Virus record (IMG/VR): IMGVR_UViG_3300045988_159436
Reading direction: 5' to 3' (one strand)
DNA from: a virus
Length of the DNA stretch: 64,000 bases
In this document: positions 1 through 64,000 of the stretch, piece after piece
Numbering within the stretch: the stretch's first letter is position 1
Layout: the number at the start of each line of letters is the position of its first letter
Translations under genes and position numbers: made by a program
The notes under the pieces: model-generated
What the model was told of the DNA's origin: nothing
Database searches by the model: none
What the model saw: only the letters and a program-made list of their open reading frames with translations

Positions 1-130
1 TATAACTAAGAATAGTATTGATATAGAATATATGTAGTTACAAAAGAATGAATAGTATAAAGAAATAATATTTTGTATAATGTATATTTGTAATTCTAGG
101 AGTGAAAATAAGAAAAAACAGTATTTTATT

Positions 131-205
131 TGTATTTTTATATAATACTTATTTGTATTTTTATATAATACTTATTTGTATTTTTATATAATACTTATTT
201 GTATT
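131..205. repeat. 23-nt direct repeat x3 (tgtatttttatataatacttatt) plus partial 4th copy
   Basis: Exact tandem copies visible at 131-153, 154-176, 177-199. Confidence 0.85.
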
Positions 206-353
206 CAAGAAACCTCTCTTTAAAGGTGAATTTGAAAAGCGATTTCAAATTCATTTTTAAAAATTAAGGAATGGTAATTAAAGGTACACACGTGTGGAGA
301 TAAAAGGGCGTAGAGCTAGATATAGCAAAGGTTGAAGGGTGTGAGAATAAAAA

Positions 354-842
354 ATGTGGATACAGTACAGTCTTGTAGATGTAAGAAATTTAGACATTAT
401 TGAAAAAAAGAATTTCGATGTTGAGACTGATGTTAAAGTGCACAAACTTATAATGGCTCAATGGCAAGAATTAATAAAACATAATGAATATTTAGGAGTA
501 GCCCCAAAAGAGATATCTGTACTTATAAGGTGGGCAATTTCACATTCTTTAGGAGTAAGAATATATATAAAAACAGGATTCAACTATGCAAGAGAAATAG
601 GTTATACAGGTGTTCCACAGATATATGAGTATCTTTTAGGGGGGCCACAGCCATCAATAAGAGGAACTACTAAATGGGTAGATTTTATTATATGTCTTAT
701 TAGAGTAGTGGAGAAACTGACAGGTAGAAGGAATTTAGGTAGCTTGCTTCCTTGCAGGTCAGTAACTTATATGGAACAAATAGAGTGGTTAATAAAATTT
801 TACCTTAGATTTTATAATAGCAAAAGTGATGAATGGGAATAA
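354..842 (+). CDS. hypothetical protein, C-terminus ...SDEWE (member of WE-tail small protein family)
   Basis: ORF track; ends gaatgggaataa like 6 other small ORFs in window. Confidence 0.5.
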   Translation: MWIQYSLVDVRNLDIIEKKNFDVETDVKVHKLIMAQWQELIKHNEYLGVAPKEISVLIRWAISHSLGVRIYIKTGFNYAREIGYTGVPQIYEYLLGGPQPSIRGTTKWVDFIICLIRVVEKLTGRRNLGSLLPCRSVTYMEQIEWLIKFYLRFYNSKSDEWE

Positions 843-984
843 CTTTTTAAGCGAATAACTTAAAAGGTTATTTGCATTTATGAACTTAAATGCAGGAAGA
901 TGCTTAAAGGGAAAATAAAAATTGTAGTCATATTAAAAACTGCAAAATGCAACTTAATACTTAAAAGGAGAAAAATGTGGGGAG

Positions 985-1205
985 AAATAGGTACACAGTC
1001 CCTTTAAAAGAGGTGTAAATGTTACCTTAAATAGTAATAGTTACTAATAACAGCACAATATATAGTAAAAAATTATTATTTATTGTGATATTATACAAAA
1101 TATAGGTACCCACTAATTGAGAAATTGTACCAATATAGCGAACAAGTGTTTGTAAATAGGTACACAGTATATAGCGAACGAGTGTGTGATAGGTACACAC
1201 AGGTG
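985..1205. repeat. iteron-like cluster: ATAGGTACAC(A) x4 and ATATAGCGAAC(A/G)AGTGT x2
   Basis: Direct repeats at 987,1101,1157,1190 and 1132/1169 in an ORF-poor region. Confidence 0.6.
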
Positions 1206-1739
1206 TTCGGTATAATGGTATAGTGTACACTCCACACGTACACAAAAAGGCAAATTGATTACTTTTTCTAGGGGTGGAGATAAAGAATTTTAGCAATTTT
1301 GCCCTATTTTAGCAAAAAACAGCTTATTTTGTCTACTGGTAGGAGACACTGCCATAAAAGCATAAAAAAATAGCCCAAAAGGGCTAAAATTTGAGCATAA
1401 AAATAGGGGTAGAGGATATAACCACTCTTACCCCTATAGAAAGTATATTATTTTATTAGTCGCCGCTTTCCTTTAGCATCCATAATGGTAAGCATATATC
1501 AGGGCTGTAGCAATAGTGATAGCAACCATTTCCCCCGCCAGCTTTTCCCACAGCCATTTAACACCGAATAATGTTGCGTAAAAAATTCCGAATAAATATC
1601 TCATTGTAGTACCTCCATATTAGTATTTGAAGTCGCCTAAAGATTGCCCCAATTTAAACCTTTGCACTTTATCACCCCTTTTATACATAGTGTATCAGAA
1701 GTAGATAGCAATGTCAAGCTTTTTTTTAAAAAATAATCA

Positions 1740-1928
1740 TTGACACTCTCTATCATTATCATTAAGAGAGGATACTTATATGATATATACGCTTATATGT
1801 CATATATGACTGATTTCGAGTTGCAGTATAAAGGATTAGATTTTTTTAAGCTAATAGATGTTATTAAGAATGATTACGAATTAGAGGATACTCTTATTAA
1901 AGAAGTTATAGAGTTTACTAAATACTAG
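1740..1928 (+). CDS. hypothetical small protein
   Basis: ORF followed by hairpin+T-run. Confidence 0.35.
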   Translation: MTLSIIIIKRGYLYDIYAYMSYMTDFELQYKGLDFFKLIDVIKNDYELEDTLIKEVIEFTKY

Positions 1929-1955
1929 CGGGAAATATTCCCGCTTTTCTTTTTT
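1928..1955 (+). terminator. rho-independent terminator (gcgggaaatattcccgc + T-run)
   Basis: GC hairpin followed by ttttcttttt. Confidence 0.6.
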
Positions 1956-2380
1956 ACCCTTTTATGTGAACATATGTTTGCAAAACTCAATCACAAATAT
2001 TTTGATTTGTCAAGTTTTTGAATTGCAGTAAAATAAAGAATATTTAATTTGCTGGCAGTATTCTCACAGAATAAAATGCCTCTTAGACGCTCATATTTGC
2101 CTTGTGAGCGTTTTTATATCAATATAGGATAAACCATAAGCACATATAAAATAAAACTCAATAGCGGGCATTTTCGTTCTCCACAATACACATATACTAT
2201 ATTTATAGTATTGACAAATTAAATATATTGTGCATATTTACAATATTGAAATAAAATATTTATTTTTGTATATTGACAAAACTGTTATTTTATGCTTACC
2301 TTTTTTACCGCCCTTTTTCTTCATCCCCTATATATAATATAATGAAAGGAAAAAAATTGATAAATTTTTCAAAAAAAGTG

Positions 2381-2409
2381 TTGACAATGATATTAAGAGC
2401 TGTTAAGAT
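2381..2409 (+). promoter_or_regulatory. sigma70-like promoter (TTGACA-17-TAAGAT) upstream of 2445 gene
   Basis: -35 consensus, weaker -10. Confidence 0.35.
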
Positions 2410-2444
2410 ATAGGCATAGAGAGATACACAAGGGGGGTAAAAAA

Positions 2445-3899
2445 ATGCAAGAATTTGAATTTGTTGATAATGGAATTTTTAAAAAAAATGGCAAAGACTA
2501 TCTTAATAAAGGGCAAATAGTAATTAATGATATAACATATTACTTTTACATCAGTTCTGATGTACCTTATTTCGCAGGGCTATATTTACCTAATAAAGAA
2601 AAATTTATAGTTATTGCTGTGACTGATGAAAATAAGGGCAGGGAAGCCACAGAAGAAGAACGTGTAATATTACAATGTAAATGTAGAAGGTGCATAAACT
2701 GTGGAGAAGTAATCACTAAAGAAGACTGGATTTGGGTAGACGGAGATACCTTATGCGCTAATTGTTATGAAAATTTATTGGGTGAAGAAATTGAAATATG
2801 TGATATTTGTGGGTGCGCCCATTTTTCTGATAATGATAGAATGATATACATTCAAGAAGAAGAGCAATTAATTTGTGATGAATGCGCTGAACGTCATTAC
2901 TTTCAATGTAGTAATTGCGGAAAATGGACTAAAGAAATACTACCAATGGCTGATGGAGATTACATATGCAACGAATGCTTCGAAACAGGGGACTATTATA
3001 TATGTGACGATTGCGGAAATGTTATAGCCCCTGATACTGACGGCATAATTATACGTAGTGACAGTGTATACTGTGAAGATTGCGCTTCTGAGCATGCAGA
3101 CCCCAATGAAGAATATATACACGAATATTGCTATTCTCCATGCATAATGTTTAATGAAGGGAATGAATTAAATAGTTGCCCGAAAAAGGGGGAAAGATAT
3201 TTCGGACTAGAAATTGAAACAGAATGTACTGGGGATATTACAGAAGTAATAGAAAATGAAAATTACTACTGGGCCACTGATGATAGCAGTATTCAATGTT
3301 TAAATGGGGGCTGTGCCGCTGAAATAGTAACGCAACCGACAACATTTAAAGCATGGCAGAATTACAGTGATGCATTTTTTGATGCTTTAGAAAATAACTG
3401 CGTTACTAATAATTCTTGCGGATTACATATTCATGTCAATAGAAATAGTGTATCAGATGAAACGATTGAAAAAGCAATATTATTTATTAGTAAACATTAT
3501 GAAAAAATAGCAATATTTGCAGATAGGTTGATGTGCAACATATGCAGTTATGCGGGGAATAATTTAGAACATTATAAAGATTTCTATCCTAATAGCAAAT
3601 CTGTTAAGGAAGAAATTAATATTATAAAAAAGGGGAAAGATAATGTACGGCATAAATATTTAGCTATAAATACCTTGCATAAGAATACATATGAATTCCG
3701 CATATTTAACAGCACTGTAGATAAAGATAGAATACTGGCATATATAGAATTTGTAGATGCATTGCTTGAATACTGTTCAGAGAATAACTTTTTACAAATT
3801 TGTAAGTCGGATTTTCTCGACTTAAACAAATATGCGGAAGGATGGGATAAATATAAAAATTTAACACACAGGTTCAGTGTTCTTAATCAAGAATTATAG
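2445..3899 (+). CDS. multi-Zn-ribbon protein with C-terminal amidoligase-like (Amidoligase_2/glutamine-synthetase-like) domain
   Basis: ~8 CxxC...CxxC pairs in N-half; YFGLEIETE, CGLHIHVN, YEFRIFNS motifs resemble GxExE / GxHxH / ExR of amidoligase family. Confidence 0.5.
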   Translation: MQEFEFVDNGIFKKNGKDYLNKGQIVINDITYYFYISSDVPYFAGLYLPNKEKFIVIAVTDENKGREATEEERVILQCKCRRCINCGEVITKEDWIWVDGDTLCANCYENLLGEEIEICDICGCAHFSDNDRMIYIQEEEQLICDECAERHYFQCSNCGKWTKEILPMADGDYICNECFETGDYYICDDCGNVIAPDTDGIIIRSDSVYCEDCASEHADPNEEYIHEYCYSPCIMFNEGNELNSCPKKGERYFGLEIETECTGDITEVIENENYYWATDDSSIQCLNGGCAAEIVTQPTTFKAWQNYSDAFFDALENNCVTNNSCGLHIHVNRNSVSDETIEKAILFISKHYEKIAIFADRLMCNICSYAGNNLEHYKDFYPNSKSVKEEINIIKKGKDNVRHKYLAINTLHKNTYEFRIFNSTVDKDRILAYIEFVDALLEYCSENNFLQICKSDFLDLNKYAEGWDKYKNLTHRFSVLNQEL

Positions 3900-3912
3900 G
3901 GGGTTACGAAAA

Positions 3913-4083
3913 ATGGAAATTTCAGAATTAAAATTTAGAAAATTTAATGGTGAGCGCATCCGCTACACTACAGCAGAACGGCTGATATCATATGAAAATG
4001 TGCTAGTAGTAGAGGAACACTACGGAGCGTATACTCTTATAAATATTAATAACGGTGATATTATCACAGTTTATACAAATTAA
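3913..4083 (+). CDS. hypothetical small protein
   Basis: ATG with GGGGG RBS; start adjusted from ORF track. Confidence 0.35.
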   Translation: MEISELKFRKFNGERIRYTTAERLISYENVLVVEEHYGAYTLININNGDIITVYTN

Positions 4084-4096
4084 AGGGGGCTATATA

Positions 4097-4564
4097 ATGA
4101 GTACATCAGCTTATATTATTACTAAACACAATGACTACTATTGGGGGGCCATGTGTAATTGGGACGGATACCCTGACGGCTTGGGAAGTGATTTGCTTAA
4201 TATGACTATGAAGGATAAGAATAATGATACGATTGAACAACAGATATTTGATACTATTAAAGATGGTGATATGTCATATTTAGGTGAACCCTACATGGAG
4301 GAAGACAGCGAAGCATATAAATTTAAGTCGTTAAAAACCATGTTGCGTAATGTAGTAGGATGTTTTGTTGACTATATCTACTTATATAACTGTGGGCAAT
4401 GGTATGTGGCACGTGCAGGGTATGATATTGATGTTATTGACTTCTATAGATTATCTTTATTCTTTAAGAATAATAATCCACAAGAATTTAGGGGCGAAGA
4501 TTATCAAGAACATATCTTTAGAGATAAAACGCCTGATAGCATTGTTACAATAAGGAGTAAATAA
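4097..4564 (+). CDS. hypothetical protein
   Basis: ORF with RBS aaaggggg upstream of ATG 4097. Confidence 0.5.
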   Translation: MSTSAYIITKHNDYYWGAMCNWDGYPDGLGSDLLNMTMKDKNNDTIEQQIFDTIKDGDMSYLGEPYMEEDSEAYKFKSLKTMLRNVVGCFVDYIYLYNCGQWYVARAGYDIDVIDFYRLSLFFKNNNPQEFRGEDYQEHIFRDKTPDSIVTIRSK

Positions 4565-5090
4565 CAATGGATACTATTAAGAATATGTTGAGAATTGCAG
4601 GAATGACAACAGTTATGACTATCATAGTATTTATAGGCGTAAAATTAGGGCTATACGTAGCAAGTGCTTTAACTACAGTGTTAGGACTGTGACACATAGC
4701 ATAGTGGGAGGGGGTAGCCTATGAGTGATAGATAAATATTATCAATTAGACAACATGGCTATTTATGTAAAATCATTAGTAGTATATAATAGTATTAAGT
4801 ATTATATATTAGATGTGTTTATTGATAATATATTTACTAAGCAATATAATATAAAAGCTTGTGATATATTATTGACAGAAGAACATATTGTTATTAATGA
4901 AGTAAAGTTTATTAGAAACTATTATCAATAATAAACAGTAACCACATGAAAATACATCCGTTTTCATAATGGTTACTGTTTTTGTAACCGTGTGCCTAGT
5001 TACAAATTTTTTTTACAAATTTTTTATCTCACAAAAATCTGGGGTAACTTCAAGAATAATAATAAATAATACAATAGTGAATTTTTTTTT

Positions 5091-5120
5091 CAAAAAAAAA
5101 ATAAGCCTTGAAAAAGGCTT
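5091..5120 (-). terminator. rho-independent terminator for leftward operon
   Basis: aagccttgaaaaaggctt hairpin followed (minus strand) by T-run. Confidence 0.55.
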
Positions 5121-5290
5121 AGAAGAATCGGTCTTCTATATCTGGATGTCTATTACCACCTGTTAAGACCGCACAATATTTTTTATCAGCTTAAAATATA
5201 GGCATACTCTTTTTCATTATTTTCATGTTCAAGACCTTTAAAATATTTCAATAAACGTGCTAATCTGTCTAATATTTGTTCTTTCATCAT

Positions 5291-5581
5291 TTACTCCTTT
5301 GTATATTTTTGGCAATAAGTATGACCATTCATAAAAACAAAATTACAACAATTACATTTATAATTATCTCTGTAAGTGCATTTAGCATCATTATAATATT
5401 TGCAATTAACCCACGGACAATACAATACTCTCTGCCATGAGTATTCGTCTCTAATGTGTACTTGTATTACTACATCTGCTAATTTTACTTTTATCATAAT
5501 CAGTCCTCGTTGAATAATAAAATCGTTGTGGTGAATACTCAGAAGGAGCTTGTGTAATATTGAACTGCCTACACTGCTCAC
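5291..5581 (-). CDS. hypothetical Cys-rich protein
   Basis: ORF track. Confidence 0.45.
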   Translation of the reverse strand: MSSVGSSILHKLLLSIHHNDFIIQRGLIMIKVKLADVVIQVHIRDEYSWQRVLYCPWVNCKYYNDAKCTYRDNYKCNCCNFVFMNGHTYCQKYTKE

Positions 5582-5610
5582 AATTAACTTTTATGCAATG
5601 AGGGCAATAG

Positions 5611-5892
5611 TTAAGATACTTCATTTAATTCACCTAACTCTTTAAGTGTTAGTGATTTTTCCCCTAATGCTTCTCTAACTGCATTATAGTTACGTAAAGC
5701 AATATCTATATCATAATAAAACTGTGAAATGATTTCTTCCTCAGTTCCAGAATATAAATATTGGTCAGAATCTCCACAAGTCTCACAGTACAAATCCTCA
5801 TAAGGTATTTCGTCTTCTGAGGTATAATAACCCCCTAAATGGCTTTCATATAAGTACATTATACTCCTCCTAGCATAAAAACTATCTTGCAA
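5611..5892 (-). CDS. hypothetical protein
   Basis: ORF track. Confidence 0.45.
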   Translation of the reverse strand: MQDSFYARRSIMYLYESHLGGYYTSEDEIPYEDLYCETCGDSDQYLYSGTEEEIISQFYYDIDIALRNYNAVREALGEKSLTLKELGELNEVS

Positions 5893-6059
5893 AGTAAAGC
5901 GGCGAAAATAATAAGATAAGCAATAAGAGAAGTCACTATAGCCGCTCTGCGAAAACCTGTAGTATAAAGCATCTCTAAGAAAAAATCGGAAAAAGCAATG
6001 CCTATTCCAAAATAAATAAACATAATTACAACATAAAATAAAACCATTATTTCCACCAC
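5859..6059 (-). CDS. hypothetical small membrane protein
   Basis: highly hydrophobic 66 aa. Confidence 0.3.
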   Translation of the reverse strand: MVEIMVLFYVVIMFIYFGIGIAFSDFFLEMLYTTGFRRAAIVTSLIAYLIIFAALLCKIVFMLGGV

Positions 6060-6370
6060 GTTTCTAGTTTAAAATTTGTTTCACCAGTTTCTTTTTCAAA
6101 AAGTTTTTTTACAAGTTTTCCTAAATCTTTTTCTGTGCTTGCTTTGAGTGCTTCTGAATTGTGCAAAAATACTTTCATTACAGTTCCTGAGGACAAAACA
6201 AAGTCATACATTTGAGAAACTGAAATGGTATGTTCACATTTAGAACAAATTAGAGTAAGGGTGTTAATATACTCTGAGACATAATCACAAGTAGGACATC
6301 CCCCATAGCTTTCTTCATCTGATTCGATATTGAGTAAATAACCATCTTTTAATTGCAATAAGTATTCCAT
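6047..6370 (-). CDS. hypothetical protein
   Basis: ORF track. Confidence 0.45.
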   Translation of the reverse strand: MEYLLQLKDGYLLNIESDEESYGGCPTCDYVSEYINTLTLICSKCEHTISVSQMYDFVLSSGTVMKVFLHNSEALKASTEKDLGKLVKKLFEKETGETNFKLETWWK

Positions 6371-6514
6371 AATCTTCCTCCTAAAATAAACTTAAAATAG
6401 CTGTTATTGCTAATAGTATAGCACCAATAGATGCACAATACATTGTAGTAAAAAGTAGAGCGAAAGCTATAAGCTTAGTAGCTGTTTTTTGAAACAATTT
6501 AAAACCTTTTATAA

Positions 6515-6706
6515 TCAATCACCTCTATTTTTATATTGATTTCTCCACAATTTGCTATGAAATAAAGGTTTATTCGGACCTATATTAACAATAGCTCCAA
6601 TAATAACCAACGGAAGCATAATTGGGAAAGCAAAAATAAATAAACATAACCAACCTAAACCTGATACAAAATCATCTGCTGAGTCTCTTTTCTGCGTTTG
6701 TTTCAT
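6515..6706 (-). CDS. hypothetical membrane protein
   Basis: hydrophobic core. Confidence 0.4.
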   Translation of the reverse strand: MKQTQKRDSADDFVSGLGWLCLFIFAFPIMLPLVIIGAIVNIGPNKPLFHSKLWRNQYKNRGD

Positions 6707-6776
6707 AATATCAAATCCTTTCTAAATAAAAATCACCTTTTCTATGCTTTTATTATAACATGAAAAGGTGATTTTG

Positions 6777-7046
6777 TCAAGGTGTTATCCAACAAGTTTT
6801 TATATCTTTTATATCTAAGTCAAGTATAGCTTTTTTATTCATTTGATATGGGTGTAAAGGCTTCCTACTTGGAATAAATTTAGGTTTAAAATCAGTATAG
6901 CTAACTCTTATTTTTGGATAATTTATACTAATTACTTCTAAAGGCATATCAGGAGTAATTAAAACTGTGTAAGGAACTCTTACATTAAATAGGACTACTG
7001 GGCATTGTATAGAATTTTTTAAGTATACTGTATCTCCTATTTTCAT
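6777..7046 (-). CDS. hypothetical protein
   Basis: ORF track. Confidence 0.4.
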   Translation of the reverse strand: MKIGDTVYLKNSIQCPVVLFNVRVPYTVLITPDMPLEVISINYPKIRVSYTDFKPKFIPSRKPLHPYQMNKKAILDLDIKDIKTCWITP

Positions 7047-7058
7047 TACTATCTCCTT

Positions 7059-7562
7059 CTACATTAGTTTCTTTAATTCTTGCAAAAATGGACAATTAAA
7101 TAGAGATTCTGCAATACTTAGTTTTTTTGCATGTTCGATTGCTTCATCAGCATTTCCAAAAGTTTTTATAACCTCTTTATCCTTATTTAATATATGATAT
7201 TCATAAACAGGATAATATTGACCTAAATTCTTGTTCCAAAAAATAACCTGACGTGCTATTGAATATAGAGCTAATTCAAAGTCACAATAAACAATTTGAA
7301 ATTTAAAACATTCAATTATAAATTGTTCAAGCCATTTTTTAAACATATCCCCTAAAATCATTTCTGGTGGACAACTCTTTTTTGAAAAAATACGTTCTTC
7401 TGCTCTACCACATTTAGCGCATATTACCTTGATTTTATACTCTTCTAATGTTTCTGTATATTGCATTTTTAAATATTTGCAACAATCGTGGTCTAATAAT
7501 TTACGCATTAAAAAATGATTGCAAGAATAGCAATAACGCCTAAAGTGATTAAAAATCTCCAT
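7059..7562 (-). CDS. hypothetical protein
   Basis: ORF track. Confidence 0.45.
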   Translation of the reverse strand: MEIFNHFRRYCYSCNHFLMRKLLDHDCCKYLKMQYTETLEEYKIKVICAKCGRAEERIFSKKSCPPEMILGDMFKKWLEQFIIECFKFQIVYCDFELALYSIARQVIFWNKNLGQYYPVYEYHILNKDKEVIKTFGNADEAIEHAKKLSIAESLFNCPFLQELKKLM

Positions 7563-7771
7563 AAGTTTACGCCATATTTTGCAATAAATCCTTCTCTAAA
7601 TTCTTTGATATTATCAAGAGTATCTTCAAGGTCTTCTTTTATTTCTTGCAGTTTATCTTTAAATTCCGTTAATTCTTCATCAGTCATTTTTTTAATAACA
7701 TCTCTAAGCTCTTTATGAGCTTTCTTTACATTTTGAATTTTTGTATCAAGCAATTCTTTATTAGTCATTTT
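7508..7771 (-). CDS. hypothetical coiled-coil protein with C-terminal TM helix
   Basis: ATG (MTNKELLD) preferred over upstream GTG. Confidence 0.4.
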   Translation of the reverse strand, partial: KMTNKELLDTKIQNVKKAHKELRDVIKKMTDEELTEFKDKLQEIKEDLEDTLDNIKEFREGFIAKYGVNLWRFLITLGVIAILAIIF

Positions 7772-8253
7772 AAATTCCTTTCCAACATACCTCTCTTGCA
7801 ATTTCACTAAGAGGAATTACTCTATATCCCATTTCCTCTAGGGATACGTTAAAATGTCTGCAAACAGACTCTATTTTAGCTGAATTATGTAAATGCCCAT
7901 GAACATTAACATCATAGTGATGAAAAATTTTAGGTTCATGGCTAAATATAAAATTTATCCCTTGATATTTTAAAGGGTATTCTTTGCAAATAATATCAAA
8001 ATATTTTTGATATATTTTTTTTGGAGAAAATATCGTGATTTCCTAATGTCAATATTTTCTTCCCTTTTAATTCTTTAAAGATTCTTAAATCTACTATTGA
8101 CCAAGCAATATCTCCTAAGCAAATAACAGTATCTTCCTCTGCAACTAAATCATTCCAGTTAGTAATGATTTGCAATTCATAATCATCGGGTCTATTGCAT
8201 AATTTTTTAATTTCTTGATGCCCAAAATGAGTATCAGCTATTACCCAAATCAT
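7770..8253 (-). pseudogene. calcineurin-like metallophosphoesterase interrupted by frameshift in an A8 run (plus-strand T8 at 8021-8028)
   Basis: N part has DTHFGH...GD...GNHD; removing one A restores a frame encoding VHGHLH motif through to a stop at 7770. Confidence 0.6.
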
Positions 8254-8624
8254 TATTCTCTCCTTTGATTTTTCTTATGATTTAATATTGCTTTATTCCA
8301 ACAAGACGTACAATCCTTATCTTCACAGCACTTTGAATTATTTTTCATTCCTAAAACTTTGGGACAAAAGTTTCTAGTAATATAATCAAAATTAAGTGCG
8401 GCATAATAAGACATATTATAATATTTTCTTGATTTAATAAATTCATCACAATAATAGTTTTCATTATCTAGATAAGTTCTTTTTATTGTTGTTACCATGT
8501 TTTTTACTCCCTTTCTTTTTGATTGTAATACTATTATACCACATTTTTTTCTTTTTGTCAAGTGTTTTTTAAAATTTTTTAAAAAAATATGCTTTAAGAA
8601 AGAAAGAAGCAAAGAAAGAAACAA
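8253..8624 (-). CDS. hypothetical Cys-rich protein
   Basis: ORF track. Confidence 0.45.
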   Translation of the reverse strand: MFLSLLLSFLKHIFLKNFKKHLTKRKKCGIIVLQSKRKGVKNMVTTIKRTYLDNENYYCDEFIKSRKYYNMSYYAALNFDYITRNFCPKVLGMKNNSKCCEDKDCTSCWNKAILNHKKNQRRE

Positions 8625-8797
8625 TATATAACTACGTTATATATTGTCTCTATATATATATTTAATAATATTATATTATTATATTAATAATAATTATATA
8701 GGGTAGCACAAAAATGAAGATTTGTCAATAGATTTTTTAGAGAAATTTGTGAAATCTTTGTGAATTATTTTTAGTTAAATTTTTTTGCAAAAAAGTG

Positions 8798-8826
8798 TTG
8801 ACAAACGCTAAAAATTATGGTATAAT
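8798..8826 (+). promoter_or_regulatory. sigma70-type promoter TTGACA-17-TGgTATAAT
   Basis: consensus -35/-10 with extended -10. Confidence 0.7.
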
Positions 8827-8855
8827 GTTAATACATTCTGAAATGAGGTGTAGAA

Positions 8856-9161
8856 ATGAAAGAAGAAGACATTGTAGATTTACCGTTATATGACTTGTTT
8901 AAATTTCTTGCAGAAAAAAATGCAGGAGAGGTTTTAATAATTAGGGGTATTTTTACAAAAGCGCAAGATGCTATGTTAGCAAGTGCTGATAAATTTTTAA
9001 AGAAACTTTCTGAGGAAAGTGAAAAAGAGAATTACGAAGTCAATTTATCAATGGCTATTCAATGTTATGCACAGGCATTGTTTATAGGCGAAAAAATAGA
9101 ATTGTGTGATAGTGTAAGCTATGATTTAACACCTGAATGTTTTAAAGGTGTTGACAATTAA
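8856..9161 (+). CDS. hypothetical protein
   Basis: ORF downstream of consensus promoter. Confidence 0.5.
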   Translation: MKEEDIVDLPLYDLFKFLAEKNAGEVLIIRGIFTKAQDAMLASADKFLKKLSEESEKENYEVNLSMAIQCYAQALFIGEKIELCDSVSYDLTPECFKGVDN

Positions 9162-9179
9162 CCAAAAGTGTGATATAAT
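9151..9179 (+). promoter_or_regulatory. sigma70-type promoter TTGACA-17-TATAAT
   Basis: consensus. Confidence 0.65.
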
Positions 9180-9208
9180 ACAATAAAAATTGCAAAGTTG
9201 GTGGCAGA

Positions 9209-9457
9209 ATGAATAAAGAATTAGCTTTAGAACAAATTGATGCTTGTATCTTAATGCTTGAACAGATTAGGCAGTCTATAACAGGCGAGGGCGGGGACAC
9301 ACCCAAGCAGTTTTGGATTGACTCTGATGGAGTTAAGCATTTTGAAAAAGACCCTTACATACTTGATGGAGATGTTTTTTGCTGTGGCGAGCGTTGTAGG
9401 GTAGATAACGATAAATATATCTGTCAAGTATGCGGGTCAAAATATAGATGTAAATAG
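9209..9457 (+). CDS. hypothetical Cys-rich small protein
   Basis: ORF track. Confidence 0.45.
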   Translation: MNKELALEQIDACILMLEQIRQSITGEGGDTPKQFWIDSDGVKHFEKDPYILDGDVFCCGERCRVDNDKYICQVCGSKYRCK

Positions 9458-9467
9458 AGGTGGTTTT

Positions 9468-9920
9468 ATCAAGAAGCTAATAAGTGTTTTAGCAACACTA
9501 CTTCTGATGCTCTTTTTGGTTCTGCCAACAGACAAATCAAATTCAACACCAAGAGTTGATGCTTCGGAAATAAAAGTAGAATATGAACTTAAACCGCCAA
9601 AAATTATTTCTTACGATATGTTGGCAACAGCTTATACAGCGGCAGAAGATGAATGTGGAAGACCTTCTTGGCACCCAGATTATGGCAGAACTGCTTCTGG
9701 TGAATTTGTGAGAGAGGGAATTATAGCCGCAGATACAAGCGTGTTGCCTATGCACAGCAGGGTTTACATTATTGCTGGTGAATACAGTGGTTACTACGAG
9801 GTTAAAGATACTGGTGGAGCTATTGTAGGCAATAGAATAGATATTTATTTTCCAACAAAAGCGCAGGCATATAAATTCGGCAGAAGAAATGTTACTGTGC
9901 AGTTGATAAAGGAGCAGTAA
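9468..9920 (+). CDS. secreted 3D-domain (MltA/YabE-like) cell-wall binding protein; start uncertain (signal peptide precedes first ATG at 9507)
   Basis: TAYT...GxTASG...AADxSVLPMHSxVYI...DTGGAIVGNRIDIYF motif; hydrophobic leader upstream of ATG. Confidence 0.65.
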   Translation: MKKLISVLATLLLMLFLVLPTDKSNSTPRVDASEIKVEYELKPPKIISYDMLATAYTAAEDECGRPSWHPDYGRTASGEFVREGIIAADTSVLPMHSRVYIIAGEYSGYYEVKDTGGAIVGNRIDIYFPTKAQAYKFGRRNVTVQLIKEQ

Positions 9921-10382
9921 ATGCAGAGATTTGAAAGAATTTACAAAGATGCAAAATTGCCGACAAGAAAGACGGCAAGAAGTGCTGGTTATGATATGTA
10001 CTGTTATAGGGATACAGAAATTCCTCCTGTTTATTCTTTAAAAGATGGACAAGTAAGAATTTCTCTTACGCCTACTTTAGTGTCATTGGGAGTAAAAGCA
10101 AGGCTTGAATCAGATAAATTTTTACTTATGGCACCAAGAGGTTCTTTGTGCAAAAGAAACCTCGCATTAGGCAACACAGTAGGTGTTATAGATGCTGATT
10201 ATTTTGGCAATAAAACAAATGATGGAGAGATTTTTGCGGCAGTCATAAATTTTGGAGATGAGCCTGTAGTATTAAAAGCAGGTGAAAGAATTGTTCAAGG
10301 AATTATTTCATCATATGATAAAGTAGACTATGATGATACAACAGAAGAACGTGCTGGTGGTTTTGGTTCTACAGGAAATTAA
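9921..10382 (+). CDS. dut: dUTP diphosphatase (dUTPase)
   Basis: SAGYDMY, GVIDADYFGN, GERIVQ, RAGGFGSTGN motifs. Confidence 0.9.
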   Translation: MQRFERIYKDAKLPTRKTARSAGYDMYCYRDTEIPPVYSLKDGQVRISLTPTLVSLGVKARLESDKFLLMAPRGSLCKRNLALGNTVGVIDADYFGNKTNDGEIFAAVINFGDEPVVLKAGERIVQGIISSYDKVDYDDTTEERAGGFGSTGN

Positions 10383-10391
10383 AAATAATAC

Positions 10392-10420
10392 TTGACAAAA
10401 TTAAAAAAGTGTGGTATAAT
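10392..10420 (+). promoter_or_regulatory. sigma70-type promoter (family copy cTTGACAAAAtTAAAAAAGTGTGGTATAAT)
   Basis: consensus. Confidence 0.7.
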
Positions 10421-10452
10421 ATATACATAATAAAAAACAAAGGAGAATTCGA

Positions 10453-10836
10453 ATGGATAAGATTAAGTATGTAGTAAACAAAGAAAAAGGAACAGTAACT
10501 GCTATTGCAACTAATTGTCGTGGAGATGTTGTACGCAAAACAAATAAACTTGCAAAAGGTGCAGGTGCTTGGTATACTTTTGATGCTTCTGTAATTCCTG
10601 ATACATTAAGTGCAACAACAAGAGTTCATGGAGCAGATGTGTTTGATGAAGAACAAGGCAAAGCATTGGCTCGAAAAAAATTGCTTTTAAAATATCATAA
10701 AGAAAGCCTGAAATCATTGCATTCTTGCTTGCAGGCTCATGCAAGACTTATGTTATCTCTTGATACACTTTACAATAAAGAATGCGAGAAGGTAGCAAGC
10801 TATAAACAAGAATGGGAAACTCTTAAAAAAGGGTGA
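10453..10836 (+). CDS. hypothetical protein
   Basis: ORF track. Confidence 0.5.
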   Translation: MDKIKYVVNKEKGTVTAIATNCRGDVVRKTNKLAKGAGAWYTFDASVIPDTLSATTRVHGADVFDEEQGKALARKKLLLKYHKESLKSLHSCLQAHARLMLSLDTLYNKECEKVASYKQEWETLKKG

Positions 10837-11054
10837 CTATAGATTAGGTTATTGCTTATCCTATGCTCCATAGACGTAGCTAGAGTAGAAAGCGAAAGGG
10901 CGAATTAACCAGCGATAAAGGTTACTACGAGATGAAGGTTGTGCACTGACCTTATTCGATACCCTCCCGCTATCAGGGTGTTGATTTACAGTGCTTGAAT
11001 CACTAAACAAAAAAACAGATGTGACCGCTACAGCTTACCAGGCTGGCGGTCTAT

Positions 11055-11140
11055 GGAGGATTAGCCTAATGGTAAGGCATCAGTCTTGAAAACTGACGTG
11101 CGATTAAAGTCGTTTGTGGGTTCGAGTCCCATGTCCTCCT
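11055..11140 (+). tRNA. tRNA-Ser(TGA), type II
   Basis: cloverleaf by eye, long variable arm, CCA encoded. Confidence 0.7.
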
Positions 11141-11146
11141 CCACAT

Positions 11147-11222
11147 GAGTCAGTGTATTCTTGGGGTAAGGAAACGGTCTGCAAAACCGTTAAAATTCAC
11201 GGTTCAACTCCGTGCTGACTCT
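11147..11222 (+). tRNA. tRNA-Cys(GCA)-like (atypical D-arm)
   Basis: acceptor GAGTCAG/CTGACTC, anticodon loop ctGCAaa. Confidence 0.5.
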
Positions 11223-11239
11223 CCAATAAAAAATAATGC

Positions 11240-11268
11240 TTGACAAATACACAAAAGTGTGATATAAT
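11240..11268 (+). promoter_or_regulatory. sigma70-type promoter inside tRNA array
   Basis: TTGACA-17-TGtGATATAAT. Confidence 0.65.
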
Positions 11269-11279
11269 ATATATATAGT

Positions 11280-11350
11280 GCGGTAATAGTTTAAGGGTAA
11301 AACTTTAGCCTTCCAAGCTAATGTTACGAGTTCGATTCTCGTTTACCGCT
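11280..11350 (+). tRNA. tRNA-Gly(TCC)
   Basis: cloverleaf by eye. Confidence 0.7.
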
Positions 11351-11355
11351 CCAAT

Positions 11356-11426
11356 GGGCTGTTAGTTTAACGGTAGAACAGTGGTCTCCAAAACCATTAA
11401 TGGGGGTTCGATTCCTTCACGGCTCG
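11356..11426 (+). tRNA. tRNA-Trp(CCA)
   Basis: cloverleaf by eye. Confidence 0.7.
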
Positions 11427-11430
11427 CCAT

Positions 11431-11502
11431 ACTTAGGTAGTTCAATGGTAGAATCCCGCTCTGTTAAAGCGGTAGTTGTTGGTTCGAGTCCAACCCTAAG
11501 TG
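11431..11502 (+). tRNA. tRNA-Asn(GTT)
   Basis: cloverleaf by eye. Confidence 0.75.
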
Positions 11503-11507
11503 CCAAT

Positions 11508-11578
11508 GGAGGGTTAAGTCAACGGTAGACTAGGCAACTTATAATTGCTTAATATTGGTTCGATTCCAGTACCCTCAA
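11508..11578 (+). tRNA. tRNA-Ile(TAT) (AUA-reading) - acceptor 1:72 mismatch
   Basis: anticodon loop ctTATaa; good D and T arms. Confidence 0.5.
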
Positions 11579-11583
11579 CCAAT

Positions 11584-11657
11584 CTTTGTGTGGCGCAGTT
11601 TGGTAGCGCATTCGCTTTGGGAGCGAAGGGTCGCAGGTTCAAATCCTGCCACAAAGA
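11584..11657 (+). tRNA. tRNA-Pro(TGG)
   Basis: cloverleaf by eye. Confidence 0.75.
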
Positions 11658-11801
11658 CCAAAGACTATAAAAGGATAGGGCACTCCCTAGCGCAAAGTGG
11701 AGGATGCGGATTTCCGCTGTCGTAATGGCATCGTCTAAAAAAATCCTTTTAATTTGCCAGAGTAAAGCTAGCAAATGCTCTGGCATTAGATTGCGGGTGG
11801 G

Positions 11802-11875
11802 AGGCAAGGTGTTCTCGCAAGCCTCATAAGCTTGTTTAAGGTGGGTTCGATTCCCATACCCGCTCCCAAATAAAA
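11802..11875 (+). tRNA. tRNA-Met/Ile2(CAT), 5' end uncertain
   Basis: anticodon arm caagc-ctCATaa-gcttg, T arm gtggg-ttcgatt-cccat. Confidence 0.45.
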
Positions 11876-11937
11876 GTTCTAGCTTGGGCATAAGCTCTGG
11901 GGCTACCGTAGATAGGGACATTTCCCTATCACTTAAT

Positions 11938-12010
11938 GTGAATATAGCTTAGTTGGTAAAGCACTTGACTTTTAATCAAGATAGCGGAGGTTCAATTCCT
12001 CCTATTCACA
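11938..12010 (+). tRNA. tRNA-Lys(TTT)
   Basis: cloverleaf by eye. Confidence 0.75.
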
Positions 12011-12022
12011 CCAATTAATAAT

Positions 12023-12058
12023 GCAGGGGTTGCATAGTTGGCGATTGCACCAGACTGT
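12023..12058 (+). tRNA. 5' half of a tRNA split by HNH-gene insertion (acceptor GCAGGGG, D arm)
   Basis: pairs perfectly with 3' half at 12664-12688; anticodon arm cannot be completed by eye. Confidence 0.4.
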
Positions 12059-12073
12059 AAAGGAGCATAAAAA

Positions 12074-12667
12074 ATGCTTTGCGAAAACTGTAATAAAGAG
12101 CATAATGGAAGTTATGGTTCTGGAAGATTTTGTTCTAAAGAATGTGCTAAGTCTTTTTCTACCAAAAATAAAAGAAAACTAATAAACGAAAAGGTTAGTA
12201 ACAGTTTAAAAGGACGCATTGTTTCGGATTTAACTAGGAGAAAAATATCAGATGCTGGAAAAGGGAGAAGACATACAGAAGAGACTAAGAAGAAAATACA
12301 AAAAAGCAAATTAGAATTTTATAAAGAAGAAGAAAACATTCTTAAAATATCTATAGCGCATCTTGTCCAAAAAGGCAAGAATATAAATTCTATCTTAGAT
12401 GTTAGTCCTAGAACAGTGACTAAAATTTTAAAAAGGTTAAAAATTGGTTGCTCGTTGTGTGGTTGGGATAAAGCCACTTGCGACATTCACCATATTAAAG
12501 GCAGAAAAATAGTTAATCCTAATGCTCATAGTAATTTAACTTACATTTGTCCAAACTGTCATAGATTAGTACATGCGGGTTTAGTGGATTCAAAAGAGTT
12601 AGTGACACTTGAACAACATATAGGAGATAGGTGGAAAGAATACTATTTTAGAAAAGAGACACCGTAG
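12074..12667 (+). CDS. HNH homing endonuclease with N-terminal Zn finger and NUMOD3-like repeats
   Basis: CDIHHIKGR...N...CPNCHRLVH. Confidence 0.75.
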   Translation: MLCENCNKEHNGSYGSGRFCSKECAKSFSTKNKRKLINEKVSNSLKGRIVSDLTRRKISDAGKGRRHTEETKKKIQKSKLEFYKEEENILKISIAHLVQKGKNINSILDVSPRTVTKILKRLKIGCSLCGWDKATCDIHHIKGRKIVNPNAHSNLTYICPNCHRLVHAGLVDSKELVTLEQHIGDRWKEYYFRKETP

Positions 12668-12688
12668 GTTCGATTCCTACTCCCTGCA
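12664..12688 (+). tRNA. 3' half of split tRNA (T arm + acceptor TCCCTGC)
   Basis: gtagg-ttcgatt-cctac then tccctgc-a-cca. Confidence 0.4.
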
Positions 12689-12694
12689 CCATAT

Positions 12695-12728
12695 TTCCCA
12701 TTAGCTCAATGGATAGAGCACAGGTCTT
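12695..12728 (+). tRNA. tRNA-Arg(TCT) exon 1 (ends after U34 of anticodon loop)
   Basis: TTCCCAT-TA-GCTC...GAGC-A-CAGGT-CTT|. Confidence 0.55.
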
Positions 12729-13339
12729 TAAAGATAGGAGCGTTCATGTGGAACATTAAGAAAATTGTAAGTAAAGGTGATTATTTATATGCTTTAGTTC
12801 CTGAACATCCAAAAGCAACTAAGAATGGTTACGTTCTTTTACATAGGATTGTTATGGAAAATCATCTTGGTCGGTTACTTAATGCGAATGAAGTTGTACA
12901 TCATAAAAATTTGAATAAGAAAGATAACAACATCAAAAATTTAGAAATTTTGTCTATAAGAGAGCATGCTAAAAAACATGGATTAAAACTAAAGAAACAC
13001 ATGGTTTTGTTAAAATGTCCTTGTTGCAAGAAAGTGTTCTCGCTAGCTCGAAATAAATCTTTTTTAGTAAAGAAGACAAAATATAATTGTAACTGTTGTA
13101 GTTGTTCTTGTAGAGGTAAATTAACAAAAATGATACAGCTTCAAGGAGTAACACTTGAACTGGAAGATGCTATATCGGAGAATCTCTTAACGGAATATTT
13201 GCTAAACAAAGCCGAAGACAACTCCGAGGAAACCTTCTTACAAGGGGTTCTGTAGAGACTATACGCATCTTACCTGAAATGGTAAAGAAATAGTCCAGAC
13301 TACAACACATATGTGGCTATAGAAATATAGAGTAGTAAG
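12729..13339 (+). mobile_element. tRNA intron (group I-like) carrying HNH endonuclease
   Basis: follows U, ends in G; 3' exon restores anticodon loop cttCTaa, stem, T arm and acceptor ATGGGAA. Confidence 0.5.
12746..13255 (+). CDS. HNH endonuclease (HNH_3) with C-terminal Cys cluster
   Basis: VVHHKNLNKKDNNIKNLEIL. Confidence 0.75.
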   Translation: MWNIKKIVSKGDYLYALVPEHPKATKNGYVLLHRIVMENHLGRLLNANEVVHHKNLNKKDNNIKNLEILSIREHAKKHGLKLKKHMVLLKCPCCKKVFSLARNKSFLVKKTKYNCNCCSCSCRGKLTKMIQLQGVTLELEDAISENLLTEYLLNKAEDNSEETFLQGVL

Positions 13340-13377
13340 CTAAACCTTGTGTGCAGGTTCGATTCCTGCATGGGAAA
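13340..13377 (+). tRNA. tRNA-Arg(TCT) exon 2
   Basis: ctaa-acctt-gtgt-gcagg-ttcgatt-cctgc-atgggaa-a-cca. Confidence 0.55.
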
Positions 13378-13750
13378 CCAAATAGATTATAATAGCTTGG
13401 GGTTAAAATAAAATAGTGAGTCTAGATAACCATTAGTGACTTAGGGCGCATTAAGTTGGGTCAGCAACAGAAAAATCTGACACATTGGTCTGCTAGGGAC
13501 TTTAAAAAACTCACGCCTTTTGTTCATAGAGACAGAAGTTAGCCATTGATAGTATATATTTAACTGTATAAGTATATGCCGAGGCTTTATCAGTTCGCAC
13601 TGAGCTAATTTACAGCTAGGTATAGAGCCGAAGAAGAAAGTGCCAACCAAGCCATTTTATATACTAGGACTAAAGGGTAGAACGGTCAGCTACCGCCACA
13701 GAGAAGCTCTGGTAGGAGATGCTGGGTTGACAGCCAGCTTAGTTCTTATT

Positions 13751-13823
13751 TGCCAGATAGTGTAATGGTAACACAGCAGACCTTGACTCTGTTAAGTGTA
13801 GGTTCGAGTCCTACTCTGGCATC
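13751..13823 (+). tRNA. tRNA-Gln(TTG) (C33 in loop)
   Basis: cloverleaf by eye. Confidence 0.6.
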
Positions 13824-13828
13824 CATAT

Positions 13829-13900
13829 TGAAGCATAATACAAGGGTTAGTATGCTGTGCTGATAACGCAGAAATGATGGTTCAACTCCATCTGCTTCAA
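13829..13900 (+). tRNA. tRNA-Ile(GAT)
   Basis: cloverleaf by eye. Confidence 0.7.
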
Positions 13901-13904
13901 CCAT

Positions 13905-13978
13905 GTCCTATTACCCCAATCGGCAGAGGGAACGGACTTAAAATCCGTACAGTCTCAGTTCGAATCTGAGATAGGACA
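13905..13978 (+). tRNA. tRNA-Leu(TAA) with short variable arm (atypical type I)
   Basis: anticodon loop ctTAAaa. Confidence 0.5.
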
Positions 13979-13985
13979 CCAAAAT

Positions 13986-14058
13986 GGCATATTAGTCTAA
14001 TGGCTAGGACACAACACTTTCAATGTTGGGATGGCGAGTTCAATTCTCCCATATGTCA
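13986..14058 (+). tRNA. tRNA-Glu(TTC)
   Basis: cloverleaf by eye. Confidence 0.7.
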
Positions 14059-14064
14059 CCATAC

Positions 14065-14134
14065 ATGCCTTTAGCTTAGTTGGTTAAAGCGGCTGGTTGA
14101 AGCCCAGCAGAGTCCGTTCGATTCGGAGAGGCAT
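14065..14134 (+). tRNA. tRNA-Phe(GAA)
   Basis: cloverleaf by eye. Confidence 0.65.
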
Positions 14135-14139
14135 ACCAT

Positions 14140-14212
14140 GCTAGTGTAGCTCAATAGGTAGAGCAACGGCTTTGTAAGCCGTGGGTTGCGGGTTCAATTC
14201 CTGCCACTAGCT
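14140..14212 (+). tRNA. tRNA-Thr(TGT)
   Basis: cloverleaf by eye. Confidence 0.75.
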
Positions 14213-14354
14213 CCATTTTAAAAATTGAATAGTTAGGGAAAGCCCTAGCTATTTTTGTTTATATGCAATAAACTTTATAAAAAACACTGTTACAACTGTA
14301 AAAAACAAAATAATTTATTTGCAAAGGAAGTGTTTGTTATAAGGAGTGTTCAAA

Positions 14355-15302
14355 GTGATTACTAAGGTGAAAAAGCGGGATGGAAGAATTGTAGATTATG
14401 ATTCTTCTAAAATTGTTAATGCGATTCTAAAAGCTTTTAAAAGTTTAGGAATGTTAGAAGGAAAAGAAGTAAGGTTAGCAAACAAGATAGAATCTAAAAT
14501 TAAAGAGACAGCAGAAAGTATTCCAGAAGTTGAATTTATTCAAGATATGATTGAAAAAGAGTTAATGGCATCAAATTTTAAAAATGTAGCGAAAGAGTTT
14601 ATTTTATATAGGGAAAAAAGAAATAGAGAGCGGGAAAGAGATTCTGCGTTAAGAAAAGAAATATTAAGTAAAATAGAATGTACAAATGTGATGAATCAAA
14701 ATGCAAATGTAGATGAAGAAAGTTTTGGTGGCAGAAAATTTGAAAGTGCCGCAGTAATACATAAAGATATTGCGTTAAATGATTTAATGTCAAGTGATGT
14801 AGCTAAAGCACATAAAGAGGCAAGAATTTATATTCACGATTTAGATAGTTATAGTGTTGGGATGAGCAACTGCTTGTTTTCGGATTTAGTACCGCTATTG
14901 ACAAATGGTTTTATTACAAGAAATGGTGATGTAAGAGGGGCAGGAAGCTTTAGCACTGCTTGCCAATTAGTAGCTGTAATATTTCAGGCTCAAAGCCAAT
15001 GTCAGTTTGGTGGAATAGCTTCTGCACATATAGATAGAGATTTAGCACCATTTGTAAAAAAGAGTTTTGTAAAACATTTCAAAAATGGTATGAAATATGT
15101 AGAGCAAAAAGAAATAGATAAAGAATTGGAATATTTTTTAGGCTTTTTAAAAAACAATGAAGAGAATATACATATAGATAATGATGTCTTTAAGAAATAT
15201 GAAAAGGCATATGAATACGCAAATGCTATGTTAGAGCTTGAAGGAAAACAGAGTACAGAAGCAATGTATCATAATTTAAATACCTTAGAGAGTCGCCCAG
15301 GT
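14355..15302 (+). CDS. nrdD: anaerobic ribonucleoside-triphosphate reductase NrdD exon 1 (ATP-cone + N-terminal catalytic region); 3' junction approximate (15293 or 15302)
   Basis: ATP cone VKKRDGRIVDYD..; class III RNR-like segments; frame ends at a stop inside the intron. Confidence 0.7.
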
Positions 15303-16451
15303 AGGAGAACTGCCTGTTAGAGATGGAAACACTTTAATGTAATCGGGCAAAATCGGTAAATTCTAAAAAATTGGAGAATATATGAAGAAATTAGATGTAG
15401 AAATAGAAAATGAAATTATTAAATATTATATTGAATATTTTTATAGCTGTCGTAAGATAAGTAAAGATTTAGGAATAAGTGGAGCTACTGTTTTAAATGT
15501 TTTAAAAAGAAATGGGATTCCTACGAGAACAAAGGGAGGAATTTATGAATTGCCTACTTCTTTATTGGTGCAAAAATATAGAGAAGGGGTTTCTATAATT
15601 CAGCTTTCTAAAGAATATCAAGTATGTGTTCAAACTATTGCAAATTATTTGGCAAAAGCGGAAATTAATTTAAATAACATATATTACAATAAGAAATTGG
15701 ACAGAAACTATTTTGATAAAATAGACACATACGATAAGGCTTATTATTTAGGCTTTTTGATTTCTGATGGTAGCGTAGGCACTTCTACAAATAAAATTGA
15801 TTTAACGTTAAAAAAATCAGATAGTTATATTTTAGACGTTTTAAGTTCTAAAATTAATAATACTAATCCTATATATTTTTCTAAAAGAGGAGAGGCTTCT
15901 TTAACTTTTAAGTCTAAAGAAATAAAAAATGCTTTAGCAAAATATGGAGTAATTCCTAATAAAACGTTTAAAACTTATTTACCTGAACTTGAAATGTCTT
16001 TAATGCCACATTTAATTCGAGGTTTAATAGATGGAGATGGTTGGGTATCATTTAAATCTCACGCTATTGGTTTTTGTGGCTCTGTTGAGCTAGTAGGACA
16101 AGTTAGAGATTTTTTAGTAAAAATTCTAGGCGTTTTTCCTGTAAAAATTATTGAACATTCAAGTATTTGTCAAGTTAATTGGGCATCAAAAAATGATATT
16201 ATAAAAATAGGAAATTATATTTATAAAGATAAACAAGATTGTTTTCTACATAGGAAATTCAATAATTTTATGAAAATACCGAGATAACTTAATATGTAAT
16301 AGTATTAAGTATTGTAGAGCGTAGCGATTGAACCTCTAAGAGAATATAATATCGCCAAGAGTGTCCGATACCCTAACAAGTAAAGTTGAGGGTAAAAATG
16401 TACGCCGAACTTATGGGAAACCATAAGAACTATGAGATAAAAAGCTTGTAG
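15303..16451 (+). mobile_element. group I-like intron 1 in nrdD with LAGLIDADG HEG
   Basis: starts after U, ends in G; shares gggcaaaatcggt and a ~75-nt 3' core with intron 3. Confidence 0.6.
15382..16287 (+). CDS. LAGLIDADG homing endonuclease (two-motif)
   Basis: YLGFLISDGSV and LIRGLIDGDGWV. Confidence 0.85.
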   Translation: MKKLDVEIENEIIKYYIEYFYSCRKISKDLGISGATVLNVLKRNGIPTRTKGGIYELPTSLLVQKYREGVSIIQLSKEYQVCVQTIANYLAKAEINLNNIYYNKKLDRNYFDKIDTYDKAYYLGFLISDGSVGTSTNKIDLTLKKSDSYILDVLSSKINNTNPIYFSKRGEASLTFKSKEIKNALAKYGVIPNKTFKTYLPELEMSLMPHLIRGLIDGDGWVSFKSHAIGFCGSVELVGQVRDFLVKILGVFPVKIIEHSSICQVNWASKNDIIKIGNYIYKDKQDCFLHRKFNNFMKIPR

Positions 16452-16766
16452 GATAACAAATTGAGTCAATTACCTTTTACTTCAATTAACTATGGTTTAG
16501 ATATAACGCCAGAAGGAAGATTAGTAACAAAATGGTTATTAAATGCTTCTATTGAGGGAATAGGCAAAAATCATTTAACTCCGATTTTTCCAATAAGTAT
16601 TTTTCAATACAAAAAAGGGGTTAATGATAGAGAGGGAACTCCTAATTATGATTTAAAAAAATTAGCCATAAAGAGTTTAAGTAAAAGGATATATCCAAAC
16701 ATTGTAAATTGTGATTGGAGTAAAAATCCTGCTTCAAACATTGATGAAGAAATGGCTACAATGGGT
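16452..16766 (+). CDS. nrdD: NrdD exon 2
   Basis: ...SQLPFTSINYGLD...EEMATMG| ends at G of conserved MG-CR junction. Confidence 0.65.
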
Positions 16767-17012
16767 AAGTGGAACTTAGCCCATTTAAAACCCTTTGAAC
16801 GCCGTCAGGCGGTGTGACCAGTAGGTTGCTAACGGTTAGGACTCTTTGAGTTGAGACCGTGCTAAGGTTCATATATTGTGATGAACAAAGTGTATCGACT
16901 AGCCGTGATGAGTGTAGCGGCGTAGGGACGGAGATAGACACCGTATCCGAAGCGGAGGGCTGTTTTTAAACAGATAATATAGTCAGTACCACTAGCGATA
17001 GTGGAGAATACG
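16767..17012 (+). mobile_element. small ORF-less group I-like intron 2 in nrdD (246 nt, GC-richer, structured)
   Basis: splits conserved ..MG|CRTLIG..; follows U, ends G; stop codons in reading frame. Confidence 0.55.
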
Positions 17013-17897
17013 TGTAGAACCCTGATAGGTAAAGATAGACATGGAATGGGGTATAAGAAAGACGGTAGAGGTAATGCTTGCCCTGTAACTATTAATTTAC
17101 CTAGAATTGGAATAAAACATGGCATTTGCTTAGGCAAACCATTAGATTTAGAAGGATTTTGGAAAGAGCTTGATGAAGTATTAGATTTAACAGAAAAGAG
17201 CTTAATAGAGAGATTCTTTTATATGTGTAAGCAGAGTGTAAAAGCCGCTCCGTTTATGTATAACAATAATATTGTTGCTGATGCAAAATTGGCAAGAGAA
17301 AAAGGCATTTATGAAACATTAAAGCATTTTACATTAGGATTTGGATATATTGGTATTGCTGAAATGTGTCAAGCACTGTTTGGTGCAGACCATTATGAGT
17401 CTAAAGAGAGTTTGGATTTTGCTTTGAAAGTTGTTGAGCATATTTATCAAAGAACGGTTGAAGCAAGTGAAAAGCATAATTTGAATTTCTCTTGTTATGC
17501 TACTCCTGCTGAAACATTGGCATATAAATATGCTTTGGCTTTAAAGAAAGAGTTTGGAGTAATACCTAATGTTACAGATAGGGAATATATAACTAATTCA
17601 CATCATGTTCCAGTTTGGCAACAAGCATCTATTTTTGAAAAATTAGATATTGAAGCTAAATTCTGTAAATACCCCACGGCAGGCTGTATTACTTATATTG
17701 AGTTTGAAGCAGATGCAATGAAAAATGAACAAGCGGTAGAGGATATTATGGATTACGCAATGTCTATAGATGTTCCCTATTTAGCTTATAATTTTCCTAT
17801 TGATGTTTGCCATGATTGCGGATTACAGAGTGATATCCCAAGTGTTTGCCCGAATTGCGGAAGCAATAATATTTTACGTTTAAGAAGGGTTACAGGT
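17013..17897 (+). CDS. nrdD: NrdD exon 3 (..CRTLIGKDRHGMG..CPVTINLPRIG.. C-terminal Zn ribbon CHDCG..CPNCG, ..RVTG)
   Basis: class III RNR motifs; glycyl radical motif RVTG|Y split by intron 3. Confidence 0.7.
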
Positions 17898-18199
17898 TAT
17901 TGAATAGCCGTATTTACAAGAAATTGTAAATATAATTATTGGGCAAAATCGGTGAACCCTAAAATTTTTACTTGACAATACTTAAGAAATGTGATAAGTT
18001 TAAAAAAATTAAGGGAATACCGAGGTAAGTTATTAGATAGCGAAAGGCTGATAGCTACTGTAGAGCGTAGCAGGTGAATAAATATAATCCTGCCAAGAGT
18101 GTCCGATACCCTAACAAGTAAAGTTGAGGGTAAAAATGTACGCCGAACTTATGGGAAACCGTAAGAAGTTAGGATAAAAAGCCTAGCGATAACATAATT
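17898..18199 (+). mobile_element. ORF-less group I-like intron 3 in nrdD (302 nt), homologous to intron 1 core
   Basis: 16357-16428 nearly identical to 18094-18166; boundaries follow U / end G. Confidence 0.55.
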
Positions 18200-18331
18200 G
18201 TATTTAACCGTTGACTACCGAAATTTTAATAAAGGCAAACAAAAAGAGTGTGAAGATAGGGTCAAGCATACTAAATACACAAAATTAAGATATGATGCTT
18301 ATGATGATTTAAAAACTAAACAAACAAAATA
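18200..18331 (+). CDS. nrdD: NrdD exon 4 (YLTVDYRNFNKGKQKECEDRVKHT...)
   Basis: continues glycyl-radical region like T4 NrdD (RVCGYLG..FNAGKQEEVKRRVKH). Confidence 0.6.
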
Positions 18332-18350
18332 ATTATTAGGTGGTATTAAA

Positions 18351-18920
18351 ATGTCAAAAAAAGTTATTTTAATAAGTGGGAAAGCCAGAAGCGGAAAAGA
18401 TACTTTAGCAAGGGTATTAAAGGATTATTTAAAAGAACAGGGCAAAGATGTATTAATTACTCATTATGCTGATAGCTTGAAGTATATTTGCGAAACAGTT
18501 TTTAAATGGGATGGTAAAAAAGATGAAAAAGGTCGGCAATTATTAATAGATATTGGTGAATCTGTAAGAAAATATAATCAAAATTATTGGGTAGATTGCT
18601 TAAAGTCTGCAATAAAAGGAGTAGAGAGAGATAGTCCAAGTCTTTCTTCTAATTCTGTTTATATTGTTGCTGATTGTCGTTACGAAAATGAAATAATGGA
18701 AATGAAAGAATTTTCTCCTTTGGTTATCAGGGTGGAGAGAGAGCATCAATTATTTAGAAACGGTTTAACTTTAAAGCAGTCTTTAAGTGCTAGTGAAACA
18801 GAGCTAGATGATTTTTCATCTTTTGATGTGACTATCTATAATGATTTTGAAACTATGGAAGAATATGAAAAATATATTCGAGAAGTTGTTGTAAAAGAGG
18901 TGTTGGAATGGTTGATGTAA
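18351..18920 (+). CDS. P-loop (deoxy)nucleotide monophosphate kinase-like protein
   Basis: ISGKARSGKDT Walker A. Confidence 0.55.
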   Translation: MSKKVILISGKARSGKDTLARVLKDYLKEQGKDVLITHYADSLKYICETVFKWDGKKDEKGRQLLIDIGESVRKYNQNYWVDCLKSAIKGVERDSPSLSSNSVYIVADCRYENEIMEMKEFSPLVIRVEREHQLFRNGLTLKQSLSASETELDDFSSFDVTIYNDFETMEEYEKYIREVVVKEVLEWLM

Positions 18921-19993
18921 CTCCTCAGACTTGTAAAGTAGGAACATTCAAAGAGCTTGAAAGCACAGAAGGTTTTTATATAGCACAAGAGAAGTTAGAT
19001 GGGCATAGAGCGTGTATGCACATAGGGACAGAGTTTAATAGAATAATGTTGCGTGGCTTTTCTAAGAAGACAGGACAAAGAGACGAAGCAACAGATAAAT
19101 TGCCACATTTAAGAGACTTTGATTTGCATACACTGACAGGAACAGTTTTAGATGGTGAGTTAGTTTTTGGAGATGATTCTCACTTTTTTGAAGTCCAGAA
19201 AGTTATTGGAGCAACGCCTGAAAATGCAATAGCATTTCAGAAAAAAAATGGATATTTAACTTTTAAAGTATTTGACATTGTTTATTATAATGGTAAAGAT
19301 ATAAAAGACTTACCTCTTATTGAGCGGTTAAAAATTTTAGATAATATTAGATATATGTTTAGTGATTATATCAAAATGGTGCCAAGTTATTTTATAGAGA
19401 ATTGTAAAACACAGGGGGCTATTTTTGAATTAACCCAAGATGTTAGAAAGCCTACTAAATCTTTTGCAGACCTTTTAACGTTTTTTTGGTCTTGCGGTAA
19501 AGAGGGATTGGTATTGAAAGATATTTTTGCACCCTATGTAGAAAAAAGGAGCGGTAATTTTTTGAAGTATAAGAGTATAAAAACAGCAGACTTAGTTATT
19601 ATGGGGTTTGAATCACCATCAAGTCTTTATAATGGTAAATTAAGTGATGATGATTTATTATTAAAGTGGAAATATTGGGAAACAACAAGTTTTGGAACAA
19701 GGATTCCAGTCACTAAATCCTATTATAATAAATGGGTAGGCGGGGTAGTTTGCGGAGCTTATAAAGATAATAAGTTAGTTTACGTTTGTACTGCAAGTAA
19801 TTTATCAGATGAATTAAAAGCGGAAATAAAAGAGAATGGAAAAGATTCATATATAGGTAAAGTTGTGGAGATACAATATCAGAATTCTTTGATAAGCAAA
19901 GATGGTAGAGTAGTTACGTTAATTAATCCAAGATTCATTAGATTTAGAGAAGATAAGTCTGCTAAAGAATGTTTACAAGGAGATATAACTTGA
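18908..19993 (+). CDS. ATP-dependent DNA ligase
   Basis: motif I KLDGHR, III LDGELV, IV EGLVLK, V FLKYK. Confidence 0.8.
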   Translation: MVDVTPQTCKVGTFKELESTEGFYIAQEKLDGHRACMHIGTEFNRIMLRGFSKKTGQRDEATDKLPHLRDFDLHTLTGTVLDGELVFGDDSHFFEVQKVIGATPENAIAFQKKNGYLTFKVFDIVYYNGKDIKDLPLIERLKILDNIRYMFSDYIKMVPSYFIENCKTQGAIFELTQDVRKPTKSFADLLTFFWSCGKEGLVLKDIFAPYVEKRSGNFLKYKSIKTADLVIMGFESPSSLYNGKLSDDDLLLKWKYWETTSFGTRIPVTKSYYNKWVGGVVCGAYKDNKLVYVCTASNLSDELKAEIKENGKDSYIGKVVEIQYQNSLISKDGRVVTLINPRFIRFREDKSAKECLQGDIT

Positions 19994-20778
19994 AGCGTAA
20001 AGAAGATATAATATTTGAGGATTTACGAAAACATATCGTAACCTTTAGAACAGATGAAGAGGTAGCCTATTTCACAAACCTTTCAGATATTCATTGGGGT
20101 CTTTGTAACAGAGAATTATTTATAGAGACATTCAATTATTTAATGTCAATTCCTAATATGTATGTGGGCATAGGGGGAGATGCAGGAAATGGTGCAACAA
20201 AGCTTTCTAAGTCTGATGTTACAGAAGAGTGGTCAATAGGTGATAAACAGGTATACGAGTTAGCAGAAATAATGAAGCCTTATGCTGATAGAATTTTGTA
20301 TATTATAGATGGAAACCATTGGGCAGGAAGAAGGAAACATGATTCATATTTTACTCCTGAACTTATGTTAGCAACATTGATAGGTAAGCCTGAAATTTAT
20401 ATGGCAGAGTTTTGTTTTCTCTATTTTAATGTAGGCAGTAATTGTTATATTCATTTTGTTCAACATCAAGCACCAAAACGAGATGGTGTTTGGGATTGGA
20501 TAAACGCTACTGTTATATGGCGAGAACATCATCATCAGCGGTATAAAAAAGAGCGAGTAGTAATAGAGCACAATAAGTTCACAAAAGAGCCTAGACCAGA
20601 GATTACATATGAGGTTTGGGGGGGAACTTTCCAAGTATATCCATCATATGCTAAAACAAAAGGATATAGAGTTGGGATTCCTGGCTGTTATGTTGCAGAG
20701 ATGCGTGGAGAGCGGAAAAAGAAAATATTTTTATGGACAGATGATGAATTTATTCATTTAATGTCAAAAAAAGAATAA
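19990..20778 (+). CDS. calcineurin-like metallophosphoesterase (TTG start coupled to ligase stop; ATG at 19969 alternative)
   Basis: DIHWG ... GIGGDAGNG ... IIDGNHW. Confidence 0.55.
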   Translation: MKRKEDIIFEDLRKHIVTFRTDEEVAYFTNLSDIHWGLCNRELFIETFNYLMSIPNMYVGIGGDAGNGATKLSKSDVTEEWSIGDKQVYELAEIMKPYADRILYIIDGNHWAGRRKHDSYFTPELMLATLIGKPEIYMAEFCFLYFNVGSNCYIHFVQHQAPKRDGVWDWINATVIWREHHHQRYKKERVVIEHNKFTKEPRPEITYEVWGGTFQVYPSYAKTKGYRVGIPGCYVAEMRGERKKKIFLWTDDEFIHLMSKKE

Positions 20779-20805
20779 AAAATTAAAATATTTTAAAAAA
20801 ATCTA

Positions 20806-20834
20806 TTGACAAATCTATAAATTTATGGTATAAT
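20806..20834 (+). promoter_or_regulatory. sigma70-type promoter
   Basis: TTGACA-17-TGgTATAAT. Confidence 0.7.
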
Positions 20835-20865
20835 AATAACACAATGAAAAGAGTGATGAAATAAT

Positions 20866-20979
20866 ATGAAACGTATTTCAAAGCGTGAGTATGATAAATT
20901 ACAGCAAAAAGAACGTGAAACAGGCAAACGATTAACTTTTAGAAGCAAAAATGGATATTGGATTATAGGGAGACATTAA
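20866..20979 (+). CDS. small basic protein (37 aa)
   Basis: ATG after promoter, followed by terminator. Confidence 0.35.
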   Translation: MKRISKREYDKLQQKERETGKRLTFRSKNGYWIIGRH

Positions 20980-20994
20980 CCTATATATTATAAT

Positions 20995-21029
20995 AAACCT
21001 AGTATTCTTTACTAGGTTTATTTATTTTT
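20995..21029 (+). terminator. rho-independent terminator
   Basis: aaacctagt-attcttt-actaggttt + T-run. Confidence 0.65.
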
Positions 21030-21043
21030 AGATAGAGGTATTT

Positions 21044-22651
21044 ATGGCACAAGATATGTTTTCGACTACAGAATTAGTTAATAAAATTTTTGATTTTTGC
21101 TATCTTTTGTCAGGCAAAGAAATGTTTTCGTATCAAGCACATTTCAGCAAGAGAATTATAAGAGCAGTAATAGAAAATGATTCTGAGACTTTAACAGCTT
21201 TAATGTCTCGTCAGAGTGGAAAGAGCTTTACAGTTAGTAATACTGTTTCAGGCTTAATTATTTTTCTTCCAATATTGGCAAATATGCCAATGTTCTCTGA
21301 TGATAAAAGATTTAGATTATTTAAAGATGGTGTAATGGTAGGAATCTTTGCTCCAACAAAAGCGCAATCACAGATTATATTTGAAAACATAAAAGATTGT
21401 GTTTCTTGTTCTTCTGCATTAGAAGTATTAACAAATCCTGATTTTAATGTAAGGTTCGGAACATTTAATGGTGAAAAGATAACATTAGAGTTTAACAACT
21501 TAAATATAAAATCTACCGTTACTTGCAAAAGTGCAAGTGAGGGTTCAAATATAGAAGGTGGTTCATACCATATTTTAATATGTGATGAAGCACAGGATAT
21601 TAGTAATTTTAAATTTAAAAAGTCTATTTTCCCAACAGTTTCATTTTATAATGGAACAAAGATTTTAATTGGAACACCTAATATTAGCAAGAACTTTTTT
21701 TATGACACTATTCAGTTAAATAAAAAACGCTGGGAAAATGAGGAAATAAGATTAAAAAGCCATTTTGAATTTGATTGTGATGTGGTAGTAAAAGCTAATC
21801 CACATTATGCTAAGACTTTAGAATCAGCTAAAATGATTTTAGGGGAAAATAGCGAAGAATATCAAATGAGTTATAAATTAAAATGGATGTTCCAATATGG
21901 AATGTTTATAGATGCCAATAAGTTCATTGAAGAACCTATAGCAATGAAAGATAAAGATAGAGAATATATATGTTATGATACTCAGTGCATAGTAGGAATT
22001 GATATAGGTAAGTCACAGGACAGCACAGTAGTAACAGTGGGACTTCCAGATTATACAAATCCTATAATAGTAGAGCAAGCAACAGAAGCAGGAGTTCCTG
22101 ACTATGTTTTATATGATGTGAGAATTTTAGACTGGTTAGAAATAGTTGGAGACAATTATGAAGAGCAGTATTATAAGATAATGGATTTCTTGAAGAATTT
22201 TACAGTTAAAGGTATTGTAGTAGATGGAACAGGAGTAGGTGCGCCAGTTGTTGATAGACTTGCGGCTAATTTAAAATGTCCTGTTGTGCCTTTTGTGTTT
22301 ACAGTTCCTTCAAAATCTGCATTAATGAAATATTTTGATGCTTACTTAAAAGCTAATTGCTTCCATTATCCAGCTTCTCCTAAAACTGCCGAAACAGTAG
22401 AATTTAAAAAATTTCAAGAGCAGTTTTTGGAATTGCAAAAAGAGTACCAAAATAATCATTTGGTAGTGCGACATCCAAAAGAAAGAAATAAGCACGATGA
22501 TTACCCTTTTAGTGCCGCATTAATGGTGTGGGGATTAAAAACGGAAATGGGAGCACCAGAATTAGTTACAGAAAATGAGTTCTTTAAAACAAATTCTAGT
22601 AGCTATCATTTCACAAATAGATTAAATCAAAGATTAAGAAGAAGGTGGTGA
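21044..22651 (+). CDS. terminase large subunit
   Basis: ATPase Walker B LICDEAQDI; size and position before portal. Confidence 0.75.
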   Translation: MAQDMFSTTELVNKIFDFCYLLSGKEMFSYQAHFSKRIIRAVIENDSETLTALMSRQSGKSFTVSNTVSGLIIFLPILANMPMFSDDKRFRLFKDGVMVGIFAPTKAQSQIIFENIKDCVSCSSALEVLTNPDFNVRFGTFNGEKITLEFNNLNIKSTVTCKSASEGSNIEGGSYHILICDEAQDISNFKFKKSIFPTVSFYNGTKILIGTPNISKNFFYDTIQLNKKRWENEEIRLKSHFEFDCDVVVKANPHYAKTLESAKMILGENSEEYQMSYKLKWMFQYGMFIDANKFIEEPIAMKDKDREYICYDTQCIVGIDIGKSQDSTVVTVGLPDYTNPIIVEQATEAGVPDYVLYDVRILDWLEIVGDNYEEQYYKIMDFLKNFTVKGIVVDGTGVGAPVVDRLAANLKCPVVPFVFTVPSKSALMKYFDAYLKANCFHYPASPKTAETVEFKKFQEQFLELQKEYQNNHLVVRHPKERNKHDDYPFSAALMVWGLKTEMGAPELVTENEFFKTNSSSYHFTNRLNQRLRRRW

Positions 22652-22655
22652 TAGT

Positions 22656-24239
22656 TTGGATTTGGTATCAGGTTATCGTTCACTTTTAACAAAAATGGTA
22701 GAACCATTTGTTAGACTGAATGATAAAACTTCTTATTTAGGAGAAGCAGACCTTGCAAGGCTTGCTGAATATGAGAAGTTTTGGAATTTCTTTTTAGGGT
22801 ATCATTTTGATTATATCGCCACTAGCGAAGATTCACCACAAACCACTCAAAATTGGTGCAGACGTTTTGTAAATAAATATGTTAGCACTGAATTTAATGG
22901 TGGTTTTACTTTTAAATTTGATAAAGAGTTTGAAAAAGATATACAAAGTTTTGTAAACGGAATATGGGATGACAATAATGGCTCGGAGCTAATGATGAAT
23001 GTTGGGCAGTGCAAATCTGTTACAGGAGATGCTTATATTCATGTTCATTATGAAAGTCCTAGCGAAATTAACGACCCTTTTGGAATGTATCCTAAAGGAA
23101 GAATACGTTTATTTAGTATCCCTTCAAGTATTGTTTTTCCCAAATATAAAGATGGGTATAATGGTTCTCCCGATGCTTTAGAGTCGGTGTCTATTATTTA
23201 TAATGTTGAGAGAGAACCAGCTTTATTTACTGGTAAAAAAACAATTACAATTAAATATATTTATACTAAAGACGAGGTAAGGAAACAAGAAGATGGAAAA
23301 GATGATGTGGTTATTCCTAACCCATATGGGATTATTCCAATCGTACATTTTAGAAATTTACCCTTGTCTGGCTCTAATTTCGGTTTATCTGACTTAGAAG
23401 ATATTATACCATTAAACTTAGAGTTAAACGCTAAATGTTCTGATGTTTCTGAAATATTAACTTATCATGCCGCACCAACAACAATTATTACTGGTGCAAG
23501 AATAGCTAATCTTGAAAGAGGCGCAAATAACGTTTGGGGTGGATTGCCTAAAGATGCTAAAGTGTTCAATTTGGAACTGCAAGGAGATTTAGGTGCAAGC
23601 ATAAGTTATATTGGTAACACTAAAACTAATATGTTTGAGATTGCTAATATGCCTAAATTAGCTATAGGTGGAGAAGCACCGCCTGCAAATTTAAGTGGAA
23701 CAGCTTTTCAAATAGCTTTTATGCCTTTAATAGATTTAATAAAGACAAAACAAGTAATGACAGGAGCTTCTGTTCAACTTGTGAATAAAATCATTCTATT
23801 AATTGGTTTAAAAGAAAAGATGATTTCTGTAAAAGAGTCAGATAGGTTTAAATTATTTACTCATAGAGTTGTTTTTGGAGATATTTTGCCCCGAGATATG
23901 GTTCAAGAATTGAGTCAAATTCAGCAAGAAATGAAAGCTGGATTAGAGAGCAGAGAAAATGCTTTAGAAAGACTTAAAAAGGATTCTCCACAAGCATTAC
24001 TTAAAGAGATAGATAAAGATAGTAAAGAAAATCCTTTATATTATGGAATTGCTCCTGTAAGTATGCCAGCAGGAAATAGATTAGTAAATCCTGCCGATGG
24101 TTCAGTAATGTTAGAACCAGAGAAGGAAGAAATTCCAGTAGAAAATAATGCTAATCCTCAAATGGATTTTAAAAATAAGGTTGGAACTAATAGAGATGGT
24201 AAAGAAAAAAAACTCTTTACTGGATTAGAGAAAACCTAA
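22656..24239 (+). CDS. portal protein
   Basis: size/position; TTG start with RBS. Confidence 0.65.
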   Translation: MDLVSGYRSLLTKMVEPFVRLNDKTSYLGEADLARLAEYEKFWNFFLGYHFDYIATSEDSPQTTQNWCRRFVNKYVSTEFNGGFTFKFDKEFEKDIQSFVNGIWDDNNGSELMMNVGQCKSVTGDAYIHVHYESPSEINDPFGMYPKGRIRLFSIPSSIVFPKYKDGYNGSPDALESVSIIYNVEREPALFTGKKTITIKYIYTKDEVRKQEDGKDDVVIPNPYGIIPIVHFRNLPLSGSNFGLSDLEDIIPLNLELNAKCSDVSEILTYHAAPTTIITGARIANLERGANNVWGGLPKDAKVFNLELQGDLGASISYIGNTKTNMFEIANMPKLAIGGEAPPANLSGTAFQIAFMPLIDLIKTKQVMTGASVQLVNKIILLIGLKEKMISVKESDRFKLFTHRVVFGDILPRDMVQELSQIQQEMKAGLESRENALERLKKDSPQALLKEIDKDSKENPLYYGIAPVSMPAGNRLVNPADGSVMLEPEKEEIPVENNANPQMDFKNKVGTNRDGKEKKLFTGLEKT

Positions 24240-24457
24240 CCTTCAAAAAAGGTATAATATAGATACTTTATAAAAGAAGGAGGTGGTAGAGTGTCAGCGG
24301 AGAAATATATGAAGCCATCAAATGCTAATACAAATATTACCCCAGCGGTAAAGTTGCAGGTTGATAAAAAACCTGCTAACAGGATGCCTACCAATGGTAC
24401 AAAGGTTTCAATGAAACCACAAGGTAAGTAATTGTTATTTATTAGGAGGAAGAATTA

Positions 24458-25144
24458 ATGTCAGAAGAAGAAAAGGGTACACAAGTGACTGGTCAAGAAC
24501 CTGCACCAGCGCAGAACACACAAACACAAGTAGATATAGATGCGTTATTGTCCAAAGCGAGGGAGCAGGAAAAAGCAAAACTGTATCCTGAGATTGAGAA
24601 ATTAAAAGGTGAGCTAAAAATTAAAAGTGAAAAGCTTAATGCTGAGATTTTAAAATCCAATGGACTTGAAGATACTGTAGCAGAAAGAGATAAAGAGATA
24701 ACACGGCTTAAAGACTTGATTGAAAAAGCAAAACAGGAGGGACAATCTTTGGGTAAAGAAGAATTGGAAGCTCTCACAAAAGAGCGGGATGAATTAAAAG
24801 CAGAGGTAGAAAAAGCTAGAGCTGAATTTGAAGCTTACAAACAATCACAAGAAGTGGAAGCATATAAAGCTTCTAAATTAAGTGATATTGACGAAGATTT
24901 CAAAGACTTAGTAATAGGTTCTACTAAGGAAGAAATTGATAGTACATATGCAAAAGCAAAAGCTTTGCAAGATAAAGTTAAAGAAAAATATAAACCAAAT
25001 CTGGGATTACCAACACCAGATATGAATAATATTTTTGAATCAAAAAATAAAGATGCTTTAGCATTTGTCAGAGACATGGATAACCAAACTTATGAAGCTT
25101 TGCGAAAAGTAATGTTTGGAGATTCAGGAAATCGTAAATTTTAA
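24458..25144 (+). CDS. scaffolding protein (acidic coiled coil)
   Basis: composition and position before capsid gene. Confidence 0.6.
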   Translation: MSEEEKGTQVTGQEPAPAQNTQTQVDIDALLSKAREQEKAKLYPEIEKLKGELKIKSEKLNAEILKSNGLEDTVAERDKEITRLKDLIEKAKQEGQSLGKEELEALTKERDELKAEVEKARAEFEAYKQSQEVEAYKASKLSDIDEDFKDLVIGSTKEEIDSTYAKAKALQDKVKEKYKPNLGLPTPDMNNIFESKNKDALAFVRDMDNQTYEALRKVMFGDSGNRKF

Positions 25145-25161
25145 TAGGAGTGATTTTTTAA

Positions 25162-25834
25162 ATGTCTGAAAACCAAACACCAAAATTCCCAACAGCGAAT
25201 GATATTAATACAATTATTCGTGAGGGTGGTACTGAATTAGCCGCAGGTAATGCGATTCGCTTAATTAACGAATTAAAACCTGTGTATTCTAGAGAATTAG
25301 ACTATCAAGCTGAACCAGTTATGAGATTTTATCAGTTTGCGGCTGTAAAAACTGAGTTAATGACTCAACCTGGCAATACTATAAAAATGTTGACTTACAA
25401 AAACTTAGAGTTGCCGCCAGAATTGCTTGAAGGTGAGAGAATTAAATCTCAAACTTTAAGCTCTACAATGAAAGAAATTGTTGTTACAGAGCATGGTACT
25501 GCAACAGCAATTACTTCATTATCTTTACAGTTCTCTTTTGTTGACCAGATGGCTAACAGCTTAAAATTGCTGGGCAGAAATATTGGTCACGCAATCGAAT
25601 GTGAATTGAGAGATACTGCTTGCACAGGTGATGTAGGCACTTCTAAAATTTTTGGACGTAAAAAAGATGCGGCTAAAATTTCTGCAAGAGGTGATATTGC
25701 CACAGGTGCAAATGAATTATCAGTAGCAACTATTAAAGATGCTGTTGAAATTCTGTCAACTAACAATGCACCGAAAATTGGTGGCAATTATTACATTTGC
25801 TTCGTACATCCTTATTGTGGGGACTTGGCGGCGT
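25162..25834 (+). CDS. major capsid protein exon 1 (HK97-fold-like)
   Basis: ..TIKDAVEILSTNNAPK..GNYYICFVHPY.. then stop immediately inside intron. Confidence 0.65.
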
Positions 25835-26726
25835 AAGTCGTCTTGAAAAATAACGTGAAAACATGGAAGCCTAAGTCAGAGTTGTTCACTGATAAGGTAA
25901 TCATGTGAGAAGGCAGGATACATTAATGAATAGCTTACAGCAAGAAATTTTAATAGGAAAATTGTTGGGAGATGGAAGCATCTCTAAAGTATCAGAAAAA
26001 ACAGCAAGATTTAATATAGGTCAGTCTATAAAACAAGAAGATTATGTCAATCACCTTTATGGCATATTTAAAGATATGTGTGGTACTCCACCGAGAAAAC
26101 AGAAAAGTGGAGAATATACTACAGTTTATTTTAACTCATTGTCTTCTTTTGAATTAATGGACATTTATAAGCTATTTGTAAATGACGGTATAAAAGGAGT
26201 TCCTCAAAATATTGAAGAATTACTGACAGTAAGAGGGTTAGCTTATTGGTTTATGGATGATGGGACAAGTTCCTATGTTTCCATAACAAAAAGATTAAAA
26301 ACCAGAAATGCTTTTGCAATGTTTTGTACTGATGCGTTTAACGATAAAGATATAGATTTATTGAGAAATGCTTTGTTCAAAAACTTCGGAATCAAAAGTA
26401 GTGTGGCTAGTCCAAAATCAAGAAAAGGAAAAAGAATTTATATTGGAACAGATGAGACCCAGAAACTCTTTGATTTAATTGAGCCTTTTATAATCGACAG
26501 TATGTCATATAAAATAAAAAGACCTTACATACTGTAAAATATCTGTGCCCTTGCAACGACTATGGACGTTACTTCCTTGAAAAGAGGAAGATGAGATAGT
26601 CTGGACTTATAGGAAACTATAAGAGGGGATTCCGTTAGGGAGTTGTACGCCCTACATTGAAGTGTTTCCCCCGCCAAGAAATTGGTCATAAAAGTAACAG
26701 ATAGCATCAATCAAGAACATTGCGGG
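25835..26726 (+). mobile_element. group I-like intron A in capsid gene carrying LAGLIDADG HEG
   Basis: 5' region cgtgaaaacatggaa..atcatgtgagaagg repeated in intron B; 3' core gagatagtctg..aagagggg..cccgccaagaaattggtca. Confidence 0.5.
25905..26537 (+). CDS. LAGLIDADG homing endonuclease
   Basis: LLGDGSISK and YWFMDDGTSS. Confidence 0.8.
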   Translation: MRRQDTLMNSLQQEILIGKLLGDGSISKVSEKTARFNIGQSIKQEDYVNHLYGIFKDMCGTPPRKQKSGEYTTVYFNSLSSFELMDIYKLFVNDGIKGVPQNIEELLTVRGLAYWFMDDGTSSYVSITKRLKTRNAFAMFCTDAFNDKDIDLLRNALFKNFGIKSSVASPKSRKGKRIYIGTDETQKLFDLIEPFIIDSMSYKIKRPYIL

Positions 26727-26756
26727 ATGACCCAGCTTGGATGAAGACAGCGGCGT
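26727..26756 (+). CDS. putative capsid mini-exon (~10 codons, YDPAWMKTAA); boundaries uncertain
   Basis: in-frame join satisfying U/G splice rules; gcggcgt 5' splice context duplicated at 25828-25834 and 26750-26756. Confidence 0.3.
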
Positions 26757-26892
26757 AAGCCGATAGCATTAGTCCACTTGTGCAGAAATGCACTCGATTA
26801 AACTTCGTGAAAACATGGAACTCCTAAACCGAAAGGCATGGCAATCATGTGAGAAGGTTATGTGAAAATCTATTTTAAAAGGAGTAACGAAA

Positions 26893-27477
26893 GTGAAACA
26901 AGTAATTAAAGATTATCCAAATTATTTGATAACTACATCTGGAAAAGTTCTTTCCGCTTATAAAGGGGGAGAAGAGCTAGTTCCTAGAGTTGGAACTAGA
27001 GGATACGCTTATGTAAATCTTTATAACGAAAAAGGCAGAAAAACAAAAAAGATACATAGACTTGTAGCTGAAACGTTTATACCTAACCCAGAAAATAAGC
27101 CTATGGTAAATCATAAAGACGGAAACAAGTTAAATAATCATGTAGAGAATTTAGAATGGGTAACACCCTCTGAAAATGCTCAACATGCTGTTGATAATGG
27201 GTTGCTGTCTTTTGATACAGAAGCACATAAAAGAGCTTCTCGTGAAAATGGCAAAATGTTTGGTGGAAGGTGTGGCAGAAAGATTTTCGCCATGAATGTT
27301 ATAAATGGATATATAAAAACTTTTAAGAGCGTGTCAGAAGCTGTGAAATATTTAAATGTGACAGAAAACTCATTAAGAACAGCTCTTAAAAAAAGTAAGT
27401 GTATAAATGGTTATCATGTTTGGTATACAGATACCCTTGCAACGACTATGGACGAAGAGCCCAAAATAGGGTTATGA
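26893..27477 (+). CDS. HNH homing endonuclease (NUMOD4 + HNH_3 + AP2-like)
   Basis: PNYLITTSGKV.., HHKDGNKLNNHVENLEWVTPSEN. Confidence 0.8.
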   Translation: MKQVIKDYPNYLITTSGKVLSAYKGGEELVPRVGTRGYAYVNLYNEKGRKTKKIHRLVAETFIPNPENKPMVNHKDGNKLNNHVENLEWVTPSENAQHAVDNGLLSFDTEAHKRASRENGKMFGGRCGRKIFAMNVINGYIKTFKSVSEAVKYLNVTENSLRTALKKSKCINGYHVWYTDTLATTMDEEPKIGL

Positions 27478-27727
27478 GATAGTCTAACCTTGTGGGAAAC
27501 CGCAAGAGGGTTACTCAGGTGTAAAGACACCTTAAAGAAGTAGTAGCCCCGCCAAGAAATTGGTCAGTACCCTTAACGTAGTGGGGGAAAGTAATAGGAA
27601 CTGTAATGCAAGTAACTACGGCGCACCAGAACAGTTATTTAGCGGTAGATTTTGCCGCTGTGCTTGAATAAAAACAAGTACAAAGAACTCTGCTAAACGG
27701 TTGGCTTTAAAAAGCCTATGAATTATC

Positions 27728-27756
27728 TTGACAATCAGGAAACAATATGGTATAAT
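27728..27756 (+). promoter_or_regulatory. sigma70-type promoter inside capsid intron
   Basis: TTGACA-17-TGgTATAAT. Confidence 0.6.
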
Positions 27757-27989
27757 GTTAAGCTAATAAGTGAACCCCAATGGGGCAATACCGTACTAAA
27801 GAAGTCATTTATATGAGATATAAATTGACTGAAAAAGTCTAACGACTATACACAGAGTACCTTGAATGTTTAACATGGGTAAAGAGATAGTCTGACCACA
27901 TAGGTAACTATGTGAGGGGTAGTCAAGTGTAAAGACACTTATAGAAGCACGCCCCCGCTTACTTTTGTAAGTAAAATGGGTATTTACCG

Positions 27990-28312
27990 CCCATAGTAAC
28001 AATTTGGAAATCGGTAGAATAGATGATGTTCGTTTTATTGAGACAACTATGATGCCTAATGGTGCCGCACCTGCTGGTGATAATATCGCTGGTTATAAAG
28101 CTGATTTAAAGGGTGCAGGCAAAAATAGCATTGATGTATACCAAGCTGTTTTATTTGGTGAAGATTACTACGCTATGGCAGTAGCTTTACCGCCTGAAAT
28201 CAGAACAGATACTCCACAAGATTTCCAACGTGAGTTAAAACTCGGTTGGTATGGAATTTGGGGCACTAAATCCTTGAATCCTACTCATGGCGTTATCATT
28301 GAAACTGCTTAA
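27990..28312 (+). CDS. major capsid protein terminal exon (..HSNNLEIGRIDDVRFIETTMMP..)
   Basis: GxIGxxxxVRFIET motif typical of HK97-like capsid C-termini; no ATG/RBS of its own. Confidence 0.65.
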
Positions 28313-28335
28313 TAAATGAGCAGGGAGGGGATTAA

Positions 28336-28800
28336 ATGGCTGAAAAATTAACGGATACTGATGTATTCTATATGGAGCAAGCCCCAGAAGTTGTTGCCAG
28401 TAAAACAGGAGCTGACGTCAATGACGTGTTCTTCGCAGAACAAGACCCTAGTAAATTGGCAAAAACTCTTGATGTCTCAGAGGATTCTGTATTTCATTAC
28501 AAGCAAGACCCAAATCTGCTTGCTAATGAGTATGCTGGTGGGGATACCCCTACGCCAGTTACGCTGGTAAGCATAGCGGTAACAACACCGCCCACAAAAA
28601 CAACATATGCAATCGGTGAAGCATTAGACATCACTGGTATGGTTGTAACTGGAACTTACAGCGATTCTAGCACTAAAGTTGAAACTGTGACAACAGATAA
28701 TGTTACAGGCTTTGATAGTGCAGAAGCTGGCGAAAAAACTTGTACTGTAACTGTAAGTGGCAAAACTGCTACATTCACTGTTACAGTATCAGCTTCATAA
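28336..28800 (+). CDS. head decoration/Ig-like (Big_3-type) domain protein
   Basis: C-terminal Ig-like domain shared with major tail protein. Confidence 0.5.
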   Translation: MAEKLTDTDVFYMEQAPEVVASKTGADVNDVFFAEQDPSKLAKTLDVSEDSVFHYKQDPNLLANEYAGGDTPTPVTLVSIAVTTPPTKTTYAIGEALDITGMVVTGTYSDSSTKVETVTTDNVTGFDSAEAGEKTCTVTVSGKTATFTVTVSAS

Positions 28801-28811
28801 GAACCTTTTAA

Positions 28812-28842
28812 GGGAAGGGGATAATTCCCTTCCCTATTTTTA
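28812..28842 (+). terminator. rho-independent terminator
   Basis: gggaagggg-ataa-ttcccttccc + T-run. Confidence 0.7.
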
Positions 28843-28848
28843 TAATAT

Positions 28849-29103
28849 ATGGAGGATTTAAAATTGGCTAGAAATCAAACACCAGAAGTTAAAGAAGTGG
28901 CTAAAGAAGCAGTAGTAGATTTAGACGTTTTAGAAGTTAAAGAAGTAAAACCTGTTGCCAAAACAGTAGAAGTTCGCACTAAAATTGATGTAGAATTTTA
29001 TTTTGGAGATGCTTGGGTTTATATGAAAAAAGGGCAAACCTACAAAGTATCACAGGAATTAAAAAATTATTTAGCTGAGAGAAACGCTTTAGACGTTTTA
29101 TAA
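28849..29103 (+). CDS. hypothetical head protein
   Basis: ORF track. Confidence 0.4.
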   Translation: MEDLKLARNQTPEVKEVAKEAVVDLDVLEVKEVKPVAKTVEVRTKIDVEFYFGDAWVYMKKGQTYKVSQELKNYLAERNALDVL

Positions 29104-29115
29104 GGGAGGGGTAAT

Positions 29116-29856
29116 ATGGATACAACAAAAGATTTGTTAGTATCTTATTTAACAGATAGCTTAATGTTATCTGCACCTCTTATTAACCAAGACCCTGCTT
29201 TTGCTCAACTACAGGAAGATATGCCTAAGATAGTAGAGCAGAGCGCAAAAAGACTTGGGAAGACAGTAGAAGAAATAACGCCTGATGAAGAATATATTGT
29301 TATTTTATATGCTAAACTTGAAGTTTTTCAAAGATTAGCTTTAGCAGTAGCACCTGAATTTGATGTGACGGTAGAGCAAGCCTCCTTCAAAAAAGGTAAT
29401 AGGTTCTTTCATTATACTGCTTTAGCACAAGAAGTACAGACAGAGCTTGAAACTAACGCTAGTATTTATACTGTGATAGTAAAGCCTGTAACAGTTGCGA
29501 CAAAAGATGGAACTATAAGAAATTATAATCTTTCCAGAGAGCAAACTGTTAAATTATCAATAGATTCAGTTGGCACAAACAGTATTGAGTTATCATGGAA
29601 TAAATTTGATTTATCCTACGGTGAATTTAGAAGATACGCATTGTATTATGGTTTAGAGCCAATGTATGATGAATATGCAGATACTGTTTTAGATATTTCT
29701 AAAGCTTTAACAACACAGATGTTTTATGACATAAATAGAATTAAGTACAGATTAAATAATTTATCTGCAAATACAACGTACTATATAGTTCTGGTTTTTG
29801 AAGGAAGAAACGGAGCAAAGTCATTAGTTTCACAAGAGGTAATGACAAATGAATGA
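29116..29856 (+). CDS. head-tail connector/head completion protein with FN3-like domain
   Basis: position; FN3-like segment. Confidence 0.4.
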   Translation: MDTTKDLLVSYLTDSLMLSAPLINQDPAFAQLQEDMPKIVEQSAKRLGKTVEEITPDEEYIVILYAKLEVFQRLALAVAPEFDVTVEQASFKKGNRFFHYTALAQEVQTELETNASIYTVIVKPVTVATKDGTIRNYNLSREQTVKLSIDSVGTNSIELSWNKFDLSYGEFRRYALYYGLEPMYDEYADTVLDISKALTTQMFYDINRIKYRLNNLSANTTYYIVLVFEGRNGAKSLVSQEVMTNE

Positions 29857-30310
29857 TAAAGAATGGGTTGAAAGTTCTTTGCACGAAGTATACCAAATAA
29901 TGGGTGTATTAAATATGTCTTATGAATACATTCCACTTTTAGAGGAGCGGTATACTGATGAAGGGTTAATGGTATTGGATTATGACTACGAAAATCGTAT
30001 CCCAATAACTGCCGCAATGAATACTGATAAAGAGGGTGACCCAGATTTAGATTACGAACGCAAGGATTTAAAAAACACTCGTGAGAATGTTACAATTCAA
30101 TTCACTCGTAGCAGTATTCTTCCACATACAGTAAAAGCCAGAGATGCAATAGATGTGACTATTGGCGATAGCACTGAAAGATATATTATACTTGGAAATG
30201 ATAATGGAATCGTTTTAAGTGGTATTTATTACAGTGTGAGAGCTACCGCAGTGTCTGGTGCTCTTCAAGATTATGAGGTGCTTAACAATGGGATTGAAGC
30301 TACGTTTTAA
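29849..30310 (+). CDS. head-tail joining protein
   Basis: position. Confidence 0.35.
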   Translation: MNDKEWVESSLHEVYQIMGVLNMSYEYIPLLEERYTDEGLMVLDYDYENRIPITAAMNTDKEGDPDLDYERKDLKNTRENVTIQFTRSSILPHTVKARDAIDVTIGDSTERYIILGNDNGIVLSGIYYSVRATAVSGALQDYEVLNNGIEATF

Positions 30311-30734
30311 TGCCAAAGGTAAGAGCAGTAAAAATCTTGATGGGTTTACAGAAGTATTACAACAGTACAGTATAAAGATGTCTTTATATGGTGCTTCTGG
30401 GGTAAAAAAAGCGGCAGATATGCTTTTAAAATGGTCACAAGAGCTAGTACCAGTAGACACAGGTGAATTAAAGCGGTCTGGAAAAGTTGTTAAAATAACA
30501 GATAGCGCAAGTAGTGCAAGAATGGTTTATCAAGTACAATATGAGGCATTAGCTCCGTGGGGGAATAGTAGCACAGGAACTTTTAATTATGCTTGGATAC
30601 AGCATGAAGATTTAACCTTGCGGCATCCAAACGGAGGACAAGCCAAATATTTGGAATTCCCATATAGGTCTAATAAACAGTTATTAATGAGCATTATTAA
30701 AGAAGCTACAAAGAAAGGAATGGAAGCACGATGA
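30287..30734 (+). CDS. tail terminator/gp10-like protein
   Basis: position; ATG at 30287 preferred. Confidence 0.35.
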
Positions 30735-31120
30735 CATTTGCTACGAGTGTTGCAAAATATTTAGAGAGCTTAGATTATGGAAAAGTCGGTAAAGATATTT
30801 TCATAAACAACATTCCTTTAACTAATTCTAACAAAGCTTTAAATATTGCTGTTTATGATACTCCTTCTTATGCTATTGTTGGTAGAGCAAGGAATAGTGT
30901 TGATTTTACTTGTCAGATTAGAGTGAGAGCTTCAAAAGCTGAACAAGTGTTAAGCTGTATTAACAGCATATATAAATTACTGAATACTGGGATAATGGTT
31001 GACCCAGAAGGTAAAAAATTTCATGTAAAGCAAGTTAATCCACCACAATTTTTAACTTATGATGAAAGCAATAGGGTAAATTGGGTGTTAAATATAACTG
31101 CTTTGAGTGGAACTTATTAG
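30731..31120 (+). CDS. tail completion protein
   Basis: position. Confidence 0.35.
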   Translation: MTFATSVAKYLESLDYGKVGKDIFINNIPLTNSNKALNIAVYDTPSYAIVGRARNSVDFTCQIRVRASKAEQVLSCINSIYKLLNTGIMVDPEGKKFHVKQVNPPQFLTYDESNRVNWVLNITALSGTY

Positions 31121-31136
31121 AAAGGACGAATGATTA

Positions 31137-31952
31137 ATGGCTATGGATATTACCGCCTTACGTCTTATGGAGTTAAAAGATGTAAAGGTTTCAAGAATGA
31201 TTTCTGATTCCGCTGATGCAGAGCCAACTTATGAAAATCCTGTAGATTTAGCTGGTGCGTTATCATTCCAAGTATCCCCTGAATTAGAGAATAAGATTCT
31301 GTATGGTGATTCAACTATTATGGATTCATATTCTCGTACTACTAGCATTAACTTTACAGTTACGAATTCTGTTGTAAGCTTATCGGGATTAGAAGTTATT
31401 ATGGGTGGTCAAATCACAAGAGCAGGTGCTAATAAAGCTGAAACTGTTATTTATGAGTTGACTGCTAAAAATGCTACACCACCTTACTTTAAAATTGAAG
31501 GTAAGTGGGATTATGCGGGTGAAACTATTGGAGATGCCCACATTGTACTTTATAAGTGTCGTGTAAGCGAACCACCAGATTTCACAGTAAATGATTCTAG
31601 TGGAGATTTTGGTGATTGTTCTTTTACAGGAACAGCAATGCCTACTCGTAAAAGTGGACATTGGTGGCAGTTAATTCTTAATAAAGAGGAAAAAGAAATT
31701 GAAATCCCAAGTGAATTAACAAGCATTTCTGTAAAAACTCCTCCAACAAAAACAACTTATTCTATTGGAGAAACTTTGGAATTAGATGGATTAGTAGTTG
31801 AAGGAACTTATGAAGGTGGGACAAAAAGAAATTTAACAATCACAATGGCAAACATTAGTGGTTTTGATAGTTCTTCTGCCGCCGCAAATCAAACAGTAAC
31901 TACTACTGTTGGAAAATTAACAACAACTTTTAAAGTCACAATTAGAGCTTAA
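31137..31952 (+). CDS. major tail protein with C-terminal Ig-like domain (lambda gpV-like architecture)
   Basis: position before chaperones/TMP; Big_3-like C-terminal domain. Confidence 0.6.
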   Translation: MAMDITALRLMELKDVKVSRMISDSADAEPTYENPVDLAGALSFQVSPELENKILYGDSTIMDSYSRTTSINFTVTNSVVSLSGLEVIMGGQITRAGANKAETVIYELTAKNATPPYFKIEGKWDYAGETIGDAHIVLYKCRVSEPPDFTVNDSSGDFGDCSFTGTAMPTRKSGHWWQLILNKEEKEIEIPSELTSISVKTPPTKTTYSIGETLELDGLVVEGTYEGGTKRNLTITMANISGFDSSSAAANQTVTTTVGKLTTTFKVTIRA

Positions 31953-31956
31953 TCAA

Positions 31957-31980
31957 GAGGGGAAATCTCCCCTCTTTTTT
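31957..31980 (+). terminator. rho-independent terminator
   Basis: gaggggaaatctcccctc + T6. Confidence 0.7.
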
Positions 31981-32000
31981 AATATTTTTTAAAAAATCTA

Positions 32001-32029
32001 TTGACAATTTAGAAGAAATGTGTTATAAT
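32001..32029 (+). promoter_or_regulatory. sigma70-type promoter
   Basis: TTGACA-17-TGtTATAAT. Confidence 0.65.
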
Positions 32030-32061
32030 ATAGTAGTAAAAATGAATAGTGAGGTAAAATA

Positions 32062-32421
32062 ATGTCTAAACAATTACAAATATTAAAACCTAAAGCATAT
32101 GAATTTCTTTTAGGAGATAAACAAGTAGCATTATCTTATGATTTAAATGCTTTTGCTCTTTTAGAAGAAGAATATGGTTCTATTGAAGAAGCTTTTGCAA
32201 GAATGCAAGGAGCAGAAGGCAAGGGCGTAAAAATAAAAGATACTCTTAATTTTTTAAGAGCAGGATTAATTTCAAGTTGTCCTGATATTACAAATGAAGA
32301 AATTGGGGCTTGTTTAAATGCCTCTAATGTTCCTGTATTAATGGAGTATATTTCTGGCGCAGTACAATCTTCTTTACCTTCACAAGATGAAGTAGAAGCT
32401 ACACCAGAAGCAAAAAACTAA
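32062..32421 (+). CDS. tail assembly chaperone G
   Basis: position before TMP. Confidence 0.65.
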   Translation: MSKQLQILKPKAYEFLLGDKQVALSYDLNAFALLEEEYGSIEEAFARMQGAEGKGVKIKDTLNFLRAGLISSCPDITNEEIGACLNASNVPVLMEYISGAVQSSLPSQDEVEATPEAKN

Positions 32422-32720
32422 AAACATCTCTCTCCAAAGATAGCGGGGAAGAAGAGGGATGGGATTGGGTAGCATACTATTATTTTTCCAAAAGAATATT
32501 ACATTTTAGTGATTATGAATTTTGGAGTAGCACTCCTCGCAAGATATTCGGATTATTGGAATATCATATAAAATATGAAAAAAGCAGAACAGAAATTCCA
32601 GAAAATGTGCAACAGGGTATTGGAAAAGGTTCCAAAATTCCTAAAATAAACAATAACACAGTAAAAAAAATGGGAATAGAAGACTTTGTAAAAATGGGTG
32701 GAGGAGTTATTAAAAAATAA
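32062..32720 (+). CDS. tail assembly chaperone GT fusion via -1 programmed frameshift at A_AAA_AAC (32412-32418)
   Basis: -1 frame open from before G stop to 32720; encodes ..SDYEFWSSTPRKIFGLLEYH.. T-like extension. Confidence 0.6.
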
Positions 32721-32752
32721 CTCCTTCTTTTTATTTAGAAAGGAAGATACAA

Positions 32753-35700
32753 GTGAGTGATTATGATGTAGGTAAACTTGTCGCTTCCATTGAGCTAGAT
32801 TCTTCGCAAATGGCGAAAGACATAAAAACAATCACTTCACAATTAAAAACTTTAAATACTTCCTTTAATAGTTCAAGCAAAGATATAGATAATGCGATTG
32901 GTAAAGTCACACAAGCAGTGACTAAGAATAGTAACTCAATGCGTAGTGGCTTTACTTCTATTTCTAATTCTTATCGAGATACAAGTAAAACAATAACAAC
33001 TTTATCATCTGGTATTAGAACAGCAATGTCTACAATGTCTAGAACAGTTGATATAAGTTTTAAATCTTTGGCTAATACAATAAAAACTAGCAGTGCTTCA
33101 AATGCAAATGCAATAAAAGCGATGAGTAATGCAAATTCTACTGCAATGGCAAGAATGAGCAGTTCTGTAAGTTCTGCTACTGCTACAATGACTAAAGGGT
33201 TTGCAACAATTCAAGCGCAGAGTAAATTAACAACAGAAGCATTAAGAGCGAATGAGCAAACACTTTTAGCCTTAAAAAATTCATATACCGCTTTAGGAGC
33301 TTCAATGACAGCGGGAATGACAAAAGGATTTGCTTCTGTAGCAAGTGCTATGCAACAACAAACACAGGTTATTGTCAGCGCATTAAAGAGTGTACAATTA
33401 CAAGCTGTTGCTACACAAACAAGTTTGAATAGTATAAAAGCACCTAATCTTGATATGTCAAAAGTTGGATATCAAGGAAACGGTGTAAATAGAGTATATG
33501 GAACATTAGGAACAGCACCCAATCAAGTGTTCGGCAATTTAGGCAGAATGGATTCATCAGCGGCAAATATAACAAGTGGATTGAATACTGCTAAAAACGC
33601 AATGAATGGTTTAGCTAGTTCAGCATCAAAAGCTTTTGATGTTTTTGCTAATATATCTTTTAAAGTCTTTTTGCTTGAACAAGGTGTTAGGCAAATTGCC
33701 TCTATTTTTAATTCTCTTATCTCTCCTGGAATGAATTTTGCCTCCTCTATGGAAACACTGAGATTAGGTTATTCTGGTATTATTTCTTCCACATTACAAC
33801 AAGATGAAAAAGATATACCTTTTAATAGAGCATTAGAAATTTCAGATGCTTTATTAATGAAAATGCAGGATGAAGCTTTAAAAACTTCTTTAACAATGGA
33901 AGAATTAGGTGGAGCTTTGCAATCCACAATGGCATTAGGTATAGATGCTGGAATGAGTTTACAGCAAGTTCTTGATTTAACTGTTGTTGGAGCACAGGCT
34001 GTTAAAACATTTGGATTAAGCAATCAACAGGTAGTACAGGAATTAAGAGGATTGATTTCTGGTGAAGCAATCAGACCTGGCGTTGATATGCTTGCTACTG
34101 TTTTGGGATATACAACAGCAACAGTAAATAAACTTCGTGAAGAAGGAACACTTTATGAAGATGTAATGAAACGTATGGCTGGTTTCCAAGCGGCAAGCAA
34201 TGAGTTTCAAAATACTTGGGCAGGCTTAATTTCCAACTTAGATGATGGTATTTCCAGAGTATTCGGAACTGCAATGAAAAGTAGTGGGTTATTTGAAACA
34301 TTTAAAGAGCAAGCATTAAAATTACAACAAGTATTTTTTACTATTAATAAAACTATGGAACAGCAAGATAATGGAGAAATGAAAGAAGTATTTACTACTA
34401 CTTTAAATGAATCCACTTTAAATATTGTAGAAAAAATATATTCTGCTATGGCAAAATTAATAAAAGCACTTTCTCCAATAATAGACCTTTTAGGAAAAAT
34501 TTCTAATATTATATTAACTGGGGTAGCAGATAGTTTAGATTTACTTGCAACTGGATTAGCAGTTATTAGTGCCGCTTTAACTCCTTTATGGACAGGATTA
34601 GGCATAGTTATGGATTTACTTTCTGAGGTTCAAGGTTATTTTACAGAACTTCTTGATGTATTATTAAGTAATACTGATATGCTTGCTGGAATGACATTAG
34701 GGCTTGGAGCTTTAGCTGTTGCTTTATTATTTTTAATAAATCCAATATTAGGTGTTGTAGGGGCTATAGGAGCAATAGGGTTAGCTTGGGATACTTTAAC
34801 AGATACTACTAATTCTTTTGGTGAATACTTTAGATTAAAAATGTCACAATTTGTAGCACAAGCAAAAGCAGTTGGCATGGCAATGAAGGATTTATTCACT
34901 TTAAATTTTTCTGGAAATAGCGATAAGCAGTATCTTCAAGAAGCCGCTGATTATGGTAATGCCGCTGATAAGGCTTGGAAATCAGCGGGAGATGCAATAG
35001 CTGGTAGAATTACAAAAATCAAAGAAGATGCTGAAAAAATGCGTAAGGATGCAGAAGAATTATTTAAAGGATTAAGCAAAAAAAGTTATGGAGACGAAAA
35101 AGCTGGCAAAAAAGGTAAAGGTGCTGGAAAAGAAGCAAGTAATGCTTACAAGTTATTAGATGCTGATTTGAAGAAAGCAAATGCTTCTTTTAAAGCTCAG
35201 TTAAAAGAAATAGAAGATGCCTTTAAAAATAATCAATTATCTACACAGGATTATATAGAGGCATATTTAAAGAATAAACAAGGGCAGATAGATAAACAAA
35301 TTGAAATATTAAAGGCTAAGATAGATATTGCGAAAAGTCTTGGTCAAGAAAATGATGTTGAGAAATTCTCTACAGAGTTGGAGAAGCTTGAAATAGATAG
35401 AGCGGAAGCATTAGCAGAAGCAAATAGAAAACTTGTAGATTCTTATAAGAAGTTACAAGATACATATGATTCGATTTCTAAATCTTATCATGGCTTATAT
35501 GGAGCAACAGAAGCATCAACTACATTAGATATTATCAATGAATTAGGAGACTCCTATACAAGAACTGTTGTAGAGCTTAAAACAGCACAAGAGAGATTAG
35601 CACAAGCAACACAAGAGAGTGATTCAAAACAGATAGAGTTATGGAATAATTGGGTAGAAAAAGGAAAAGAAGCAGAGAAACAGATATTAGCAATAGCAAG

Positions 35701-37243
35701 AGCTAAAAGACAAGAATATGAAATCACACAAGCACAGGCACAAGTGGAAGCTGTTCAACTGCAATCTATAAGAAGAGAGAACGAAATTAATCATCTTGTA
35801 GAGCAGAGTAGAATGGATAGTTTAACAGCAGAAGGAAGAATTTTTTATGAACGTCAGCAATATGTTGATGATTATGTTAAAACTTATGCTAAATTAGTTG
35901 CTTTATATGAAACGGAAGCAGATTATGCCGCTAAAGCAGGAAGCTTAGAAAAACAAAATGAATGGGTAAAAAAAGCAGAAGATGCAAGAGCGGCAATGAA
36001 ATCTATTGTTGAAGAAGTTCCACCATTTCAAAAGAAATTAAGAGAAGGTTTTTCAGATGGCTTGGCAGGAATGTTTGATGATTTAACAGAAGGAAAAAGC
36101 TGGAAAGAATCTTTTCAGAATTTCGCAAGCAATCTTTTAAAAGAATGGGCTTCTATGTGGCATAAAAGATTAGCACAAGATATAACTAATAAATTGTTTG
36201 ATGCGGTTCTTCCAAAAGGGGAAAAAGCATTAACAATAGATACAGAATTTGATGTACAAGTTAATGAGTATAAAGAAGAAATAAAAGCTCAAATGGAACA
36301 GGGCGTACAGGCAGTAACAGAAGGTTCTTTAAATATTAAAGGGCAATTTGATGCTTTGATTCCCACATTACAGCAATTTGGAGAAACTGTTCAAGTAGCA
36401 ATGGCAAAGATGTCTTCTGGCTCTGGTCAAGAAGCTGGTTTAGGTGGAATCGCAACTGGCGCAGGAGGGTTTTCCATAGGAGAATCAATGACTGGCGCAA
36501 ATTATGGTGGGATGTCTTTAGAGAACGAAAGTTTAGTTGATAGCTTAAAAAACCAGTTTAATGGGTTAACACTTACTGCAAAAGATTTTGGTCAGTCAAT
36601 GGGAACTTTAAATGGTTTATTGGCAAAAAATGCAGGAGCGCAAAAATTAGATAATAAATTAACTATGCAAGCTGGATTGCAGGCACTCCCTAATATGTTA
36701 ATGGGGTTAGCTATGGTTTCTGGTAACGAAGGTTTAATGAAATTTGCTATGGCATTACAGGTAGTAATGGCAGTTATTCAAATGATAAATGCTATGAGTA
36801 GTGTGAGCGGATTTGCTACTGGTGGTTATGTTTCTGGCGCAGGAACAGGAACCAGTGATAGTATTCCTGCAATGTTATCAAATGGAGAATATGTTTTAAC
36901 TGCAAAAACAGTGAAACGTCTTGGAGTAGATTATCTTGATAGATTAAATGAAGGTAAAGCACTCGCTCCTTCAATGGCTAAATTGCCTAAGTTTAAATTT
37001 GCAGAAGGAGGATTAGTAGAAGCATCTAAATCACAGGAAAATTTAAATCAAAATCAAGTAACTAAAACGGAAGAAACAGGCGAGGGAATACAAATTACTT
37101 TTGCACCTGTATTTCAATCGCTAGACCCAGAGGCTAACATGAAAGCTTTTGACCAGCAATATCCTTTATTGGAGAAGCGAATAATAGATGCGATGAGAAC
37201 TAAGCAAGTTATGAGACAGGCAGTGAAAGGAGCGGTAACTTAA
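32753..37243 (+). CDS. tail tape measure protein (1496 aa)
   Basis: size, helical repeats, position. Confidence 0.8.
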   Translation: MSDYDVGKLVASIELDSSQMAKDIKTITSQLKTLNTSFNSSSKDIDNAIGKVTQAVTKNSNSMRSGFTSISNSYRDTSKTITTLSSGIRTAMSTMSRTVDISFKSLANTIKTSSASNANAIKAMSNANSTAMARMSSSVSSATATMTKGFATIQAQSKLTTEALRANEQTLLALKNSYTALGASMTAGMTKGFASVASAMQQQTQVIVSALKSVQLQAVATQTSLNSIKAPNLDMSKVGYQGNGVNRVYGTLGTAPNQVFGNLGRMDSSAANITSGLNTAKNAMNGLASSASKAFDVFANISFKVFLLEQGVRQIASIFNSLISPGMNFASSMETLRLGYSGIISSTLQQDEKDIPFNRALEISDALLMKMQDEALKTSLTMEELGGALQSTMALGIDAGMSLQQVLDLTVVGAQAVKTFGLSNQQVVQELRGLISGEAIRPGVDMLATVLGYTTATVNKLREEGTLYEDVMKRMAGFQAASNEFQNTWAGLISNLDDGISRVFGTAMKSSGLFETFKEQALKLQQVFFTINKTMEQQDNGEMKEVFTTTLNESTLNIVEKIYSAMAKLIKALSPIIDLLGKISNIILTGVADSLDLLATGLAVISAALTPLWTGLGIVMDLLSEVQGYFTELLDVLLSNTDMLAGMTLGLGALAVALLFLINPILGVVGAIGAIGLAWDTLTDTTNSFGEYFRLKMSQFVAQAKAVGMAMKDLFTLNFSGNSDKQYLQEAADYGNAADKAWKSAGDAIAGRITKIKEDAEKMRKDAEELFKGLSKKSYGDEKAGKKGKGAGKEASNAYKLLDADLKKANASFKAQLKEIEDAFKNNQLSTQDYIEAYLKNKQGQIDKQIEILKAKIDIAKSLGQENDVEKFSTELEKLEIDRAEALAEANRKLVDSYKKLQDTYDSISKSYHGLYGATEASTTLDIINELGDSYTRTVVELKTAQERLAQATQESDSKQIELWNNWVEKGKEAEKQILAIARAKRQEYEITQAQAQVEAVQLQSIRRENEINHLVEQSRMDSLTAEGRIFYERQQYVDDYVKTYAKLVALYETEADYAAKAGSLEKQNEWVKKAEDARAAMKSIVEEVPPFQKKLREGFSDGLAGMFDDLTEGKSWKESFQNFASNLLKEWASMWHKRLAQDITNKLFDAVLPKGEKALTIDTEFDVQVNEYKEEIKAQMEQGVQAVTEGSLNIKGQFDALIPTLQQFGETVQVAMAKMSSGSGQEAGLGGIATGAGGFSIGESMTGANYGGMSLENESLVDSLKNQFNGLTLTAKDFGQSMGTLNGLLAKNAGAQKLDNKLTMQAGLQALPNMLMGLAMVSGNEGLMKFAMALQVVMAVIQMINAMSSVSGFATGGYVSGAGTGTSDSIPAMLSNGEYVLTAKTVKRLGVDYLDRLNEGKALAPSMAKLPKFKFAEGGLVEASKSQENLNQNQVTKTEETGEGIQITFAPVFQSLDPEANMKAFDQQYPLLEKRIIDAMRTKQVMRQAVKGAVT

Positions 37244-37671
37244 TGTATAATTTAGATATAAGTACAAATGAAGATTATTATGATTATCTTATAAATGAGC
37301 AAGTTACTGGAATAGCCGCTTTAAAAGTTTATAGTTATACATTATCTTATAATACTTTAATTGATGAAAAATTTACAGGGAATGAACAGCGTAGAGATGT
37401 ATGGTCACAGCCCAGAAGAACTTGGACATTGGAATTTCAAAAATCACCAGAATTAGGGCGTAAATTAGAGGATTTTTTTAAGGCACATTTGGGAAGAAGA
37501 ACAGCTTTTAGATTTAAATGGGTAAAAGAGAATTCTGATGGTGAAGATATGGGCGGCGATGATGAATGGTATTATGTAAGATTCAATACTGATACTTATA
37601 GCACAGATATAGATTATCTTGGGTATAGACACACTACTTTAGAAATAATTGAGGTGAGAAACAATCAATGA
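37243..37671 (+). CDS. minor tail protein (lambda gpM-like)
   Basis: position. Confidence 0.4.
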   Translation: MYNLDISTNEDYYDYLINEQVTGIAALKVYSYTLSYNTLIDEKFTGNEQRRDVWSQPRRTWTLEFQKSPELGRKLEDFFKAHLGRRTAFRFKWVKENSDGEDMGGDDEWYYVRFNTDTYSTDIDYLGYRHTTLEIIEVRNNQ

Positions 37672-38282
37672 GTATAGGAATACCAGAACAGATTGAACGT
37701 TATCTTGCAGACCCAGAAATAACAACAAGATTATTAGTTGTTATAGAGTATAGTGATGAAAATATTTATAGATTTATAGTGGATGAAAGTGTAGATGAAG
37801 TAATAATAAATGGAGAAACATATTTAAGTGCCGCTATTACAAGAAGTGATAGAGAAGAAAATTCTGATATGTCAATCGAAACCTTAACACTGACAATGTC
37901 TAATCATTGGCAAGGATGGGCGGCAATTTTAGCTAATCAAGGAAATAATTTTATAAATAAACCTTGTAAAATTTACGAATGGATGCCAGAATTTCCAGAA
38001 GAAAAGCCTATATTAATTTATGATGGTGTTCTAGACAATATTAATATGACAGCCAGCACTTTTGAAGTTAAAGTAGTTAGAAGTATGGGTGATTATCAGC
38101 AAGAAAGTCCTAATATGACTTTTGACCCTAATTGCCAGTTTCAATTTAAAGATGAAAGATGTCGATATGTTGGAGAGTATTTTGAATGCGGCAAAACTTT
38201 AGCGGATTGTATGAATAGGCATAATGAAGAGCGTTTTGGGGGACATCCTTCTGTTCCAAGAGAAACGGTAATTCGGAGCTAG
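37668..38282 (+). CDS. minor tail protein (lambda gpL-like, C-terminal Cys cluster)
   Basis: CQFQFKDERCRYVGEYFECGKTLADC. Confidence 0.45.
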   Translation: MSIGIPEQIERYLADPEITTRLLVVIEYSDENIYRFIVDESVDEVIINGETYLSAAITRSDREENSDMSIETLTLTMSNHWQGWAAILANQGNNFINKPCKIYEWMPEFPEEKPILIYDGVLDNINMTASTFEVKVVRSMGDYQQESPNMTFDPNCQFQFKDERCRYVGEYFECGKTLADCMNRHNEERFGGHPSVPRETVIRS

Positions 38283-38290
38283 GAGATATT

Positions 38291-38656
38291 ATGATTCCAA
38301 AAGAAGAAGCATATAAATTTGTAGGAAAATCTTTTGTTCAATTCACAGATGATAATAAGGCGTGGGGGTGTCTTGCGCCTTATTATTTAATACATCCAGA
38401 ATTTAAAGATTTTTTTACATTAGAGGATACTAAAGAGTTTTTAAAATTAGCAAAAGAACGTTTTCAAGAAATAAAATTAGAAGATATTAAATATGGTGAT
38501 TTTATAGCCATTTTAATGCCTTTAGGTCTATGGCATATAATGGTTTATATAGACGATGGAAAATATATTCATTGTACAAAAGATACTGGTGTTGTAGTTG
38601 AGAAACTAACACCAGCATATAAAGCTAGGATAAAGGGGGTATTTAGATGGGCGTAG
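38291..38656 (+). CDS. tail tip protein, possible NlpC/P60-like (gpK-like)
   Basis: Cys...His spacing, position. Confidence 0.35.
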   Translation: MIPKEEAYKFVGKSFVQFTDDNKAWGCLAPYYLIHPEFKDFFTLEDTKEFLKLAKERFQEIKLEDIKYGDFIAILMPLGLWHIMVYIDDGKYIHCTKDTGVVVEKLTPAYKARIKGVFRWA

Positions 38657-41625
38657 TTGGAGCTGTACTTGGATTTGTTTTTTCTGTAGCATCTTATGTA
38701 GTTAGTAGACGTGAAATGAAAAAAATGAAAAAGACTGCTAAAAGAACCTATTCTGATACGATGGCTACTGAAACATCTAATACAATGCCTATTCCTATTA
38801 TATATGGGACAGTAAAAAATGCAGGAAATTTAATTTATTCTAAATTATGGGATAATAACCAAAGAGTAGCAAAACTTATAGTATTTTGTGATGGTAAAAT
38901 AAAAGGAATAAGAGATATAAAATTAGATGATATAAATATAAATAGTTCAGATTTTGAAGGTGTAAGTTATAATACTTATATTGGAGATGGTGAGCAACTA
39001 ATTGATAGCAGGGTAGATGGTGTAAATAATTCCCAAAGAGCACAAAAAGTAGGTGGACTGAAATATGATGCTTATTTAGCCTTAGAAGCTAAAGCAAATG
39101 ATAAATTATCGGGCAATTTTAATGTTACAGCAATGATAGATGGTAAGATAGTAAAGTGCTATACATCAGAAACTGACTATTCAGAAAAATGGACTAATAA
39201 TCCTGCTTGGTGTGTGCTAGATTTTTTAACTTGCTATAATGGTGTAGGTCTTAGTATGGATGAGATTGATTTACCAAGTTTTATAGAGGCGGCAAGTTTT
39301 TATGACGAGAAAGACTATACATTAAATATATGTTTAGATGAAACTCAGTCAAGACTTGATTGGGTATCTACTATGTTAAATTGTTGTCGTTCAAGCTTAG
39401 TCTATAAAAATGGAAAATACTCTTTATTTGTTGAAAAGAAAGATGAAGTAGTACAAAGCTTTGACCCTGATTCTATAAATAATTTGGAGATTTGGTGGTC
39501 TCCTATGGAAGACATTCCAGATAGGATTTATGTTCAATATATAGACCCAGAAAATGAATGGGTGAAGGTTAACGCACAAGCAGAGGCAGTTAGTCCTTTG
39601 AGAAAACAGCCTAGAATAGAAACTTATGAATTATATGGTGTCACTAATTTTGACCAAGCTAGCAGATTGGCATGGTTTTATTTAAATCAAGCAATAACTT
39701 GTAAAATGTACGTAAGATTTAGTACAGATAGACGAGCTTTGAATAGAACAGTTGGAGATGTTATCAGTTTAACTGATTATATAACAGAGTTTCAAAATAA
39801 GCAGTTTAGAATTATAAAAATCACAGATAAACAAGATGGTGGAATAGAGCTTACTTGTAGAGAGTATAATCCAAGTATTTATAGTGAAGAAAAAGGAGCA
39901 ACAGAACCTGTAATAAATGATTCTACTTTAGCAGACCCTACAGAACCTCCACCAGCAGTTGTTTATTTAGATAATGAACAAGAATACTATGTACTTCCTG
40001 ATAAAACTGTTGTTTCAAGAATTTTTATTAAATATACATATCCAAGTTATTTTTATTCAAGAGGTGTGAGAGTTTGGTATAGATTGCAGGGGGATGAAAC
40101 TTGGTCATTTGGTGGAATATTTGATGACGGTTCTAATATTGCTGTAATCGAAAATATGGAAATTTTAAAAACTTATGAATTCAAATTAGTACATGAAAAT
40201 AGATATAATAAATTTTCAAATCCAACATATACGCCTTTAATTTTTATAACAGGAAATAATATAGCACCAGATATGCCACAAGATTTTGTTGGTTATGAAG
40301 CAGTAGGTGGGTTTAATTTAAGTTGGTCAGCAAATAAAGAAAGAGATATAGACCATTATGAATTATATTCTGGGGTTGTTTCAGAAAGCACTAAGATAGC
40401 AGATGTTACTGGAACAAGTTATTTTTACTCAACAGGTATGGGAGAATATAGATTCTTATTAATAGCTGTTGATACTATGGGAAATATGTCTGTTCCTGCA
40501 AAATTGGATTTACAAATTGCTAGACCTGCTAATGTTACAGGTTTTGATTGTGTACAAAATGAGCGTAATATAGAGTTTAGATGGAATAAAGTAAAAGGTG
40601 CTACTTATTATATAATAAGAGAGGGCTCTAGTTGGGAATATGGTAATTTTATAGGAAGTAGTGCTGGTCAAACATTTACATTGCCTTTTGCACAGGCAAC
40701 ACAAGTAGATTTTTGGATGAAAGCTTATACAGAATATGGTGTTCCTTGTGAGTTTGCTTCTTATTGTACTGTAAGAATAGCTTCTATTCCTAATAGAAAT
40801 ATGATTTATACTTATGATGCTGTAGAAGATGAGTGGAAAGGTATAAAATCATTTGGGCATATAAATGCTGGAGGATTTCAATTAGATGATAATAATTTAA
40901 GTGCAGAATATATTTATGAGATAGAGTTAGACCAAGAATACTGTTCAAGAAATTGGATAGAAAAAGTTATAAAACCTTTTAATCCAGAGAAGGAACAAAA
41001 ATGGAAAGATTTAAAATTTACTTGGAATTCTGAAACAGCTAAACAAACAACTTGGATGCCAGTTGGTACAGATTTTACTTTTAATAGTTCTACAGAGATT
41101 GCTGTATATTTAGGAGAAAAAGATTCTACATCAGTAGATTATTGGACATTAGATGAAACGCTTTTAAGCAATAAAGGAATTAAACCTAATCCTGATTATG
41201 GTATTGCTACTTATGGAATGGCGAGATTTCATAAAGGGTTATTAATGGATGGAAATAGTATGGTAAAATGGCAGGATATAAATATACCAAAAATATTTTC
41301 TCTTTCTGTTAATGTAAAAATTCCTATTGATTCTGATTATTCATATGCTATTTTAACTTTAAAAAACTCTAAGACTGGGGATTGGATGCTTTTAAGCTAT
41401 AGTAGTGATGGGGATAATTTTGTGTTAACTACTGATACTGGATTAGAAATATCGGCAGGAGACTTTTCATTTCCAAATGATAATTTAACTTTTATTTTAT
41501 CACAAGGAGATGGGTATTTAAATTTGATAGTGTATAGTTCTGTATTTTCTTTATTTAAAAATAATAAAATAGCGTATACAGATTATAAAACTTATGATAG
41601 TATTGCTTTATACAGCGATATTTAA
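38647..41625 (+). CDS. central tail fibre/host-specificity protein (gpJ-like) with FN3 domains
   Basis: size; two FN3-like modules. Confidence 0.55.
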   Translation: MGVVGAVLGFVFSVASYVVSRREMKKMKKTAKRTYSDTMATETSNTMPIPIIYGTVKNAGNLIYSKLWDNNQRVAKLIVFCDGKIKGIRDIKLDDININSSDFEGVSYNTYIGDGEQLIDSRVDGVNNSQRAQKVGGLKYDAYLALEAKANDKLSGNFNVTAMIDGKIVKCYTSETDYSEKWTNNPAWCVLDFLTCYNGVGLSMDEIDLPSFIEAASFYDEKDYTLNICLDETQSRLDWVSTMLNCCRSSLVYKNGKYSLFVEKKDEVVQSFDPDSINNLEIWWSPMEDIPDRIYVQYIDPENEWVKVNAQAEAVSPLRKQPRIETYELYGVTNFDQASRLAWFYLNQAITCKMYVRFSTDRRALNRTVGDVISLTDYITEFQNKQFRIIKITDKQDGGIELTCREYNPSIYSEEKGATEPVINDSTLADPTEPPPAVVYLDNEQEYYVLPDKTVVSRIFIKYTYPSYFYSRGVRVWYRLQGDETWSFGGIFDDGSNIAVIENMEILKTYEFKLVHENRYNKFSNPTYTPLIFITGNNIAPDMPQDFVGYEAVGGFNLSWSANKERDIDHYELYSGVVSESTKIADVTGTSYFYSTGMGEYRFLLIAVDTMGNMSVPAKLDLQIARPANVTGFDCVQNERNIEFRWNKVKGATYYIIREGSSWEYGNFIGSSAGQTFTLPFAQATQVDFWMKAYTEYGVPCEFASYCTVRIASIPNRNMIYTYDAVEDEWKGIKSFGHINAGGFQLDDNNLSAEYIYEIELDQEYCSRNWIEKVIKPFNPEKEQKWKDLKFTWNSETAKQTTWMPVGTDFTFNSSTEIAVYLGEKDSTSVDYWTLDETLLSNKGIKPNPDYGIATYGMARFHKGLLMDGNSMVKWQDINIPKIFSLSVNVKIPIDSDYSYAILTLKNSKTGDWMLLSYSSDGDNFVLTTDTGLEISAGDFSFPNDNLTFILSQGDGYLNLIVYSSVFSLFKNNKIAYTDYKTYDSIALYSDI

Positions 41626-41637
41626 GGAGGAAAATTA

Positions 41638-42096
41638 ATGTTTAATGAAAATATAGCTTTAGATTGTTCAATGGTTGGGGAGTTGTTTGATAAAGATGGA
41701 AATTTAAAGCAGTTAGTGGAAAAGCATAATATGATTTTGAATGCTGGATTTGATTTTATTTGTGATTGTATTGGAAAATCTTCTGGTAGACCTACAAATT
41801 TAACACATATTGCTGTAGGGACAGGTAGCGCTAGCACACTAGCTACAGATTTAGGGTTAAAACAAGAGTGTGTAAGAAGCACAGCAACTTATACGCATAC
41901 TAAAGGCACAAAATTTTTCACTATGGTAGCTACTTTTGCCCCTGGGGTTGGAACAGGTTCTTTGACTGAAACTGGGTTATGTAATGCTTCTTCTGGAGGG
42001 GTTACAATGGATAGAGTTGTTTTTCCAGTAGTAAATAAAGAAGCAACAGATACTTTTAAAGTGACATTCCAATTTAAATTAGCAGAAAAGGCATAA
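41638..42096 (+). CDS. hypothetical tail protein
   Basis: ORF track. Confidence 0.4.
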   Translation: MFNENIALDCSMVGELFDKDGNLKQLVEKHNMILNAGFDFICDCIGKSSGRPTNLTHIAVGTGSASTLATDLGLKQECVRSTATYTHTKGTKFFTMVATFAPGVGTGSLTETGLCNASSGGVTMDRVVFPVVNKEATDTFKVTFQFKLAEKA

Positions 42097-42100
42097 ATAA

Positions 42101-43168
42101 ATGCCAACAGTAGAGATTTATACAGATGAGCCTAGACAAGCCAGAATAAATGAGATTCCTTTAAAAATTAATACAATACATAAAAAAATCAAGGATTTTA
42201 GATTACAGGATAAGGGCGTAAGAATTGCTTATGATTTAGAGCTTAATGATACAGTATCTCGACAAGTTTCTTTTGAAAGAAGTTTTAAAGAAGAATTAGA
42301 AATAGAAGATAAGATTACTAAATTTTTTGAGAAAAAAACAGTATATAATTTAGAGACAGAAGAAATAGCAGAAAAGTTTACAGAAAAATTCTTTGAAAGC
42401 AGGATAGAAATTCAGGAATCTTTGAATAAAATATACGAATTAAATTTAGTAGAAGAATTAGAAATAGAAGATAAGATTACTAAATTTTTTGAGAAAAAAA
42501 CAGTATATAATTTAGAGACAGAAGAAATAGCAGAAAAGTTTACAGAAAAATTCTTTGAAAGCAGGATAGAAATTCAGGAATCTTTGAATAAAATATACGA
42601 ATTAAATTTAGTAGAAGAATTAGAAATAGAAGAATTAAAAGCTAAAGAATTGAGTAAGACATTTGAAGTATTTGTAGAATTAATAGAGATTTATTTAAGA
42701 CATGCTGGAACTGTATTAAGTGATTTAACTCTTTATAATGTTGCTTTAAATGAAACAAATTTTGACCAAGCAATAACTCCTGCTGGATATGATAGATTTA
42801 AAACAATGTTAACTGGGGATTATATTTACCAAAAAGCTTTATTTAGGTTTATTTTATCCGCTACAACTACAAGCGGTGAAAGACCAAATACAAGGGAGTA
42901 TATGCATAAAGTAGATGTTCCTGATACCTTTGAGACAGGAACAATAGAATTTGAGACTAATTGGAATCCTGCTACATATGAATTTAGTAGAGAATTTCAC
43001 ATTGTGCCAGAAGTTACCTATACTATTATTAGAGTTGAAAATATGGAAGAATTAAATCAAGCAGTAGTTTTACCAATAGAAGTTACAACTAAACATATAA
43101 TCGCACAATTAAAAGTTGGCAGTAAATATGTTAATGGTGCCGTTTCATTTTCTGCTAGAGGATATTAA
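42101..43168 (+). CDS. tail-associated protein containing perfect 168-bp (56-aa) tandem duplication
   Basis: 42289-42456 == 42457-42624. Confidence 0.5.
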   Translation: MPTVEIYTDEPRQARINEIPLKINTIHKKIKDFRLQDKGVRIAYDLELNDTVSRQVSFERSFKEELEIEDKITKFFEKKTVYNLETEEIAEKFTEKFFESRIEIQESLNKIYELNLVEELEIEDKITKFFEKKTVYNLETEEIAEKFTEKFFESRIEIQESLNKIYELNLVEELEIEELKAKELSKTFEVFVELIEIYLRHAGTVLSDLTLYNVALNETNFDQAITPAGYDRFKTMLTGDYIYQKALFRFILSATTTSGERPNTREYMHKVDVPDTFETGTIEFETNWNPATYEFSREFHIVPEVTYTIIRVENMEELNQAVVLPIEVTTKHIIAQLKVGSKYVNGAVSFSARGY

Positions 43169-43179
43169 GGAGGGATAAT

Positions 43180-43788
43180 ATGCAAAAATTAGTTACGATT
43201 GAAGAGGCTTGGACGTTAGCAAATTCATTAGGTTATATAAATGATAATTTTAGAAGTTTATTAACAAATAATGCTGGAACAGCATTTCCTTCTACAGAGT
43301 TAGAGTTAGGGATGTCTTGTTTTCGAACTGACCAGTTAAAAATGTATAATTTAGTAAATGTAGAAAGAGAGATTTGGGTTTTAACAATGGATTTAACTCA
43401 AACATATGTTACTAAAGAATATGTAGATAATATTAAAATACCATTGAGTAGGGTTACGGATTTAATTGATTCTGTTACAAATAAAATTAAAGATAATTTA
43501 ATTAATTCTGGATTAGATAATGGACAAGTAGTTGTGGTTGGGGATGGAAACAAAATTGCTACTTCTTTAATTGATACTGGAACTGCATCTGGACAAATTC
43601 CAATAATCAATAAAAATAATAAAGTTGAAATGGGATTAATTGATACAGGAACAACAGCAGGAAAAATTCCTATGCTTCAAGCCGAAGGTAAATTGCCTGC
43701 ATCTACATTGCCTAACAATTTAGCAACTTTTAATGATGCAGGAGAATTAGTATTTCCAAATAAAAATAGAATATTTGTAGGTAGTTAA
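43180..43788 (+). CDS. tail fibre-like protein
   Basis: ORF track. Confidence 0.4.
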   Translation: MQKLVTIEEAWTLANSLGYINDNFRSLLTNNAGTAFPSTELELGMSCFRTDQLKMYNLVNVEREIWVLTMDLTQTYVTKEYVDNIKIPLSRVTDLIDSVTNKIKDNLINSGLDNGQVVVVGDGNKIATSLIDTGTASGQIPIINKNNKVEMGLIDTGTTAGKIPMLQAEGKLPASTLPNNLATFNDAGELVFPNKNRIFVGS

Positions 43789-43789
43789 T

Positions 43790-45082
43790 ATGTCTAATGT
43801 AGATAGCAAGAATAAATTAAAAATGGTTATAGGGGGCGTTAAATATGGACTCCCTCTTTACGATAGTTATAATGATTTTTATAATAAAAAGTATGCAACA
43901 ATTTTATTGTCAAATGGAGATATCAGGTATATTGGATTGACACCAGATAGGTCAGATTTGACGGTTAATGCAGGATGTTATTTATCAGATAAAAAGCATT
44001 ATTTTCTTATAAGAGAAATAACTTCTAATTCAATTAATGCAGGAGGAAGTTTTTGGCAATATATTGCAAATAGTCAAACATTTCAATACCAGAAAATTAT
44101 TTCTACAATGGCTTATGCCCCTGAAAGCGGAATTTATAGAGTTGTTTTTAAAATAAAATGGTCTGGAAGTTATAATGATTATCATAATTATAGATACAAT
44201 AGTTTCTATAGATTCACTGTAAAACAAGGCGATAAAGTTCTAGCAGATACTGGTGAACATAGTTTAGCAGAAAGTATTTTTTATCCTTATTCTACTGGGA
44301 ATGCCTCACAATCTTCACAGGCAAGTGTTGCTAAATGGATGACATTAGGGGAACAGAGATTGTATTTAAAAGCTGGAAGTAATGCTTTTGATTTATGGTT
44401 AGGAATGCGTTTTGATAATAATAAACATGCCGCCGCATATGTTTCTCCTTTTCAAGTAGAAGCAACATATTTAAATTCTAATCAATTAGATGCTTTTTAT
44501 GATGATGGTATATTTAAATGCCCAGATAATGTTGATAAAATAAATGTTATAATGGCGGGTGGCGGTGGCGGTGGCGGCGCCTTAGTTCGTGTAAAGTATA
44601 AAAGTTATTCTGAACATTCAACTAATGTTTCATATTCTTATGGTTCTAATGATGGAAGTGATGGTCAATTTATAAATCGAGAAATTGCAGTTACTCCAAA
44701 TGCTTCGTATCCTGTTTTTATCGGAAAAGGTGGAGCCGCTAGTACCGATAATTTAAAAATAGAACTTGGAGAATATACTTTTTCCACTCCTGGGAATTAT
44801 GCCGCAGGAGATGGAAAAGATGGAACAGCTACTACTGCCTTTGGGCTTACTGCTAATGGAGGTAAAGGTGGTTATGGAGGACTTTTAACCATTTATGATT
44901 CTCACCGCACAAGAGAATTTATAAAAAGACCCCCAACAACTACAGAAAGTGCTAATGGAGGTAAAGGTGGTTCTTTAGTTACTCAATCATGGGGTGGAAT
45001 ATTTGACAGATATACAGGAGACATGAAAAATGCTTCAAATGGAGGCAATGGATATGTAAAGATAGAGTATTCAAAAAATTGA
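43790..45082 (+). CDS. glycine-rich tail fibre/receptor-binding protein (GGGGGGGAL, GGKGGYGG)
   Basis: Gly-rich motifs. Confidence 0.45.
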   Translation: MSNVDSKNKLKMVIGGVKYGLPLYDSYNDFYNKKYATILLSNGDIRYIGLTPDRSDLTVNAGCYLSDKKHYFLIREITSNSINAGGSFWQYIANSQTFQYQKIISTMAYAPESGIYRVVFKIKWSGSYNDYHNYRYNSFYRFTVKQGDKVLADTGEHSLAESIFYPYSTGNASQSSQASVAKWMTLGEQRLYLKAGSNAFDLWLGMRFDNNKHAAAYVSPFQVEATYLNSNQLDAFYDDGIFKCPDNVDKINVIMAGGGGGGGALVRVKYKSYSEHSTNVSYSYGSNDGSDGQFINREIAVTPNASYPVFIGKGGAASTDNLKIELGEYTFSTPGNYAAGDGKDGTATTAFGLTANGGKGGYGGLLTIYDSHRTREFIKRPPTTTESANGGKGGSLVTQSWGGIFDRYTGDMKNASNGGNGYVKIEYSKN

Positions 45083-45092
45083 GGTGATATAG

Positions 45093-45521
45093 TTGGCATA
45101 CCAAAAATTTACTGGTGAAGAATTTATTGATACAGAATTAACACCAAAATTAAATGATAATTTTGATGCTGTACGTTCTGGGAATGCAGGAACAGTTTTC
45201 CCAACAGAAAATTTAGTAATTGGAATGAAATTTTTTGATACAAGTTCAAATAAAGAATATACTTTAGTTAATTTAAATCCTATAGAATGGAAAAAATTAG
45301 GTGGAACAGTAATAAGAAGAACGTTTACTTTAGCAGATTGGGTAAAGAGCGGGAATAATTATATTTATAATCTTGGAGATGGACAGTATTCGGTAACTGG
45401 GGTAGGAGCGCAAAGTGGGAGCTCTTATAAGAGTGTGTTGATAGATGTTACTAATAATAACTTAGTTTCCATATCTGTTTTTAGTGGATACGTAGATTAT
45501 ACAGAATATAATGAAGAGTAG
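45093..45521 (+). CDS. tail fibre N-terminal anchor protein (paralog of N-terminus of 52692 fibre)
   Basis: MAYQKFTGEEFIDTELTPKLNDNFDAV vs MAYEAFTGEEYIDTDLVAKLNQNYDAC. Confidence 0.5.
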   Translation: MAYQKFTGEEFIDTELTPKLNDNFDAVRSGNAGTVFPTENLVIGMKFFDTSSNKEYTLVNLNPIEWKKLGGTVIRRTFTLADWVKSGNNYIYNLGDGQYSVTGVGAQSGSSYKSVLIDVTNNNLVSISVFSGYVDYTEYNEE

Positions 45522-45533
45522 GAGTGATAATTT

Positions 45534-47348
45534 TTGGAACATATAACTAAACAAGAAGATGTAACAGTAACTAGAATAGTAAGCTCTTTAAATACTTTAG
45601 ATGATGAAAATATGGTGGTAGTGTCCACTACAGAGCCAGAGAAGAAAAAAGATGGATTAATATGGGTTAATCCAAATCAAGAAGAAGCGGAAAAATTGGT
45701 TTATGTAGGACATACAGTTGGTGACATTTATCCCATTAGTTATACAGAGTTAGATTCAGGTCAGTTAATATTAAATGGTCAGTTAATAAGCAGAGAAATA
45801 TATGGTGTGTTATGGGATTGGTTGCAAAAACACCCTAGTTTAATAAAAACAGAAGTAGAGTGGAATGCATATTTAGCATCAACAAATAATGTATGTTGCC
45901 CATATTTTAGTATGGGAACTACTGAAACTAATTTTAGATTGCCTAAATATAGTGGAGTATTTATTAGAGCTGATTCTGATATAACTAAAATTAATCAATT
46001 TAGTGAAGATACACAAAGAAATATTCTTGGACAATTTACAACTTTTCGTACAAGTTGGGATGATGGTACTGGAGAATTACTTTTTGGAGTGAGTGGAGCT
46101 TTTGCAAAAGTAGAAACTGGTAATAATATGGACAGTATTCATCAAGATGGCTCAGACAGACAACAGCAAACTATAAATTTCGACGCTTCACGTTCAGTAG
46201 GCGCAGAGCATACTGGCGAAGAAGTAAAACCTAAATCAATAAATCAAATATGGGTTATTCAAGCTGTAGGAACTATTACTAATCAAACAAGTATTGATGT
46301 AAGTGCTATTCAAGAAGAAGTGCAACAATTAATGGATTTTGGGAATTATCAAGTAGCTTGCATTAAGGATAAATCCAATTATTTTTCAAGAGATAGTTTA
46401 TTTACTTCAAACAAAACGTCTATTGTTATTCCTAAGAATATGCGGATAAATATAAATGGAGAGGCTTATATAAGCACACGTAATGTCACTCTTAATACTT
46501 CAACATTAGGTGAAAATCTAGCGGGTAAAGATGTTTATATTTATGCCTTAGCAGGTTCTGGAACAGAGCCAGATTTTGTATTATCTTTAAATAGTACAGT
46601 TCCTACAGGATATACAGCAGAAAATAGCCGTAAAATAGGTGGTTTTCATTGTTTATGTAAAGATGTTGGGATTATAGAAGGGCATGCTTTATCTGGATAT
46701 GTTGCAGGGGATATCTTACCAGCAACAAGATGGGATTTAGAACACCGCCCAAAAGGAAATCCAGAAGGATTTGCTTATGAAGAATTAACGGATTGTTGGA
46801 TTGCGATTTATCTGCCAAGTTGGGACGGAACTAAATTAGTCAGTGTTTATAATGGAGTTATTGCTGATGGAAGCTCTGCTAAAAAATGGCATGGAGAAGC
46901 TTTTTATGAGCAATTTGTAAAACAAGGAATGCGTTTAGTTTGGCGGCACGAATTTCAAATGGGAGCAAAAGGTTCTAATGAACAAACAAATATTCAAGGT
47001 TCATCTGACCCTAATACTACAGGTGGGCATGTAGATACGGCTGGAAGAAGAATGATTAGTAATATAGGATTAGAAGATTGTTGTGGTGTATTATGGCAAT
47101 TTTCAATGGATTTAGGCTTTGCTGGCGGGTCTGGTTGGACAAATTCTACTTATAACTCTAATGTAGACGATAGAAGTTATGGACGAACATATGGAACGCT
47201 TTATCGCTTGCTGTTGGGTTCTAGCTGGAATGTTGGCTCGTATTGCGGTTCTCGTTCGGCTAATTGCAATGATTCTTCGGCTTATGTGTCTGTCCACAAC
47301 TCTTCTCGTAGTGCGTCTGAGCCGAGAATTGAAAATTTGAGAAACTAA
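45534..47348 (+). CDS. DGR target protein: receptor-binding protein with C-terminal C-type-lectin-like variable region
   Basis: VR occupies last ~37 codons. Confidence 0.8.
   Translation: MEHITKQEDVTVTRIVSSLNTLDDENMVVVSTTEPEKKKDGLIWVNPNQEEAEKLVYVGHTVGDIYPISYTELDSGQLILNGQLISREIYGVLWDWLQKHPSLIKTEVEWNAYLASTNNVCCPYFSMGTTETNFRLPKYSGVFIRADSDITKINQFSEDTQRNILGQFTTFRTSWDDGTGELLFGVSGAFAKVETGNNMDSIHQDGSDRQQQTINFDASRSVGAEHTGEEVKPKSINQIWVIQAVGTITNQTSIDVSAIQEEVQQLMDFGNYQVACIKDKSNYFSRDSLFTSNKTSIVIPKNMRININGEAYISTRNVTLNTSTLGENLAGKDVYIYALAGSGTEPDFVLSLNSTVPTGYTAENSRKIGGFHCLCKDVGIIEGHALSGYVAGDILPATRWDLEHRPKGNPEGFAYEELTDCWIAIYLPSWDGTKLVSVYNGVIADGSSAKKWHGEAFYEQFVKQGMRLVWRHEFQMGAKGSNEQTNIQGSSDPNTTGGHVDTAGRRMISNIGLEDCCGVLWQFSMDLGFAGGSGWTNSTYNSNVDDRSYGRTYGTLYRLLLGSSWNVGSYCGSRSANCNDSSAYVSVHNSSRSASEPRIENLRN
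47208..47320 (+). repeat. DGR variable repeat (VR)
   Basis: 113 nt; 15 mismatches to TR, all at TR adenines. Confidence 0.85.
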
Positions 47349-47495
47349 GAAACCGAGAAAAAGTTTGGATAGTTGGACAGAGAGGTCTAGAAACCGAGAG
47401 ACCGAGACTAAAATTTTTAGTTGTGAGAAAATAAAGAAGATTATATAATAATATTATATAAGGGCATATATGATACTTAGATTGGCAAGATTTTT

Positions 47496-47608
47496 TTGCT
47501 GTTGAGTTCTAACTGGAATAATGGCACGAATTGCAGTTCTCGTTCAGCTAATTGCAATGATTCATCAGCTAATGTGAATGTCAACAACTCTTCTCGTAGT
47601 ACGTCTGA
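47496..47608 (+). repeat. DGR template repeat (TR)
   Basis: non-coding copy, Asn-codon (AAY) rich in VR frame. Confidence 0.85.
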
Positions 47609-47759
47609 TACGTGGGTGATTTTAAAGCAGGTGCGGCTTACCCTCGGCTGATTATATATGCCTCACTGAAAAGTGAAATACAAAACAGGGAGAAATAGGG
47701 GCTAGTAAAGTAATTGAACGTCCTTATTTCTAAATTTTATTAAATTAAAAGGATAATTA

Positions 47760-48776
47760 ATGAAAAGAAAAGGAAATTTATGGACTAAAATAATAGACAA
47801 AAGCAATTTATATTTGGCTTTTGAGAAAGCTAAAAGACATAAAAGTTGGCAAAGAAAGGTTAAAATTATAGAAGCAAATTTAGATTATTATATTGAAAAG
47901 TTACAAAATGATTTGATAACAGGTCAATATAAAACTGCTGAATATAAGTTAAAAACAATTTATGAGCCAAAGAAAAGAGATATTTATATTTTGCCATTTT
48001 ATCCAGATAGGATAGTTCATCACGCTATTATGAATGTTTTAGAGCCTATATGGGATAATAGATTTATTTATAATAGTTATGCTTGTCGAAAAAATAAAGG
48101 TCAACATAAAGGCAGTATAAAATGTATGGAATACACTAGAAAGTTTAAATATTGTTTGAAATGTGATATAAGTAAATTTTATCCTTCTATTAATCACAGG
48201 CTTCTAAAGAAAGTGATACGTAAAAAAATAAAATGTAAAAAGACTTTAAATTTATTAGATGAGATAATTGATAGTGTTGATACGCCTGTAAATGTTCCTA
48301 TAGGAAATTATTTAAGTCAGTGGTTTGGAAACTTATATTTAAATGAGTTAGATGTTTTTCTAAAGCAAGAGAATTGTGTAAAAAATTATTTAAGATATTG
48401 CGATGATTTTTTATTATTTTCTGATGATAAAACATATTTAAATAAAATGGCTAAAATAATAAATGAATATGTAGTTAATATTTTAGAATTAAAACTTAGC
48501 AAATGTGTTTTGTTTCCAACAGCACAAGGAGTTGATTTTTTAGGATATAGACATTTCCATGCTGGTTATGTTTTGGTAAGAAAATCAACAGCTAAAAGAA
48601 TGAAGCGTAGGATTAAAAGATTAAAATATGAATTATTAAAGAATAAAATAAGTCAAGATAAGGCTTTATCTGTTGTAGCAAGTTTATCTGGGGGGTTAAG
48701 ATGGGCTAATAGTTACAATTTAAAAATGTCTTTAGAGCTAGAATTATTAAAAAAGGAATTAGGAGGAAACTCTTAG
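47760..48776 (+). CDS. DGR reverse transcriptase
   Basis: PIGNYLSQWFGNLYLNELD and YCDDFLLF motifs. Confidence 0.85.
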   Translation: MKRKGNLWTKIIDKSNLYLAFEKAKRHKSWQRKVKIIEANLDYYIEKLQNDLITGQYKTAEYKLKTIYEPKKRDIYILPFYPDRIVHHAIMNVLEPIWDNRFIYNSYACRKNKGQHKGSIKCMEYTRKFKYCLKCDISKFYPSINHRLLKKVIRKKIKCKKTLNLLDEIIDSVDTPVNVPIGNYLSQWFGNLYLNELDVFLKQENCVKNYLRYCDDFLLFSDDKTYLNKMAKIINEYVVNILELKLSKCVLFPTAQGVDFLGYRHFHAGYVLVRKSTAKRMKRRIKRLKYELLKNKISQDKALSVVASLSGGLRWANSYNLKMSLELELLKKELGGNS

Positions 48777-49055
48777 GTGGACAAGTTCAGTAGTTTTGCA
48801 GAAGAAAGATTAGTTGGAGATAAGGTTAGTGTTTCTGACATTTTAAATAAAGAAATAACAGTTTTATCTTATAAAATAATGAAAAGTAAAATAGAAGATG
48901 ATAATTATGCTCAAATTCAAATTGAAATAAATGGTGAAAAGAAAGTTGTATTTACAAGTTCTAAAGTTTTAAAAGACCAATTAGAAACTTATAAAGACCA
49001 TATTCCTTTTATTGCAACAATAATTAAAACAAGAAAATATTTTTCTTTTAGTTAA
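48777..49055 (+). CDS. hypothetical protein (possible DGR accessory)
   Basis: immediately downstream of RT. Confidence 0.35.
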   Translation: MDKFSSFAEERLVGDKVSVSDILNKEITVLSYKIMKSKIEDDNYAQIQIEINGEKKVVFTSSKVLKDQLETYKDHIPFIATIIKTRKYFSFS

Positions 49056-49067
49056 GGGGGAAATGTA

Positions 49068-49355
49068 ATGATAGGCTATCCAAAACATTTAAATACAAAA
49101 GCAGATTATGAATATGTAAAAAGTAATTTTCCAAAGGAAATGTGGGAAAATGATTTTCGTGTTTTATTGGAGACCGCACATGATTGGTTTTTTATTAGAG
49201 AATTAGAAAAAGGAGAGGTTCCTGTATTATTAGAAAATCAAAAGATAGAAAAAACGGAAGAAAAAGATTGTTTATTTGAATATAAATATGATGAAAATTG
49301 CACATTAAATAGATTAGGATTTACAATAGAAGAAATTGAAGAATATTTAAAATAA
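49068..49355 (+). CDS. hypothetical protein
   Basis: ORF track. Confidence 0.4.
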   Translation: MIGYPKHLNTKADYEYVKSNFPKEMWENDFRVLLETAHDWFFIRELEKGEVPVLLENQKIEKTEEKDCLFEYKYDENCTLNRLGFTIEEIEEYLK

Positions 49356-49358
49356 TAG

Positions 49359-49387
49359 TTGACAATTTTTACATAATATGGTATAAT
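49359..49387 (+). promoter_or_regulatory. sigma70-type promoter
   Basis: TTGACA-17-TGgTATAAT. Confidence 0.65.
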
Positions 49388-49451
49388 ATTTATAGTGTTC
49401 AGATAACAGCTATGACTGTTAAGTTATTACTTAAAATTTAATAAGTAATGC

Positions 49452-49480
49452 TTGACAGTCTTTTTATTTTATGTTATAAT
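49452..49480 (+). promoter_or_regulatory. sigma70-type promoter
   Basis: TTGACA-17-TGtTATAAT. Confidence 0.65.
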
Positions 49481-49489
49481 AGTATTGAG

Positions 49490-49699
49490 GTGGAGGAAAT
49501 ATTGAAAGATTTTGAGAAACGTTTAAGTAAACAAAATTTTATGTTAATTAAAGTAAATGAATATTATTTTATTAGAAAAAGCAGAGCGTTTAAAAATAGT
49601 TATATGGTATTAGATTCAAAAGGGTATTTGATAGATTGTTTACAAGAAAAAATAGTTCGGCAAGTTTTTTTAGGCATAGATTTGGGGGAATGGGAATGA
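49490..49699 (+). CDS. WE-tail family small protein A (..GEWE*), start uncertain (GTG 49490/TTG 49502)
   Basis: C-terminal module FLGIDLGEWE. Confidence 0.45.
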   Translation: MEEILKDFEKRLSKQNFMLIKVNEYYFIRKSRAFKNSYMVLDSKGYLIDCLQEKIVRQVFLGIDLGEWE

Positions 49700-49911
49700 T
49701 TAAAAAACCTAATAATAATTGTAAATTATGCAAGTGTCTTCATAACTATAGCTATTTTAAAAAAGGTGAGTATTATTGGGCTGAATTAGGAGAACGTTTT
49801 TTTGCTGGTGCAGTTGTAGTATATTTTGGGAAGGACAGACATAATATGTGCTCTGTGGTTTTTTCCGACTTTTTCATTAAATTTCGATGGGAGGATTCAC
49901 AATGGGAATGA
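49690..49911 (+). CDS. WE-tail family small protein B (MGM.. ..QWE*)
   Basis: ATGGGAAT start overlaps previous EWE-stop. Confidence 0.5.
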   Translation: MGMIKKPNNNCKLCKCLHNYSYFKKGEYYWAELGERFFAGAVVVYFGKDRHNMCSVVFSDFFIKFRWEDSQWE

Positions 49912-50108
49912 GGATAACAGTAACTCCAAAAAGACAACTTATACATTATAATTTAAATGAGCAATATATAGCAGTGCCTGTATTTAGTGTGTATGGAAGT
50001 ATGGAATATAATATTTATAATAAAAAAGGCAATCTTTTAAATTCTTGGGTATCCCAAGAGTCATTATTTAATTTTTTTAAAAAGGTAGTAGATAAAGAAT
50101 GGGAATAA
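49902..50108 (+). CDS. WE-tail family small protein C (MGM.. ..KEWE*)
   Basis: same junction architecture. Confidence 0.5.
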   Translation: MGMRITVTPKRQLIHYNLNEQYIAVPVFSVYGSMEYNIYNKKGNLLNSWVSQESLFNFFKKVVDKEWE

Positions 50109-50308
50109 AGTTAGTAAAGGCAAAAGATAATTCGGCTCATTTTAGTCGTGGAGAGTTGTATAAAGTAACCCCATATAAAACTATGTATGGAGAAACAAAA
50201 TATACTATTTATACTGAGAATGGGTGGTTTATAAAAAGTTTTGTAACAGAAGGGGAATTACTTTATTTTTTTGATGTAGTTAATAATTATAATTTTGGAT
50301 GGGAATAA
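50099..50308 (+). CDS. WE-tail family small protein D (MGI.. ..FGWE*)
   Basis: same junction architecture. Confidence 0.5.
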   Translation: MGIKLVKAKDNSAHFSRGELYKVTPYKTMYGETKYTIYTENGWFIKSFVTEGELLYFFDVVNNYNFGWE

Positions 50309-50323
50309 AAGGAGGAAATAAAA

Positions 50324-50701
50324 ATGGAACCAATTATTAGTCCGTGGGTATTTTATTTTATTGATAAGTTAGATGAGGTGTCTGGATTGCCTTTATCAAT
50401 TTTTGCTTTTGGAATGTTAACAAATTTTATATTAGTTATGGTTACTGAAACATCAGAAGAGTTTAAAAGGTGGTTTTTTCCAAAAGCGTGGTTAGCACTT
50501 TTTTTGCTATCAGTTATGTTTGTTTTTTTAGTTCCTACAAAAGAAACGGCATACAAAATGATTATAGCAAATTATGTAACGCCTAACAGTATTTCTATAG
50601 TAAAAGAAGCCACAGAAGATAACATTGCTTCTTTAATAGATAAAATAGCAGTTGCTTCACAGGCATTATCAGGAAGGGAGAAAGAATCAAAATCCAAATG
50701 A
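50324..50701 (+). CDS. membrane protein (2 TM)
   Basis: hydrophobic segments. Confidence 0.45.
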   Translation: MEPIISPWVFYFIDKLDEVSGLPLSIFAFGMLTNFILVMVTETSEEFKRWFFPKAWLALFLLSVMFVFLVPTKETAYKMIIANYVTPNSISIVKEATEDNIASLIDKIAVASQALSGREKESKSK

Positions 50702-50898
50702 AACAGATAGAAAAAGTAAAGAAATTATATAAACCAAAATTTGAAATAGTAAGAGCAGAGAAAGTAAAAGATAATTATATATTATTCTTAGATGATAAAA
50801 ATATTATATTAGAAGAAGATGCTTTTAAATCATTATTTGAGCTTTATAGTGCTTTAGTTTCTTACTATGATGTAAGAAAGGATGAAACAAATGATTGA
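50698..50898 (+). CDS. hypothetical small protein
   Basis: ORF track. Confidence 0.4.
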   Translation: MKQIEKVKKLYKPKFEIVRAEKVKDNYILFLDDKNIILEEDAFKSLFELYSALVSYYDVRKDETND

Positions 50899-50952
50899 AT
50901 TATTCAATAGGGATTGTTTTGAAGTAGCAAAACGTAGAATAGAGGAAATAAA

Positions 50953-51486
50953 ATGATTATACGCAAAGATGATTATTTTAAAGTTCGTACTTTTTTTAAG
51001 TATGATGGTAATTCCTTTTTTAAAGGAGATTTATTACGAATAGTAAATAGTTGGTCAGATGAGGAAGCGGACTTTTGTAGTGAGTATTTTGAGTTATTTT
51101 TAAAGAAAAACAATTTAATGTTTAATCAAAAGTTTCAGGTTTTGGATTATGATGGAAAATATGCTGTTGGTAATGGGGCAAAATTTTGGATAGCAGATAA
51201 TAAACTTCATTGTGATAATCCAGAGATGAATACTCGGCTTATTATGTTAGAACTATTTGCTGGTAATTGTAGTGTAAAACAATTTCCTTATTATCCCACA
51301 AATGGTGATGTATATTTTTATGTCTATATGGACGGAAGCAATAATCAGGGAGTTGTATCTAAGGGAGTATTTTATGGTAATTTAGTAGACCAGCTTTTGC
51401 GAAGTTTAGGAAAATGTTATAGAACTAGAAACGAAGCAGAAGAGCATTTAAAAGAGGATGTTAATTTTTTATTAAAAGGAAGATGA
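50953..51486 (+). CDS. hypothetical protein
   Basis: ORF track. Confidence 0.45.
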   Translation: MIIRKDDYFKVRTFFKYDGNSFFKGDLLRIVNSWSDEEADFCSEYFELFLKKNNLMFNQKFQVLDYDGKYAVGNGAKFWIADNKLHCDNPEMNTRLIMLELFAGNCSVKQFPYYPTNGDVYFYVYMDGSNNQGVVSKGVFYGNLVDQLLRSLGKCYRTRNEAEEHLKEDVNFLLKGR

Positions 51487-51490
51487 AAAA

Positions 51491-51742
51491 ATGGAAACTA
51501 AATTATTAATTATTTTAGAAAGTTTAGAAAACAAAGGGGATATAAATTCTGAAATAGATTTATCTGAAACAGGTTATACTCCAAAAGTTATTAAAGAAGC
51601 ATTACAGTCTTTAGGTTATAAAATGGTTAGTGGTTCTTGGGATTGTTACGATTTTTCAGAGGAATATGAGAAAGAGGGGGCATCAAATGTGGTGCTATCT
51701 TTTAATGCAGAAACTTTTAAATTCACAATAATGGGGGTATAA
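51491..51742 (+). CDS. hypothetical small protein
   Basis: ORF track. Confidence 0.4.
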   Translation: METKLLIILESLENKGDINSEIDLSETGYTPKVIKEALQSLGYKMVSGSWDCYDFSEEYEKEGASNVVLSFNAETFKFTIMGV

Positions 51743-51768
51743 AAATAACACTAGAAGATATTGCAGTA

Positions 51769-52065
51769 ATGAGCGCAAAAGTTCCGCAAGAATTGTTAAT
51801 TTCTTATATACAAAATGTGTCTTTAATTTATCTTATAGCGATTTTTGTTGGCATCCTTTTCTTGGTATCTGTTATCCTTTTTCTGGCATATTGGTTAAAG
51901 AATGGGTTAGAAACGTTAGATGAGGGGACATTAACTATTATCGCACTTTTTTTAGTAAGCACTTCTCTTTTTACTATTGGAGCTTCTTTTCAGGCTTTTG
52001 AAAGTTTTATTTTTTATTTTAATTGCTATTTTAATCCATTAGTTATGATATTACAGGCGGTGTAA
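51769..52065 (+). CDS. membrane protein (3 TM)
   Basis: hydrophobic. Confidence 0.4.
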   Translation: MSAKVPQELLISYIQNVSLIYLIAIFVGILFLVSVILFLAYWLKNGLETLDEGTLTIIALFLVSTSLFTIGASFQAFESFIFYFNCYFNPLVMILQAV

Positions 52066-52070
52066 AAATA

Positions 52071-52277
52071 ATGTATAAAGTTTGGGTAGTAATAAGTGGA
52101 AAAAAATACTGGATAAAAAGTGCTGATTTTTTCCAAATTAGTGGAACGCAAATTGAAAACTCTGATGATGTAAAAATTTATCTTACTAAGGAAGATGCAG
52201 AAGAGGCATTAAAGCAGGTTCGTATAGATATGAGAGGGACAGCTACAGATTCAGGAATATTAGAAATTATGAAGTAA
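52071..52277 (+). CDS. small protein, YKVW..GKKYW family (paralog 1)
   Basis: paralogous to next ORF. Confidence 0.4.
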   Translation: MYKVWVVISGKKYWIKSADFFQISGTQIENSDDVKIYLTKEDAEEALKQVRIDMRGTATDSGILEIMK

Positions 52278-52289
52278 GAGGTTATAAAA

Positions 52290-52562
52290 ATGGCATATAA
52301 AGTTTGGATAACAGCACGTGGGAAGAAATATTGGGTAACAAAATTTGTAAACATTGCAGGAGTTCTTGAAATTCATTTTACACAAGATATAACAGATAAT
52401 GTAGCTATATATCCCAGTAAGGATATAGCAAGACGAGCATTAATAGCTACTTTAAATCATATACCAGAAGCTGTAGAAGGAGGAATGTTGGAAATTCCTG
52501 CAAAAATAATTAAAAAAAAAAGGTTGACAAAAATCCGAAAGTATGCTATAATAGACATATAA
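52290..52562 (+). CDS. small protein, YKVW..GKKYW family (paralog 2)
   Basis: paralogy. Confidence 0.4.
   Translation: MAYKVWITARGKKYWVTKFVNIAGVLEIHFTQDITDNVAIYPSKDIARRALIATLNHIPEAVEGGMLEIPAKIIKKKRLTKIRKYAIIDI
52524..52552 (+). promoter_or_regulatory. sigma70-type promoter (within 3' end of 52290 ORF) for tail fibre operon
   Basis: TTGACA-17-TGcTATAAT. Confidence 0.6.
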
Positions 52563-52582
52563 ATAAAGAGTAAAAACAATGG

Positions 52583-52608
52583 GGAAGCTCTGAAAGGGCT
52601 TCCTTTTT
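52583..52608 (+). terminator. rho-independent terminator
   Basis: ggaagctctgaaagggcttcc + T5. Confidence 0.55.
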
Positions 52609-52691
52609 AGCATATTGAATGGAGGGTTGAAATGGTAGAGAATAAAATGCCATTATATTTCAATGCTGGGGAATTGGGCGGGGTGAGATGA

Positions 52692-54569
52692 ATGGCTTAT
52701 GAAGCTTTCACTGGTGAAGAGTATATAGATACAGATTTAGTAGCGAAACTAAATCAAAATTATGATGCTTGCGGAAAACTGGCAAGTAAAAACACATGGT
52801 CAGCAGATAATGACTTTACAGCAGGTTTGACAGTAAACAAAACTCCTACAGTAAATACTGATGTATCGAATAAAAAATATGTAGATGATAGTATAGCTAA
52901 CGGAGATGTAAATTCGGCTAAATATTTAAACATAACGAATTTTATCCCTTCAAATAGCGATTTTAATGATTACAAAACTCCTGGAAAATATCAAGTACAA
53001 AGCTATACAGTAGCAAGCACAATGGCAAATATCCCCACTAGCTATAATGATGCAACGCCAAGGAGCGGTGTATTAAGTGTATTGATTGGATTTAATGCCC
53101 TTAGAACAAGTTTAGTCCAGATTTATCGAACTTATGGGAGTAGTTATGTAGTTTCAAGAACGTATCAACGCTGTTTTTACCATGAAAATAGTCGTTGGAC
53201 TGCATGGCGAGAAATTGCTTGTACTGATGAAGTAGGCTTATTAAATCAAGCAAATACCTATACAGCATTAAATATTTTCAGGGCAAATATTGGCGTATCT
53301 AACGGAACTGCGGCAGGTAGCAGTGGTACTGTAAGTTTTGGTGTTTCTCCGACAGGTGAAACAGTACAAGCAAGAATTGGAACAGATAATTTAGGTGGAT
53401 TATTTTATTACGCAAGCACAAATCAACCTCATGTATTTAGAGTTGGAACGAATAATAATGTGTTTGTCATACGTGACGATAATACAAAAGTAACTTTTTC
53501 TAGCAATAATAAGTCCTTTGCAACGGTCACACATGATGGTGTTGCAAAATGGTTAGGTAATGCTAATACAGCAACAAAGTTACAAACCGCACGCACAATA
53601 AATGGAGTATCTTTTGATGGCACAGCAAACATTACAATAGCTGACTCTACAAAGCTCCCTATTGCTGGTGGAACAATGACAGGTAATTTAACACTTAAAG
53701 GCAATCCAACAGCAGATTTGATGGCGGCTACAAAAAAATATGTAGATGATAGTGTTGCAAGTGCAACAGCTGGTTTACTGAGTTCTAACAATATTTGGAC
53801 TGGCAGTAATACATATAATAGGGATATTCATATAACAAATGGTTCGTCCGCTGGTTCGAGTGGTACGTTATATTTAGGTGTTAAACCTGCGAATGAAACA
53901 GTACAAGCAAGAATTGGAACAGATAATTTAGGTGGATTATTTTATTACGCAAGCACAAATCAACCTCATGTATTTAGAGTTGGAACGAATAATAATGTGT
54001 TTGTCATACGTGACGATAATACAAAAGTAACTTTTTCTAGCAATAATAAGTCCTTTGCAACGGTCACACATGATGGTGTTGCAAAATGGTTAGGTAATTC
54101 TGCCACAGCAACAAAACTAGCAACTGCAAGGACTATCACAGCAAATCTTGCAAGTAGCACTGCTGGTAGCTTTGACGGCTCGGCAAATATAACAGTCGGA
54201 GTTACTGGTACTTTACCAATCGCAAATGGTGGAACAGGTTTAACTTCTGCTCCTTCTATGTTAGTAAACCTTGCTAGTACAACAGCCACATCTCCGTTAC
54301 AGGCATCTCCACGTCCAGGTGTGACAGGGACTTTACCGATAGCAAACGGCGGCACTGGACAGACAACAGCGGCAGGAGTAAGAAATGCTTTAGGGCTGGG
54401 AAACACGACAGGAGCAGTTCCTATAGCAAATGGAGGAACAGGTGCAACAACAGCCGCCGCCGCAAGGACTGCATTAGGATGTGCACCTGCATATACCTAT
54501 AGTACAACTGATTTAACCGCTGGAAGCTCTAAATTAACCACAGGCACACTTTATATTGTGTATGAATAA
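52692..54569 (+). CDS. tail fibre protein with internal ~212-bp direct repeat and IANGGTGxT collagen-like repeats
   Basis: N-terminal anchor paralogous to 45093; repeats 53358-53570 and 53896-54108. Confidence 0.6.
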   Translation: MAYEAFTGEEYIDTDLVAKLNQNYDACGKLASKNTWSADNDFTAGLTVNKTPTVNTDVSNKKYVDDSIANGDVNSAKYLNITNFIPSNSDFNDYKTPGKYQVQSYTVASTMANIPTSYNDATPRSGVLSVLIGFNALRTSLVQIYRTYGSSYVVSRTYQRCFYHENSRWTAWREIACTDEVGLLNQANTYTALNIFRANIGVSNGTAAGSSGTVSFGVSPTGETVQARIGTDNLGGLFYYASTNQPHVFRVGTNNNVFVIRDDNTKVTFSSNNKSFATVTHDGVAKWLGNANTATKLQTARTINGVSFDGTANITIADSTKLPIAGGTMTGNLTLKGNPTADLMAATKKYVDDSVASATAGLLSSNNIWTGSNTYNRDIHITNGSSAGSSGTLYLGVKPANETVQARIGTDNLGGLFYYASTNQPHVFRVGTNNNVFVIRDDNTKVTFSSNNKSFATVTHDGVAKWLGNSATATKLATARTITANLASSTAGSFDGSANITVGVTGTLPIANGGTGLTSAPSMLVNLASTTATSPLQASPRPGVTGTLPIANGGTGQTTAAGVRNALGLGNTTGAVPIANGGTGATTAAAARTALGCAPAYTYSTTDLTAGSSKLTTGTLYIVYE

Positions 54570-54581
54570 AGAGGTGCGAAA

Positions 54582-55193
54582 ATGGCAAAAAGCATTTATA
54601 TAGGTGTAGATGGTAAAGCAAGAAAAGCAAAGAATATATACATTGGAGTAGACGGCAAGGCAAGAAAAGTCAAAAAAATGTATATAGGAGTAAATGGCGT
54701 AGCAAGATTATGTTACACGTCCGAAGTAACAGTAACGGTCACAATCGTACAATCAGCAAATCAAACAATAACAGTAATTTGCAATGGCAATTCATATACA
54801 TCAACATTCACAGCAGAAGCAGGGTCAACTTATACGGCAAGTATATCAGCAAGTACAGGTTATAATGCAGGCACATTAAGCAGTACAAGTGGAACATTGA
54901 CAGATAATATCACTATTAGTGCAACAGCCGCTACCTTGAAAACCTATACTTATACGATTAATCAGCCTACAGGTGGAACGATTACTGTTACAGTTGATGG
55001 AGTTGCATATACATCAACCTTTACTGTTCAGCATGGCAAAACTGCAAGCAATTTGTGTACGCCGAATAGTGGATACACCTTTAAGACATTTACATTGTCA
55101 GGAAGCTATCAAACTGCAAGCGCAAATACATTAGCAATAAATGGCGATGCTGAAATTGGAGCTGTATTAGAAAAGGAGGACGAAGATGTTTAA
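54582..55193 (+). CDS. tail fibre-associated protein (IYIGVDGKARK x3 N-terminal repeats)
   Basis: ORF track. Confidence 0.45.
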   Translation: MAKSIYIGVDGKARKAKNIYIGVDGKARKVKKMYIGVNGVARLCYTSEVTVTVTIVQSANQTITVICNGNSYTSTFTAEAGSTYTASISASTGYNAGTLSSTSGTLTDNITISATAATLKTYTYTINQPTGGTITVTVDGVAYTSTFTVQHGKTASNLCTPNSGYTFKTFTLSGSYQTASANTLAINGDAEIGAVLEKEDEDV

Positions 55194-55461
55194 TTGGTTG
55201 ATAAAATTATTAGGCGGGAAAACAAAATCGGAATATGAAGATATGCAAAAAGAACTAAATGAAAAATGTGCTAAATTATCAAACACATTAGACAGTTATG
55301 CGAATCTTGATTTTGTTGCAAGTGGTGAATATTCTTTTAGTGTAAAAGCAAATTCACCTTATAGTATTTTAGTTAAAAAAGGTCAAAATCTTATAATCAC
55401 TGGTTATAACAAAGATGGAGAGCTTTTAGAAAAAATTGATGTAAATAAGGAGGACGAATAA
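55186..55461 (+). CDS. hypothetical small protein (MFNWLIK..)
   Basis: ORF track. Confidence 0.4.
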   Translation: MFNWLIKLLGGKTKSEYEDMQKELNEKCAKLSNTLDSYANLDFVASGEYSFSVKANSPYSILVKKGQNLIITGYNKDGELLEKIDVNKEDE

Positions 55462-55997
55462 AATGTTTAATAAATTAATTAGGGGGGGGGCAGGCAGATA
55501 AAGAATTGTCTGTCAGCCGTCTTCCAAAATTACAATTACACGCACTAACTGATAATCCTATGAATATTACAGTCACAGGGAATATTACGGTTAGTGCGAC
55601 ACTAGAAAATAGTGGACAAATAGGTTTAACGGTCGGTCAATATACTTATGGCGGAAATCATTGGCAGTACGGTTATAGTAGCGCAGACTATGCATCAGAT
55701 CAAGTATATGGCAGTCTAAGTCCTGATACGTTCTATGGAATTAAAATAACTTCATTAATCGCAGGATTAATAGTTGATCCTAGTAGTCAGCAGCCTTTGC
55801 TACATATACTATTGATATCTTTTGCTAATAGTTTAAGTCAGAGTTCGATAAAAGTGACAATTAATAATAAGACTTATACGCTTAGTGCCCCTAATGGAAG
55901 CGCCTATTATTATGTAAATTTACCTGATAATGATACATCATTAGTGATGTGGTTACAATCACAGGTAGGTAAGACCATAACTGTAAACCTAGAGTAG
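55462..55997 (+). pseudogene. receptor-binding tip cassette paralog 1; ATG 55462 (strong AAGGAGG RBS) is out of frame with body because of G9 tract 55482-55490 (putative phase-variable)
   Basis: G8 would fuse MFNKLIRGG.. to ..SVSRLPKLQLHALTDNPMNITVTGN..; as written it terminates after 12 codons. Confidence 0.5.
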
Positions 55998-56046
55998 CAT
56001 TATTTTCAATATGTAATATTCCTCTGTGAGAAATCGGAGGAAAAAG

Positions 56047-56466
56047 ATGGCTTTGACAGACAATCCTATGAGTTTAGTGGTTACAGGCAATGTAACAGTT
56101 GGGGCAACATTAGAAGCAAGTGTACCGACTACTGAAACAAGATTGTTGAGTACTATGGATGTGAATACAACGGTTACTATTACAGTGCCTGCGGGTGTAA
56201 AAGTATTAAAAGTATCAGGTGCTGTAGACCATGAACACGAAGGTGAAGTAGCTTTAGATGTATATTCAGTAAATAGCAAAAAATATTGGTTATCTGTATA
56301 TAATTACGGATATGCTAGTGATATTTGGTATGTAGGAGTTACACCCAATAAAAGTTATACATTAAAGTTATCAACTGATAGCGAAACTGGCACTGAATCT
56401 GGAAGTGTAACTATTAGTTATTCACAATCAATTAACAATCAAACGCCTAAAGTAACCGATTACTAA
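56047..56466 (+). CDS. receptor-binding tip cassette paralog 2 (MALTDNPMSLVVTGNV...TPKVTDY)
   Basis: conserved N and C termini, variable middle. Confidence 0.55.
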   Translation: MALTDNPMSLVVTGNVTVGATLEASVPTTETRLLSTMDVNTTVTITVPAGVKVLKVSGAVDHEHEGEVALDVYSVNSKKYWLSVYNYGYASDIWYVGVTPNKSYTLKLSTDSETGTESGSVTISYSQSINNQTPKVTDY

Positions 56467-56487
56467 ACTCAAAATCTGCCGTATATT

Positions 56488-56901
56488 ATGGCTTTAACTG
56501 ATAATCCAATGTCAATTATCGTGACAGGCAATGTCACCATAGGAGCTAGCTTAGAGGCTAGTATTCCTAGTGGGGAAGTTACTTTAGCACATGGCAGTAC
56601 CTTTACAGTTCCCGCAGGAATAACAGTATTAAGAGCTTCATTTAATCAATCTGGATATTTAAGTTTGATTACGTATGTAGGTGTAACACCCAATAAATCC
56701 TATAAATTGTATTCTAATTGGACTGAATATAATTATGGAGAAGGTGAAGAATACTTGTTGTATAATGCTAACAATAATAAATCTTGGATTGATTATACTA
56801 TAGGCAATTTAGATGTTGATACTGGTTACACTGAGCTGAATTTTAAACTCGAATGGTCGCCTACTATCAATTCACACGCAGTAGAAGTTACAGACTATTA
56901 A
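56488..56901 (+). CDS. receptor-binding tip cassette paralog 3: constant N-terminus + variable C-terminal cassette A
   Basis: MALTDNPMSIIVTGNVTIGASLEASIP...SPTINSHAVEVTDY. Confidence 0.55.
   Translation: MALTDNPMSIIVTGNVTIGASLEASIPSGEVTLAHGSTFTVPAGITVLRASFNQSGYLSLITYVGVTPNKSYKLYSNWTEYNYGEGEEYLLYNANNNKSWIDYTIGNLDVDTGYTELNFKLEWSPTINSHAVEVTDY
56535..56569. repeat. 35-bp inverted repeat, left copy (caccataggagctagcttagaggctagtattccta), internal dyad TAGGAG..TATTCCTA
   Basis: perfect inverted copy at 57203-57237. Confidence 0.85.
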
Positions 56902-57237
56902 TAATCAGTAATATTAGGAGATTTCGCATTAATAGTTGGAGACCAAGATATCAAAATTCTAGCTCTATCATCCCTAGCACTTATCCAATATTTACTAGAG
57001 CTAGAATAATAGCAATAATAAAAATCATTGCTACCAACCACGACTGTTAACGTATATGTTTTTCCACCAGTTACTCCTACATAATTAGGAGATTTTTCCC
57101 CCACATCCTGAACTTCAACAACTTTTATATTAGTGGGTATAGTCACACTCCATTTATTTGTAGAGCCCGGCGATGAATATGTAGGAGATTGTACACTTCC
57201 TGTAGGAATACTAGCCTCTAAGCTAGCTCCTATGGTG
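56898..57237 (-). other. promoterless inverted C-terminal cassette B (..TGSVQSP...SPTINAKSPNITDY) convergent with cassette A
   Basis: homology to paralogs begins exactly at the inverted repeat; upstream minus-strand sequence is non-homologous. Confidence 0.5.
57203..57237. repeat. 35-bp inverted repeat, right copy
   Basis: reverse complement identical to 56535-56569. Confidence 0.85.
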
Positions 57238-57262
57238 AGGGGATTTAAGAAAGGAATTGTAG

Positions 57263-57850
57263 ATGGTAAAAATACTAATAATGGTACTATTTTTCTTGTT
57301 CCCCACATTAGCGGATGCTCATGTTGTAATGGGTGGTGATAGGGGAGAAACAATGAAGAATATAAAAATAGTAGAAAATTATTTTAAAAATAATTTTAAT
57401 TTAACTTTACATAGAGATGTTGCTGTTATTAATGTTGGTTCAGTAAAAGAATATGCGGATTTGTTAAAATACTTTAAAATAAATAATGCAGAAGAAATAG
57501 CTCAAAAAAGTGGAGCGGTAACATCTCGAAATTCTGTAATAGTTATAAATACTGCTGGAACAGATAAGAGTGATAGATTGTTTCTTTTAGCGCATGAAAT
57601 GACACATCAATATCAGTTCCAGCAGAAGGGAAAAGCGGCTACAGAAGATATGGCAATGCTTGAAGGATTTGCTGATTTAATAGCCAATGACATAAGTGGA
57701 GCTTACATATCTATTGAAAATTATGGAATAAAGCGGGAAGATTTAAAGAGTTATTCAGATTTCAACGAAGCACAAAAACAGTATGGAAATAAGGTATATG
57801 AACAGGCAAGATATTATGCAAGAAAAGAGAAGTTTTTAGATTATTACTAA
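57263..57850 (+). CDS. secreted HExxH zinc metallopeptidase-like protein
   Basis: signal peptide; LLAHEMTHQYQF. Confidence 0.45.
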   Translation: MVKILIMVLFFLFPTLADAHVVMGGDRGETMKNIKIVENYFKNNFNLTLHRDVAVINVGSVKEYADLLKYFKINNAEEIAQKSGAVTSRNSVIVINTAGTDKSDRLFLLAHEMTHQYQFQQKGKAATEDMAMLEGFADLIANDISGAYISIENYGIKREDLKSYSDFNEAQKQYGNKVYEQARYYARKEKFLDYY

Positions 57851-57913
57851 GGAGCGTATAAAATGACTCATAGTGTGGGGAAAGTTGATAAAAAATAAGG
57901 AGGATGCTTTATC

Positions 57914-58129
57914 TTGAAAATTGTAGATAAGTTTTATATTCGGTGTGTTAGTTATTTTGCACAAGAAGAGTGTGAAGAGTTGTGTTTACAGTTATTTCAA
58001 TTAAGTGATGAAGTTCTTGCCTTATCAAATGAAGTAAACATAATGCTATTTGATTGTTTTGATTTAAAGAAAGTATACTTAAATCAACGAGCATTAAATT
58101 GTTTAAGGAAAGCGGAAATTTGTCCGTAA
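57914..58129 (+). CDS. hypothetical small protein
   Basis: ORF track. Confidence 0.35.
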   Translation: MKIVDKFYIRCVSYFAQEECEELCLQLFQLSDEVLALSNEVNIMLFDCFDLKKVYLNQRALNCLRKAEICP

Positions 58130-58143
58130 GAAATGAGGTTAAT

Positions 58144-58482
58144 ATGAAGGAATATCTATATAAGATATTTAAATTAGTTTTTAAAAATCGTTATGATAAA
58201 GATGTATTAAAACTAAAAGATGAAATTTATGAATTACGCAAAGAAAAGGTAGAAAAAGTTAGAGAATGTGAACAAGTTAGACGTGAATTAATGGGAGTTA
58301 AAAAAAGAATGTCAGCTTTAGATAATTCTAGATTAGAAGATGAAGTAAAGGTAAATGAATTAATAGCCCATTTAAAAGAATGTGAAGAACAAATAGAAGA
58401 ATTAAATGAAAAAGTAAAGAATCTTCAAAGTAAAAATAAAGGCTTAACAACACAGATAAAAAACATGAAAGAAGGAAAATAA
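58144..58482 (+). CDS. coiled-coil protein
   Basis: heptad-rich K/E sequence. Confidence 0.4.
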   Translation: MKEYLYKIFKLVFKNRYDKDVLKLKDEIYELRKEKVEKVRECEQVRRELMGVKKRMSALDNSRLEDEVKVNELIAHLKECEEQIEELNEKVKNLQSKNKGLTTQIKNMKEGK

Positions 58483-58585
58483 TATGGGACTCTACACAAA
58501 ACTAAAGAATGCGGCAAATAATTTCATAGAGGTTATGTGTAGAGGTTTGGAACGTCTACACTATCTGTAAGAACGGAGGGGTGTA

Positions 58586-58897
58586 GTGAATAGGGATTTT
58601 GAGACAGAATTAAGAGAAGATTTAGCAGTAATAAAAACAAAGCAACAAAGCAACTCAGAAAGTCTTGGAGTGTTCTTAGAAAAAACACAAACACAAGAAG
58701 TAGAATTAAAGACAGTAGAAAATAATATAAAGACAATTTTCAAAAGATTAGATGAAATGAGAGCAGAAGCAAAGGAAAATAAAGTAGAGCTAAATAAAGT
58801 TATAGATGATAAGTGTTCTGATATTTTTAGATTAGCAACATTTTTATCAGGAATAATAAGTATGTTTATAAGCATACTTGCACTTATTTTAAAGTAA
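58586..58897 (+). CDS. putative holin/lysis regulator (coiled coil + C-terminal TM)
   Basis: C-terminal hydrophobic helix, position before endolysin. Confidence 0.35.
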   Translation: MNRDFETELREDLAVIKTKQQSNSESLGVFLEKTQTQEVELKTVENNIKTIFKRLDEMRAEAKENKVELNKVIDDKCSDIFRLATFLSGIISMFISILALILK

Positions 58898-58909
58898 TGG
58901 GGTTTTATA

Positions 58910-59251
58910 ATGTTTGAGAAGCTAAAGAATATTATCAAATCAAAAATTCTTGTAAAGCCTAGAATTGCTGGTGGGAGTTTAAAGCTTCTCTATATAATGA
59001 TTGCATTAATAATAACAACTGTTTTAGCTTATATATTTGCTTGGGCATACCAAGCGATATTTAAAGGCGTAATAGCATTACCTGATTTATTAGCCTTAAC
59101 GAAAGTTTTATTCTCCCCAGAAGCAATCGCCGCTATATTCTTTTATGGGGCATCCATAATAGATAAAGACGGAGATGGAGAGAGCGACAAATTAGAAAAA
59201 GAAGCACAGAAGGAAGATAAAAAAGAAGGTGGATGTAATGTACGAAAGTAA
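58910..59251 (+). CDS. putative holin (2 TM + charged C-terminus)
   Basis: topology, position. Confidence 0.45.
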   Translation: MFEKLKNIIKSKILVKPRIAGGSLKLLYIMIALIITTVLAYIFAWAYQAIFKGVIALPDLLALTKVLFSPEAIAAIFFYGASIIDKDGDGESDKLEKEAQKEDKKEGGCNVRK

Positions 59252-59690
59252 ACATTGGAGCGTAACAGAATGGGATTGTTGGCGCAGAAACAGTAATGAA
59301 TATGCGTGGGACAATGAAAATGGGAAGTTATGCACGAATAATGAAAAAACAGCAAATTTATTTAAAATATTAGATATGCTGAGAGATTGGAATTTTAATT
59401 GGGTAGTAAATACTACAGTTTATCACTCTGAGTATGGAACAGATTTCAAATCTGGTTATAGAACTGTAGACGATGGCGTTAATGCGGCGTGTGGTGGAGC
59501 ATTAGGAAGTTATCACACGAAAGGATGTGCCGCAGATATTCATATCGCTGGTCAAGATGATACTGATACTGCTTTAGCAGACACCGTTTTAGCGGCGGCA
59601 AAAGCGTGGGGATTAGAAGACCAGTTAGGAATAGGTTATTATGGTGATTGGATTCATATAGATACCAGAGGAGTAACTTCGAGATGGTAA
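59229..59690 (+). CDS. endolysin, peptidase M15 (VanY/L-Ala-D-Glu peptidase-like)
   Basis: SYHTKGCAADIHI and DWIHIDTR zinc-binding motifs. Confidence 0.6.
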   Translation: MDVMYESKHWSVTEWDCWRRNSNEYAWDNENGKLCTNNEKTANLFKILDMLRDWNFNWVVNTTVYHSEYGTDFKSGYRTVDDGVNAACGGALGSYHTKGCAADIHIAGQDDTDTALADTVLAAAKAWGLEDQLGIGYYGDWIHIDTRGVTSRW

Positions 59691-59728
59691 TAGGAGGAAC
59701 TGCAAGAATAGTCTTGTAGGAAAGAAAT

Positions 59729-60043
59729 ATGGTTAGTACAATTACAGTAGATAATTTTAAGTGTAAATGTTGTGGGGCAACGCCTAAAGTGAGTAAACGG
59801 CTGTTGAAAATATTGAATGATATACAGACAAACGTTGGCTCTGAATTAACAATATTATCACCTACTTGTAAAGACCAAGAATTTAAAAAGTTATTAAAAG
59901 CTTGTGTCATTTTAGTTCCTAAACTTTATACTGTTGATGATTTAGCGGACTTAGCGATACTGTATAACGCAGATGGTATAAGAAGGTTATATAAATATAA
60001 AGCAGTATATGTAGATGTTTTAGGAAATAAAATGGATTATTAA
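59729..60043 (+). CDS. hypothetical protein
   Basis: ORF track. Confidence 0.4.
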   Translation: MVSTITVDNFKCKCCGATPKVSKRLLKILNDIQTNVGSELTILSPTCKDQEFKKLLKACVILVPKLYTVDDLADLAILYNADGIRRLYKYKAVYVDVLGNKMDY

Positions 60044-60044
60044 T

Positions 60045-60070
60045 CCCTTACTAAGTAAGGGATTTTTTTT
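60045..60070 (+). terminator. rho-independent terminator
   Basis: cccttactaagtaaggg + T8. Confidence 0.7.
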
Positions 60071-60071
60071 A

Positions 60072-60100
60072 TTGACAAAATTAAAAAAGTATGGTATAAT
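60072..60100 (+). promoter_or_regulatory. sigma70-type promoter (family copy)
   Basis: TTGACA-17-TGgTATAAT. Confidence 0.7.
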
Positions 60101-60112
60101 AGATTTAACGAG

Positions 60113-60376
60113 GTGATAGTAATGGAAATGTTGGCATTGAAAAGTGGCGTAGATTATCGAACGTTTAGGTTTATATTTGGAACTGACAAACTTTCTTATA
60201 AAGCTTCTCATAATCTTTGGAAAAAGCTTTCTACTGGTGTATCAAAAAAGCATTTAAACTTAGAATCAGTTGAAGGTGTACTAATTTATAATTTTGAATA
60301 CTCTAATGGAAAGTATTGTTATTTTCCTGAGTTTTGGTTTGAAGAAGTTAGGTATTCTGATATTGAATGGGAGTAA
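60113..60376 (+). CDS. WE-tail family small protein (..SDIEWE*)
   Basis: C-terminal module. Confidence 0.5.
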   Translation: MIVMEMLALKSGVDYRTFRFIFGTDKLSYKASHNLWKKLSTGVSKKHLNLESVEGVLIYNFEYSNGKYCYFPEFWFEEVRYSDIEWE

Positions 60377-60379
60377 AAA

Positions 60380-60622
60380 ATGGTAAAATTAAAGGAAGGA
60401 TTAAGGCATGCTGAGTGGCTTTGGTTTATGCACAATTCAATACAGTTTAGAAATGCTTGTTATGTAGATGCTAATATATTATGGAATATGTTAAAAGATG
60501 GGGTTTCAGAAGATGCCTTAAAAATCAGAGATGATAGTACAGGTTATAAAGAAATCTGTTATAAAGAAGTTAAATATGCCTTACCTATAAAGTGGTGTTT
60601 GCCAATTTTTGAATGGGAATAA
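60380..60622 (+). CDS. WE-tail family small protein (..PIFEWE*)
   Basis: C-terminal module. Confidence 0.5.
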   Translation: MVKLKEGLRHAEWLWFMHNSIQFRNACYVDANILWNMLKDGVSEDALKIRDDSTGYKEICYKEVKYALPIKWCLPIFEWE

Positions 60623-60629
60623 AAAACAC

Positions 60630-60658
60630 TTGACAAAAGGAAAAAAGTGTGGTATAAT
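60630..60658 (+). promoter_or_regulatory. sigma70-type promoter (family copy)
   Basis: TTGACA-17-TGgTATAAT. Confidence 0.7.
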
Positions 60659-60683
60659 AGTATAAAAGATAGGAGATGGTTTA

Positions 60684-61001
60684 ATGAGTTTATTAGTGGA
60701 TATGTACGAATTAAAAACAGAGGAATATATTAAGACGAGAAAACAAACAGCAGAAGTTATTGAGACTTTAAGAGCATTAAGGGATACAAATACAAATCCT
60801 TTATATCGTAAAGCAATGAATGAGGCTATTAGGGAAATTAAGCAAATTGGATTTGCAAGAAAAGGTAAAATTACAAACTGTTTGGGAAAACTTTTTGAAG
60901 AGGAATCCGCAGAATATAGACGTAAACTTAGCGATATTGAAACTGAGGACTCTATACGTACATTAGAGTCTATTTCTTGTAGACATTTTCAGGGTTTTTG
61001 A
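60684..61001 (+). CDS. hypothetical protein
   Basis: ORF track. Confidence 0.45.
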   Translation: MSLLVDMYELKTEEYIKTRKQTAEVIETLRALRDTNTNPLYRKAMNEAIREIKQIGFARKGKITNCLGKLFEEESAEYRRKLSDIETEDSIRTLESISCRHFQGF

Positions 61002-61010
61002 TTAATAAAA

Positions 61011-62501
61011 ATGGCTATTAAAGTTTTTATAAGTAACTCTCAATTATTAAAAAACTTAACAGATATAGAAAAAGAACGAATAAAAAAAGATTTAACTTTT
61101 AAAAATCCTGAATATGAAAGTATTCTTAAATTCTCTAGATGGGGTAGCACTAAAGTTCCAGAATTTCTTTATTATTATAAAGAAGTAGGGGATAGCTTAG
61201 AAGTTCCTAGAGGATATAAGATACCTTTTAATTATGAAGTAGTAGAAGATACCTCAATTAGTTTTAATAATATAGAATATCCATCAGTACAAATCCAGCC
61301 TAGAAAAGTACAACAGGTAGCAATAGAGCATTTCACTGATAATACTGGAACACTTGTTATAAATACAGGGTTAGGTAAGTCAATAATTGGTTTGATGCTG
61401 GCAGGAAAGCTAAAAGAAAGGGTATTAATTATAGTTAATAAAGACGATTTAATAGATGGTTGGCAAAAAGATGCTCTGTTGTGCTATGGGGAAATAGAAA
61501 TAGGTTTAGTAAAAGGCAAGGTTTTCAATATAGGAAAACAAATTACTTTAACTACGATACAGACTCTTTCTAGGCTAGGTGACGAAAAGCTTGATAAATT
61601 AAAAGAAAGTATATCAATGTTAATTTGTGATGAATGTCATAGGTGTTCTGCTAAGATATACAGTGTTCTGAATGGCTTTCCTGCCAGATATCGTTTAGGG
61701 TTAACAGCAACTAAAATGAGAAATGATGGATTAGCAGATGTATTAGATTTAATTTGTGGGCATACATTGTATGAATACAAAGGAGAATTTGAAACTTCTG
61801 ATATTATAGATACAAAAGACATTTTTGTAATAAAGAGAGAGAGTCAGTTGAAATGGAATCCAGTGATTGATTATTACTGGACGAAAAGCGGAGCAAAAGT
61901 AAAAGCATTAGTATATAAAGATAAAGTATTTGCGCCACATACGCCAGAATGGAAAGCTTTAATAACACAGTTATTAAGTACAAAAGAAGTTGATAGTTTA
62001 CCTGTTAATTTACAGGAAGCTTATAAAACTGTATCAGAAGATTTAACATTTAACAGATTAGTTGTTGAAGATATTATAAAAGAATATAATTCAGGAAAAT
62101 CTTGTATAGTGTTTTGTAAAGAGAAAGAGCATATAAATTTATTGTATGATATGTTGGTAGATATATGTCCAAGAATACAAAAATACTATGGAGATATGAA
62201 AGAAACAAAAGCAGAAATAAAAGAAAAAGCAGAAACAAAAGAAGCATTAATTACATTAGCTACTATTTCTATTAGTTGTGAAGGAACTAACGTAAAATCA
62301 TGGGAGAGAGGATTTCTTGTATCTACAGTGGCAAACAAGAAAGATTTAATACAGATTTTAGGAAGGTTACGAAGAACTAAAGATGGTAAGACTAATGTAT
62401 TTTTTTATGATTACAGACATCCTTTTATGGCAATTTTTAATAAGCATGGAGTAAAGAGGGATAAGTGGTATAGAGAAATAGGAATTACAAAAATTATTTA
62501 A
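61011..62501 (+). CDS. superfamily 2 DExH-box helicase
   Basis: TGLGKS (I), LICDECHR (II), QILGRLRR (VI). Confidence 0.75.
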   Translation: MAIKVFISNSQLLKNLTDIEKERIKKDLTFKNPEYESILKFSRWGSTKVPEFLYYYKEVGDSLEVPRGYKIPFNYEVVEDTSISFNNIEYPSVQIQPRKVQQVAIEHFTDNTGTLVINTGLGKSIIGLMLAGKLKERVLIIVNKDDLIDGWQKDALLCYGEIEIGLVKGKVFNIGKQITLTTIQTLSRLGDEKLDKLKESISMLICDECHRCSAKIYSVLNGFPARYRLGLTATKMRNDGLADVLDLICGHTLYEYKGEFETSDIIDTKDIFVIKRESQLKWNPVIDYYWTKSGAKVKALVYKDKVFAPHTPEWKALITQLLSTKEVDSLPVNLQEAYKTVSEDLTFNRLVVEDIIKEYNSGKSCIVFCKEKEHINLLYDMLVDICPRIQKYYGDMKETKAEIKEKAETKEALITLATISISCEGTNVKSWERGFLVSTVANKKDLIQILGRLRRTKDGKTNVFFYDYRHPFMAIFNKHGVKRDKWYREIGITKII

Positions 62502-62507
62502 AAATGC

Positions 62508-62536
62508 TTGACAAAATTAAAAAAGTATGATATAAT
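62508..62536 (+). promoter_or_regulatory. sigma70-type promoter (family copy)
   Basis: TTGACA-17-TGaTATAAT. Confidence 0.7.
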
Positions 62537-62551
62537 GTTAAGACTTAAAGA

Positions 62552-63034
62552 ATGGATGATAAAATGGTTGAATGTAAAATTATAGACTTTTCAGAAGCAG
62601 AGATAGATGATTCACGTTTCAAAGAATTAGCTATGCAGTATGATATGTATAGAAAGACAAAGCTTGAAGCGGAAAAAAGAGTGAAAGAATTAAAAGAACA
62701 GCTAGATGCTTATGTAGAGTCTAATGGCAAAAGTGATTTAAATGGTAATAAGTATTTACCTTTTTTAGATAATAAATATCTAAAAAGAGAGGTAAGAAAA
62801 AGCTATGATGTAATACCTTATATGGCTGAAAGTATTTTGAGAGACTATGGTGTTTTAGATAAAGTTTTAAAGTATGAAGCTTATTATGATATGGAAGTAT
62901 TGGAACATCTTATCGCAGATGGAGTAATACCATTAGAGGTAGCAGAGAAAATGTTTAAAGAAAAATTAAGTTATTCAACTAAAATAGTAGATTTAAAGGA
63001 TGTGAGCGAGGATGCCGAGAAAGAGGAAAGCTAA
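62552..63034 (+). CDS. hypothetical acidic protein
   Basis: ORF track. Confidence 0.45.
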   Translation: MDDKMVECKIIDFSEAEIDDSRFKELAMQYDMYRKTKLEAEKRVKELKEQLDAYVESNGKSDLNGNKYLPFLDNKYLKREVRKSYDVIPYMAESILRDYGVLDKVLKYEAYYDMEVLEHLIADGVIPLEVAEKMFKEKLSYSTKIVDLKDVSEDAEKEES

Positions 63035-63395
63035 AAGAGGCAGACCCGCAGGGCAAATATTACAGGGAAAATTATTTAAAATAAATGGCAAGATACTACG
63101 ATTATATACAAGAGCAAAATTAATAGAAGCTTTTAAATTGGCTGGTATTCCTAGAGGTTCATTAACTTTACGTAATTGGGAAAATACAGGTATTTTACCT
63201 CCTGCCCTAGTGAGAGTAAATAATATTTGTTATTACACACAGGAACAAATAAATGCTATTGTTAGAGTAGCTTTAGAGTGTGGAGTTAGGAGAGGTTTTC
63301 CTATTGAAAAGACTGGATTTTCTGAACGAGTAAAAATTGCTTTACAAAAAGTAAATGAAAGATTGTTTATGCCAGATAAAGAAATGGAGGAATAA
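63012..63395 (+). CDS. putative DNA-binding protein (basic N-terminus RGRPAG, HTH-like core)
   Basis: composition only. Confidence 0.35.
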   Translation: MPRKRKAKRGRPAGQILQGKLFKINGKILRLYTRAKLIEAFKLAGIPRGSLTLRNWENTGILPPALVRVNNICYYTQEQINAIVRVALECGVRRGFPIEKTGFSERVKIALQKVNERLFMPDKEMEE

Positions 63396-63397
63396 AA

Positions 63398-63600
63398 TGG
63401 AAACAATAAAAGTAGGTTTATCAAAAGGTGTAACATTGAATTTAGGTAATTATGAAAGTGCAAAATTTGATTGTTGGATGGAAGCAGAAGTATTAGAAAA
63501 AGAAAGAGATACAACATTAGATTTGTTTTCAGAACTTATTGATAATCGTTTAGAACAAGAAGCAAAGGAACTAGAACGTTCCATAGCAAAACGTAAATGA
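63398..63600 (+). CDS. hypothetical small protein
   Basis: ATG with GGAGG RBS. Confidence 0.4.
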
Positions 63601-64000
63601 TAGTAACAAAAGCACAGGCAAAGAAGTTATTTGGTGGAGCAATAGTAACTTCTGATAAAAGTGGAATTGTAAAATCAACAGAAGATTATAGTAAGTTCAA
63701 ATCTAATGATTGGATAAAATATTTTTCAGATAAAGCAAAAGAACATGATGTAAAGTATCAAGTAGTTAAATATAAAGATACCTCTGTAATTAAATCATTA
63801 ATGGCTACATATCCAAGTGATGAAATAAAAAAGATAATTGATTTCCTTTGGGATTCTGATTACCGTTTTAAAGCAGGTGGCAGGGAAAAAACCTTTATGG
63901 AATATGGCATTTATTTAATGTCAAATGCTTGGTTGAGCAGTTATTATAATTTAGCAATAGCTTATACAGGAGAGAGTTTAACTCCTAAGCGGGGTTGGAA
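63597..64000 (+). CDS. hypothetical protein, 3' end outside window
   Basis: ATG overlapping upstream stop (ATGA). Confidence 0.4.
   Translation, partial: MIVTKAQAKKLFGGAIVTSDKSGIVKSTEDYSKFKSNDWIKYFSDKAKEHDVKYQVVKYKDTSVIKSLMATYPSDEIKKIIDFLWDSDYRFKAGGREKTFMEYGIYLMSNAWLSSYYNLAIAYTGESLTPKRGW

Follow-up and report, generated by a model that had tools for sequence, protein, structure and literature searches.

A probable Avd-less diversity-generating retroelement in a tailed phage, with an OB-fold gene as a candidate accessory factor

The 64,000-nucleotide (64-kb) stretch of DNA analysed here (the window) very probably carries a complete diversity-generating retroelement (DGR) of a ∼95- to 100-kb low-GC tailed phage, in which there is no avd gene and the reverse transcriptase (RT) gene is coupled to the gene of Orf92, a small OB-fold protein, with Orf95 next in line (Table 1). 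We lean, with some reserve, toward the broader reading that the OB family, together with Orf95 in a sub-lineage, is the cofactor so far missing for Avd-independent DGRs, a dedicated RT partner, in some cases joined to the enzyme as a fusion, that would bind single-stranded nucleic acid and stand in for Avd during template-primed cDNA synthesis or cDNA protection and delivery, serving a large DGR lineage found in phages, bacteria, and archaeal viruses.

Table 1. Features of the cassette, in window coordinates (a slash marks the repeat boundary)
Feature	Coordinates	Strand	Description or basis
Target gene, 604-aa Mtd-like tail-fibre/receptor-binding protein	45534-47348	+	Pfam, PHROGs, PDB Mtd
VR (variable repeat)	47208-47320	+	113 nt; repeat search, base-by-base comparison
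VR 3' boundary, IMH-like	47319-47328	+	VR GA/GCC vs TR GA/TAC
Four direct CCGAGA repeats, VR-TR spacer	47322-47407	+	At 47322, 47353, 47394, 47402
Promoter-like site and overlapping palindrome	47421-47461	+	TTGTGA-17-TATAAT at 47421-47449
TR (template repeat)	47496-47608	+	113 nt; 30 adenines; 10 AAY codons in VR frame
Structured spacer of DGR RNA	47607-47759	+	10-lineage alignment, RNAalifold
DGR reverse transcriptase, 338 aa, full-length, W312G	47760-48776	+	Pfam, PHROG, PDB
Orf92, small OB-fold protein, candidate DGR accessory factor	48777-49055	+	GTG start abuts RT stop
Orf95, acidic (pI 4.70) alpha/beta protein, 95 aa, second candidate accessory gene	49068-49355	+	
Sigma-70 promoter, perfect consensus TTGACA-17-TATAAT with TG	49359-49387	+	Opens next transcription unit

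An independent repeat search recovers VR and TR as a direct repeat with 87% identity, and base-by-base comparison gives 15 mismatches, with TR having an A at every one (hypergeometric p = 8.6e-11). The original prediction had placed both repeats at these positions, with equal lengths and 15 adenine-only mismatches, and the computed comparison, in which 0 of the 15 fall outside TR adenines, bears it out, as does the richness of TR in AAY codons (10 of the 37 read in the VR frame). Half of the TR adenines (15/30) are altered in VR, to G at eight positions, T at five, and C at two. VR is in frame with the target gene, spanning codons 559 to 596 and ending nine codons short of the stop, and the 15 substitutions alter 13 codons, 10 of them non-synonymously. 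The repeats are separated by 175 nt, and no second match to TR was found within the 64-kb window. A pattern in which TR adenines preceding a G always become G was considered as a novelty but dropped, since for the BPP-1 RT (bRT) a context effect of the base following the template adenine on its 3' side is already published (PMC12875486).

Comparison of the window phage with five near-identical phage genomes shows that TR is at least 98% identical among the six, with flanks 95 to 97% identical and VRs only 82 to 87% identical, and TR adenines account for 24 of the 27 variable VR columns. Because the sister VRs differ almost only at TR adenines while TR is constant, the DGR appears to have been recently active in nature, with mutagenic homing turning over VR on an unchanging template. 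A G-to-A change at 47564 is private to the window TR, and the matching VR position is a T, as would be expected of homing later than the TR mutation. An ordinary duplication whose copies drifted apart through normal mutation or recombination, with no retrohoming, would explain the existence of a direct repeat and nothing further; it is vanishingly improbable and is refuted by the tests run here, given the confinement of all 15 differences to adenines of one copy, the same asymmetry in the 5 sister genomes and at 56 related loci, the scarcity of differences at non-adenine TR positions (67 of 6,721 cases over 78 TR/VR pairs), and the start of a DGR-type RT gene 151 nt downstream of TR. A megablast search with positions 42000 to 52000 against 50,697 phage records gave no match.

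The target gene lies at the end of the baseplate/tail module. Its product matches Pfam mtd_2nd (PF21916; 7e-20), the tail protein family phrog_11262 (7.5e-49), and additional tail-fibre PHROGs, and aligns with PDB Mtd (1yu4; E = 2.4e-13) over residues 299 to 583, VR included. The N-terminal part is tail-fibre-like, and residues ∼291 to 604 are homologous to BPP-1 Mtd; with this homology running through VR, the VR-bearing C terminus is predicted to be a C-type-lectin-like variable domain.

The RT matches Pfam RVT_1 (2.7e-17) and phrog_1423 (2e-111), and among solved structures the BPP-1 DGR RT (8ub7; E = 1.2e-45) is its nearest relative. Its PIGNYLSQWFGNLY box aligns with PIGSLTSQLFANVY of bRT and its YCDD with YMDD, and the DGR (I/L)GxxxSQ motif-4 signature is present (IGNYLSQ aligned with bRT IGSLTSQ) together with YxDD; G182, S186, and Q187 are invariant across 21 relatives. 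NCBIfam retron, group II, and DRT models all score far under their cut-offs. The RT had been assigned to DGRs earlier from its box and YCDD motif, and the profile matches, with bRT as the best PDB match, uphold this; with adenine-specific mismatches and an Mtd-like target whose VR is C-terminal also found, the reading of the region as a DGR stands.

The window copy of the RT could be impaired by W312G, since 90% or more of the aligned relatives carry Trp at this position. The RT is broken in three sister genomes, by a stop at codon 312 (L002), W30stop (L003), and a frameshift in an A7 run (L009), and fragmentary RT clusters are frequent among near-identical genomes, all of which would suit a cassette that is a recently silenced relic, its VR diversified earlier and its RT now dead. 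This is unlikely, however: the window RT open reading frame (ORF) is intact from end to end, bRT carries His at the equivalent of W312, which argues that Trp is inessential to the RT fold, and the private TR change at 47564 is in keeping with homing after that mutation.

As originally predicted, the interval between VR and TR has no ORF able to encode Avd. Matches to PF22296 (bAvd) or PF05635 were found neither among ∼60 window ORFs of 75 to 210 aa nor among 145 ORFs around related cassettes, and BPP-1 Avd (Bbp7), the positive control, scores 7e-36. In six related loci the VR-TR interval holds ORFs of 123 to 141 aa; these were rejected as Avd, having no Pfam match and forming their own family with a GSRL motif. 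The avd-less layout is common to all eight of the more distant RT relatives mapped (40 to 66% RT identity). The accompanying view that such an arrangement is atypical does not hold, as this is a known class: avd is missing from 26% of curated DGRs, Architecture A (TR-RT) accounts for 29%, and one whole DGR RT lineage is without avd (Wu et al. 2018, PMC5758913).

Orf92 has an AGGAGG sequence 8 nt upstream of its start and is confidently predicted to have an OB fold resembling SSB and PriB, modelled as a beta-barrel with one helix. It is only mildly basic (pI 7.9; family mean, 8.1). Membership of the Avd family was rejected, as the model is not an all-helical four-helix bundle and the protein is not strongly basic and has no Pfam match; membership of the SSB family PF00436 was rejected for want of a match to its profile. 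The Orf92 family includes 1,260 clusters at 50% identity, of proteins of roughly 95 aa without annotation, and its BFVD structural matches fall within viral RT proteins.

The OB gene adjoins a DGR-type RT gene in 61 of 64 dereplicated clusters, and this adjacency persists where the surrounding genes are otherwise unrelated, with hosts ranging from Bacteroidota to Methanogenium. Adenine-biased TR/VR pairs are present at 56 of 62 RT-adjacent OB loci, and in four lineages (L023, L024, L053, and L076) the OB gene is situated between VR and TR, in the slot of avd. RT-OB fusions occur naturally (P0010, P0015, P0216, P0308, P0316, P0321, and P0327), and the RT stop and OB start overlap or abut, suggesting translational coupling. 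The OB family and a Pfam-detectable Avd were never found together. In two RT relatives at 40% identity (L012 and L013), an unrelated small ORF occupies the OB position; at 20% identity, its candidacy as an Orf92 homologue is unsupported. Collectively, the linkage and the predicted fold suggest that Orf92 may be a dedicated accessory factor that binds single-stranded template RNA or cDNA and acts with the RT.

The gene order RT, OB, Orf95 is kept in about seven lineages, and RT-Orf95 fusions are also found, so that Orf95 may be a second, lineage-restricted cofactor. The original prediction had offered 48777-49055 or 49068-49355 as accessory genes, and both are well supported as candidates by conserved adjacency to DGR RTs, a position in the avd slot in certain lineages, and natural fusions to the RT, with neither product being Avd-like. 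Alternatively, the DGR is genuine but Orf92 and Orf95 are ordinary downstream phage genes (for example, a replication SSB), and the RT acts alone or with host factors. Architecture A DGRs without any accessory gene are described by Wu et al. 2018 (PMC5758913), OB folds are generic single-stranded DNA (ssDNA) binders, no Pfam SSB was found among the scanned window ORFs, such that the phage could need one, and 3 of the 64 OB clusters have no adjacent RT. We nevertheless regard a bystander role as quite improbable in light of the RT adjacency despite unrelated flanks in both bacterial and archaeal hosts, the four lineages with the gene in the avd slot, the in-frame fusions of both genes to RTs in divergent lineages, and the implied translational coupling.

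The VR 3' boundary element coincides with the first of the CCGAGA repeats and, in a DNA fold, with one side (the 3' arm) of a 6-bp stem (47303-47308/47323-47328), and the difference between VR and TR at this boundary is kept in at least nine lineages. VR-specific stems recur among lineages but vary, such that a uniform VR-side hairpin is not established, and neither a GC-rich IMH nor a clear BPP-1-like cruciform was found 3' of VR. CCGAGA occurs eight times in the whole 64-kb window, with four copies inside 86 nt, and L007 and L011 have counterpart GAAAACGAG repeats. A perfect palindrome, TTATATAAT-AAT-ATTATATAA (47441-47461), overlaps the promoter-like site, and the two together are a candidate promoter/operator of the TR-RT transcript. 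The sigma-70 promoter beyond Orf95 marks where the cassette ends on its 3' side.

The spacer between TR and the RT gene starts at an invariant GATAC, the TR 3' boundary, and contains helices P1 (47611-47619/47638-47646) and P2 (47663-47667/47672-47676), a AAAUACAAAA tract after P2, and P3 (47691-47702/47720-47731) with a CUAGUA...GAA internal loop. Compensatory changes are present in 20 of the 23 spacer pairs of the alignment; the single-sequence minimum free energy fold of the window spacer is no better than those of shuffles (z = -0.9).

A plausible course of events begins with transcription, probably from the promoter-like site, of a TR-spacer-RT(-Orf92-Orf95) RNA whose spacer folds into the three helices, with P1 clamping the TR 3' boundary (GATAC). 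The RT, translationally coupled to Orf92 in place of Avd and with Orf95 next, would copy TR into cDNA with adenines misread, and the cDNA would replace VR at the 3' end of the Mtd-like gene, up to the GA/GCC (VR) or GA/TAC (TR) boundary. Homing could in this way re-randomise as many as 30 nucleotide positions of the C-type-lectin-like tip that binds the receptor. Within this scheme, the anatomy, the adenine specificity, the homologies to Mtd and bRT, the natural turnover of VR, the RNA covariation, and the linkage and fusion of the OB and Orf95 families to DGR RTs are observed, and the promoter, the cDNA initiation site, a physical RT-OB complex, and the biochemical roles of the OB protein and Orf95 are elements that we infer.

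Nearly all mechanistic understanding of DGRs comes from BPP-1, in which cDNA synthesis requires Avd, and the question of how the Avd-less DGRs work, about a quarter of the total, dates from 2018 or earlier. The locus offers a concrete, testable cofactor candidate in the OB family tied to Avd-less DGR RTs, along with Orf95. If correct, this would represent a second cofactor solution for mutagenic retrohoming and would let thousands of cassettes be better annotated. Another use could be as compact parts for DGR-based directed-evolution tools, the efficiency of which is known to be limited by ssDNA fate (e.g., ExoI inhibition).

The cassette is organized similarly to the BPP-1 DGR (mtd-avd-TR-brt), sharing a homologous Mtd second domain and C-terminal variable lectin-like region, a homologous RT (E = 1e-45), adenine-specific mutagenesis, the tail-fibre tropism logic, and a TR upstream of the RT gene with a ∼150-nt structured spacer between them. 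It differs from this canonical layout (Architecture B, avd-TR-RT) in having no avd, only 175 nt from VR to TR, no GC-rich IMH, a different spacer sequence, and an OB-fold gene and Orf95 after the RT gene, whereas the gene after brt is bbp4; bbp4, which overlaps the brt 3' end, was considered as an OB-family member and is unrelated (hhalign probability, 0.04). The spacer resembles Rfam RT-14, RT-17, and RT-18 (RF02921, RF03020, and RF03021), structured RNAs directly upstream of RT genes, in its small hairpin, A-rich tract, and long hairpin with a UAGUA...GAA loop, and spacers of relatives match RT-18 and RT-17 above threshold; the covariation of the spacer pairs backs this common layout. Window positions 47643 to 47732 match RT-14 at 32.9 bits (E = 0.047), under the 48.1-bit gathering threshold and so not a member by that measure, and the 51-nt first hairpin of the model is absent. 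Orf92 differs from bacterial SSB and PriB in its N-terminal FS(D/E)FA extension, the lack of an acidic C-terminal tail, and its DGR-RT genomic context, and it has no Pfam SSB match and 8 to 14% identity in structural alignments.

The cassette shares the target-TR-RT order on one strand and the absence of avd with Architecture A1/Lineage 3 of Wu et al. 2018 (PMC5758913), who inferred an Avd-independent homing mechanism for avd-less DGRs. That survey gives no accessory gene for Architecture A1, whereas the window cassette has Orf92 and Orf95; the accessory classes it describes are Avd, HRDC, MSL, CH1 (160 to 169 aa, acidic), and tentative PAG1-4. By description only, Orf95 is like CH1 in being acidic (pI ∼4.7) and associated with avd-less DGRs, but is 95 rather than 160 to 169 aa long. 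The DGR of the archaeal virus ANMV-1 (KP703175), although it has a distant RT, shows the same order of target (adtA), TR, RT, and OB-family gene, the last of these (AJP62065.1; 98 aa) starting 3 nt past the RT gene and matching the OB profile at 5.5e-34. It is labelled 'hypothetical protein' in GenBank, and a figure legend of Paul et al. 2015 (PMC4372165) draws an 'Avd' in ANMV-1 with no homology or fold claimed, apparently picked by pI and size, as a pI of 9.1 and a mass of 11.4 kDa fit the authors' criterion. On its own, the window DGR is a well-preserved but ordinary representative of an established kind that diversifies phage tail fibres, and its candidate accessory genes are a new, testable lead on Avd-independent homing.

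A repeat finder recovers the variable repeat (VR) and template repeat (TR) of a diversity-generating retroelement (DGR) as a 113-nt direct repeat of 87% identity, with homology ending abruptly at either side. Base-by-base comparison gives 15 mismatches, and TR has A at 15/15 of these (15 of its 30 adenines are changed in VR; the chance of 15 random mismatches all falling on adenines is 8.6e-11), exactly the coordinates and counts of the original prediction. VR shares the reading frame of the 604-aa target ORF and ends nine codons ahead of its stop; in this frame 10 of the 37 TR codons are AAY, bearing out the predicted richness, and 13 codons carry substitutions, 10 with an amino-acid change. 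No further target of the TR is present within the window. The target, the last gene of a baseplate and tail-fibre module, matches the Pfam 'Mtd second domain' (7e-20) and a tail-protein PHROG (7.5e-49). The downstream 338-aa ORF is a reverse transcriptase (RT) of the DGR type, as had been proposed, with the DGR RT of Bordetella phage BPP-1 as its closest solved relative (8ub7, E 1.2e-45, with alignment of both YxDD and the IGxxxSQ box typical of DGRs), and it scores far under the cut-offs of all retron, group II, and defence-RT models in NCBIfam. The core reading is almost certainly correct: the DGR is complete, and it diversifies an Mtd-like tail fibre at the receptor-binding tip. The window is part of a tailed-phage genome of low GC (~31%) with 15 tRNA genes, and near-identical contigs of 94-101 kb are very common in public metagenomes.

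Positions of features in the window and, in the last row, in the related locus L007
Feature	Coordinates	Remarks
Target ORF	45534-47348	
VR	47208-47320	
CCGAGA repeats, then promoter-like site with palindrome	47322-47461	
TR	47496-47608	
Private TR change	47564	G-to-A; VR has T
RT ORF	47760-48776	
A7 run in RT	48215-48221	+1 A in L009
Orf92 (OB family)	48777-49055	
Orf95	49068-49355	95 aa
Consensus promoter	49359	end of cassette
Small overlapping ORFs	49448-50308 and 60113-60622	69-91 aa, all with (E/G/Q)WE end; multi-copy small-protein family; first group downstream of two perfect consensus sigma-70 promoters (49359, 49452)
355-aa protein	42101-43168	exact tandem duplication of ~53 aa (EELEIEDKITKFFEKKTVYNLETEEIAEKFTEKFFESRIEIQESLNKIYELNLV, twice)
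Four paralogous genes	55506-57353	~140-160 aa; N-terminus MALTDNPM..TVTGN, C-terminus ..TDY; three on + strand; fourth (56898-57353) on - strand, without the common N-terminus
625-aa gene	52692-54569	
tRNA gene cluster; isolated NrdD fragment; LAGLIDADG/HNH homing-endonuclease genes; dUTPase; 3D-domain protein	11055-14215, 16461-16817, 25905-27477	
HEARO RNA with adjoining 480-aa ORF	L007:4345-6019	RF02033, 99 bits; inserted directly 3' of the OB gene in a related phage's DGR cassette

Activity was assessed by comparing the window with five IMG/VR contigs whose RTs are 97-99% identical to its own. Across these six sister genomes TR is at least 98% identical and the 600 nt 5' of VR are 95-97% identical, and VR identity is only 82-87%. 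Variable VR columns are at TR adenines in 24/27 cases, each genome has 15-23 VR/TR mismatches with at least 91% of them at TR adenines, and only the last TR adenine is unaltered in all six genomes. The window TR has a private G-to-A change, and the T in VR at that position fits a homing event later than the change. This comparative evidence points to repeated mutagenic homing in nature by an element recently active in the population. RT is inactivated in three of the six genomes, by W30stop in L003, by W312stop in L002, and by a homopolymer frameshift in L009 that could be an assembly error; such broken RTs may reflect recurrent switching off of the DGR following diversification. The L002 stop is in the same codon as a W312G substitution in the window RT, where Trp is present in at least 90% of relatives and BPP-1 bRT has His at the equivalent position. 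Protein clusters of fragmentary RTs (P0016, P0018, and P0021) are common on ~95-kb contigs.

Substitution depends on the base that follows the TR adenine. Among 78 unique TR/VR pairs of the clade (related loci L001-L112 and the window), an adenine before G becomes G in VR in 82% of cases, and an adenine before A or T does so in 14-25%; TR offsets 9, 39, 50, 71, and 105, two of which are synonymous sites, have G in every VR of the sister genomes. Because bRT errors at template adenines are already published to depend on the 3' neighbouring base (PMC12875486), with which the A-before-G bias is consistent although NAC differs in the clade, we regard it as a lineage-specific flavour of known behaviour, to which selection may contribute.

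The cassette also has cis elements. In the ten lineages with RTs nearest that of the window, TR ends in an invariant GATAC and the TR-RT spacer aligns well, and RNAalifold predicts three helices with compensatory changes in 20/23 pairs: P1, which clamps the 3' boundary of TR; the small hairpin P2, followed by an A-rich tract; and the long hairpin P3, whose internal loop reads CUAGUA...GAA. The minimum-energy fold of the window spacer has the same helices, although its fold energy on its own is not significant. In Rfam the window spacer matches only RT-14, below threshold (32.9 versus 48.1 bits), and spacers of relatives match RT-18 and RT-17 above threshold, which places it among the structured RNAs known to accompany RTs, outside the curated families. 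Homology ends at GA|GCC in VR versus GA|TAC in TR, a difference conserved in at least nine lineages and likely the equivalent of IMH/IMH*; VR-side stems with VR-specific bases recur across lineages but are not uniform. Four of only eight direct CCGAGA repeats in the whole window lie in an 86-nt stretch inside the VR-TR spacer, the first beginning exactly where VR/TR homology ends, and 3' of them is a promoter-like site with its -10 element inside a perfect 9-3-9 palindrome. Analogous repeats (GAAAACGAG) occupy this spacer in loci L007 and L011.

Avd, the usual DGR helper protein, is absent. PF22296 and PF05635 have no match among ~60 window ORFs of 75-210 aa (positive control BPP-1 Avd, 7e-36), the 175-nt VR-TR gap has no ORF able to encode Avd, and the Avd families match 0/145 same-strand small ORFs near OB-linked cassettes. 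The original prediction was right that Avd is missing between VR and TR, but it called the arrangement atypical, and this does not hold: Wu et al. 2018 (PMC5758913) put Architecture A (TR-RT without an accessory gene) at 29%, report avd in 74% of 372 DGRs, describe a whole RT lineage without avd, and infer an Avd-independent mechanism. The target-VR-short spacer-TR-RT layout is also present in 8/8 more distant RT relatives mapped (40-66% identity).

Orf92, which has a predicted OB fold, begins with a GTG directly adjoining the RT stop codon and preceded at 8 nt by AGGAGG; neither Pfam nor NCBIfam has a match for it. An exhaustive profile search expands this OB family to 1,260 clusters at 50% identity, of which 686 have E<=1e-10. 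The association test was seeded with the OB family itself and is thus independent of RT; it returned 13 genome loci and 80 viral loci, with hosts including Bacteroidota, Chlorobiaceae, Desulfobacterium, Sutterella, Clostridium, Anaerovibrio, Leptospiraceae, and the archaeon Methanogenium cariaci. After dereplication at 85% identity to 64 clusters, RT is followed by OB in 50 (ends -17 to +122 nt apart), with one additional small ORF in between in seven more; the order is OB-TR-RT in four, RT is 4 kb distant in one, and two have no RT in the DNA available. An A-biased TR/VR pair accompanies 56/62 RT-linked OB loci, and the remaining neighbours differ by lineage and are unrelated (capsid, baseplate, ParB/NinG, and lysis). 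Where OB comes first (four lineages), its gene is exactly in the VR-TR interval, the place of avd in canonical cassettes. In-frame RT-OB fusions occur in close relatives (P0010 and P0015) and in divergent lineages with other RT active-site boxes (P0216, P0308, P0316, P0321, and P0327), and, independently of the fusion search, the top BFVD structural matches of the OB model are domains within viral RT proteins. The RT adjacency, the VR-TR slot, and the fusions support the earlier suggestion that Orf92 is an accessory gene. P0205 (233 aa) has two tandem OB-family domains after an acidic N-terminal region.

Several copies of Orf95 (cluster of P0191) are labelled 'predicted SAM-dependent methyltransferase' in IMG, which looks spurious given the small size of the protein and the lack of a corresponding Pfam match. 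Three other groups, also lacking Pfam matches, are candidates for additional accessory genes: a GSRL-motif family of 123-141 aa inside the VR-TR gap (L077, L079, L080, L104, L108, and L109), ~100-aa ORFs between RT and OB (L022, L025, L050, L063, L068, and L078), and an acidic 102-aa family 3' of RT in L012/L013, where OB is absent. The 480-aa ORF beside the HEARO RNA in L007 is probably IscB-like. Elsewhere in the window, the four paralogous genes could make up a variation system, invertible or cassette-type, adjoining the 625-aa gene, or a plain paralog set, and the NrdD fragment and homing-endonuclease genes point to genes that are split or invaded.

What goes beyond a routine DGR is the evidence for genetic coupling of RT to a widespread, unannotated OB-fold protein, plus Orf95 in a sub-lineage. 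The most economical reading is that both are accessory factors of Avd-independent homing. A functional OB-RT linkage is probable, and we lean slightly towards the view that OB specifically takes the place of Avd. As a putative binder of single-stranded template RNA or cDNA, the OB protein would either help with priming and processivity in the manner of Avd, or protect and deliver the cDNA. Open-access full text yielded nothing relevant on DGRs paired with OB folds or new accessory genes, and an earlier description may exist; Wu et al. 2018 (PMC5758913) recognise Avd, HRDC, MSL, and CH1 as accessory classes.

The DGR of archaeal virus ANMV-1 has an OB-family member 3 nt 3' of RT, annotated as a hypothetical protein. 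An 'Avd' is drawn in a figure legend of the 2015 ANMV-1 paper, seemingly selected on the basis of pI and size and with no homology or fold claim; the OB-family ORF fits both (pI 9.1, 11.4 kDa). The closest parallels are to BPP-1, with an RT homologous to 8ub7 and a target whose residues 299-583, variable region included, align to Mtd crystal-structure sequences (E 2.4e-13), and the window DGR adds one more member to a well-known kind, within the known Avd-less class.

Follow-up and report, generated by a model that had tools for sequence, protein, structure and literature searches.

The window, a stretch of 64,000 nucleotides of phage DNA, contains a tandem array of four small genes on its plus strand, P1 to P4, and three further small genes at two other loci, P5 to P7; all seven encode proteins that end in Trp-Glu immediately before the stop codon (WE ends; Table 1). 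The lineage to which it belongs comprises uncultured phages of ~96-99 kb. An earlier note on this DNA had described the four array reading frames with the ends GEWE, QWE, KEWE, and FGWE; they are present with exactly these ends and do constitute a tandem series of small accessory genes, and the three additional WE-ending frames that it listed (354-842, 60113-60376, and 60380-60622) are real as well.

Table 1. WE genes and associated features of the window
Feature	Position	Strand	Description
P7	354-842	+	162 aa; ends NSKSDEWE; no gene overlapping or following downstream
Amidoligase	2445-3899		Amidoligase_2, PF12224, E = 8e-11; 1.6 kb from P7
First of two promoters upstream of the array	49359-49387	+	TTGACA-17-TATAAT with TG extension; 12/12 consensus positions
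Second promoter upstream of the array	49452-49480	+	Perfect consensus; directly upstream of P1
P1	49502-49699	+	65 aa; ends DLGEWE; own family
P1/P2 junction	49688-49699	+	GAATGGGAATGA; Glu-Trp-Glu-stop of P1 and ATG of P2 (49690)
P2	49690-49911	+	73 aa; begins MGMIKKPNNNC, ends RWEDSQWE
P3	49902-50108	+	68 aa; ends VVDKEWE; paralogue of P4
P4	50099-50308	+	69 aa; ends NYNFGWE
Leftover 13-codon ORF	50299-50340	+	MGIKGGNKNGTNY; opened by the ATG in the Gly-Trp codons of P4
Mosaic gene	50953-51486	+	N-terminus matches a further WE family; different C-terminal half, no WE
Intrinsic terminator	60042-60064		Upstream of the P5-P6 promoter
P5-P6 promoter	60072-60100	+	Perfect consensus
P5	60122-60376 (ORF 60113-60376)	+	84 aa; ends YSDIEWE, codons TGG GAG TAA
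P6	60380-60622	+	80 aa; ends LPIFEWE

The start of P1 is likely the TTG codon behind the ribosome-binding site GGAGG; the alternative upstream ATG (49448) falls within the promoter, and gene callers made the identical 65-aa call on related contigs. P2, P3, and P4 each start at the ATG contained in the GA-ATG-G of the preceding gene's Glu-Trp codons. The start codon lies 7 nt before the upstream stop codon, which gives an overlap of 10 nt (seen at three junctions of the window and at four in relatives); the distance of 8 nt given earlier comes close to this. The ribosome-binding site of P3 is encoded within the P2 codons TGGGAGGA (49888-49895), and those preceding P2 and P4 are weak or absent. 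The 13-codon ORF left over at the end of P4 spans the ribosome-binding site and the start (50324) of the next gene, and in the P4-deletion variants P0021 and P0022 it is joined to the P4 N-terminus. The GAATGGGAATRA junctions are identical because Glu-Trp-Glu-stop is written in the preferred codons of an AT-rich genome, and GAA-TGG contains ATG. Translational coupling in the main array is plausible. Overlapping genes of phage operons are coupled by termination-reinitiation across ATGA-type or longer overlaps, and in the main array, too, each downstream gene starts within the final codons of the one before it; the array differs in that an identical 10-nt overlap recurs four times, a result of the fixed C-terminus encoded upstream.

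The junctions are also sites of recombination. Relatives carry a five-gene array, of which the array in the window is a version with one gene fewer: P1b, a paralogue of P2, is present in relatives and missing here. The P1/P2 junction is the recombinant joint remaining after loss of the P1b cassette, with the crossover within the junction repeat GAATGGGAAT[G/A]ATTAA, and the cassette shuffling at junctions suggested in the earlier note is thereby borne out. In other relatives members of the array are decayed, deleted or replaced by other alleles. At the position of the mosaic gene, related phages have a pair of 90-aa genes ending in PEWE and REWE.

Perfect consensus promoters are frequent in the window (15 observed versus 0.09 expected). 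They are of the host type and stand upstream of accessory and structural modules alike. The idea that the WE genes are early genes transcribed from these promoters was rejected, as identical perfect promoters also precede the structural modules, and for the same reason the promoters do not identify the WE genes as either early or late. At the P5-P6 locus the GGGAG at the end of P5 doubles as the ribosome-binding site of P6, which starts 3 nt past the P5 stop codon, and the next promoter (60630-60658) begins after 7 nt from the stop codon of P6. These two genes are probable paralogues.

WE ends close 7 of the ~84 plus-strand genes in the window, where ~0.1 is expected from the frequency of the WE dipeptide in the proteome (16/18,791); the Poisson estimate for seven such ends is P ~1e-11. 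WE is the commonest terminal dipeptide among plus-strand stop-to-stop ORFs of at least 50 aa (7 of 113). At the DNA level the sequence AATGGGAATRA occurs in five copies versus 0.2 expected, a count that none of 100 shuffles reached; the shorter TGGGAATRA occurs six times, always as an in-frame plus-strand ORF end, and the seventh WE end reads TGGGAGTAA. Throughout the lineage we identified 109 distinct WE-ending proteins of 49-162 aa, which fall into 14 BLAST families at 40 loci, with a fifteenth family in a diverged relative whose helicase is 79% identical. One genome of 95.8 kb has at least 12 WE ends in the 42 kb examined. The pattern is therefore confirmed as real, and it is larger than the earlier note stated.

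The pattern is restricted to this lineage. Co-occurrence of WE ends, which the earlier note had proposed to look for in other phages, is found in the 40 lineage loci; Bacillus phage BCD7, the closest cultured relative (49% identity in the terminase), has no WE end, and in more than 70 other amidoligase-bearing phage loci from IMG/VR such ends are at background (8 of ~9,000 ORFs). A scan of IMG/VR for the tandem DNA pattern gave matches outside the lineage, none of which is an ORF end. The seven window proteins have no match near thresholds in Pfam, PHROGs or NCBIfam and none among PDB sequences. Homologues of P3 and P4 outside the lineage were found neither among 5.8 billion clusters nor among 1.84 billion representative proteins; four long matches in the latter set are repetitive beta-sandwich surface proteins (SpaA, fn3) and were taken as spurious similarity of beta-hairpins or composition. 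A search for a host or prophage with the helicase gave no match in 185,579 species genomes, a phage genome collection contained no close DNA relative, and the literature on Trp-Glu C-terminal motifs in phages yielded nothing relevant.

Selection acts on WE at the protein level and not on the DNA. Among the 109 proteins the terminal Glu is encoded by GAA in 68 and by GAG in 41, and the following stop codon is TAA in 68, TGA in 35, and TAG in 6. Neighbouring residues, and sometimes whole gene bodies, vary: position -3 is occupied by Glu (86), Gly (10), Gln (9), Ala (2), Ser (1) or Val (1), and P0058, a divergent allele of P4 that ends in ESWE, kept WE unchanged through an allele replacement at ~40% identity. 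Only two full-length variants have WK in place of WE. Conservation of the dipeptide is just as strong at ends without an overlapping or following gene, namely in P4, P6, P7, and no fewer than 18 further contexts, eight of them directly before a promoter; the junction as the cause of WE was rejected on these grounds.

The seven proteins had been treated as members of one family, and this view was not supported. In Smith-Waterman comparisons against shuffles, made with the last three residues removed, P3 and P4 are clearly homologous (z = 12), whereas the pairs P2-P4 (z = 3.7) and P5-P6 (z = 3.8) are marginal. An all-against-all hhalign comparison of seven group profiles left every pair below 10% probability, so that between groups nothing detectable relates the proteins beyond the terminus, an outcome that the earlier note itself took to count against a family. 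By these sequence comparisons the seven do not form one detectable family, and the only paralogues are P3/P4, P1b/P2, and probably P5/P6; "unrelated" means here not detectably related, as very fast-evolving tandem paralogues may lose all detectable similarity. The N-termini share no motif except the MG that derives from the overlap. Predicted structures differ as well: the P4 model (pLDDT 71) has three beta-strands followed by a C-terminal helix, with the last four residues at low confidence, and P7 is predicted to be all-helical, likewise at low confidence (pLDDT 43), both models being derived from shallow alignments. The P7 model was too poor for a fold search; for P4 the best Foldseek hit in PDB and BFVD was not significant (E = 0.17). 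Finally, a WE family with the signature IGD..YWTxEMF, found in related loci and not among the window's seven, matches phrog_7488 (E = 3.3e-9 for the L019 member), and tblastn detected homologues without WE in Clostridium phage phiCP13O, Bacillus phage vB_BcoS-136, and Enterococcus phage VD13. Since the members outside the lineage lack WE, it was acquired in this family and not inherited.

What the groups do have in common is the composition of the C-terminus. Comparison of 15 family representatives with 77 control genes showed enrichment of aromatic residues at positions -18 to -4 (23% versus 10%, p = 1.7e-5) and of acidic residues at positions -6 to -3 (43% versus 13%, p = 4e-6), a compositional result that is no proof of homology. 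The aromatic-rich C-terminal module reported previously thus holds statistically, and the enrichment could have survived from an ancestral module that the groups once shared. The linker between the helix and WE measures 2 to 8 residues. This variable linker, the enrichment before WE, and the low-confidence terminal residues of the P4 and P7 models together resemble the anatomy of a tag. The models suggest that the tail may be flexible; alternatively, the Trp of WE might be packed onto the helix before it. The idea that the proteins are DNA mimics was rejected, since their overall composition is not acidic (pI 6.1-9.1).

The interpretation that we prefer, and whose chances we put at about even, is that an acidic stretch followed by Trp-Glu-COOH serves as a lineage-specific recognition tag, carried by many unrelated small accessory proteins and read by one common partner. 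The tag would sit on a short flexible linker after the aromatic-rich C-terminal helix, and the individual activities would come from the variable N-terminal bodies. We infer a common reader, which may be encoded by the phage or by the host and would dock, sort or process all WE proteins alike; the most concrete version would be targeting into the virion for co-injection, by analogy with the internal proteins of phage T4. The identical DNA junctions are a consequence and not a cause, as GAA-TGG-GAA-TAA/TGA necessarily contains an ATG. In the main array this ATG has become the next start, with the 10-nt overlap and probably termination-reinitiation coupling; where Glu is encoded by GAG, the resulting GGGAG provides a ribosome-binding site for the gene that follows. 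As a repeated sequence, the junction in addition supplies microhomology through which cassettes can be lost or gained in frame.

Several other explanations deserve consideration. GAA, TAA, and TGG are expected codons at 31-33% G+C, but the probability that WE is a product of chance or an artefact of AT-rich composition is practically nil: this is refuted by the excess of observed over expected ends, by the motif count that shuffles never matched, by the conservation of WE among orthologues across the 40 loci, and by the lack of the pattern in BCD7 and in other AT-rich phage loci. It is also improbable that the conserved unit is the nucleic acid signal TGGGARTRA, acting as a ribosome-binding or restart site, as a recombination site delimiting the cassettes, or as part of the upstream element of the next promoter, with WE as a by-product. 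Such a signal would account for the next start at the ATG of GAATGG at all main-array junctions; at several junctions of a second array, this ATG (at one of them the sequence is GTTGGG) also reads in frame into the ORF that follows. It would also fit the precise cassette deletion mediated by the junction, the -35 boxes located 7-9 nt beyond several WE ends, and the position of downstream starts, which follow within 1-12 nt after 11 of 24 GAG ends versus 3 of 42 GAA ends. However, each of the seven occurrences in the window, like each of the 109 variants, is an in-frame ORF end, and the positions that vary are only synonymous ones, the wobble base of Glu and the identity of the stop codon, with all three stops in use. 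Moreover, WE is kept in 24 contexts that have no downstream start within 30 nt, a ribosome-binding site can be encoded by many amino acid pairs and does not force Trp-Glu, and the invariant core TGGGA is too short for a recombination site.

Two further explanations accept WE as a protein feature and dispense with a common external reader. According to one of them, which we consider unlikely, a single small ancestral gene underwent repeated tandem duplication and extreme divergence, and WE with its aromatic helix is the last remnant, an intramolecular cap or an oligomerisation element. Common descent agrees with the arrangement of the genes in tandem arrays and pairs, whose members are paralogous within groups (P3/P4, P1b/P2, the 90-aa pair, and probably P5/P6). 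It also agrees with the enrichment of aromatic and acidic residues that the groups share before WE, and with the best local hhalign alignments between some groups, which fall, without significance, on equivalent C-terminal segments. Nevertheless, no profile-profile signal links the groups, the predicted secondary structures are unlike (beta-rich P4 versus helical P7), the spacing between helix and WE is variable, and one WE family lies within a widespread phage family whose outside members lack WE. The other explanation, to which we assign little probability, regards WE-COOH as a protective end without a specific reader, whose acidic C-terminus shields small aromatic-rich proteins from proteases that bind non-polar C-termini, such as ClpXP with its ssrA-like recognition and the tail-specific proteases. 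The terminal residue is indeed invariably acidic and the four residues before it are enriched in Asp and Glu; ssrA tags with a DD end are resistant to ClpXP, and the tail-specific proteases favour non-polar ends. Protection leaves unexplained, however, the invariant Trp at position -2, the failure of Asp ever to replace Glu in 109 variants, and the need for such an end in this lineage only, given its absence in BCD7; in addition, other ends are found on most of the remaining small proteins of this phage.

If one reader does recognize a two-residue code on at least 15 unrelated proteins, the lineage would possess a simple and transferable address system that sorts, delivers or processes an arsenal of small, probably host-directed proteins. 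The tag would then offer a handle on the shared partner through peptide pull-down, as well as a sequence-independent flag for accessory or effector genes in genomes that are otherwise entirely "hypothetical", and it might serve as a minimal signal by which cargo is loaded into or via a phage. The WE genes are also a natural example of how genome architecture can follow from a fixed protein terminus: start codons, ribosome-binding sites, and recombination joints all arise from the forced GAATGGGAAT sequence, and these allow the arrays to expand.

Among known systems, the prokaryotic modifier Pup is joined through its C-terminal Glu to lysines by the glutamine-synthetase-like ligase PafA. Like the WE proteins it is small, with ~60 aa, and has an obligatory C-terminal Glu; it differs in its GGQ/GGE end and in being intrinsically disordered, whereas WE proteins have an invariant Trp before Glu and P4 is predicted to be folded. 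The phage genome encodes an Amidoligase_2 protein, a glutamine-synthetase-like COOH-NH2 ligase, with a second copy among the WE genes of sibling genomes. Pupylation-like conjugation with many modifiers, in which the phage's Zn-ribbon/Amidoligase_2 enzyme or enzymes would recognise Trp-Glu and ligate the terminal Glu of at least 15 small proteins to host or phage amines, is in our opinion very improbable: the obligatory Glu and the ligase gene in the same accessory arm are compatible with it, but WE ends are not enriched in the other amidoligase-bearing phage loci.

A parallel to a docking function is offered by the C-terminal tip of SSB, DDDIPF-COOH, the acidic tails of T7 gp2.5 and gp4, which end in Phe, and the EEVD-COOH ends that are read by TPR clamps. 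As in the WE proteins, an acidic stretch and an aromatic residue lie at the extreme C-terminus; the free carboxylate is part of the epitope, and one pocket reads an identical tail on several proteins, as is proposed here for WE. In contrast to these tails, WE has a terminal Glu with Trp at position -2 instead of a terminal aromatic residue, and it is found on many different proteins of one phage rather than on one hub protein.

The internal proteins of phage T4 have nothing but a capsid-targeting sequence in common and are otherwise diverse (PMC3012670). Their signal is N-terminal, comprises ~10 residues, and is cut off by the prohead protease at an L/I-x-E site. The putative WE signal is instead C-terminal, up to the stop codon, and consists of two invariant residues with a free carboxylate and no sign of cleavage; the two signals have no sequence similarity. 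In both cases, however, a short terminal peptide is carried by otherwise unrelated small accessory proteins with fast turnover, as in IPI, IPII, IPIII, Alt, and the hyperplastic IP loci of T-even phages, and the T4 IP loci and the WE loci are alike polymorphic between close relatives.

Endings in Trp-Glu followed by a stop codon (WE) exceed chance in the window. WE is the commonest terminal dipeptide, closing 7 of the 113 plus-strand ORFs that are 50 aa or longer, where about 0.1 would be expected from its frequency in the proteome (16/18,791); in a non-overlapping gene set it closes 7 of 84. At the DNA level, AATGGGAATRA occurs five times against 0.2 expected, and each of the six TGGGAATRA sites closes a plus-strand ORF in frame, the seventh WE end being TGGGAGTAA. 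A chance origin of the pattern is vanishingly improbable. The earlier note placed four of these genes in a tandem array (P1-P4) and three elsewhere (P5-P7); all seven are present, the array lying at 49502-50308 (Table). An ATG upstream of P1, at 49448, falls within the promoter. The window is low in GC (about 32%) and carries almost all of its genes on the plus strand; none of 50,697 deposited phages is closely related to it at the DNA level.

Table. Positions of the WE genes, promoters and other features in the window
Feature	Position	Strand	Description
P1	49502-49699	+	65 aa; TTG start behind GGAGG; end ..GEWE
P2	49690-49911	+	73 aa; end ..SQWE
P3	49902-50108	+	68 aa; end ..KEWE
P4	50099-50308	+	69 aa; end ..FGWE
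Array promoter 1	49359-49387	+	perfect consensus; upstream of P1-P4
Array promoter 2	49452-49480	+	perfect consensus; upstream of P1-P4
P5	60122-60376	+	WE end
P6	60380-60622	+	WE end
P7	354-842	+	WE end
DGR target	45534-47348		Mtd-like tail-fibre gene (PF21916)
DGR variable repeat	47208-47320		within target gene
DGR template repeat	47496-47608
DGR reverse transcriptase	47760-48776
Example perfect promoters	6752, 8533, 8798, 20806, 27728, 32001, 49359, 52524, 60072, 62508
NrdD-like ORF	14346-15320		only 324 aa
HNH-type endonuclease ORF	15382-16287		after NrdD-like ORF
300-aa ORF	17001-17903		after HNH ORF

Related contigs were reached via a P3 orthologue, the neighbouring helicase, a scan for the junction pattern, a divergent P4 allele and the amidoligase, and the resulting lineage sample of 40 loci (contigs up to 99.5 kb) contains 109 distinct WE-ending proteins. 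Their stop codons are TAA (68), TGA (35) and TAG (6), their glutamate codons GAA (68) and GAG (41), and the residue at position -3 is E in 86, G in 10, Q in 9, A in 2, and S and V in one each. These counts demonstrate that variation is confined to synonymous positions and the neighbouring residue, with W-E-stop itself fixed; the constraint acts on the protein terminus. WE is also kept where the P4 body is swapped for a ~40%-identical allele (P0058, ..ESWE), and in diverged alleles of P1, P2 and P1b, an extra array member of the relatives. ORFs that match WE families and lack WE are for the most part copies with a frameshift or truncation; the remainder comprises a read-through of a doubtful minus-strand ORF, the mosaic gene 50953-51486, and two full-length variants with WE changed to WK (GAA to AAA; L044, 3406-3699, and L068, 1152-1463), which may be naturally occurring alleles that have lost the tag, or else sequencing errors. 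The sole minus-strand ORF ending in WE (L064, 8568-8774, 68 aa, ..VPYGWE) may do so by coincidence, since its homologues in L063 and L065 run on to 111 aa.

The seven proteins had been regarded as one family, which our comparisons did not bear out. With the last three residues removed, only P3 and P4 are clearly homologous in pairwise comparison (z = 12), and the P2-P4 and P5-P6 similarities are marginal; P1b is an obvious paralogue of P2. The proposed profile-profile comparison was run on seven family alignments, both including and excluding the terminal residues, and no pair (between groups included) scored higher than 10% probability. BLAST clustering divides the 109 proteins into 14 families, where 'unrelated' means not detectably related, and a fifteenth was found in a relative with a 79%-identical helicase. 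The suggested aromatic-rich C-terminal module holds as a shared composition, but homology between groups was not detected: aromatic residues occupy 23% of positions -18 to -4 versus 10% in a control set of 77 genes (p = 1.7e-5), and acidic residues 43% of positions -6 to -3 versus 13% (p = 4e-6). In AlphaFold models built on shallow alignments, P4 has three beta-strands and a C-terminal helix (pLDDT 71, last four residues below 50), and P7 is all-helical and unreliable (pLDDT 43). Where the window has ORF 50953-51486, relatives have a WE gene pair (90 aa each); the first ~90 residues of this mosaic gene match the relatives' 90-aa WE gene, and its C-terminal half differs and lacks WE.

Co-occurrence in other phages was checked, and the WE terminus was not found beyond this lineage. 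A P3/P4 profile matched proteins of its own lineage only among 1.84 billion representative proteins, and in a scan of IMG/VR the tandem junction pattern marked ORF ends in this lineage only. WE ends are at background in more than 70 unrelated phage loci (8 in ~9,000 ORFs) and absent from Bacillus phage BCD7, whose terminase (49% identity) makes it the closest relative in culture. A search of 185,579 species genomes yielded no relative; the nearest relatives infect Bacillota. Inside the lineage WE ends are very common: the genome arm beyond the window (L066-L068) holds another tandem array, the second, together with several isolated WE genes, making 8-9 WE genes in 15-19 kb, and the 42 kb examined of one 95.8-kb genome contain at least 12. 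The most informative WE family, IGD..YWTxEMF, is represented in L019 and L066-L068 and matches phrog_7488 (E = 3e-9). Its homologues from Clostridium phage phiCP13O, Bacillus phage vB_BcoS-136 and Enterococcus phage VD13 end in ..EMFEKIEEKGE or are much longer, none of them in WE. As these homologues imply, in at least one case WE was gained within the lineage by a widespread scaffold.

The overlapping starts described previously are real, P2-P4 each beginning at an ATG inside the Glu-Trp codons (GA-ATG-G) of the previous gene, with the start 7 nt rather than 8 before the preceding stop codon and a 10-nt gene overlap. GAA TGG GAA TAA/TGA spells E-W-E-stop in preferred AT-rich codons and GAATGG inevitably contains ATG, so the identical junctions need no separate explanation. 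Termination-reinitiation coupling is plausible in the main array because the ribosome-binding sites of P2 and P4 are poor. At ends with GAG as the glutamate codon (between P5 and P6, within the 90-aa pair and in the second array), GGGAG lies 5-9 nt upstream of the following start; a start 1-12 nt past the stop is found at 11 of 24 GAG-type ends versus 3 of 42 GAA-type ends, the latter mostly having overlapped-start junctions (18) or no start within 30 nt (18, eight of them with a promoter directly downstream). Since WE is kept with or without an overlapping or following gene, coupling cannot account for it.

The junction repeat does drive cassette dynamics. The relatives' array has five genes, P1-P1b-P2-P3-P4; the P1/P2 joint of the window has the left side of the P1/P1b junction and the right side of the P1b/P2 junction, with the crossover placed within GAATGGGAAT[G/A]ATTAA, and this loss of P1b inside the repeat confirms the anticipated cassette shuffling. 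In other genomes P1b and P2 have decayed (L006), P4 has been deleted and the remainder fused to a leftover MGIKGGNKNGTNY mini-ORF (variants P0021 and P0022), or P4 has been replaced by another allele.

The window also carries a complete diversity-generating retroelement (DGR; 45534-48776), in which the template and variable repeats differ at 15 positions, every one of them an adenine in the template. Perfect TTGACA-N14-TGN-TATAAT promoters number 15 versus 0.09 expected; being identical and upstream of accessory and structural modules alike, they do not reveal expression timing, and they suggest that the phage depends throughout on the primary sigma factor of its host. The 15 tRNA genes clustered at 11055-14215 form two blocks, the second of which is immediately preceded by a skipping-rope RNA (13666-13746; RF02924, 49.7 bits). 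The NrdD-like, HNH-type and 300-aa ORFs (14346-17903) may represent a gene for anaerobic ribonucleotide reductase that the insertion of a homing endonuclease has split. Upstream of P7, at ~120-205, an AT-rich unit of ~25 nt (TTATTTGTATTTTTATATAATAC..) is present in about 3.5 tandem copies. The ~1.6 kb between P7 and the amidoligase gene (843-2444) lacks a long plus-strand ORF, has terminator-like hairpins and several promoter-like boxes, and gave no Rfam match.

We infer, with roughly even confidence, that the aromatic helix, the acidic linker and Trp-Glu-COOH would together be a C-terminal docking tag that a single shared partner reads, with individual activities residing in the variable bodies. 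Alternatively, the WE proteins could be an extremely diverged paralogue superfamily in which the terminus is a structural cap; we consider such a superfamily unlikely. WE as a by-product of an RNA- or DNA-level element seems more doubtful still, and a protective role of the acidic end is equally improbable.

The product of the gene at 2445-3899, 1.6 kb downstream of P7, is a protein of 484 aa that has several zinc ribbons at its N-terminus and also carries an Amidoligase_2 domain (PF12224, E = 8e-11), a glutamine-synthetase-like COOH-NH2 ligase; the sibling genomes L066-L068 have an extra amidoligase, 31% identical, ~10 kb upstream among WE genes. That this protein might ligate via the terminal Glu, in a pupylation-like manner, has a low probability, and the enrichment of WE near amidoligases in other phages that it predicts was looked for and not found. 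For the docking tag, the nearest functional precedent is the internal proteins of T4. The T4 signal is N-terminal and cleaved, whereas the WE tag is C-terminal, which would make it a variant of that system and not a member.

Follow-up and report, generated by a model that had tools for sequence, protein, structure and literature searches.

Can a phage splice its genes by programmed inversion on a 35-bp repeat through general recombination alone, or does it borrow an enzyme from its host? This question is raised by a locus in an uncultivated, virulent-type phage of the human gut, the genome of which (~97 kb) was tiled from five pieces. A 64,000-nt stretch of this genome, referred to here as the window, contains the locus. 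The nearest isolate is Bacillus phage BCD7 (terminase, 49% identity), which was the sole lead among our searches of GenBank phages; DNA and tip-protein searches of the same phages returned no match. An earlier reading of the window from its sequence alone, hereafter the original prediction, had proposed that an invertible segment joins one N-terminus to alternative C-terminal cassettes of a putative tip protein.

Anatomy of the Locus

The switchable gene is a plus-strand ORF (56488-56901, 137 aa), in which the part encoding MALTDNPMSIIVTGNVTIGASLEASIP falls on the repeat or outside it and cassette A lies inside the segment. Its constant 5' part (56488-56533, plus strand) consists of codons 1-15 (MALTDNPMSIIVTGN) and the start of V16, is located outside the invertible segment, and forms the left flank that is kept in all relatives. 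The left arm of the repeat follows (IRL, 56534-56569, plus strand) and encodes residues 16-27, (V)TIGASLEASIP, which make up the linker immediately ahead of the folded domain. The repeat search paired this arm with the right arm (IRR, 57203-57238, minus strand) as a perfect inverted repeat of 36 nt, 100% complementary, with 633 nt between the arms; the chance expectation for such a pair in 64 kb is ~4e-13. No third copy was found in the window with up to 7 mismatches tolerated. The repeat had been described beforehand as perfect, inverted, and 35 bp long, of which the first two properties hold and the length is 36 nt when measured here. The 35 nt represent the repeat unit common to all relatives, and the 36th base pairs only in the present flank context. 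Across 34 loci, the 35-mer is identical in 58 of 68 arms, and the two arms of a locus are identical to each other in 24 of the 34, although the flanks diverge by 1-9%.

Between the arms lies the invertible segment (56570-57202, 633 bp, no strand assigned), which occurs in both orientations among relatives and holds two cassettes tail to tail. Cassette A (56570-56901, plus strand, 110 codons and a stop) is the one expressed in the window and encodes the beta-sandwich domain of the 137-aa protein. Cassette B (56898-57202, minus strand, 101 codons and a stop) is silent in the window and would supply the C-terminus after inversion. The two stop codons overlap (56898-56901), with the cassettes abutting. 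Cassette B belongs to a minus-strand ORF (56898-57353) that also takes in IRR and a nonhomologous "leader" in frame with the cassette (57239-57353, minus strand). The leader has neither the family N-terminus nor recognizable start signals, and gene callers yield ORFs beginning MWGTRK in this region. This minus-strand ORF, which ends in ..SPTINAKSPNITDY, resembles the family only from TIGASLEASIP on, consistent with the proposal that the homology of cassette B starts at the repeat. When 56570-57202 was reverse-complemented in silico, an uninterrupted ORF of 128 aa resulted, consisting of the N-terminus and cassette B, so that the in-frame fusion foreseen in the original prediction was confirmed. 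Scans for a promoter of the silent cassette and for a terminator between the cassettes gave matches at chance level.

Both Orientations in Nature

The comparison set comprised 33 complete related loci from public assemblies (34 loci for the arm counts), and among them the same segment, with conserved flanks on its two sides, is found in either orientation. Segments of the A/B type are present as 8 A-on and 8 B-on forms (16 complete loci), and the A/B' version of relatives, which is 684 bp long, as 16 A-on forms and 1 B'-on form. Independent assemblies produced by different assemblers show the two orientations between the same flanks. The right flank exists in two contexts, RF1 and RF2, whose similarity ends precisely at the outer edge of IRR, and both orientations are present in both contexts. 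A called gene of 128 aa corresponds to the protein predicted after inversion and is 1 aa off the in silico product. The N+B fusion is found as the 128-aa genes P0121-P0127, and the reciprocal ORFs, in which the silent leader precedes cassette A, likewise exist in databases. We note that database "proteins" of 136-164 aa are silent cassettes read through noncoding leaders, and that the flip state affects both gene calling and the comparison of strains at this locus, a caution for studies of the gut virome. Orientation is polyphyletic on both the segment and the flank trees, and parsimony places three or more state changes on the former; the state changes recurrently and reversibly. One pair of opposite orientation, from different samples, differs by 1 nt in 633 and carries the same rare flank-arm variant. 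Taken together, the two orientations, the called fusion genes, the distribution of orientation over the phylogeny, and the intact silent cassettes described below support the proposed invertible segment, and these comparisons make it very probable that recurrent DNA inversion at the locus is real.

An assembler that collapsed the inverted repeat could also have mis-oriented the segment in some contigs, as de Bruijn graphs with k ≤35 might do, and three contigs (L113, L116, and L126) stop exactly at the inner repeat edge, where small-k assembly would look alike. The flipped contigs, however, were assembled by MEGAHIT (k99-k141) and SPAdes, with coverage as high as 319x and with k greater than the repeat length, each state is found in many independent studies, and the flipped states bear sequence variants of their own; we consider an artifact of this kind extremely improbable. 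Short contigs had also been considered as a sign of mixed orientation within one sample; those of P0158, P0121, and P0119 do not end at repeats, and the three that do are ambiguous. A different history would have a partial paralog duplicated once in inverted form, with a few ancient inversions followed by lineage sorting and recombination between strains, which would leave a repeat that has no present function. In more distant relatives, the paralogs are all complete and simply arranged in tandem, with no repeat, which indicates that the invertible form is derived. Such a history would also suit the heavy strain mosaicism, the A/B' loci that are nearly all A-on (16:1), and the fact that the orientation evidence comes from comparisons between assemblies. 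It has to accommodate, on the other hand, opposite orientations at a distance of 1/633 nt that share a rare variant, the repeated changes of state on the segment tree, flank contexts that each hold both orientations, arms that match more closely than the flanks, and silent cassettes that are never broken. Moreover, a simple crossover inside the segment between oppositely oriented genomes cannot transfer the orientation, and an inactive switch appears very unlikely to us.

Cassette Integrity and Predicted Structure

Cassette A is intact in 33 of 33 loci (dN/dS 0.34) and cassette B in 16 of 16, and the mostly silent B' has a dN/dS of about 0.10; all cassettes stay intact. These values indicate that the silent cassettes are kept intact under purifying selection. 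The AlphaFold model of the A-form has a pLDDT of 89, with residues 28-137 above 95, and the N+B model (pLDDT 87) has the same architecture. In these models, the beta-sandwich domain is confidently placed, and the constant 27-aa N-terminal peptide is disordered. A Foldseek search of the PDB with the predicted fold gave weak matches (E > 0.1), none of them significant, BFVD contained uncharacterized gut-phage homologues only, and PHROG scans of long family members for domain context returned only low-complexity noise. The proteins are small and modular, and their family, which has no annotation and forms about 196 clusters at 50% identity, is missing from GenBank phages and from reference bacterial genomes (185,579 reference genomes searched). 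The label "tip" protein is one that we infer from position and fold, and by the same reasoning the proteins would be carried on the tail and bind receptors. In the modeled arrangement, the 27-residue peptide probably docks the protein onto the tail. A function of the switch in host range or adsorption is reasonably likely.

The Repeat as a Possible Crossover Site

The original prediction had likened an internal dyad of the repeat to recombinase crossover sites. A gapped dyad can be drawn (TAGGA-G-CTAGC / TTAGAG / GCTAG-TAT-TCCTA, with the halves TAGGAGCTAGC and GCTAGTATTCCTA around TTAGAG), and the neighboring paralogs 1 and 2 encode similar peptides without a dyad. The proposed likeness did not stand, because 46% of synonymous recodings equal the ungapped symmetry; the one unusual property is the energy of the gapped hairpin, which falls in their 2.4% tail. 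Dyad symmetry as proof of a recombinase site was dropped on the same grounds, the ungapped form being not significant and the hairpin marginal. A search for a 26-bp gix/hix-type site with consensus sequences gave a best ungapped match of 11/26, no better than a shuffled repeat, and the match of the repeat to the sfx core was no better than chance. Among the arm polymorphisms, the variant at position 3 alone is shared by the two orientations and remains associated with the flank; those at positions 12, 21, 25, and 28 are each confined to one orientation and so do not locate the exchange point. At one locus (L033), the constant N-terminus is fused to an unrelated C-terminus of 409 aa exactly 23 nt into the repeat. 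This junction was ruled out as a site-specific crossover point, since the same gene, of 407 aa, is found in distant relatives as a full paralog standing on its own; with the junction at shared "LE" codons, ordinary homologous exchange explains L033.

Mechanism of Inversion

That no invertase gene is visible had been remarked for the window and is now extended to the whole genome: no recombinase was found in the 64-kb window, no serine or tyrosine recombinase and no Resolvase or other recombinase domain in the flanking genes or across the tiled ~97 kb, and no Phage_integrase-type (rci-like) match anywhere in it. Searches by phmmer with Gin, Hin, and gamma-delta resolvase queries gave no match better than E 0.05. 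An unrecognized phage recombinase is possible because many small ORFs of the genome are without annotation. RecA, a Holliday-junction resolvase, and Cas4/PD-(D/E)XK nucleases, however, are encoded in the genome. Since these are present and a phage invertase is not, we regard general recombination as the most likely agent. Our overall reading, to which we assign a probability of about 0.5, is of a genuine recurrent inversion switch in the host-recognition module, flipped most likely by the phage's own general recombination; that flipping is free of an invertase is, taken on its own, slightly less likely than not.

In the mechanism we propose, the fixed 5' part of the gene encodes an unstructured 27-residue peptide whose last 12 codons constitute the 35/36-bp repeat, and two promoterless, startless cassettes, each for a different beta-sandwich domain, lie tail to tail between the repeats. 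Recombination between the repeats flips the segment and joins the probable docking peptide in frame to A or B (B' in sister strains), with the cassette not joined parked silently, and the likely outcome would be altered binding by the virion. The strand exchange would be performed by general recombination of the phage, homology-dependent or replication-linked, acting on 35 bp of identity, and selection would keep both arms identical.

The same switch could instead be site-specific, with a serine or tyrosine invertase supplied in trans, either a "master" invertase encoded on the host chromosome or a phage protein that has diverged beyond recognition, flipping the segment during infection. All classical phage tail-fiber inversion systems known to us rely on a dedicated invertase, and a length of 35 bp approaches the minimum for RecA-type exchange; for these two reasons a trans-acting enzyme is quite possible. 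The exact boundaries of the 35-nt unit, conserved in two unrelated flank contexts, a repeat length that fits classical invertase systems, and the unusual gapped hairpin, which paralogs 1 and 2 do without, are all compatible with such an enzyme. Global trans-acting invertases are known in gut bacteria (Mpi family, PMC9881135), and inversion on a 15-bp pneumococcal repeat is strictly CreX-dependent (PMC6620402). The enzyme would nevertheless have to act on a repeat that is unlike hix, gix, and sfx and whose ungapped dyad is not significant, no gene for it is present in the tiled genome, and a virulent phage would depend on a function that varies between hosts. The 24-nt repeat core is without an exact match in 185,579 reference genomes, hence without a known host locus, a weak point of this explanation that is itself weak evidence because exact matches only were sought. 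On balance, we hold inversion in trans to be the less probable account.

Comparison with Known Systems

Tail-fiber inversion switches have been textbook knowledge since phage Mu, the G segment of which has 34-bp inverted repeats, and the well-studied ones are, to our knowledge, all from temperate enterobacterial phages with their own invertase. The locus described here is a cassette switch of the Mu G-segment kind without its own invertase, so that the same switch logic is found in a phage of human-gut Firmicutes that is very common, uncultivated, and virulent-type and whose ~97 kb contain no invertase. As in Mu G/Gin (and also P1 C/Cin, e14 P/Pin, and p15B Min), a short inverted repeat inside a tail-fiber-type gene brackets alternative C-terminal parts on opposite strands, the constant N-terminal part lies outside, and expression is limited to the cassette fused to it, with a change of host range expected (PMC9881135). 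In contrast to those systems, no invertase gene is found beside the segment or elsewhere in the genome, and the repeat does not resemble gix or hix. The segment measures 0.63 kb versus about 3 kb, with no chaperone gene inverted along with it; what it alters is a small protein (128-145 aa) of an unannotated family rather than a long fiber, and the phage is virulent-type and Firmicute-associated rather than temperate and enterobacterial.

Gene-altering programmed inversions have been catalogued across bacteria, with tail-fiber genes among the enriched targets (Milman et al., NAR 2023, PMC9881135). Our locus has the same signature, in that the repeat is common to the expressed full gene and to a homologue on the opposite strand that lacks its 5' end, the two being of unequal size, and inversion exchanges the 3' coding part in frame. 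The catalogued cases lie in bacterial chromosomes or prophages and typically come with a recombinase, whereas here the carrier is a free virulent-type metagenomic phage with none. A precedent for invertase-independent flipping, also a domain-swapping inversion in a Firmicute system, is spnIII (hsdS) of Streptococcus pneumoniae, which inverts on 85- and 333-bp repeats without a locus recombinase, RecA, or a known site-specific recombinase, the CreX requirement applying to the shortest repeat, of 15 bp (PMC6620402). The 85- and 333-bp repeats are longer than those described here, and the target is the restriction specificity subunit of a cellular locus, not a virion protein of a phage. Lytic genomes of the cyanophage A-1(L)/N-1 group exist as both isomers, no dedicated recombinase was identified, and general recombination was considered (bioRxiv 10.64898/2026.02.14.705889); a ~30-kb region with repeats of 400-700 nt is inverted there and no gene is re-spliced, whereas here 35-nt repeats re-splice coding sequence. 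The R64-type shufflon (Rci) likewise selects alternative C-termini of an adhesin-like protein by inversion, but with several segments, many 19-bp sfx sites, and an adjacent rci, whereas our loci have two repeat copies each, a count that stays the same when 7 mismatches are tolerated, and show neither similarity to sfx nor an rci gene. The DGR of Bordetella phage BPP-1 (Mtd) serves the same purpose of varying a phage receptor-binding protein; it differs in working by mutagenic reverse transcription and in acting on a different gene.

Neighboring Genes

Upstream of the paralog array, a tail fiber gene (52692-54569, plus strand), which matches PHROG tail-fiber families (best 1.5e-21), gives the array its structural context. 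A bona fide Mtd-type DGR is located 8 kb upstream in the same tail module. The module also holds a variable poly-G tract in paralog 1 (55463-55997, plus strand). The real start of this gene is the ATG at 55463, with the RBS AAGGAGG at 55447-55453, and a G9 tract after the start (55482-55490) places the body out of frame in the window; the tract ranges from G8 to G11 in relatives, with identical flanks. Together with the neighboring DGR and the poly-G tract, the switch suggests a heavy investment by the phage in varying its host-recognition surface. We offer as a speculative proposal that a strictly lytic phage maintains a programmed coding-sequence inversion without encoding an invertase, using its own RecA and resolvase on a 35-bp repeat of linker codons or a host enzyme, and stacks it with a DGR and a poly-G tract as three independent diversity generators in one tail, and that the small proteins, with their common 27-residue docking peptide, may form a class of plug-in receptor-binding modules that is new.

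Paralog 2 (56047-56466, plus strand, 139 aa) is complete and not invertible. Over the homologous 70 nt, paralogs 1 and 2 share only 64-70% identity with the switchable gene, paralog 3, in agreement with the DNA-level divergence previously reported for them. On the right, in the RF1 context, the segment is followed by a gene with an HEMTH motif (57354-57850, plus strand) that is not part of the switch. Its description as a secreted HExxH peptidase in the original prediction is doubtful, as the Pfam metallopeptidase matches fall below the curated cut-offs and the signal-like N-terminus comes only from an upstream extension, which callers omit in related contigs to give a gene of 173 aa. The HEMTH gene is replaced by unrelated genes in RF2, and two loci (L076 and L077) are without it yet carry the switch.

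Structure of the Switch Locus

Paralog 3, of a family of small, probably tail-associated proteins, is encoded on the plus strand at 56488-56901 (137 aa, N-terminus MALTDNPMSIIVTGNVTIGASLEASIP). The two arms of an inverted repeat, at 56534-56569 and 57203-57238, are perfect over 36 nt and lie 633 nt apart; chance alone would give about 4e-13 pairs of this kind in 64 kb, and no third copy is present in the window, even at 7 mismatches. The original prediction gave a 35-bp repeat, which is right for the conserved unit and one base short for the window, the 36th base matching only in the right-flank context found here (RF1). The repeat encodes residues 16-27, (V)TIGASLEASIP, and everything after these residues, cassette A, falls within the segment. 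An alternative C-terminus, cassette B (C-terminal end ..SPTINAKSPNITDY), is carried by an ORF of the minus strand at 56898-57353; the likeness of this ORF to the family starts only at TIGASLEASIP, and before the repeat it runs through sequence that is unrelated. The two cassettes stand tail to tail with overlapping stop codons, and the in-silico reverse complement of 56570-57202 yields an uninterrupted 128-aa ORF that joins the same N-terminus to cassette B. Paralogs 1 (55463/55506-55997) and 2 (56047-56466), just upstream, are only 64-70% identical to paralog 3 over the homologous 70 nt, and general conservation within the family therefore does not account for the perfect inverted identity. 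In its account of the repeat, the two cassettes, the in-frame inversion and the diverged paralogs, the original prediction was correct. Its "secreted HExxH peptidase" beside the switch is doubtful: all metallopeptidase matches are sub-threshold, and the apparent signal peptide arises from an ORF extension overlapping the silent leader. Related contigs have this gene called at 173 aa, and an RBS-like AGGGGAG precedes the ATG at 57354.

Both Orientations Occur in Natural Relatives

Relatives were retrieved by repeat sequence and by protein from IMG/VR, from ENA, JGI and Logan contigs and through a metagenome scan. Across 33 classifiable complete loci, the segment is recorded in either orientation between the same flanks and in separate assemblies, bearing out the predicted invertibility. 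Eight of the 633-bp A/B segments have A joined to the constant N-terminus (A-on) and 8 have B (B-on), while the 684-bp segments of many strains, in which a third cassette, B', replaces B, are A-on in 16 loci and B'-on in 1 (L131); these counts are approximate, as some IMG/VR and ENA contigs may come from the same samples. Two unrelated right flanks occur, RF1 with the HExxH gene and RF2 with a consensus promoter followed by other genes, and A/B segments are found in both orientations with each. The likeness between RF1 and RF2 genomes reaches precisely to the outer boundary of the 35-nt repeat and no further.

When 5.8 billion proteins were queried with the in-silico N+B product, called 128-aa genes were matched over their full length at 92-99% identity, one of them (P0121) a single residue different, so the fusion that had been predicted is found as a called gene. 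The N+B' product (145 aa) is likewise in the databases (P0195, P0197, P0199, P0208), as are the reciprocal products, in which A, B or B' follows either the RF1 leader (MWGTRK...), which is non-coding, or an RF2 leader. These leader-cassette "proteins" of 136-169 aa are gene-caller artefacts of the silent position.

Recurrence and Mechanism of Inversion

That the two orientations are an assembly artefact is very improbable, because the flipped contigs come from various assemblers, with k well above 35 and coverage up to 319x, and mis-assembly is not credible. Short cassette-bearing contigs do not end at the repeats. Three contigs (L113, L116 and L126) begin, at position 1, precisely where the left-flank repeat has its inner edge; this is the mark of a branch in the assembly graph, from either mixed orientations in the sample or small-k assembly. 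A frozen relic with no ongoing switching is also unlikely. In the segment tree the window (A-on) is 0.3% from the A-on locus L038 and 0.8% from the B-on loci L076 and L077, with a second B-on clade at 2-3.5%; in the left-flank tree, L029 (B-on) and L038 differ by 0.8%. Parsimony requires at least 3 changes of state, and L032 (B-on) and L121 (A-on), the most similar loci of opposite state, are separated by a single nucleotide in 633; both results speak against a relic. In L032 and L121 alike, the RF2-side repeat has a rare A-to-T at position 3, a variant that remains with its flank irrespective of the neighboring cassette. The cassettes also count against a relic, being intact in any state (A 33/33, B 16/16, B' 17/18, the exception an aberrant 1-kb contig), and dN/dS is 0.34 for A and 0.10 for B', though B' is silent in 16/17 loci; the 0.88 of B comes from too few alleles for judgement. 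Conservation of this kind would not be expected of a permanently silent cassette.

What flips the segment is less certain. No serine or tyrosine recombinase turned up in the phage genome when nearly every ORF longer than about 100 aa was scanned with Pfam or PHROG, when the precomputed annotations of contigs extending the window were consulted, or when phmmer was run with six recombinases, so that the lack of a visible invertase noted originally for the window holds there and in the rest of the phage. The phage's genes do include those for RecA (as two separate ORFs), a Holliday-junction resolvase, a Cas4-like exonuclease and a PD-(D/E)XK nuclease, all outside the window (L065 3931-5339 and 5520-8695; L048 555-8397). 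The recombinase-like dyad proposed for the repeat survives only in part: its ungapped symmetry is equalled in 46% of sequences that recode the peptide synonymously, and the repeat does not resemble hix, gix or sfx. The gapped hairpin energy, -13.2 vs -6.2 +/- 2.9 kcal/mol in recodings (2.4% tail), is the one unusual dyad feature. Exact matches to the 24-nt repeat core are absent from reference genomes.

Homology-driven exchange has left many footprints at the locus. These include loss of paralogs 1-2 via recombination at the common N-terminal sequence, by which the array contracts and expands, a chimera (L033) with its junction at common LE codons, flank replacement, and, in L110 (5040-5240) and L111 (2165-2365), loss of the entire segment through a 5-nt TAGGA microhomology within the repeats, leaving one hybrid repeat. 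Another contig, L130 (3950-4300), has a deletion that begins within paralog 2 and stops at the right repeat's inner edge. These natural deletions indicate that the third tip gene is dispensable and that the repeats are rearrangement hot spots. Orientation is randomized only across 0.2-1% divergence, so flipping at a rate of no more than about 1e-5 per replication would suffice, and 35-bp homology is within reach of phage recombination systems, as recombineering practice attests. Precedents exist: pneumococcal hsdS inversions at repeats of 85 and 333 bp need neither CreX nor RecA nor any known site-specific recombinase, whereas a 15-bp hsdS repeat requires CreX (PMC6620402), and cyanophage genomes have inversion isomers with no recombinase identified (bioRxiv 10.64898/2026.02.14.705889). 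Taken together with the missing recombinase, these observations lead us to favor, at a probability of roughly 45%, inversion at the repeat by general recombination or replication functions of the phage itself. That the 35-nt unit is conserved exactly beside two different right flanks speaks for a recombinase provided in trans, which seems to us a serious but less probable explanation.

The switch works like the tail-fiber switches Mu G, P1 C, Pin and Min, and matches the broad class of gene-altering programmed inversions (PMC9881135). Two defining features of the Gin/Hin family, an adjacent invertase and gix/hix-type sites, are missing, and the locus falls outside the definition of a shufflon; it should not be filed under either. 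Gut-metagenome scans for "viral invertons" list a handful of candidates, different in nature.

Phage Identity

No GenBank phage matches at the DNA level. Human-gut metagenome contigs carry proteins identical to the window's, and a circular map of ~96,970 bp was closed from five overlapping pieces (the window, L038, L065, L048 and L039). The phage terminase shares 49% identity with the one encoded by Bacillus phage BCD7 (93.8 kb), and a low-GC Firmicute host would also be consistent with the strong Shine-Dalgarno sites and the TTGACA-N17-TATAAT promoters. The phage looks virulent because no integrase is present. The window also encodes a portal, ligase, dUTPase, 15 tRNA genes in two clusters (11055-14215), with HNH endonuclease genes between them (12074-12667, 12746-13255), and nrdD, the anaerobic ribonucleotide reductase, split into two ORFs (14346-15320 and 17001-17903) by a HTH/LAGLIDADG-type homing endonuclease (15382-16287). 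LAGLIDADG (25905-26537) and HNH (26893-27477) genes lie in the head-gene region, and the phage has at least six homing-endonuclease-like genes in total. A QueD/QueE/QueC and tRNA-guanine-transglycosylase-like cluster, likewise outside the window and within the L065 and L048 stretches listed above, suggests 7-deazaguanine DNA modification.

The tail module closes with a tail-fiber gene (52692-54569) and is followed by the paralog array and an M15 endolysin. A near-consensus promoter block (TTGACA-N17-TATAAT, family D2) has three tail-region copies (49349-49388, 49442-49481, 52514-52553), and small paralogous genes (family D3) start at 52063 and 52285. The fiber protein contains an internally duplicated block, VQARIGTDNLGGLFYYASTNQPHVFRVGTNNNVFVIRDDNTKVTFSSNNKSFATVTHDGVAKWLGN, and its gene is rearranged in relatives. 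Between fiber and paralogs, a 203-aa protein (54582-55193) has three N-terminal repeats of ~14 residues (IYIGVDGKARKxK) and a sub-threshold InlB B-repeat-like match.

Other Variation in the Host-Recognition Module

With the inversion switch, a diversity-generating retroelement (DGR) and a poly-G tract, the host-recognition module unites three different variation devices. The DGR, complete and Mtd-type, lies in the tail module 8 kb upstream of the switch, with its target at 45534-47348 (Pfam mtd_2nd, 7e-20), VR at 47208-47320, TR at 47496-47608 and RT at 47760-48776; all TR/VR mismatches fall at TR adenines. Paralog 1 truly starts at ATG 55463, behind a strong RBS (region 55447-55506), and a G9 tract (55482-55490) puts it out of frame in the window. 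Relatives with identical flanks have G8 (1), G9 (8), G10 (3) or G11 (1); the reading frame is kept with G8 and with G11, and database proteins include in-frame versions. The tract is either a phase-variable contingency tract or a slippage site. Similar 7-11-G tracts in receptor-binding genes of Campylobacter phages are cited in PMC12633550.

In some genomes (proteins P0034, P0052, P0062, P0128, P0193, P0194), from which paralogs 1 and 2 have been lost, the poly-G leader of paralog 1 is joined directly to a paralog-3-type body (A, B or B'). A 407-409-aa family member (L033 3386-4615; L025 8713-9936) shares the 23-27-residue N-terminal peptide, followed by a large, unrelated and repetitive-looking C-terminal region. 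It stands alone in distant relatives and in L033 is fused at the repeat, cassette A there having its own N-terminus. In the 1558-aa protein P0274, positions 4-41 of the family profile, its N-terminal part with the presumed docking peptide, are matched in 14 separate stretches, so this motif can also be the unit of a tandem repeat.
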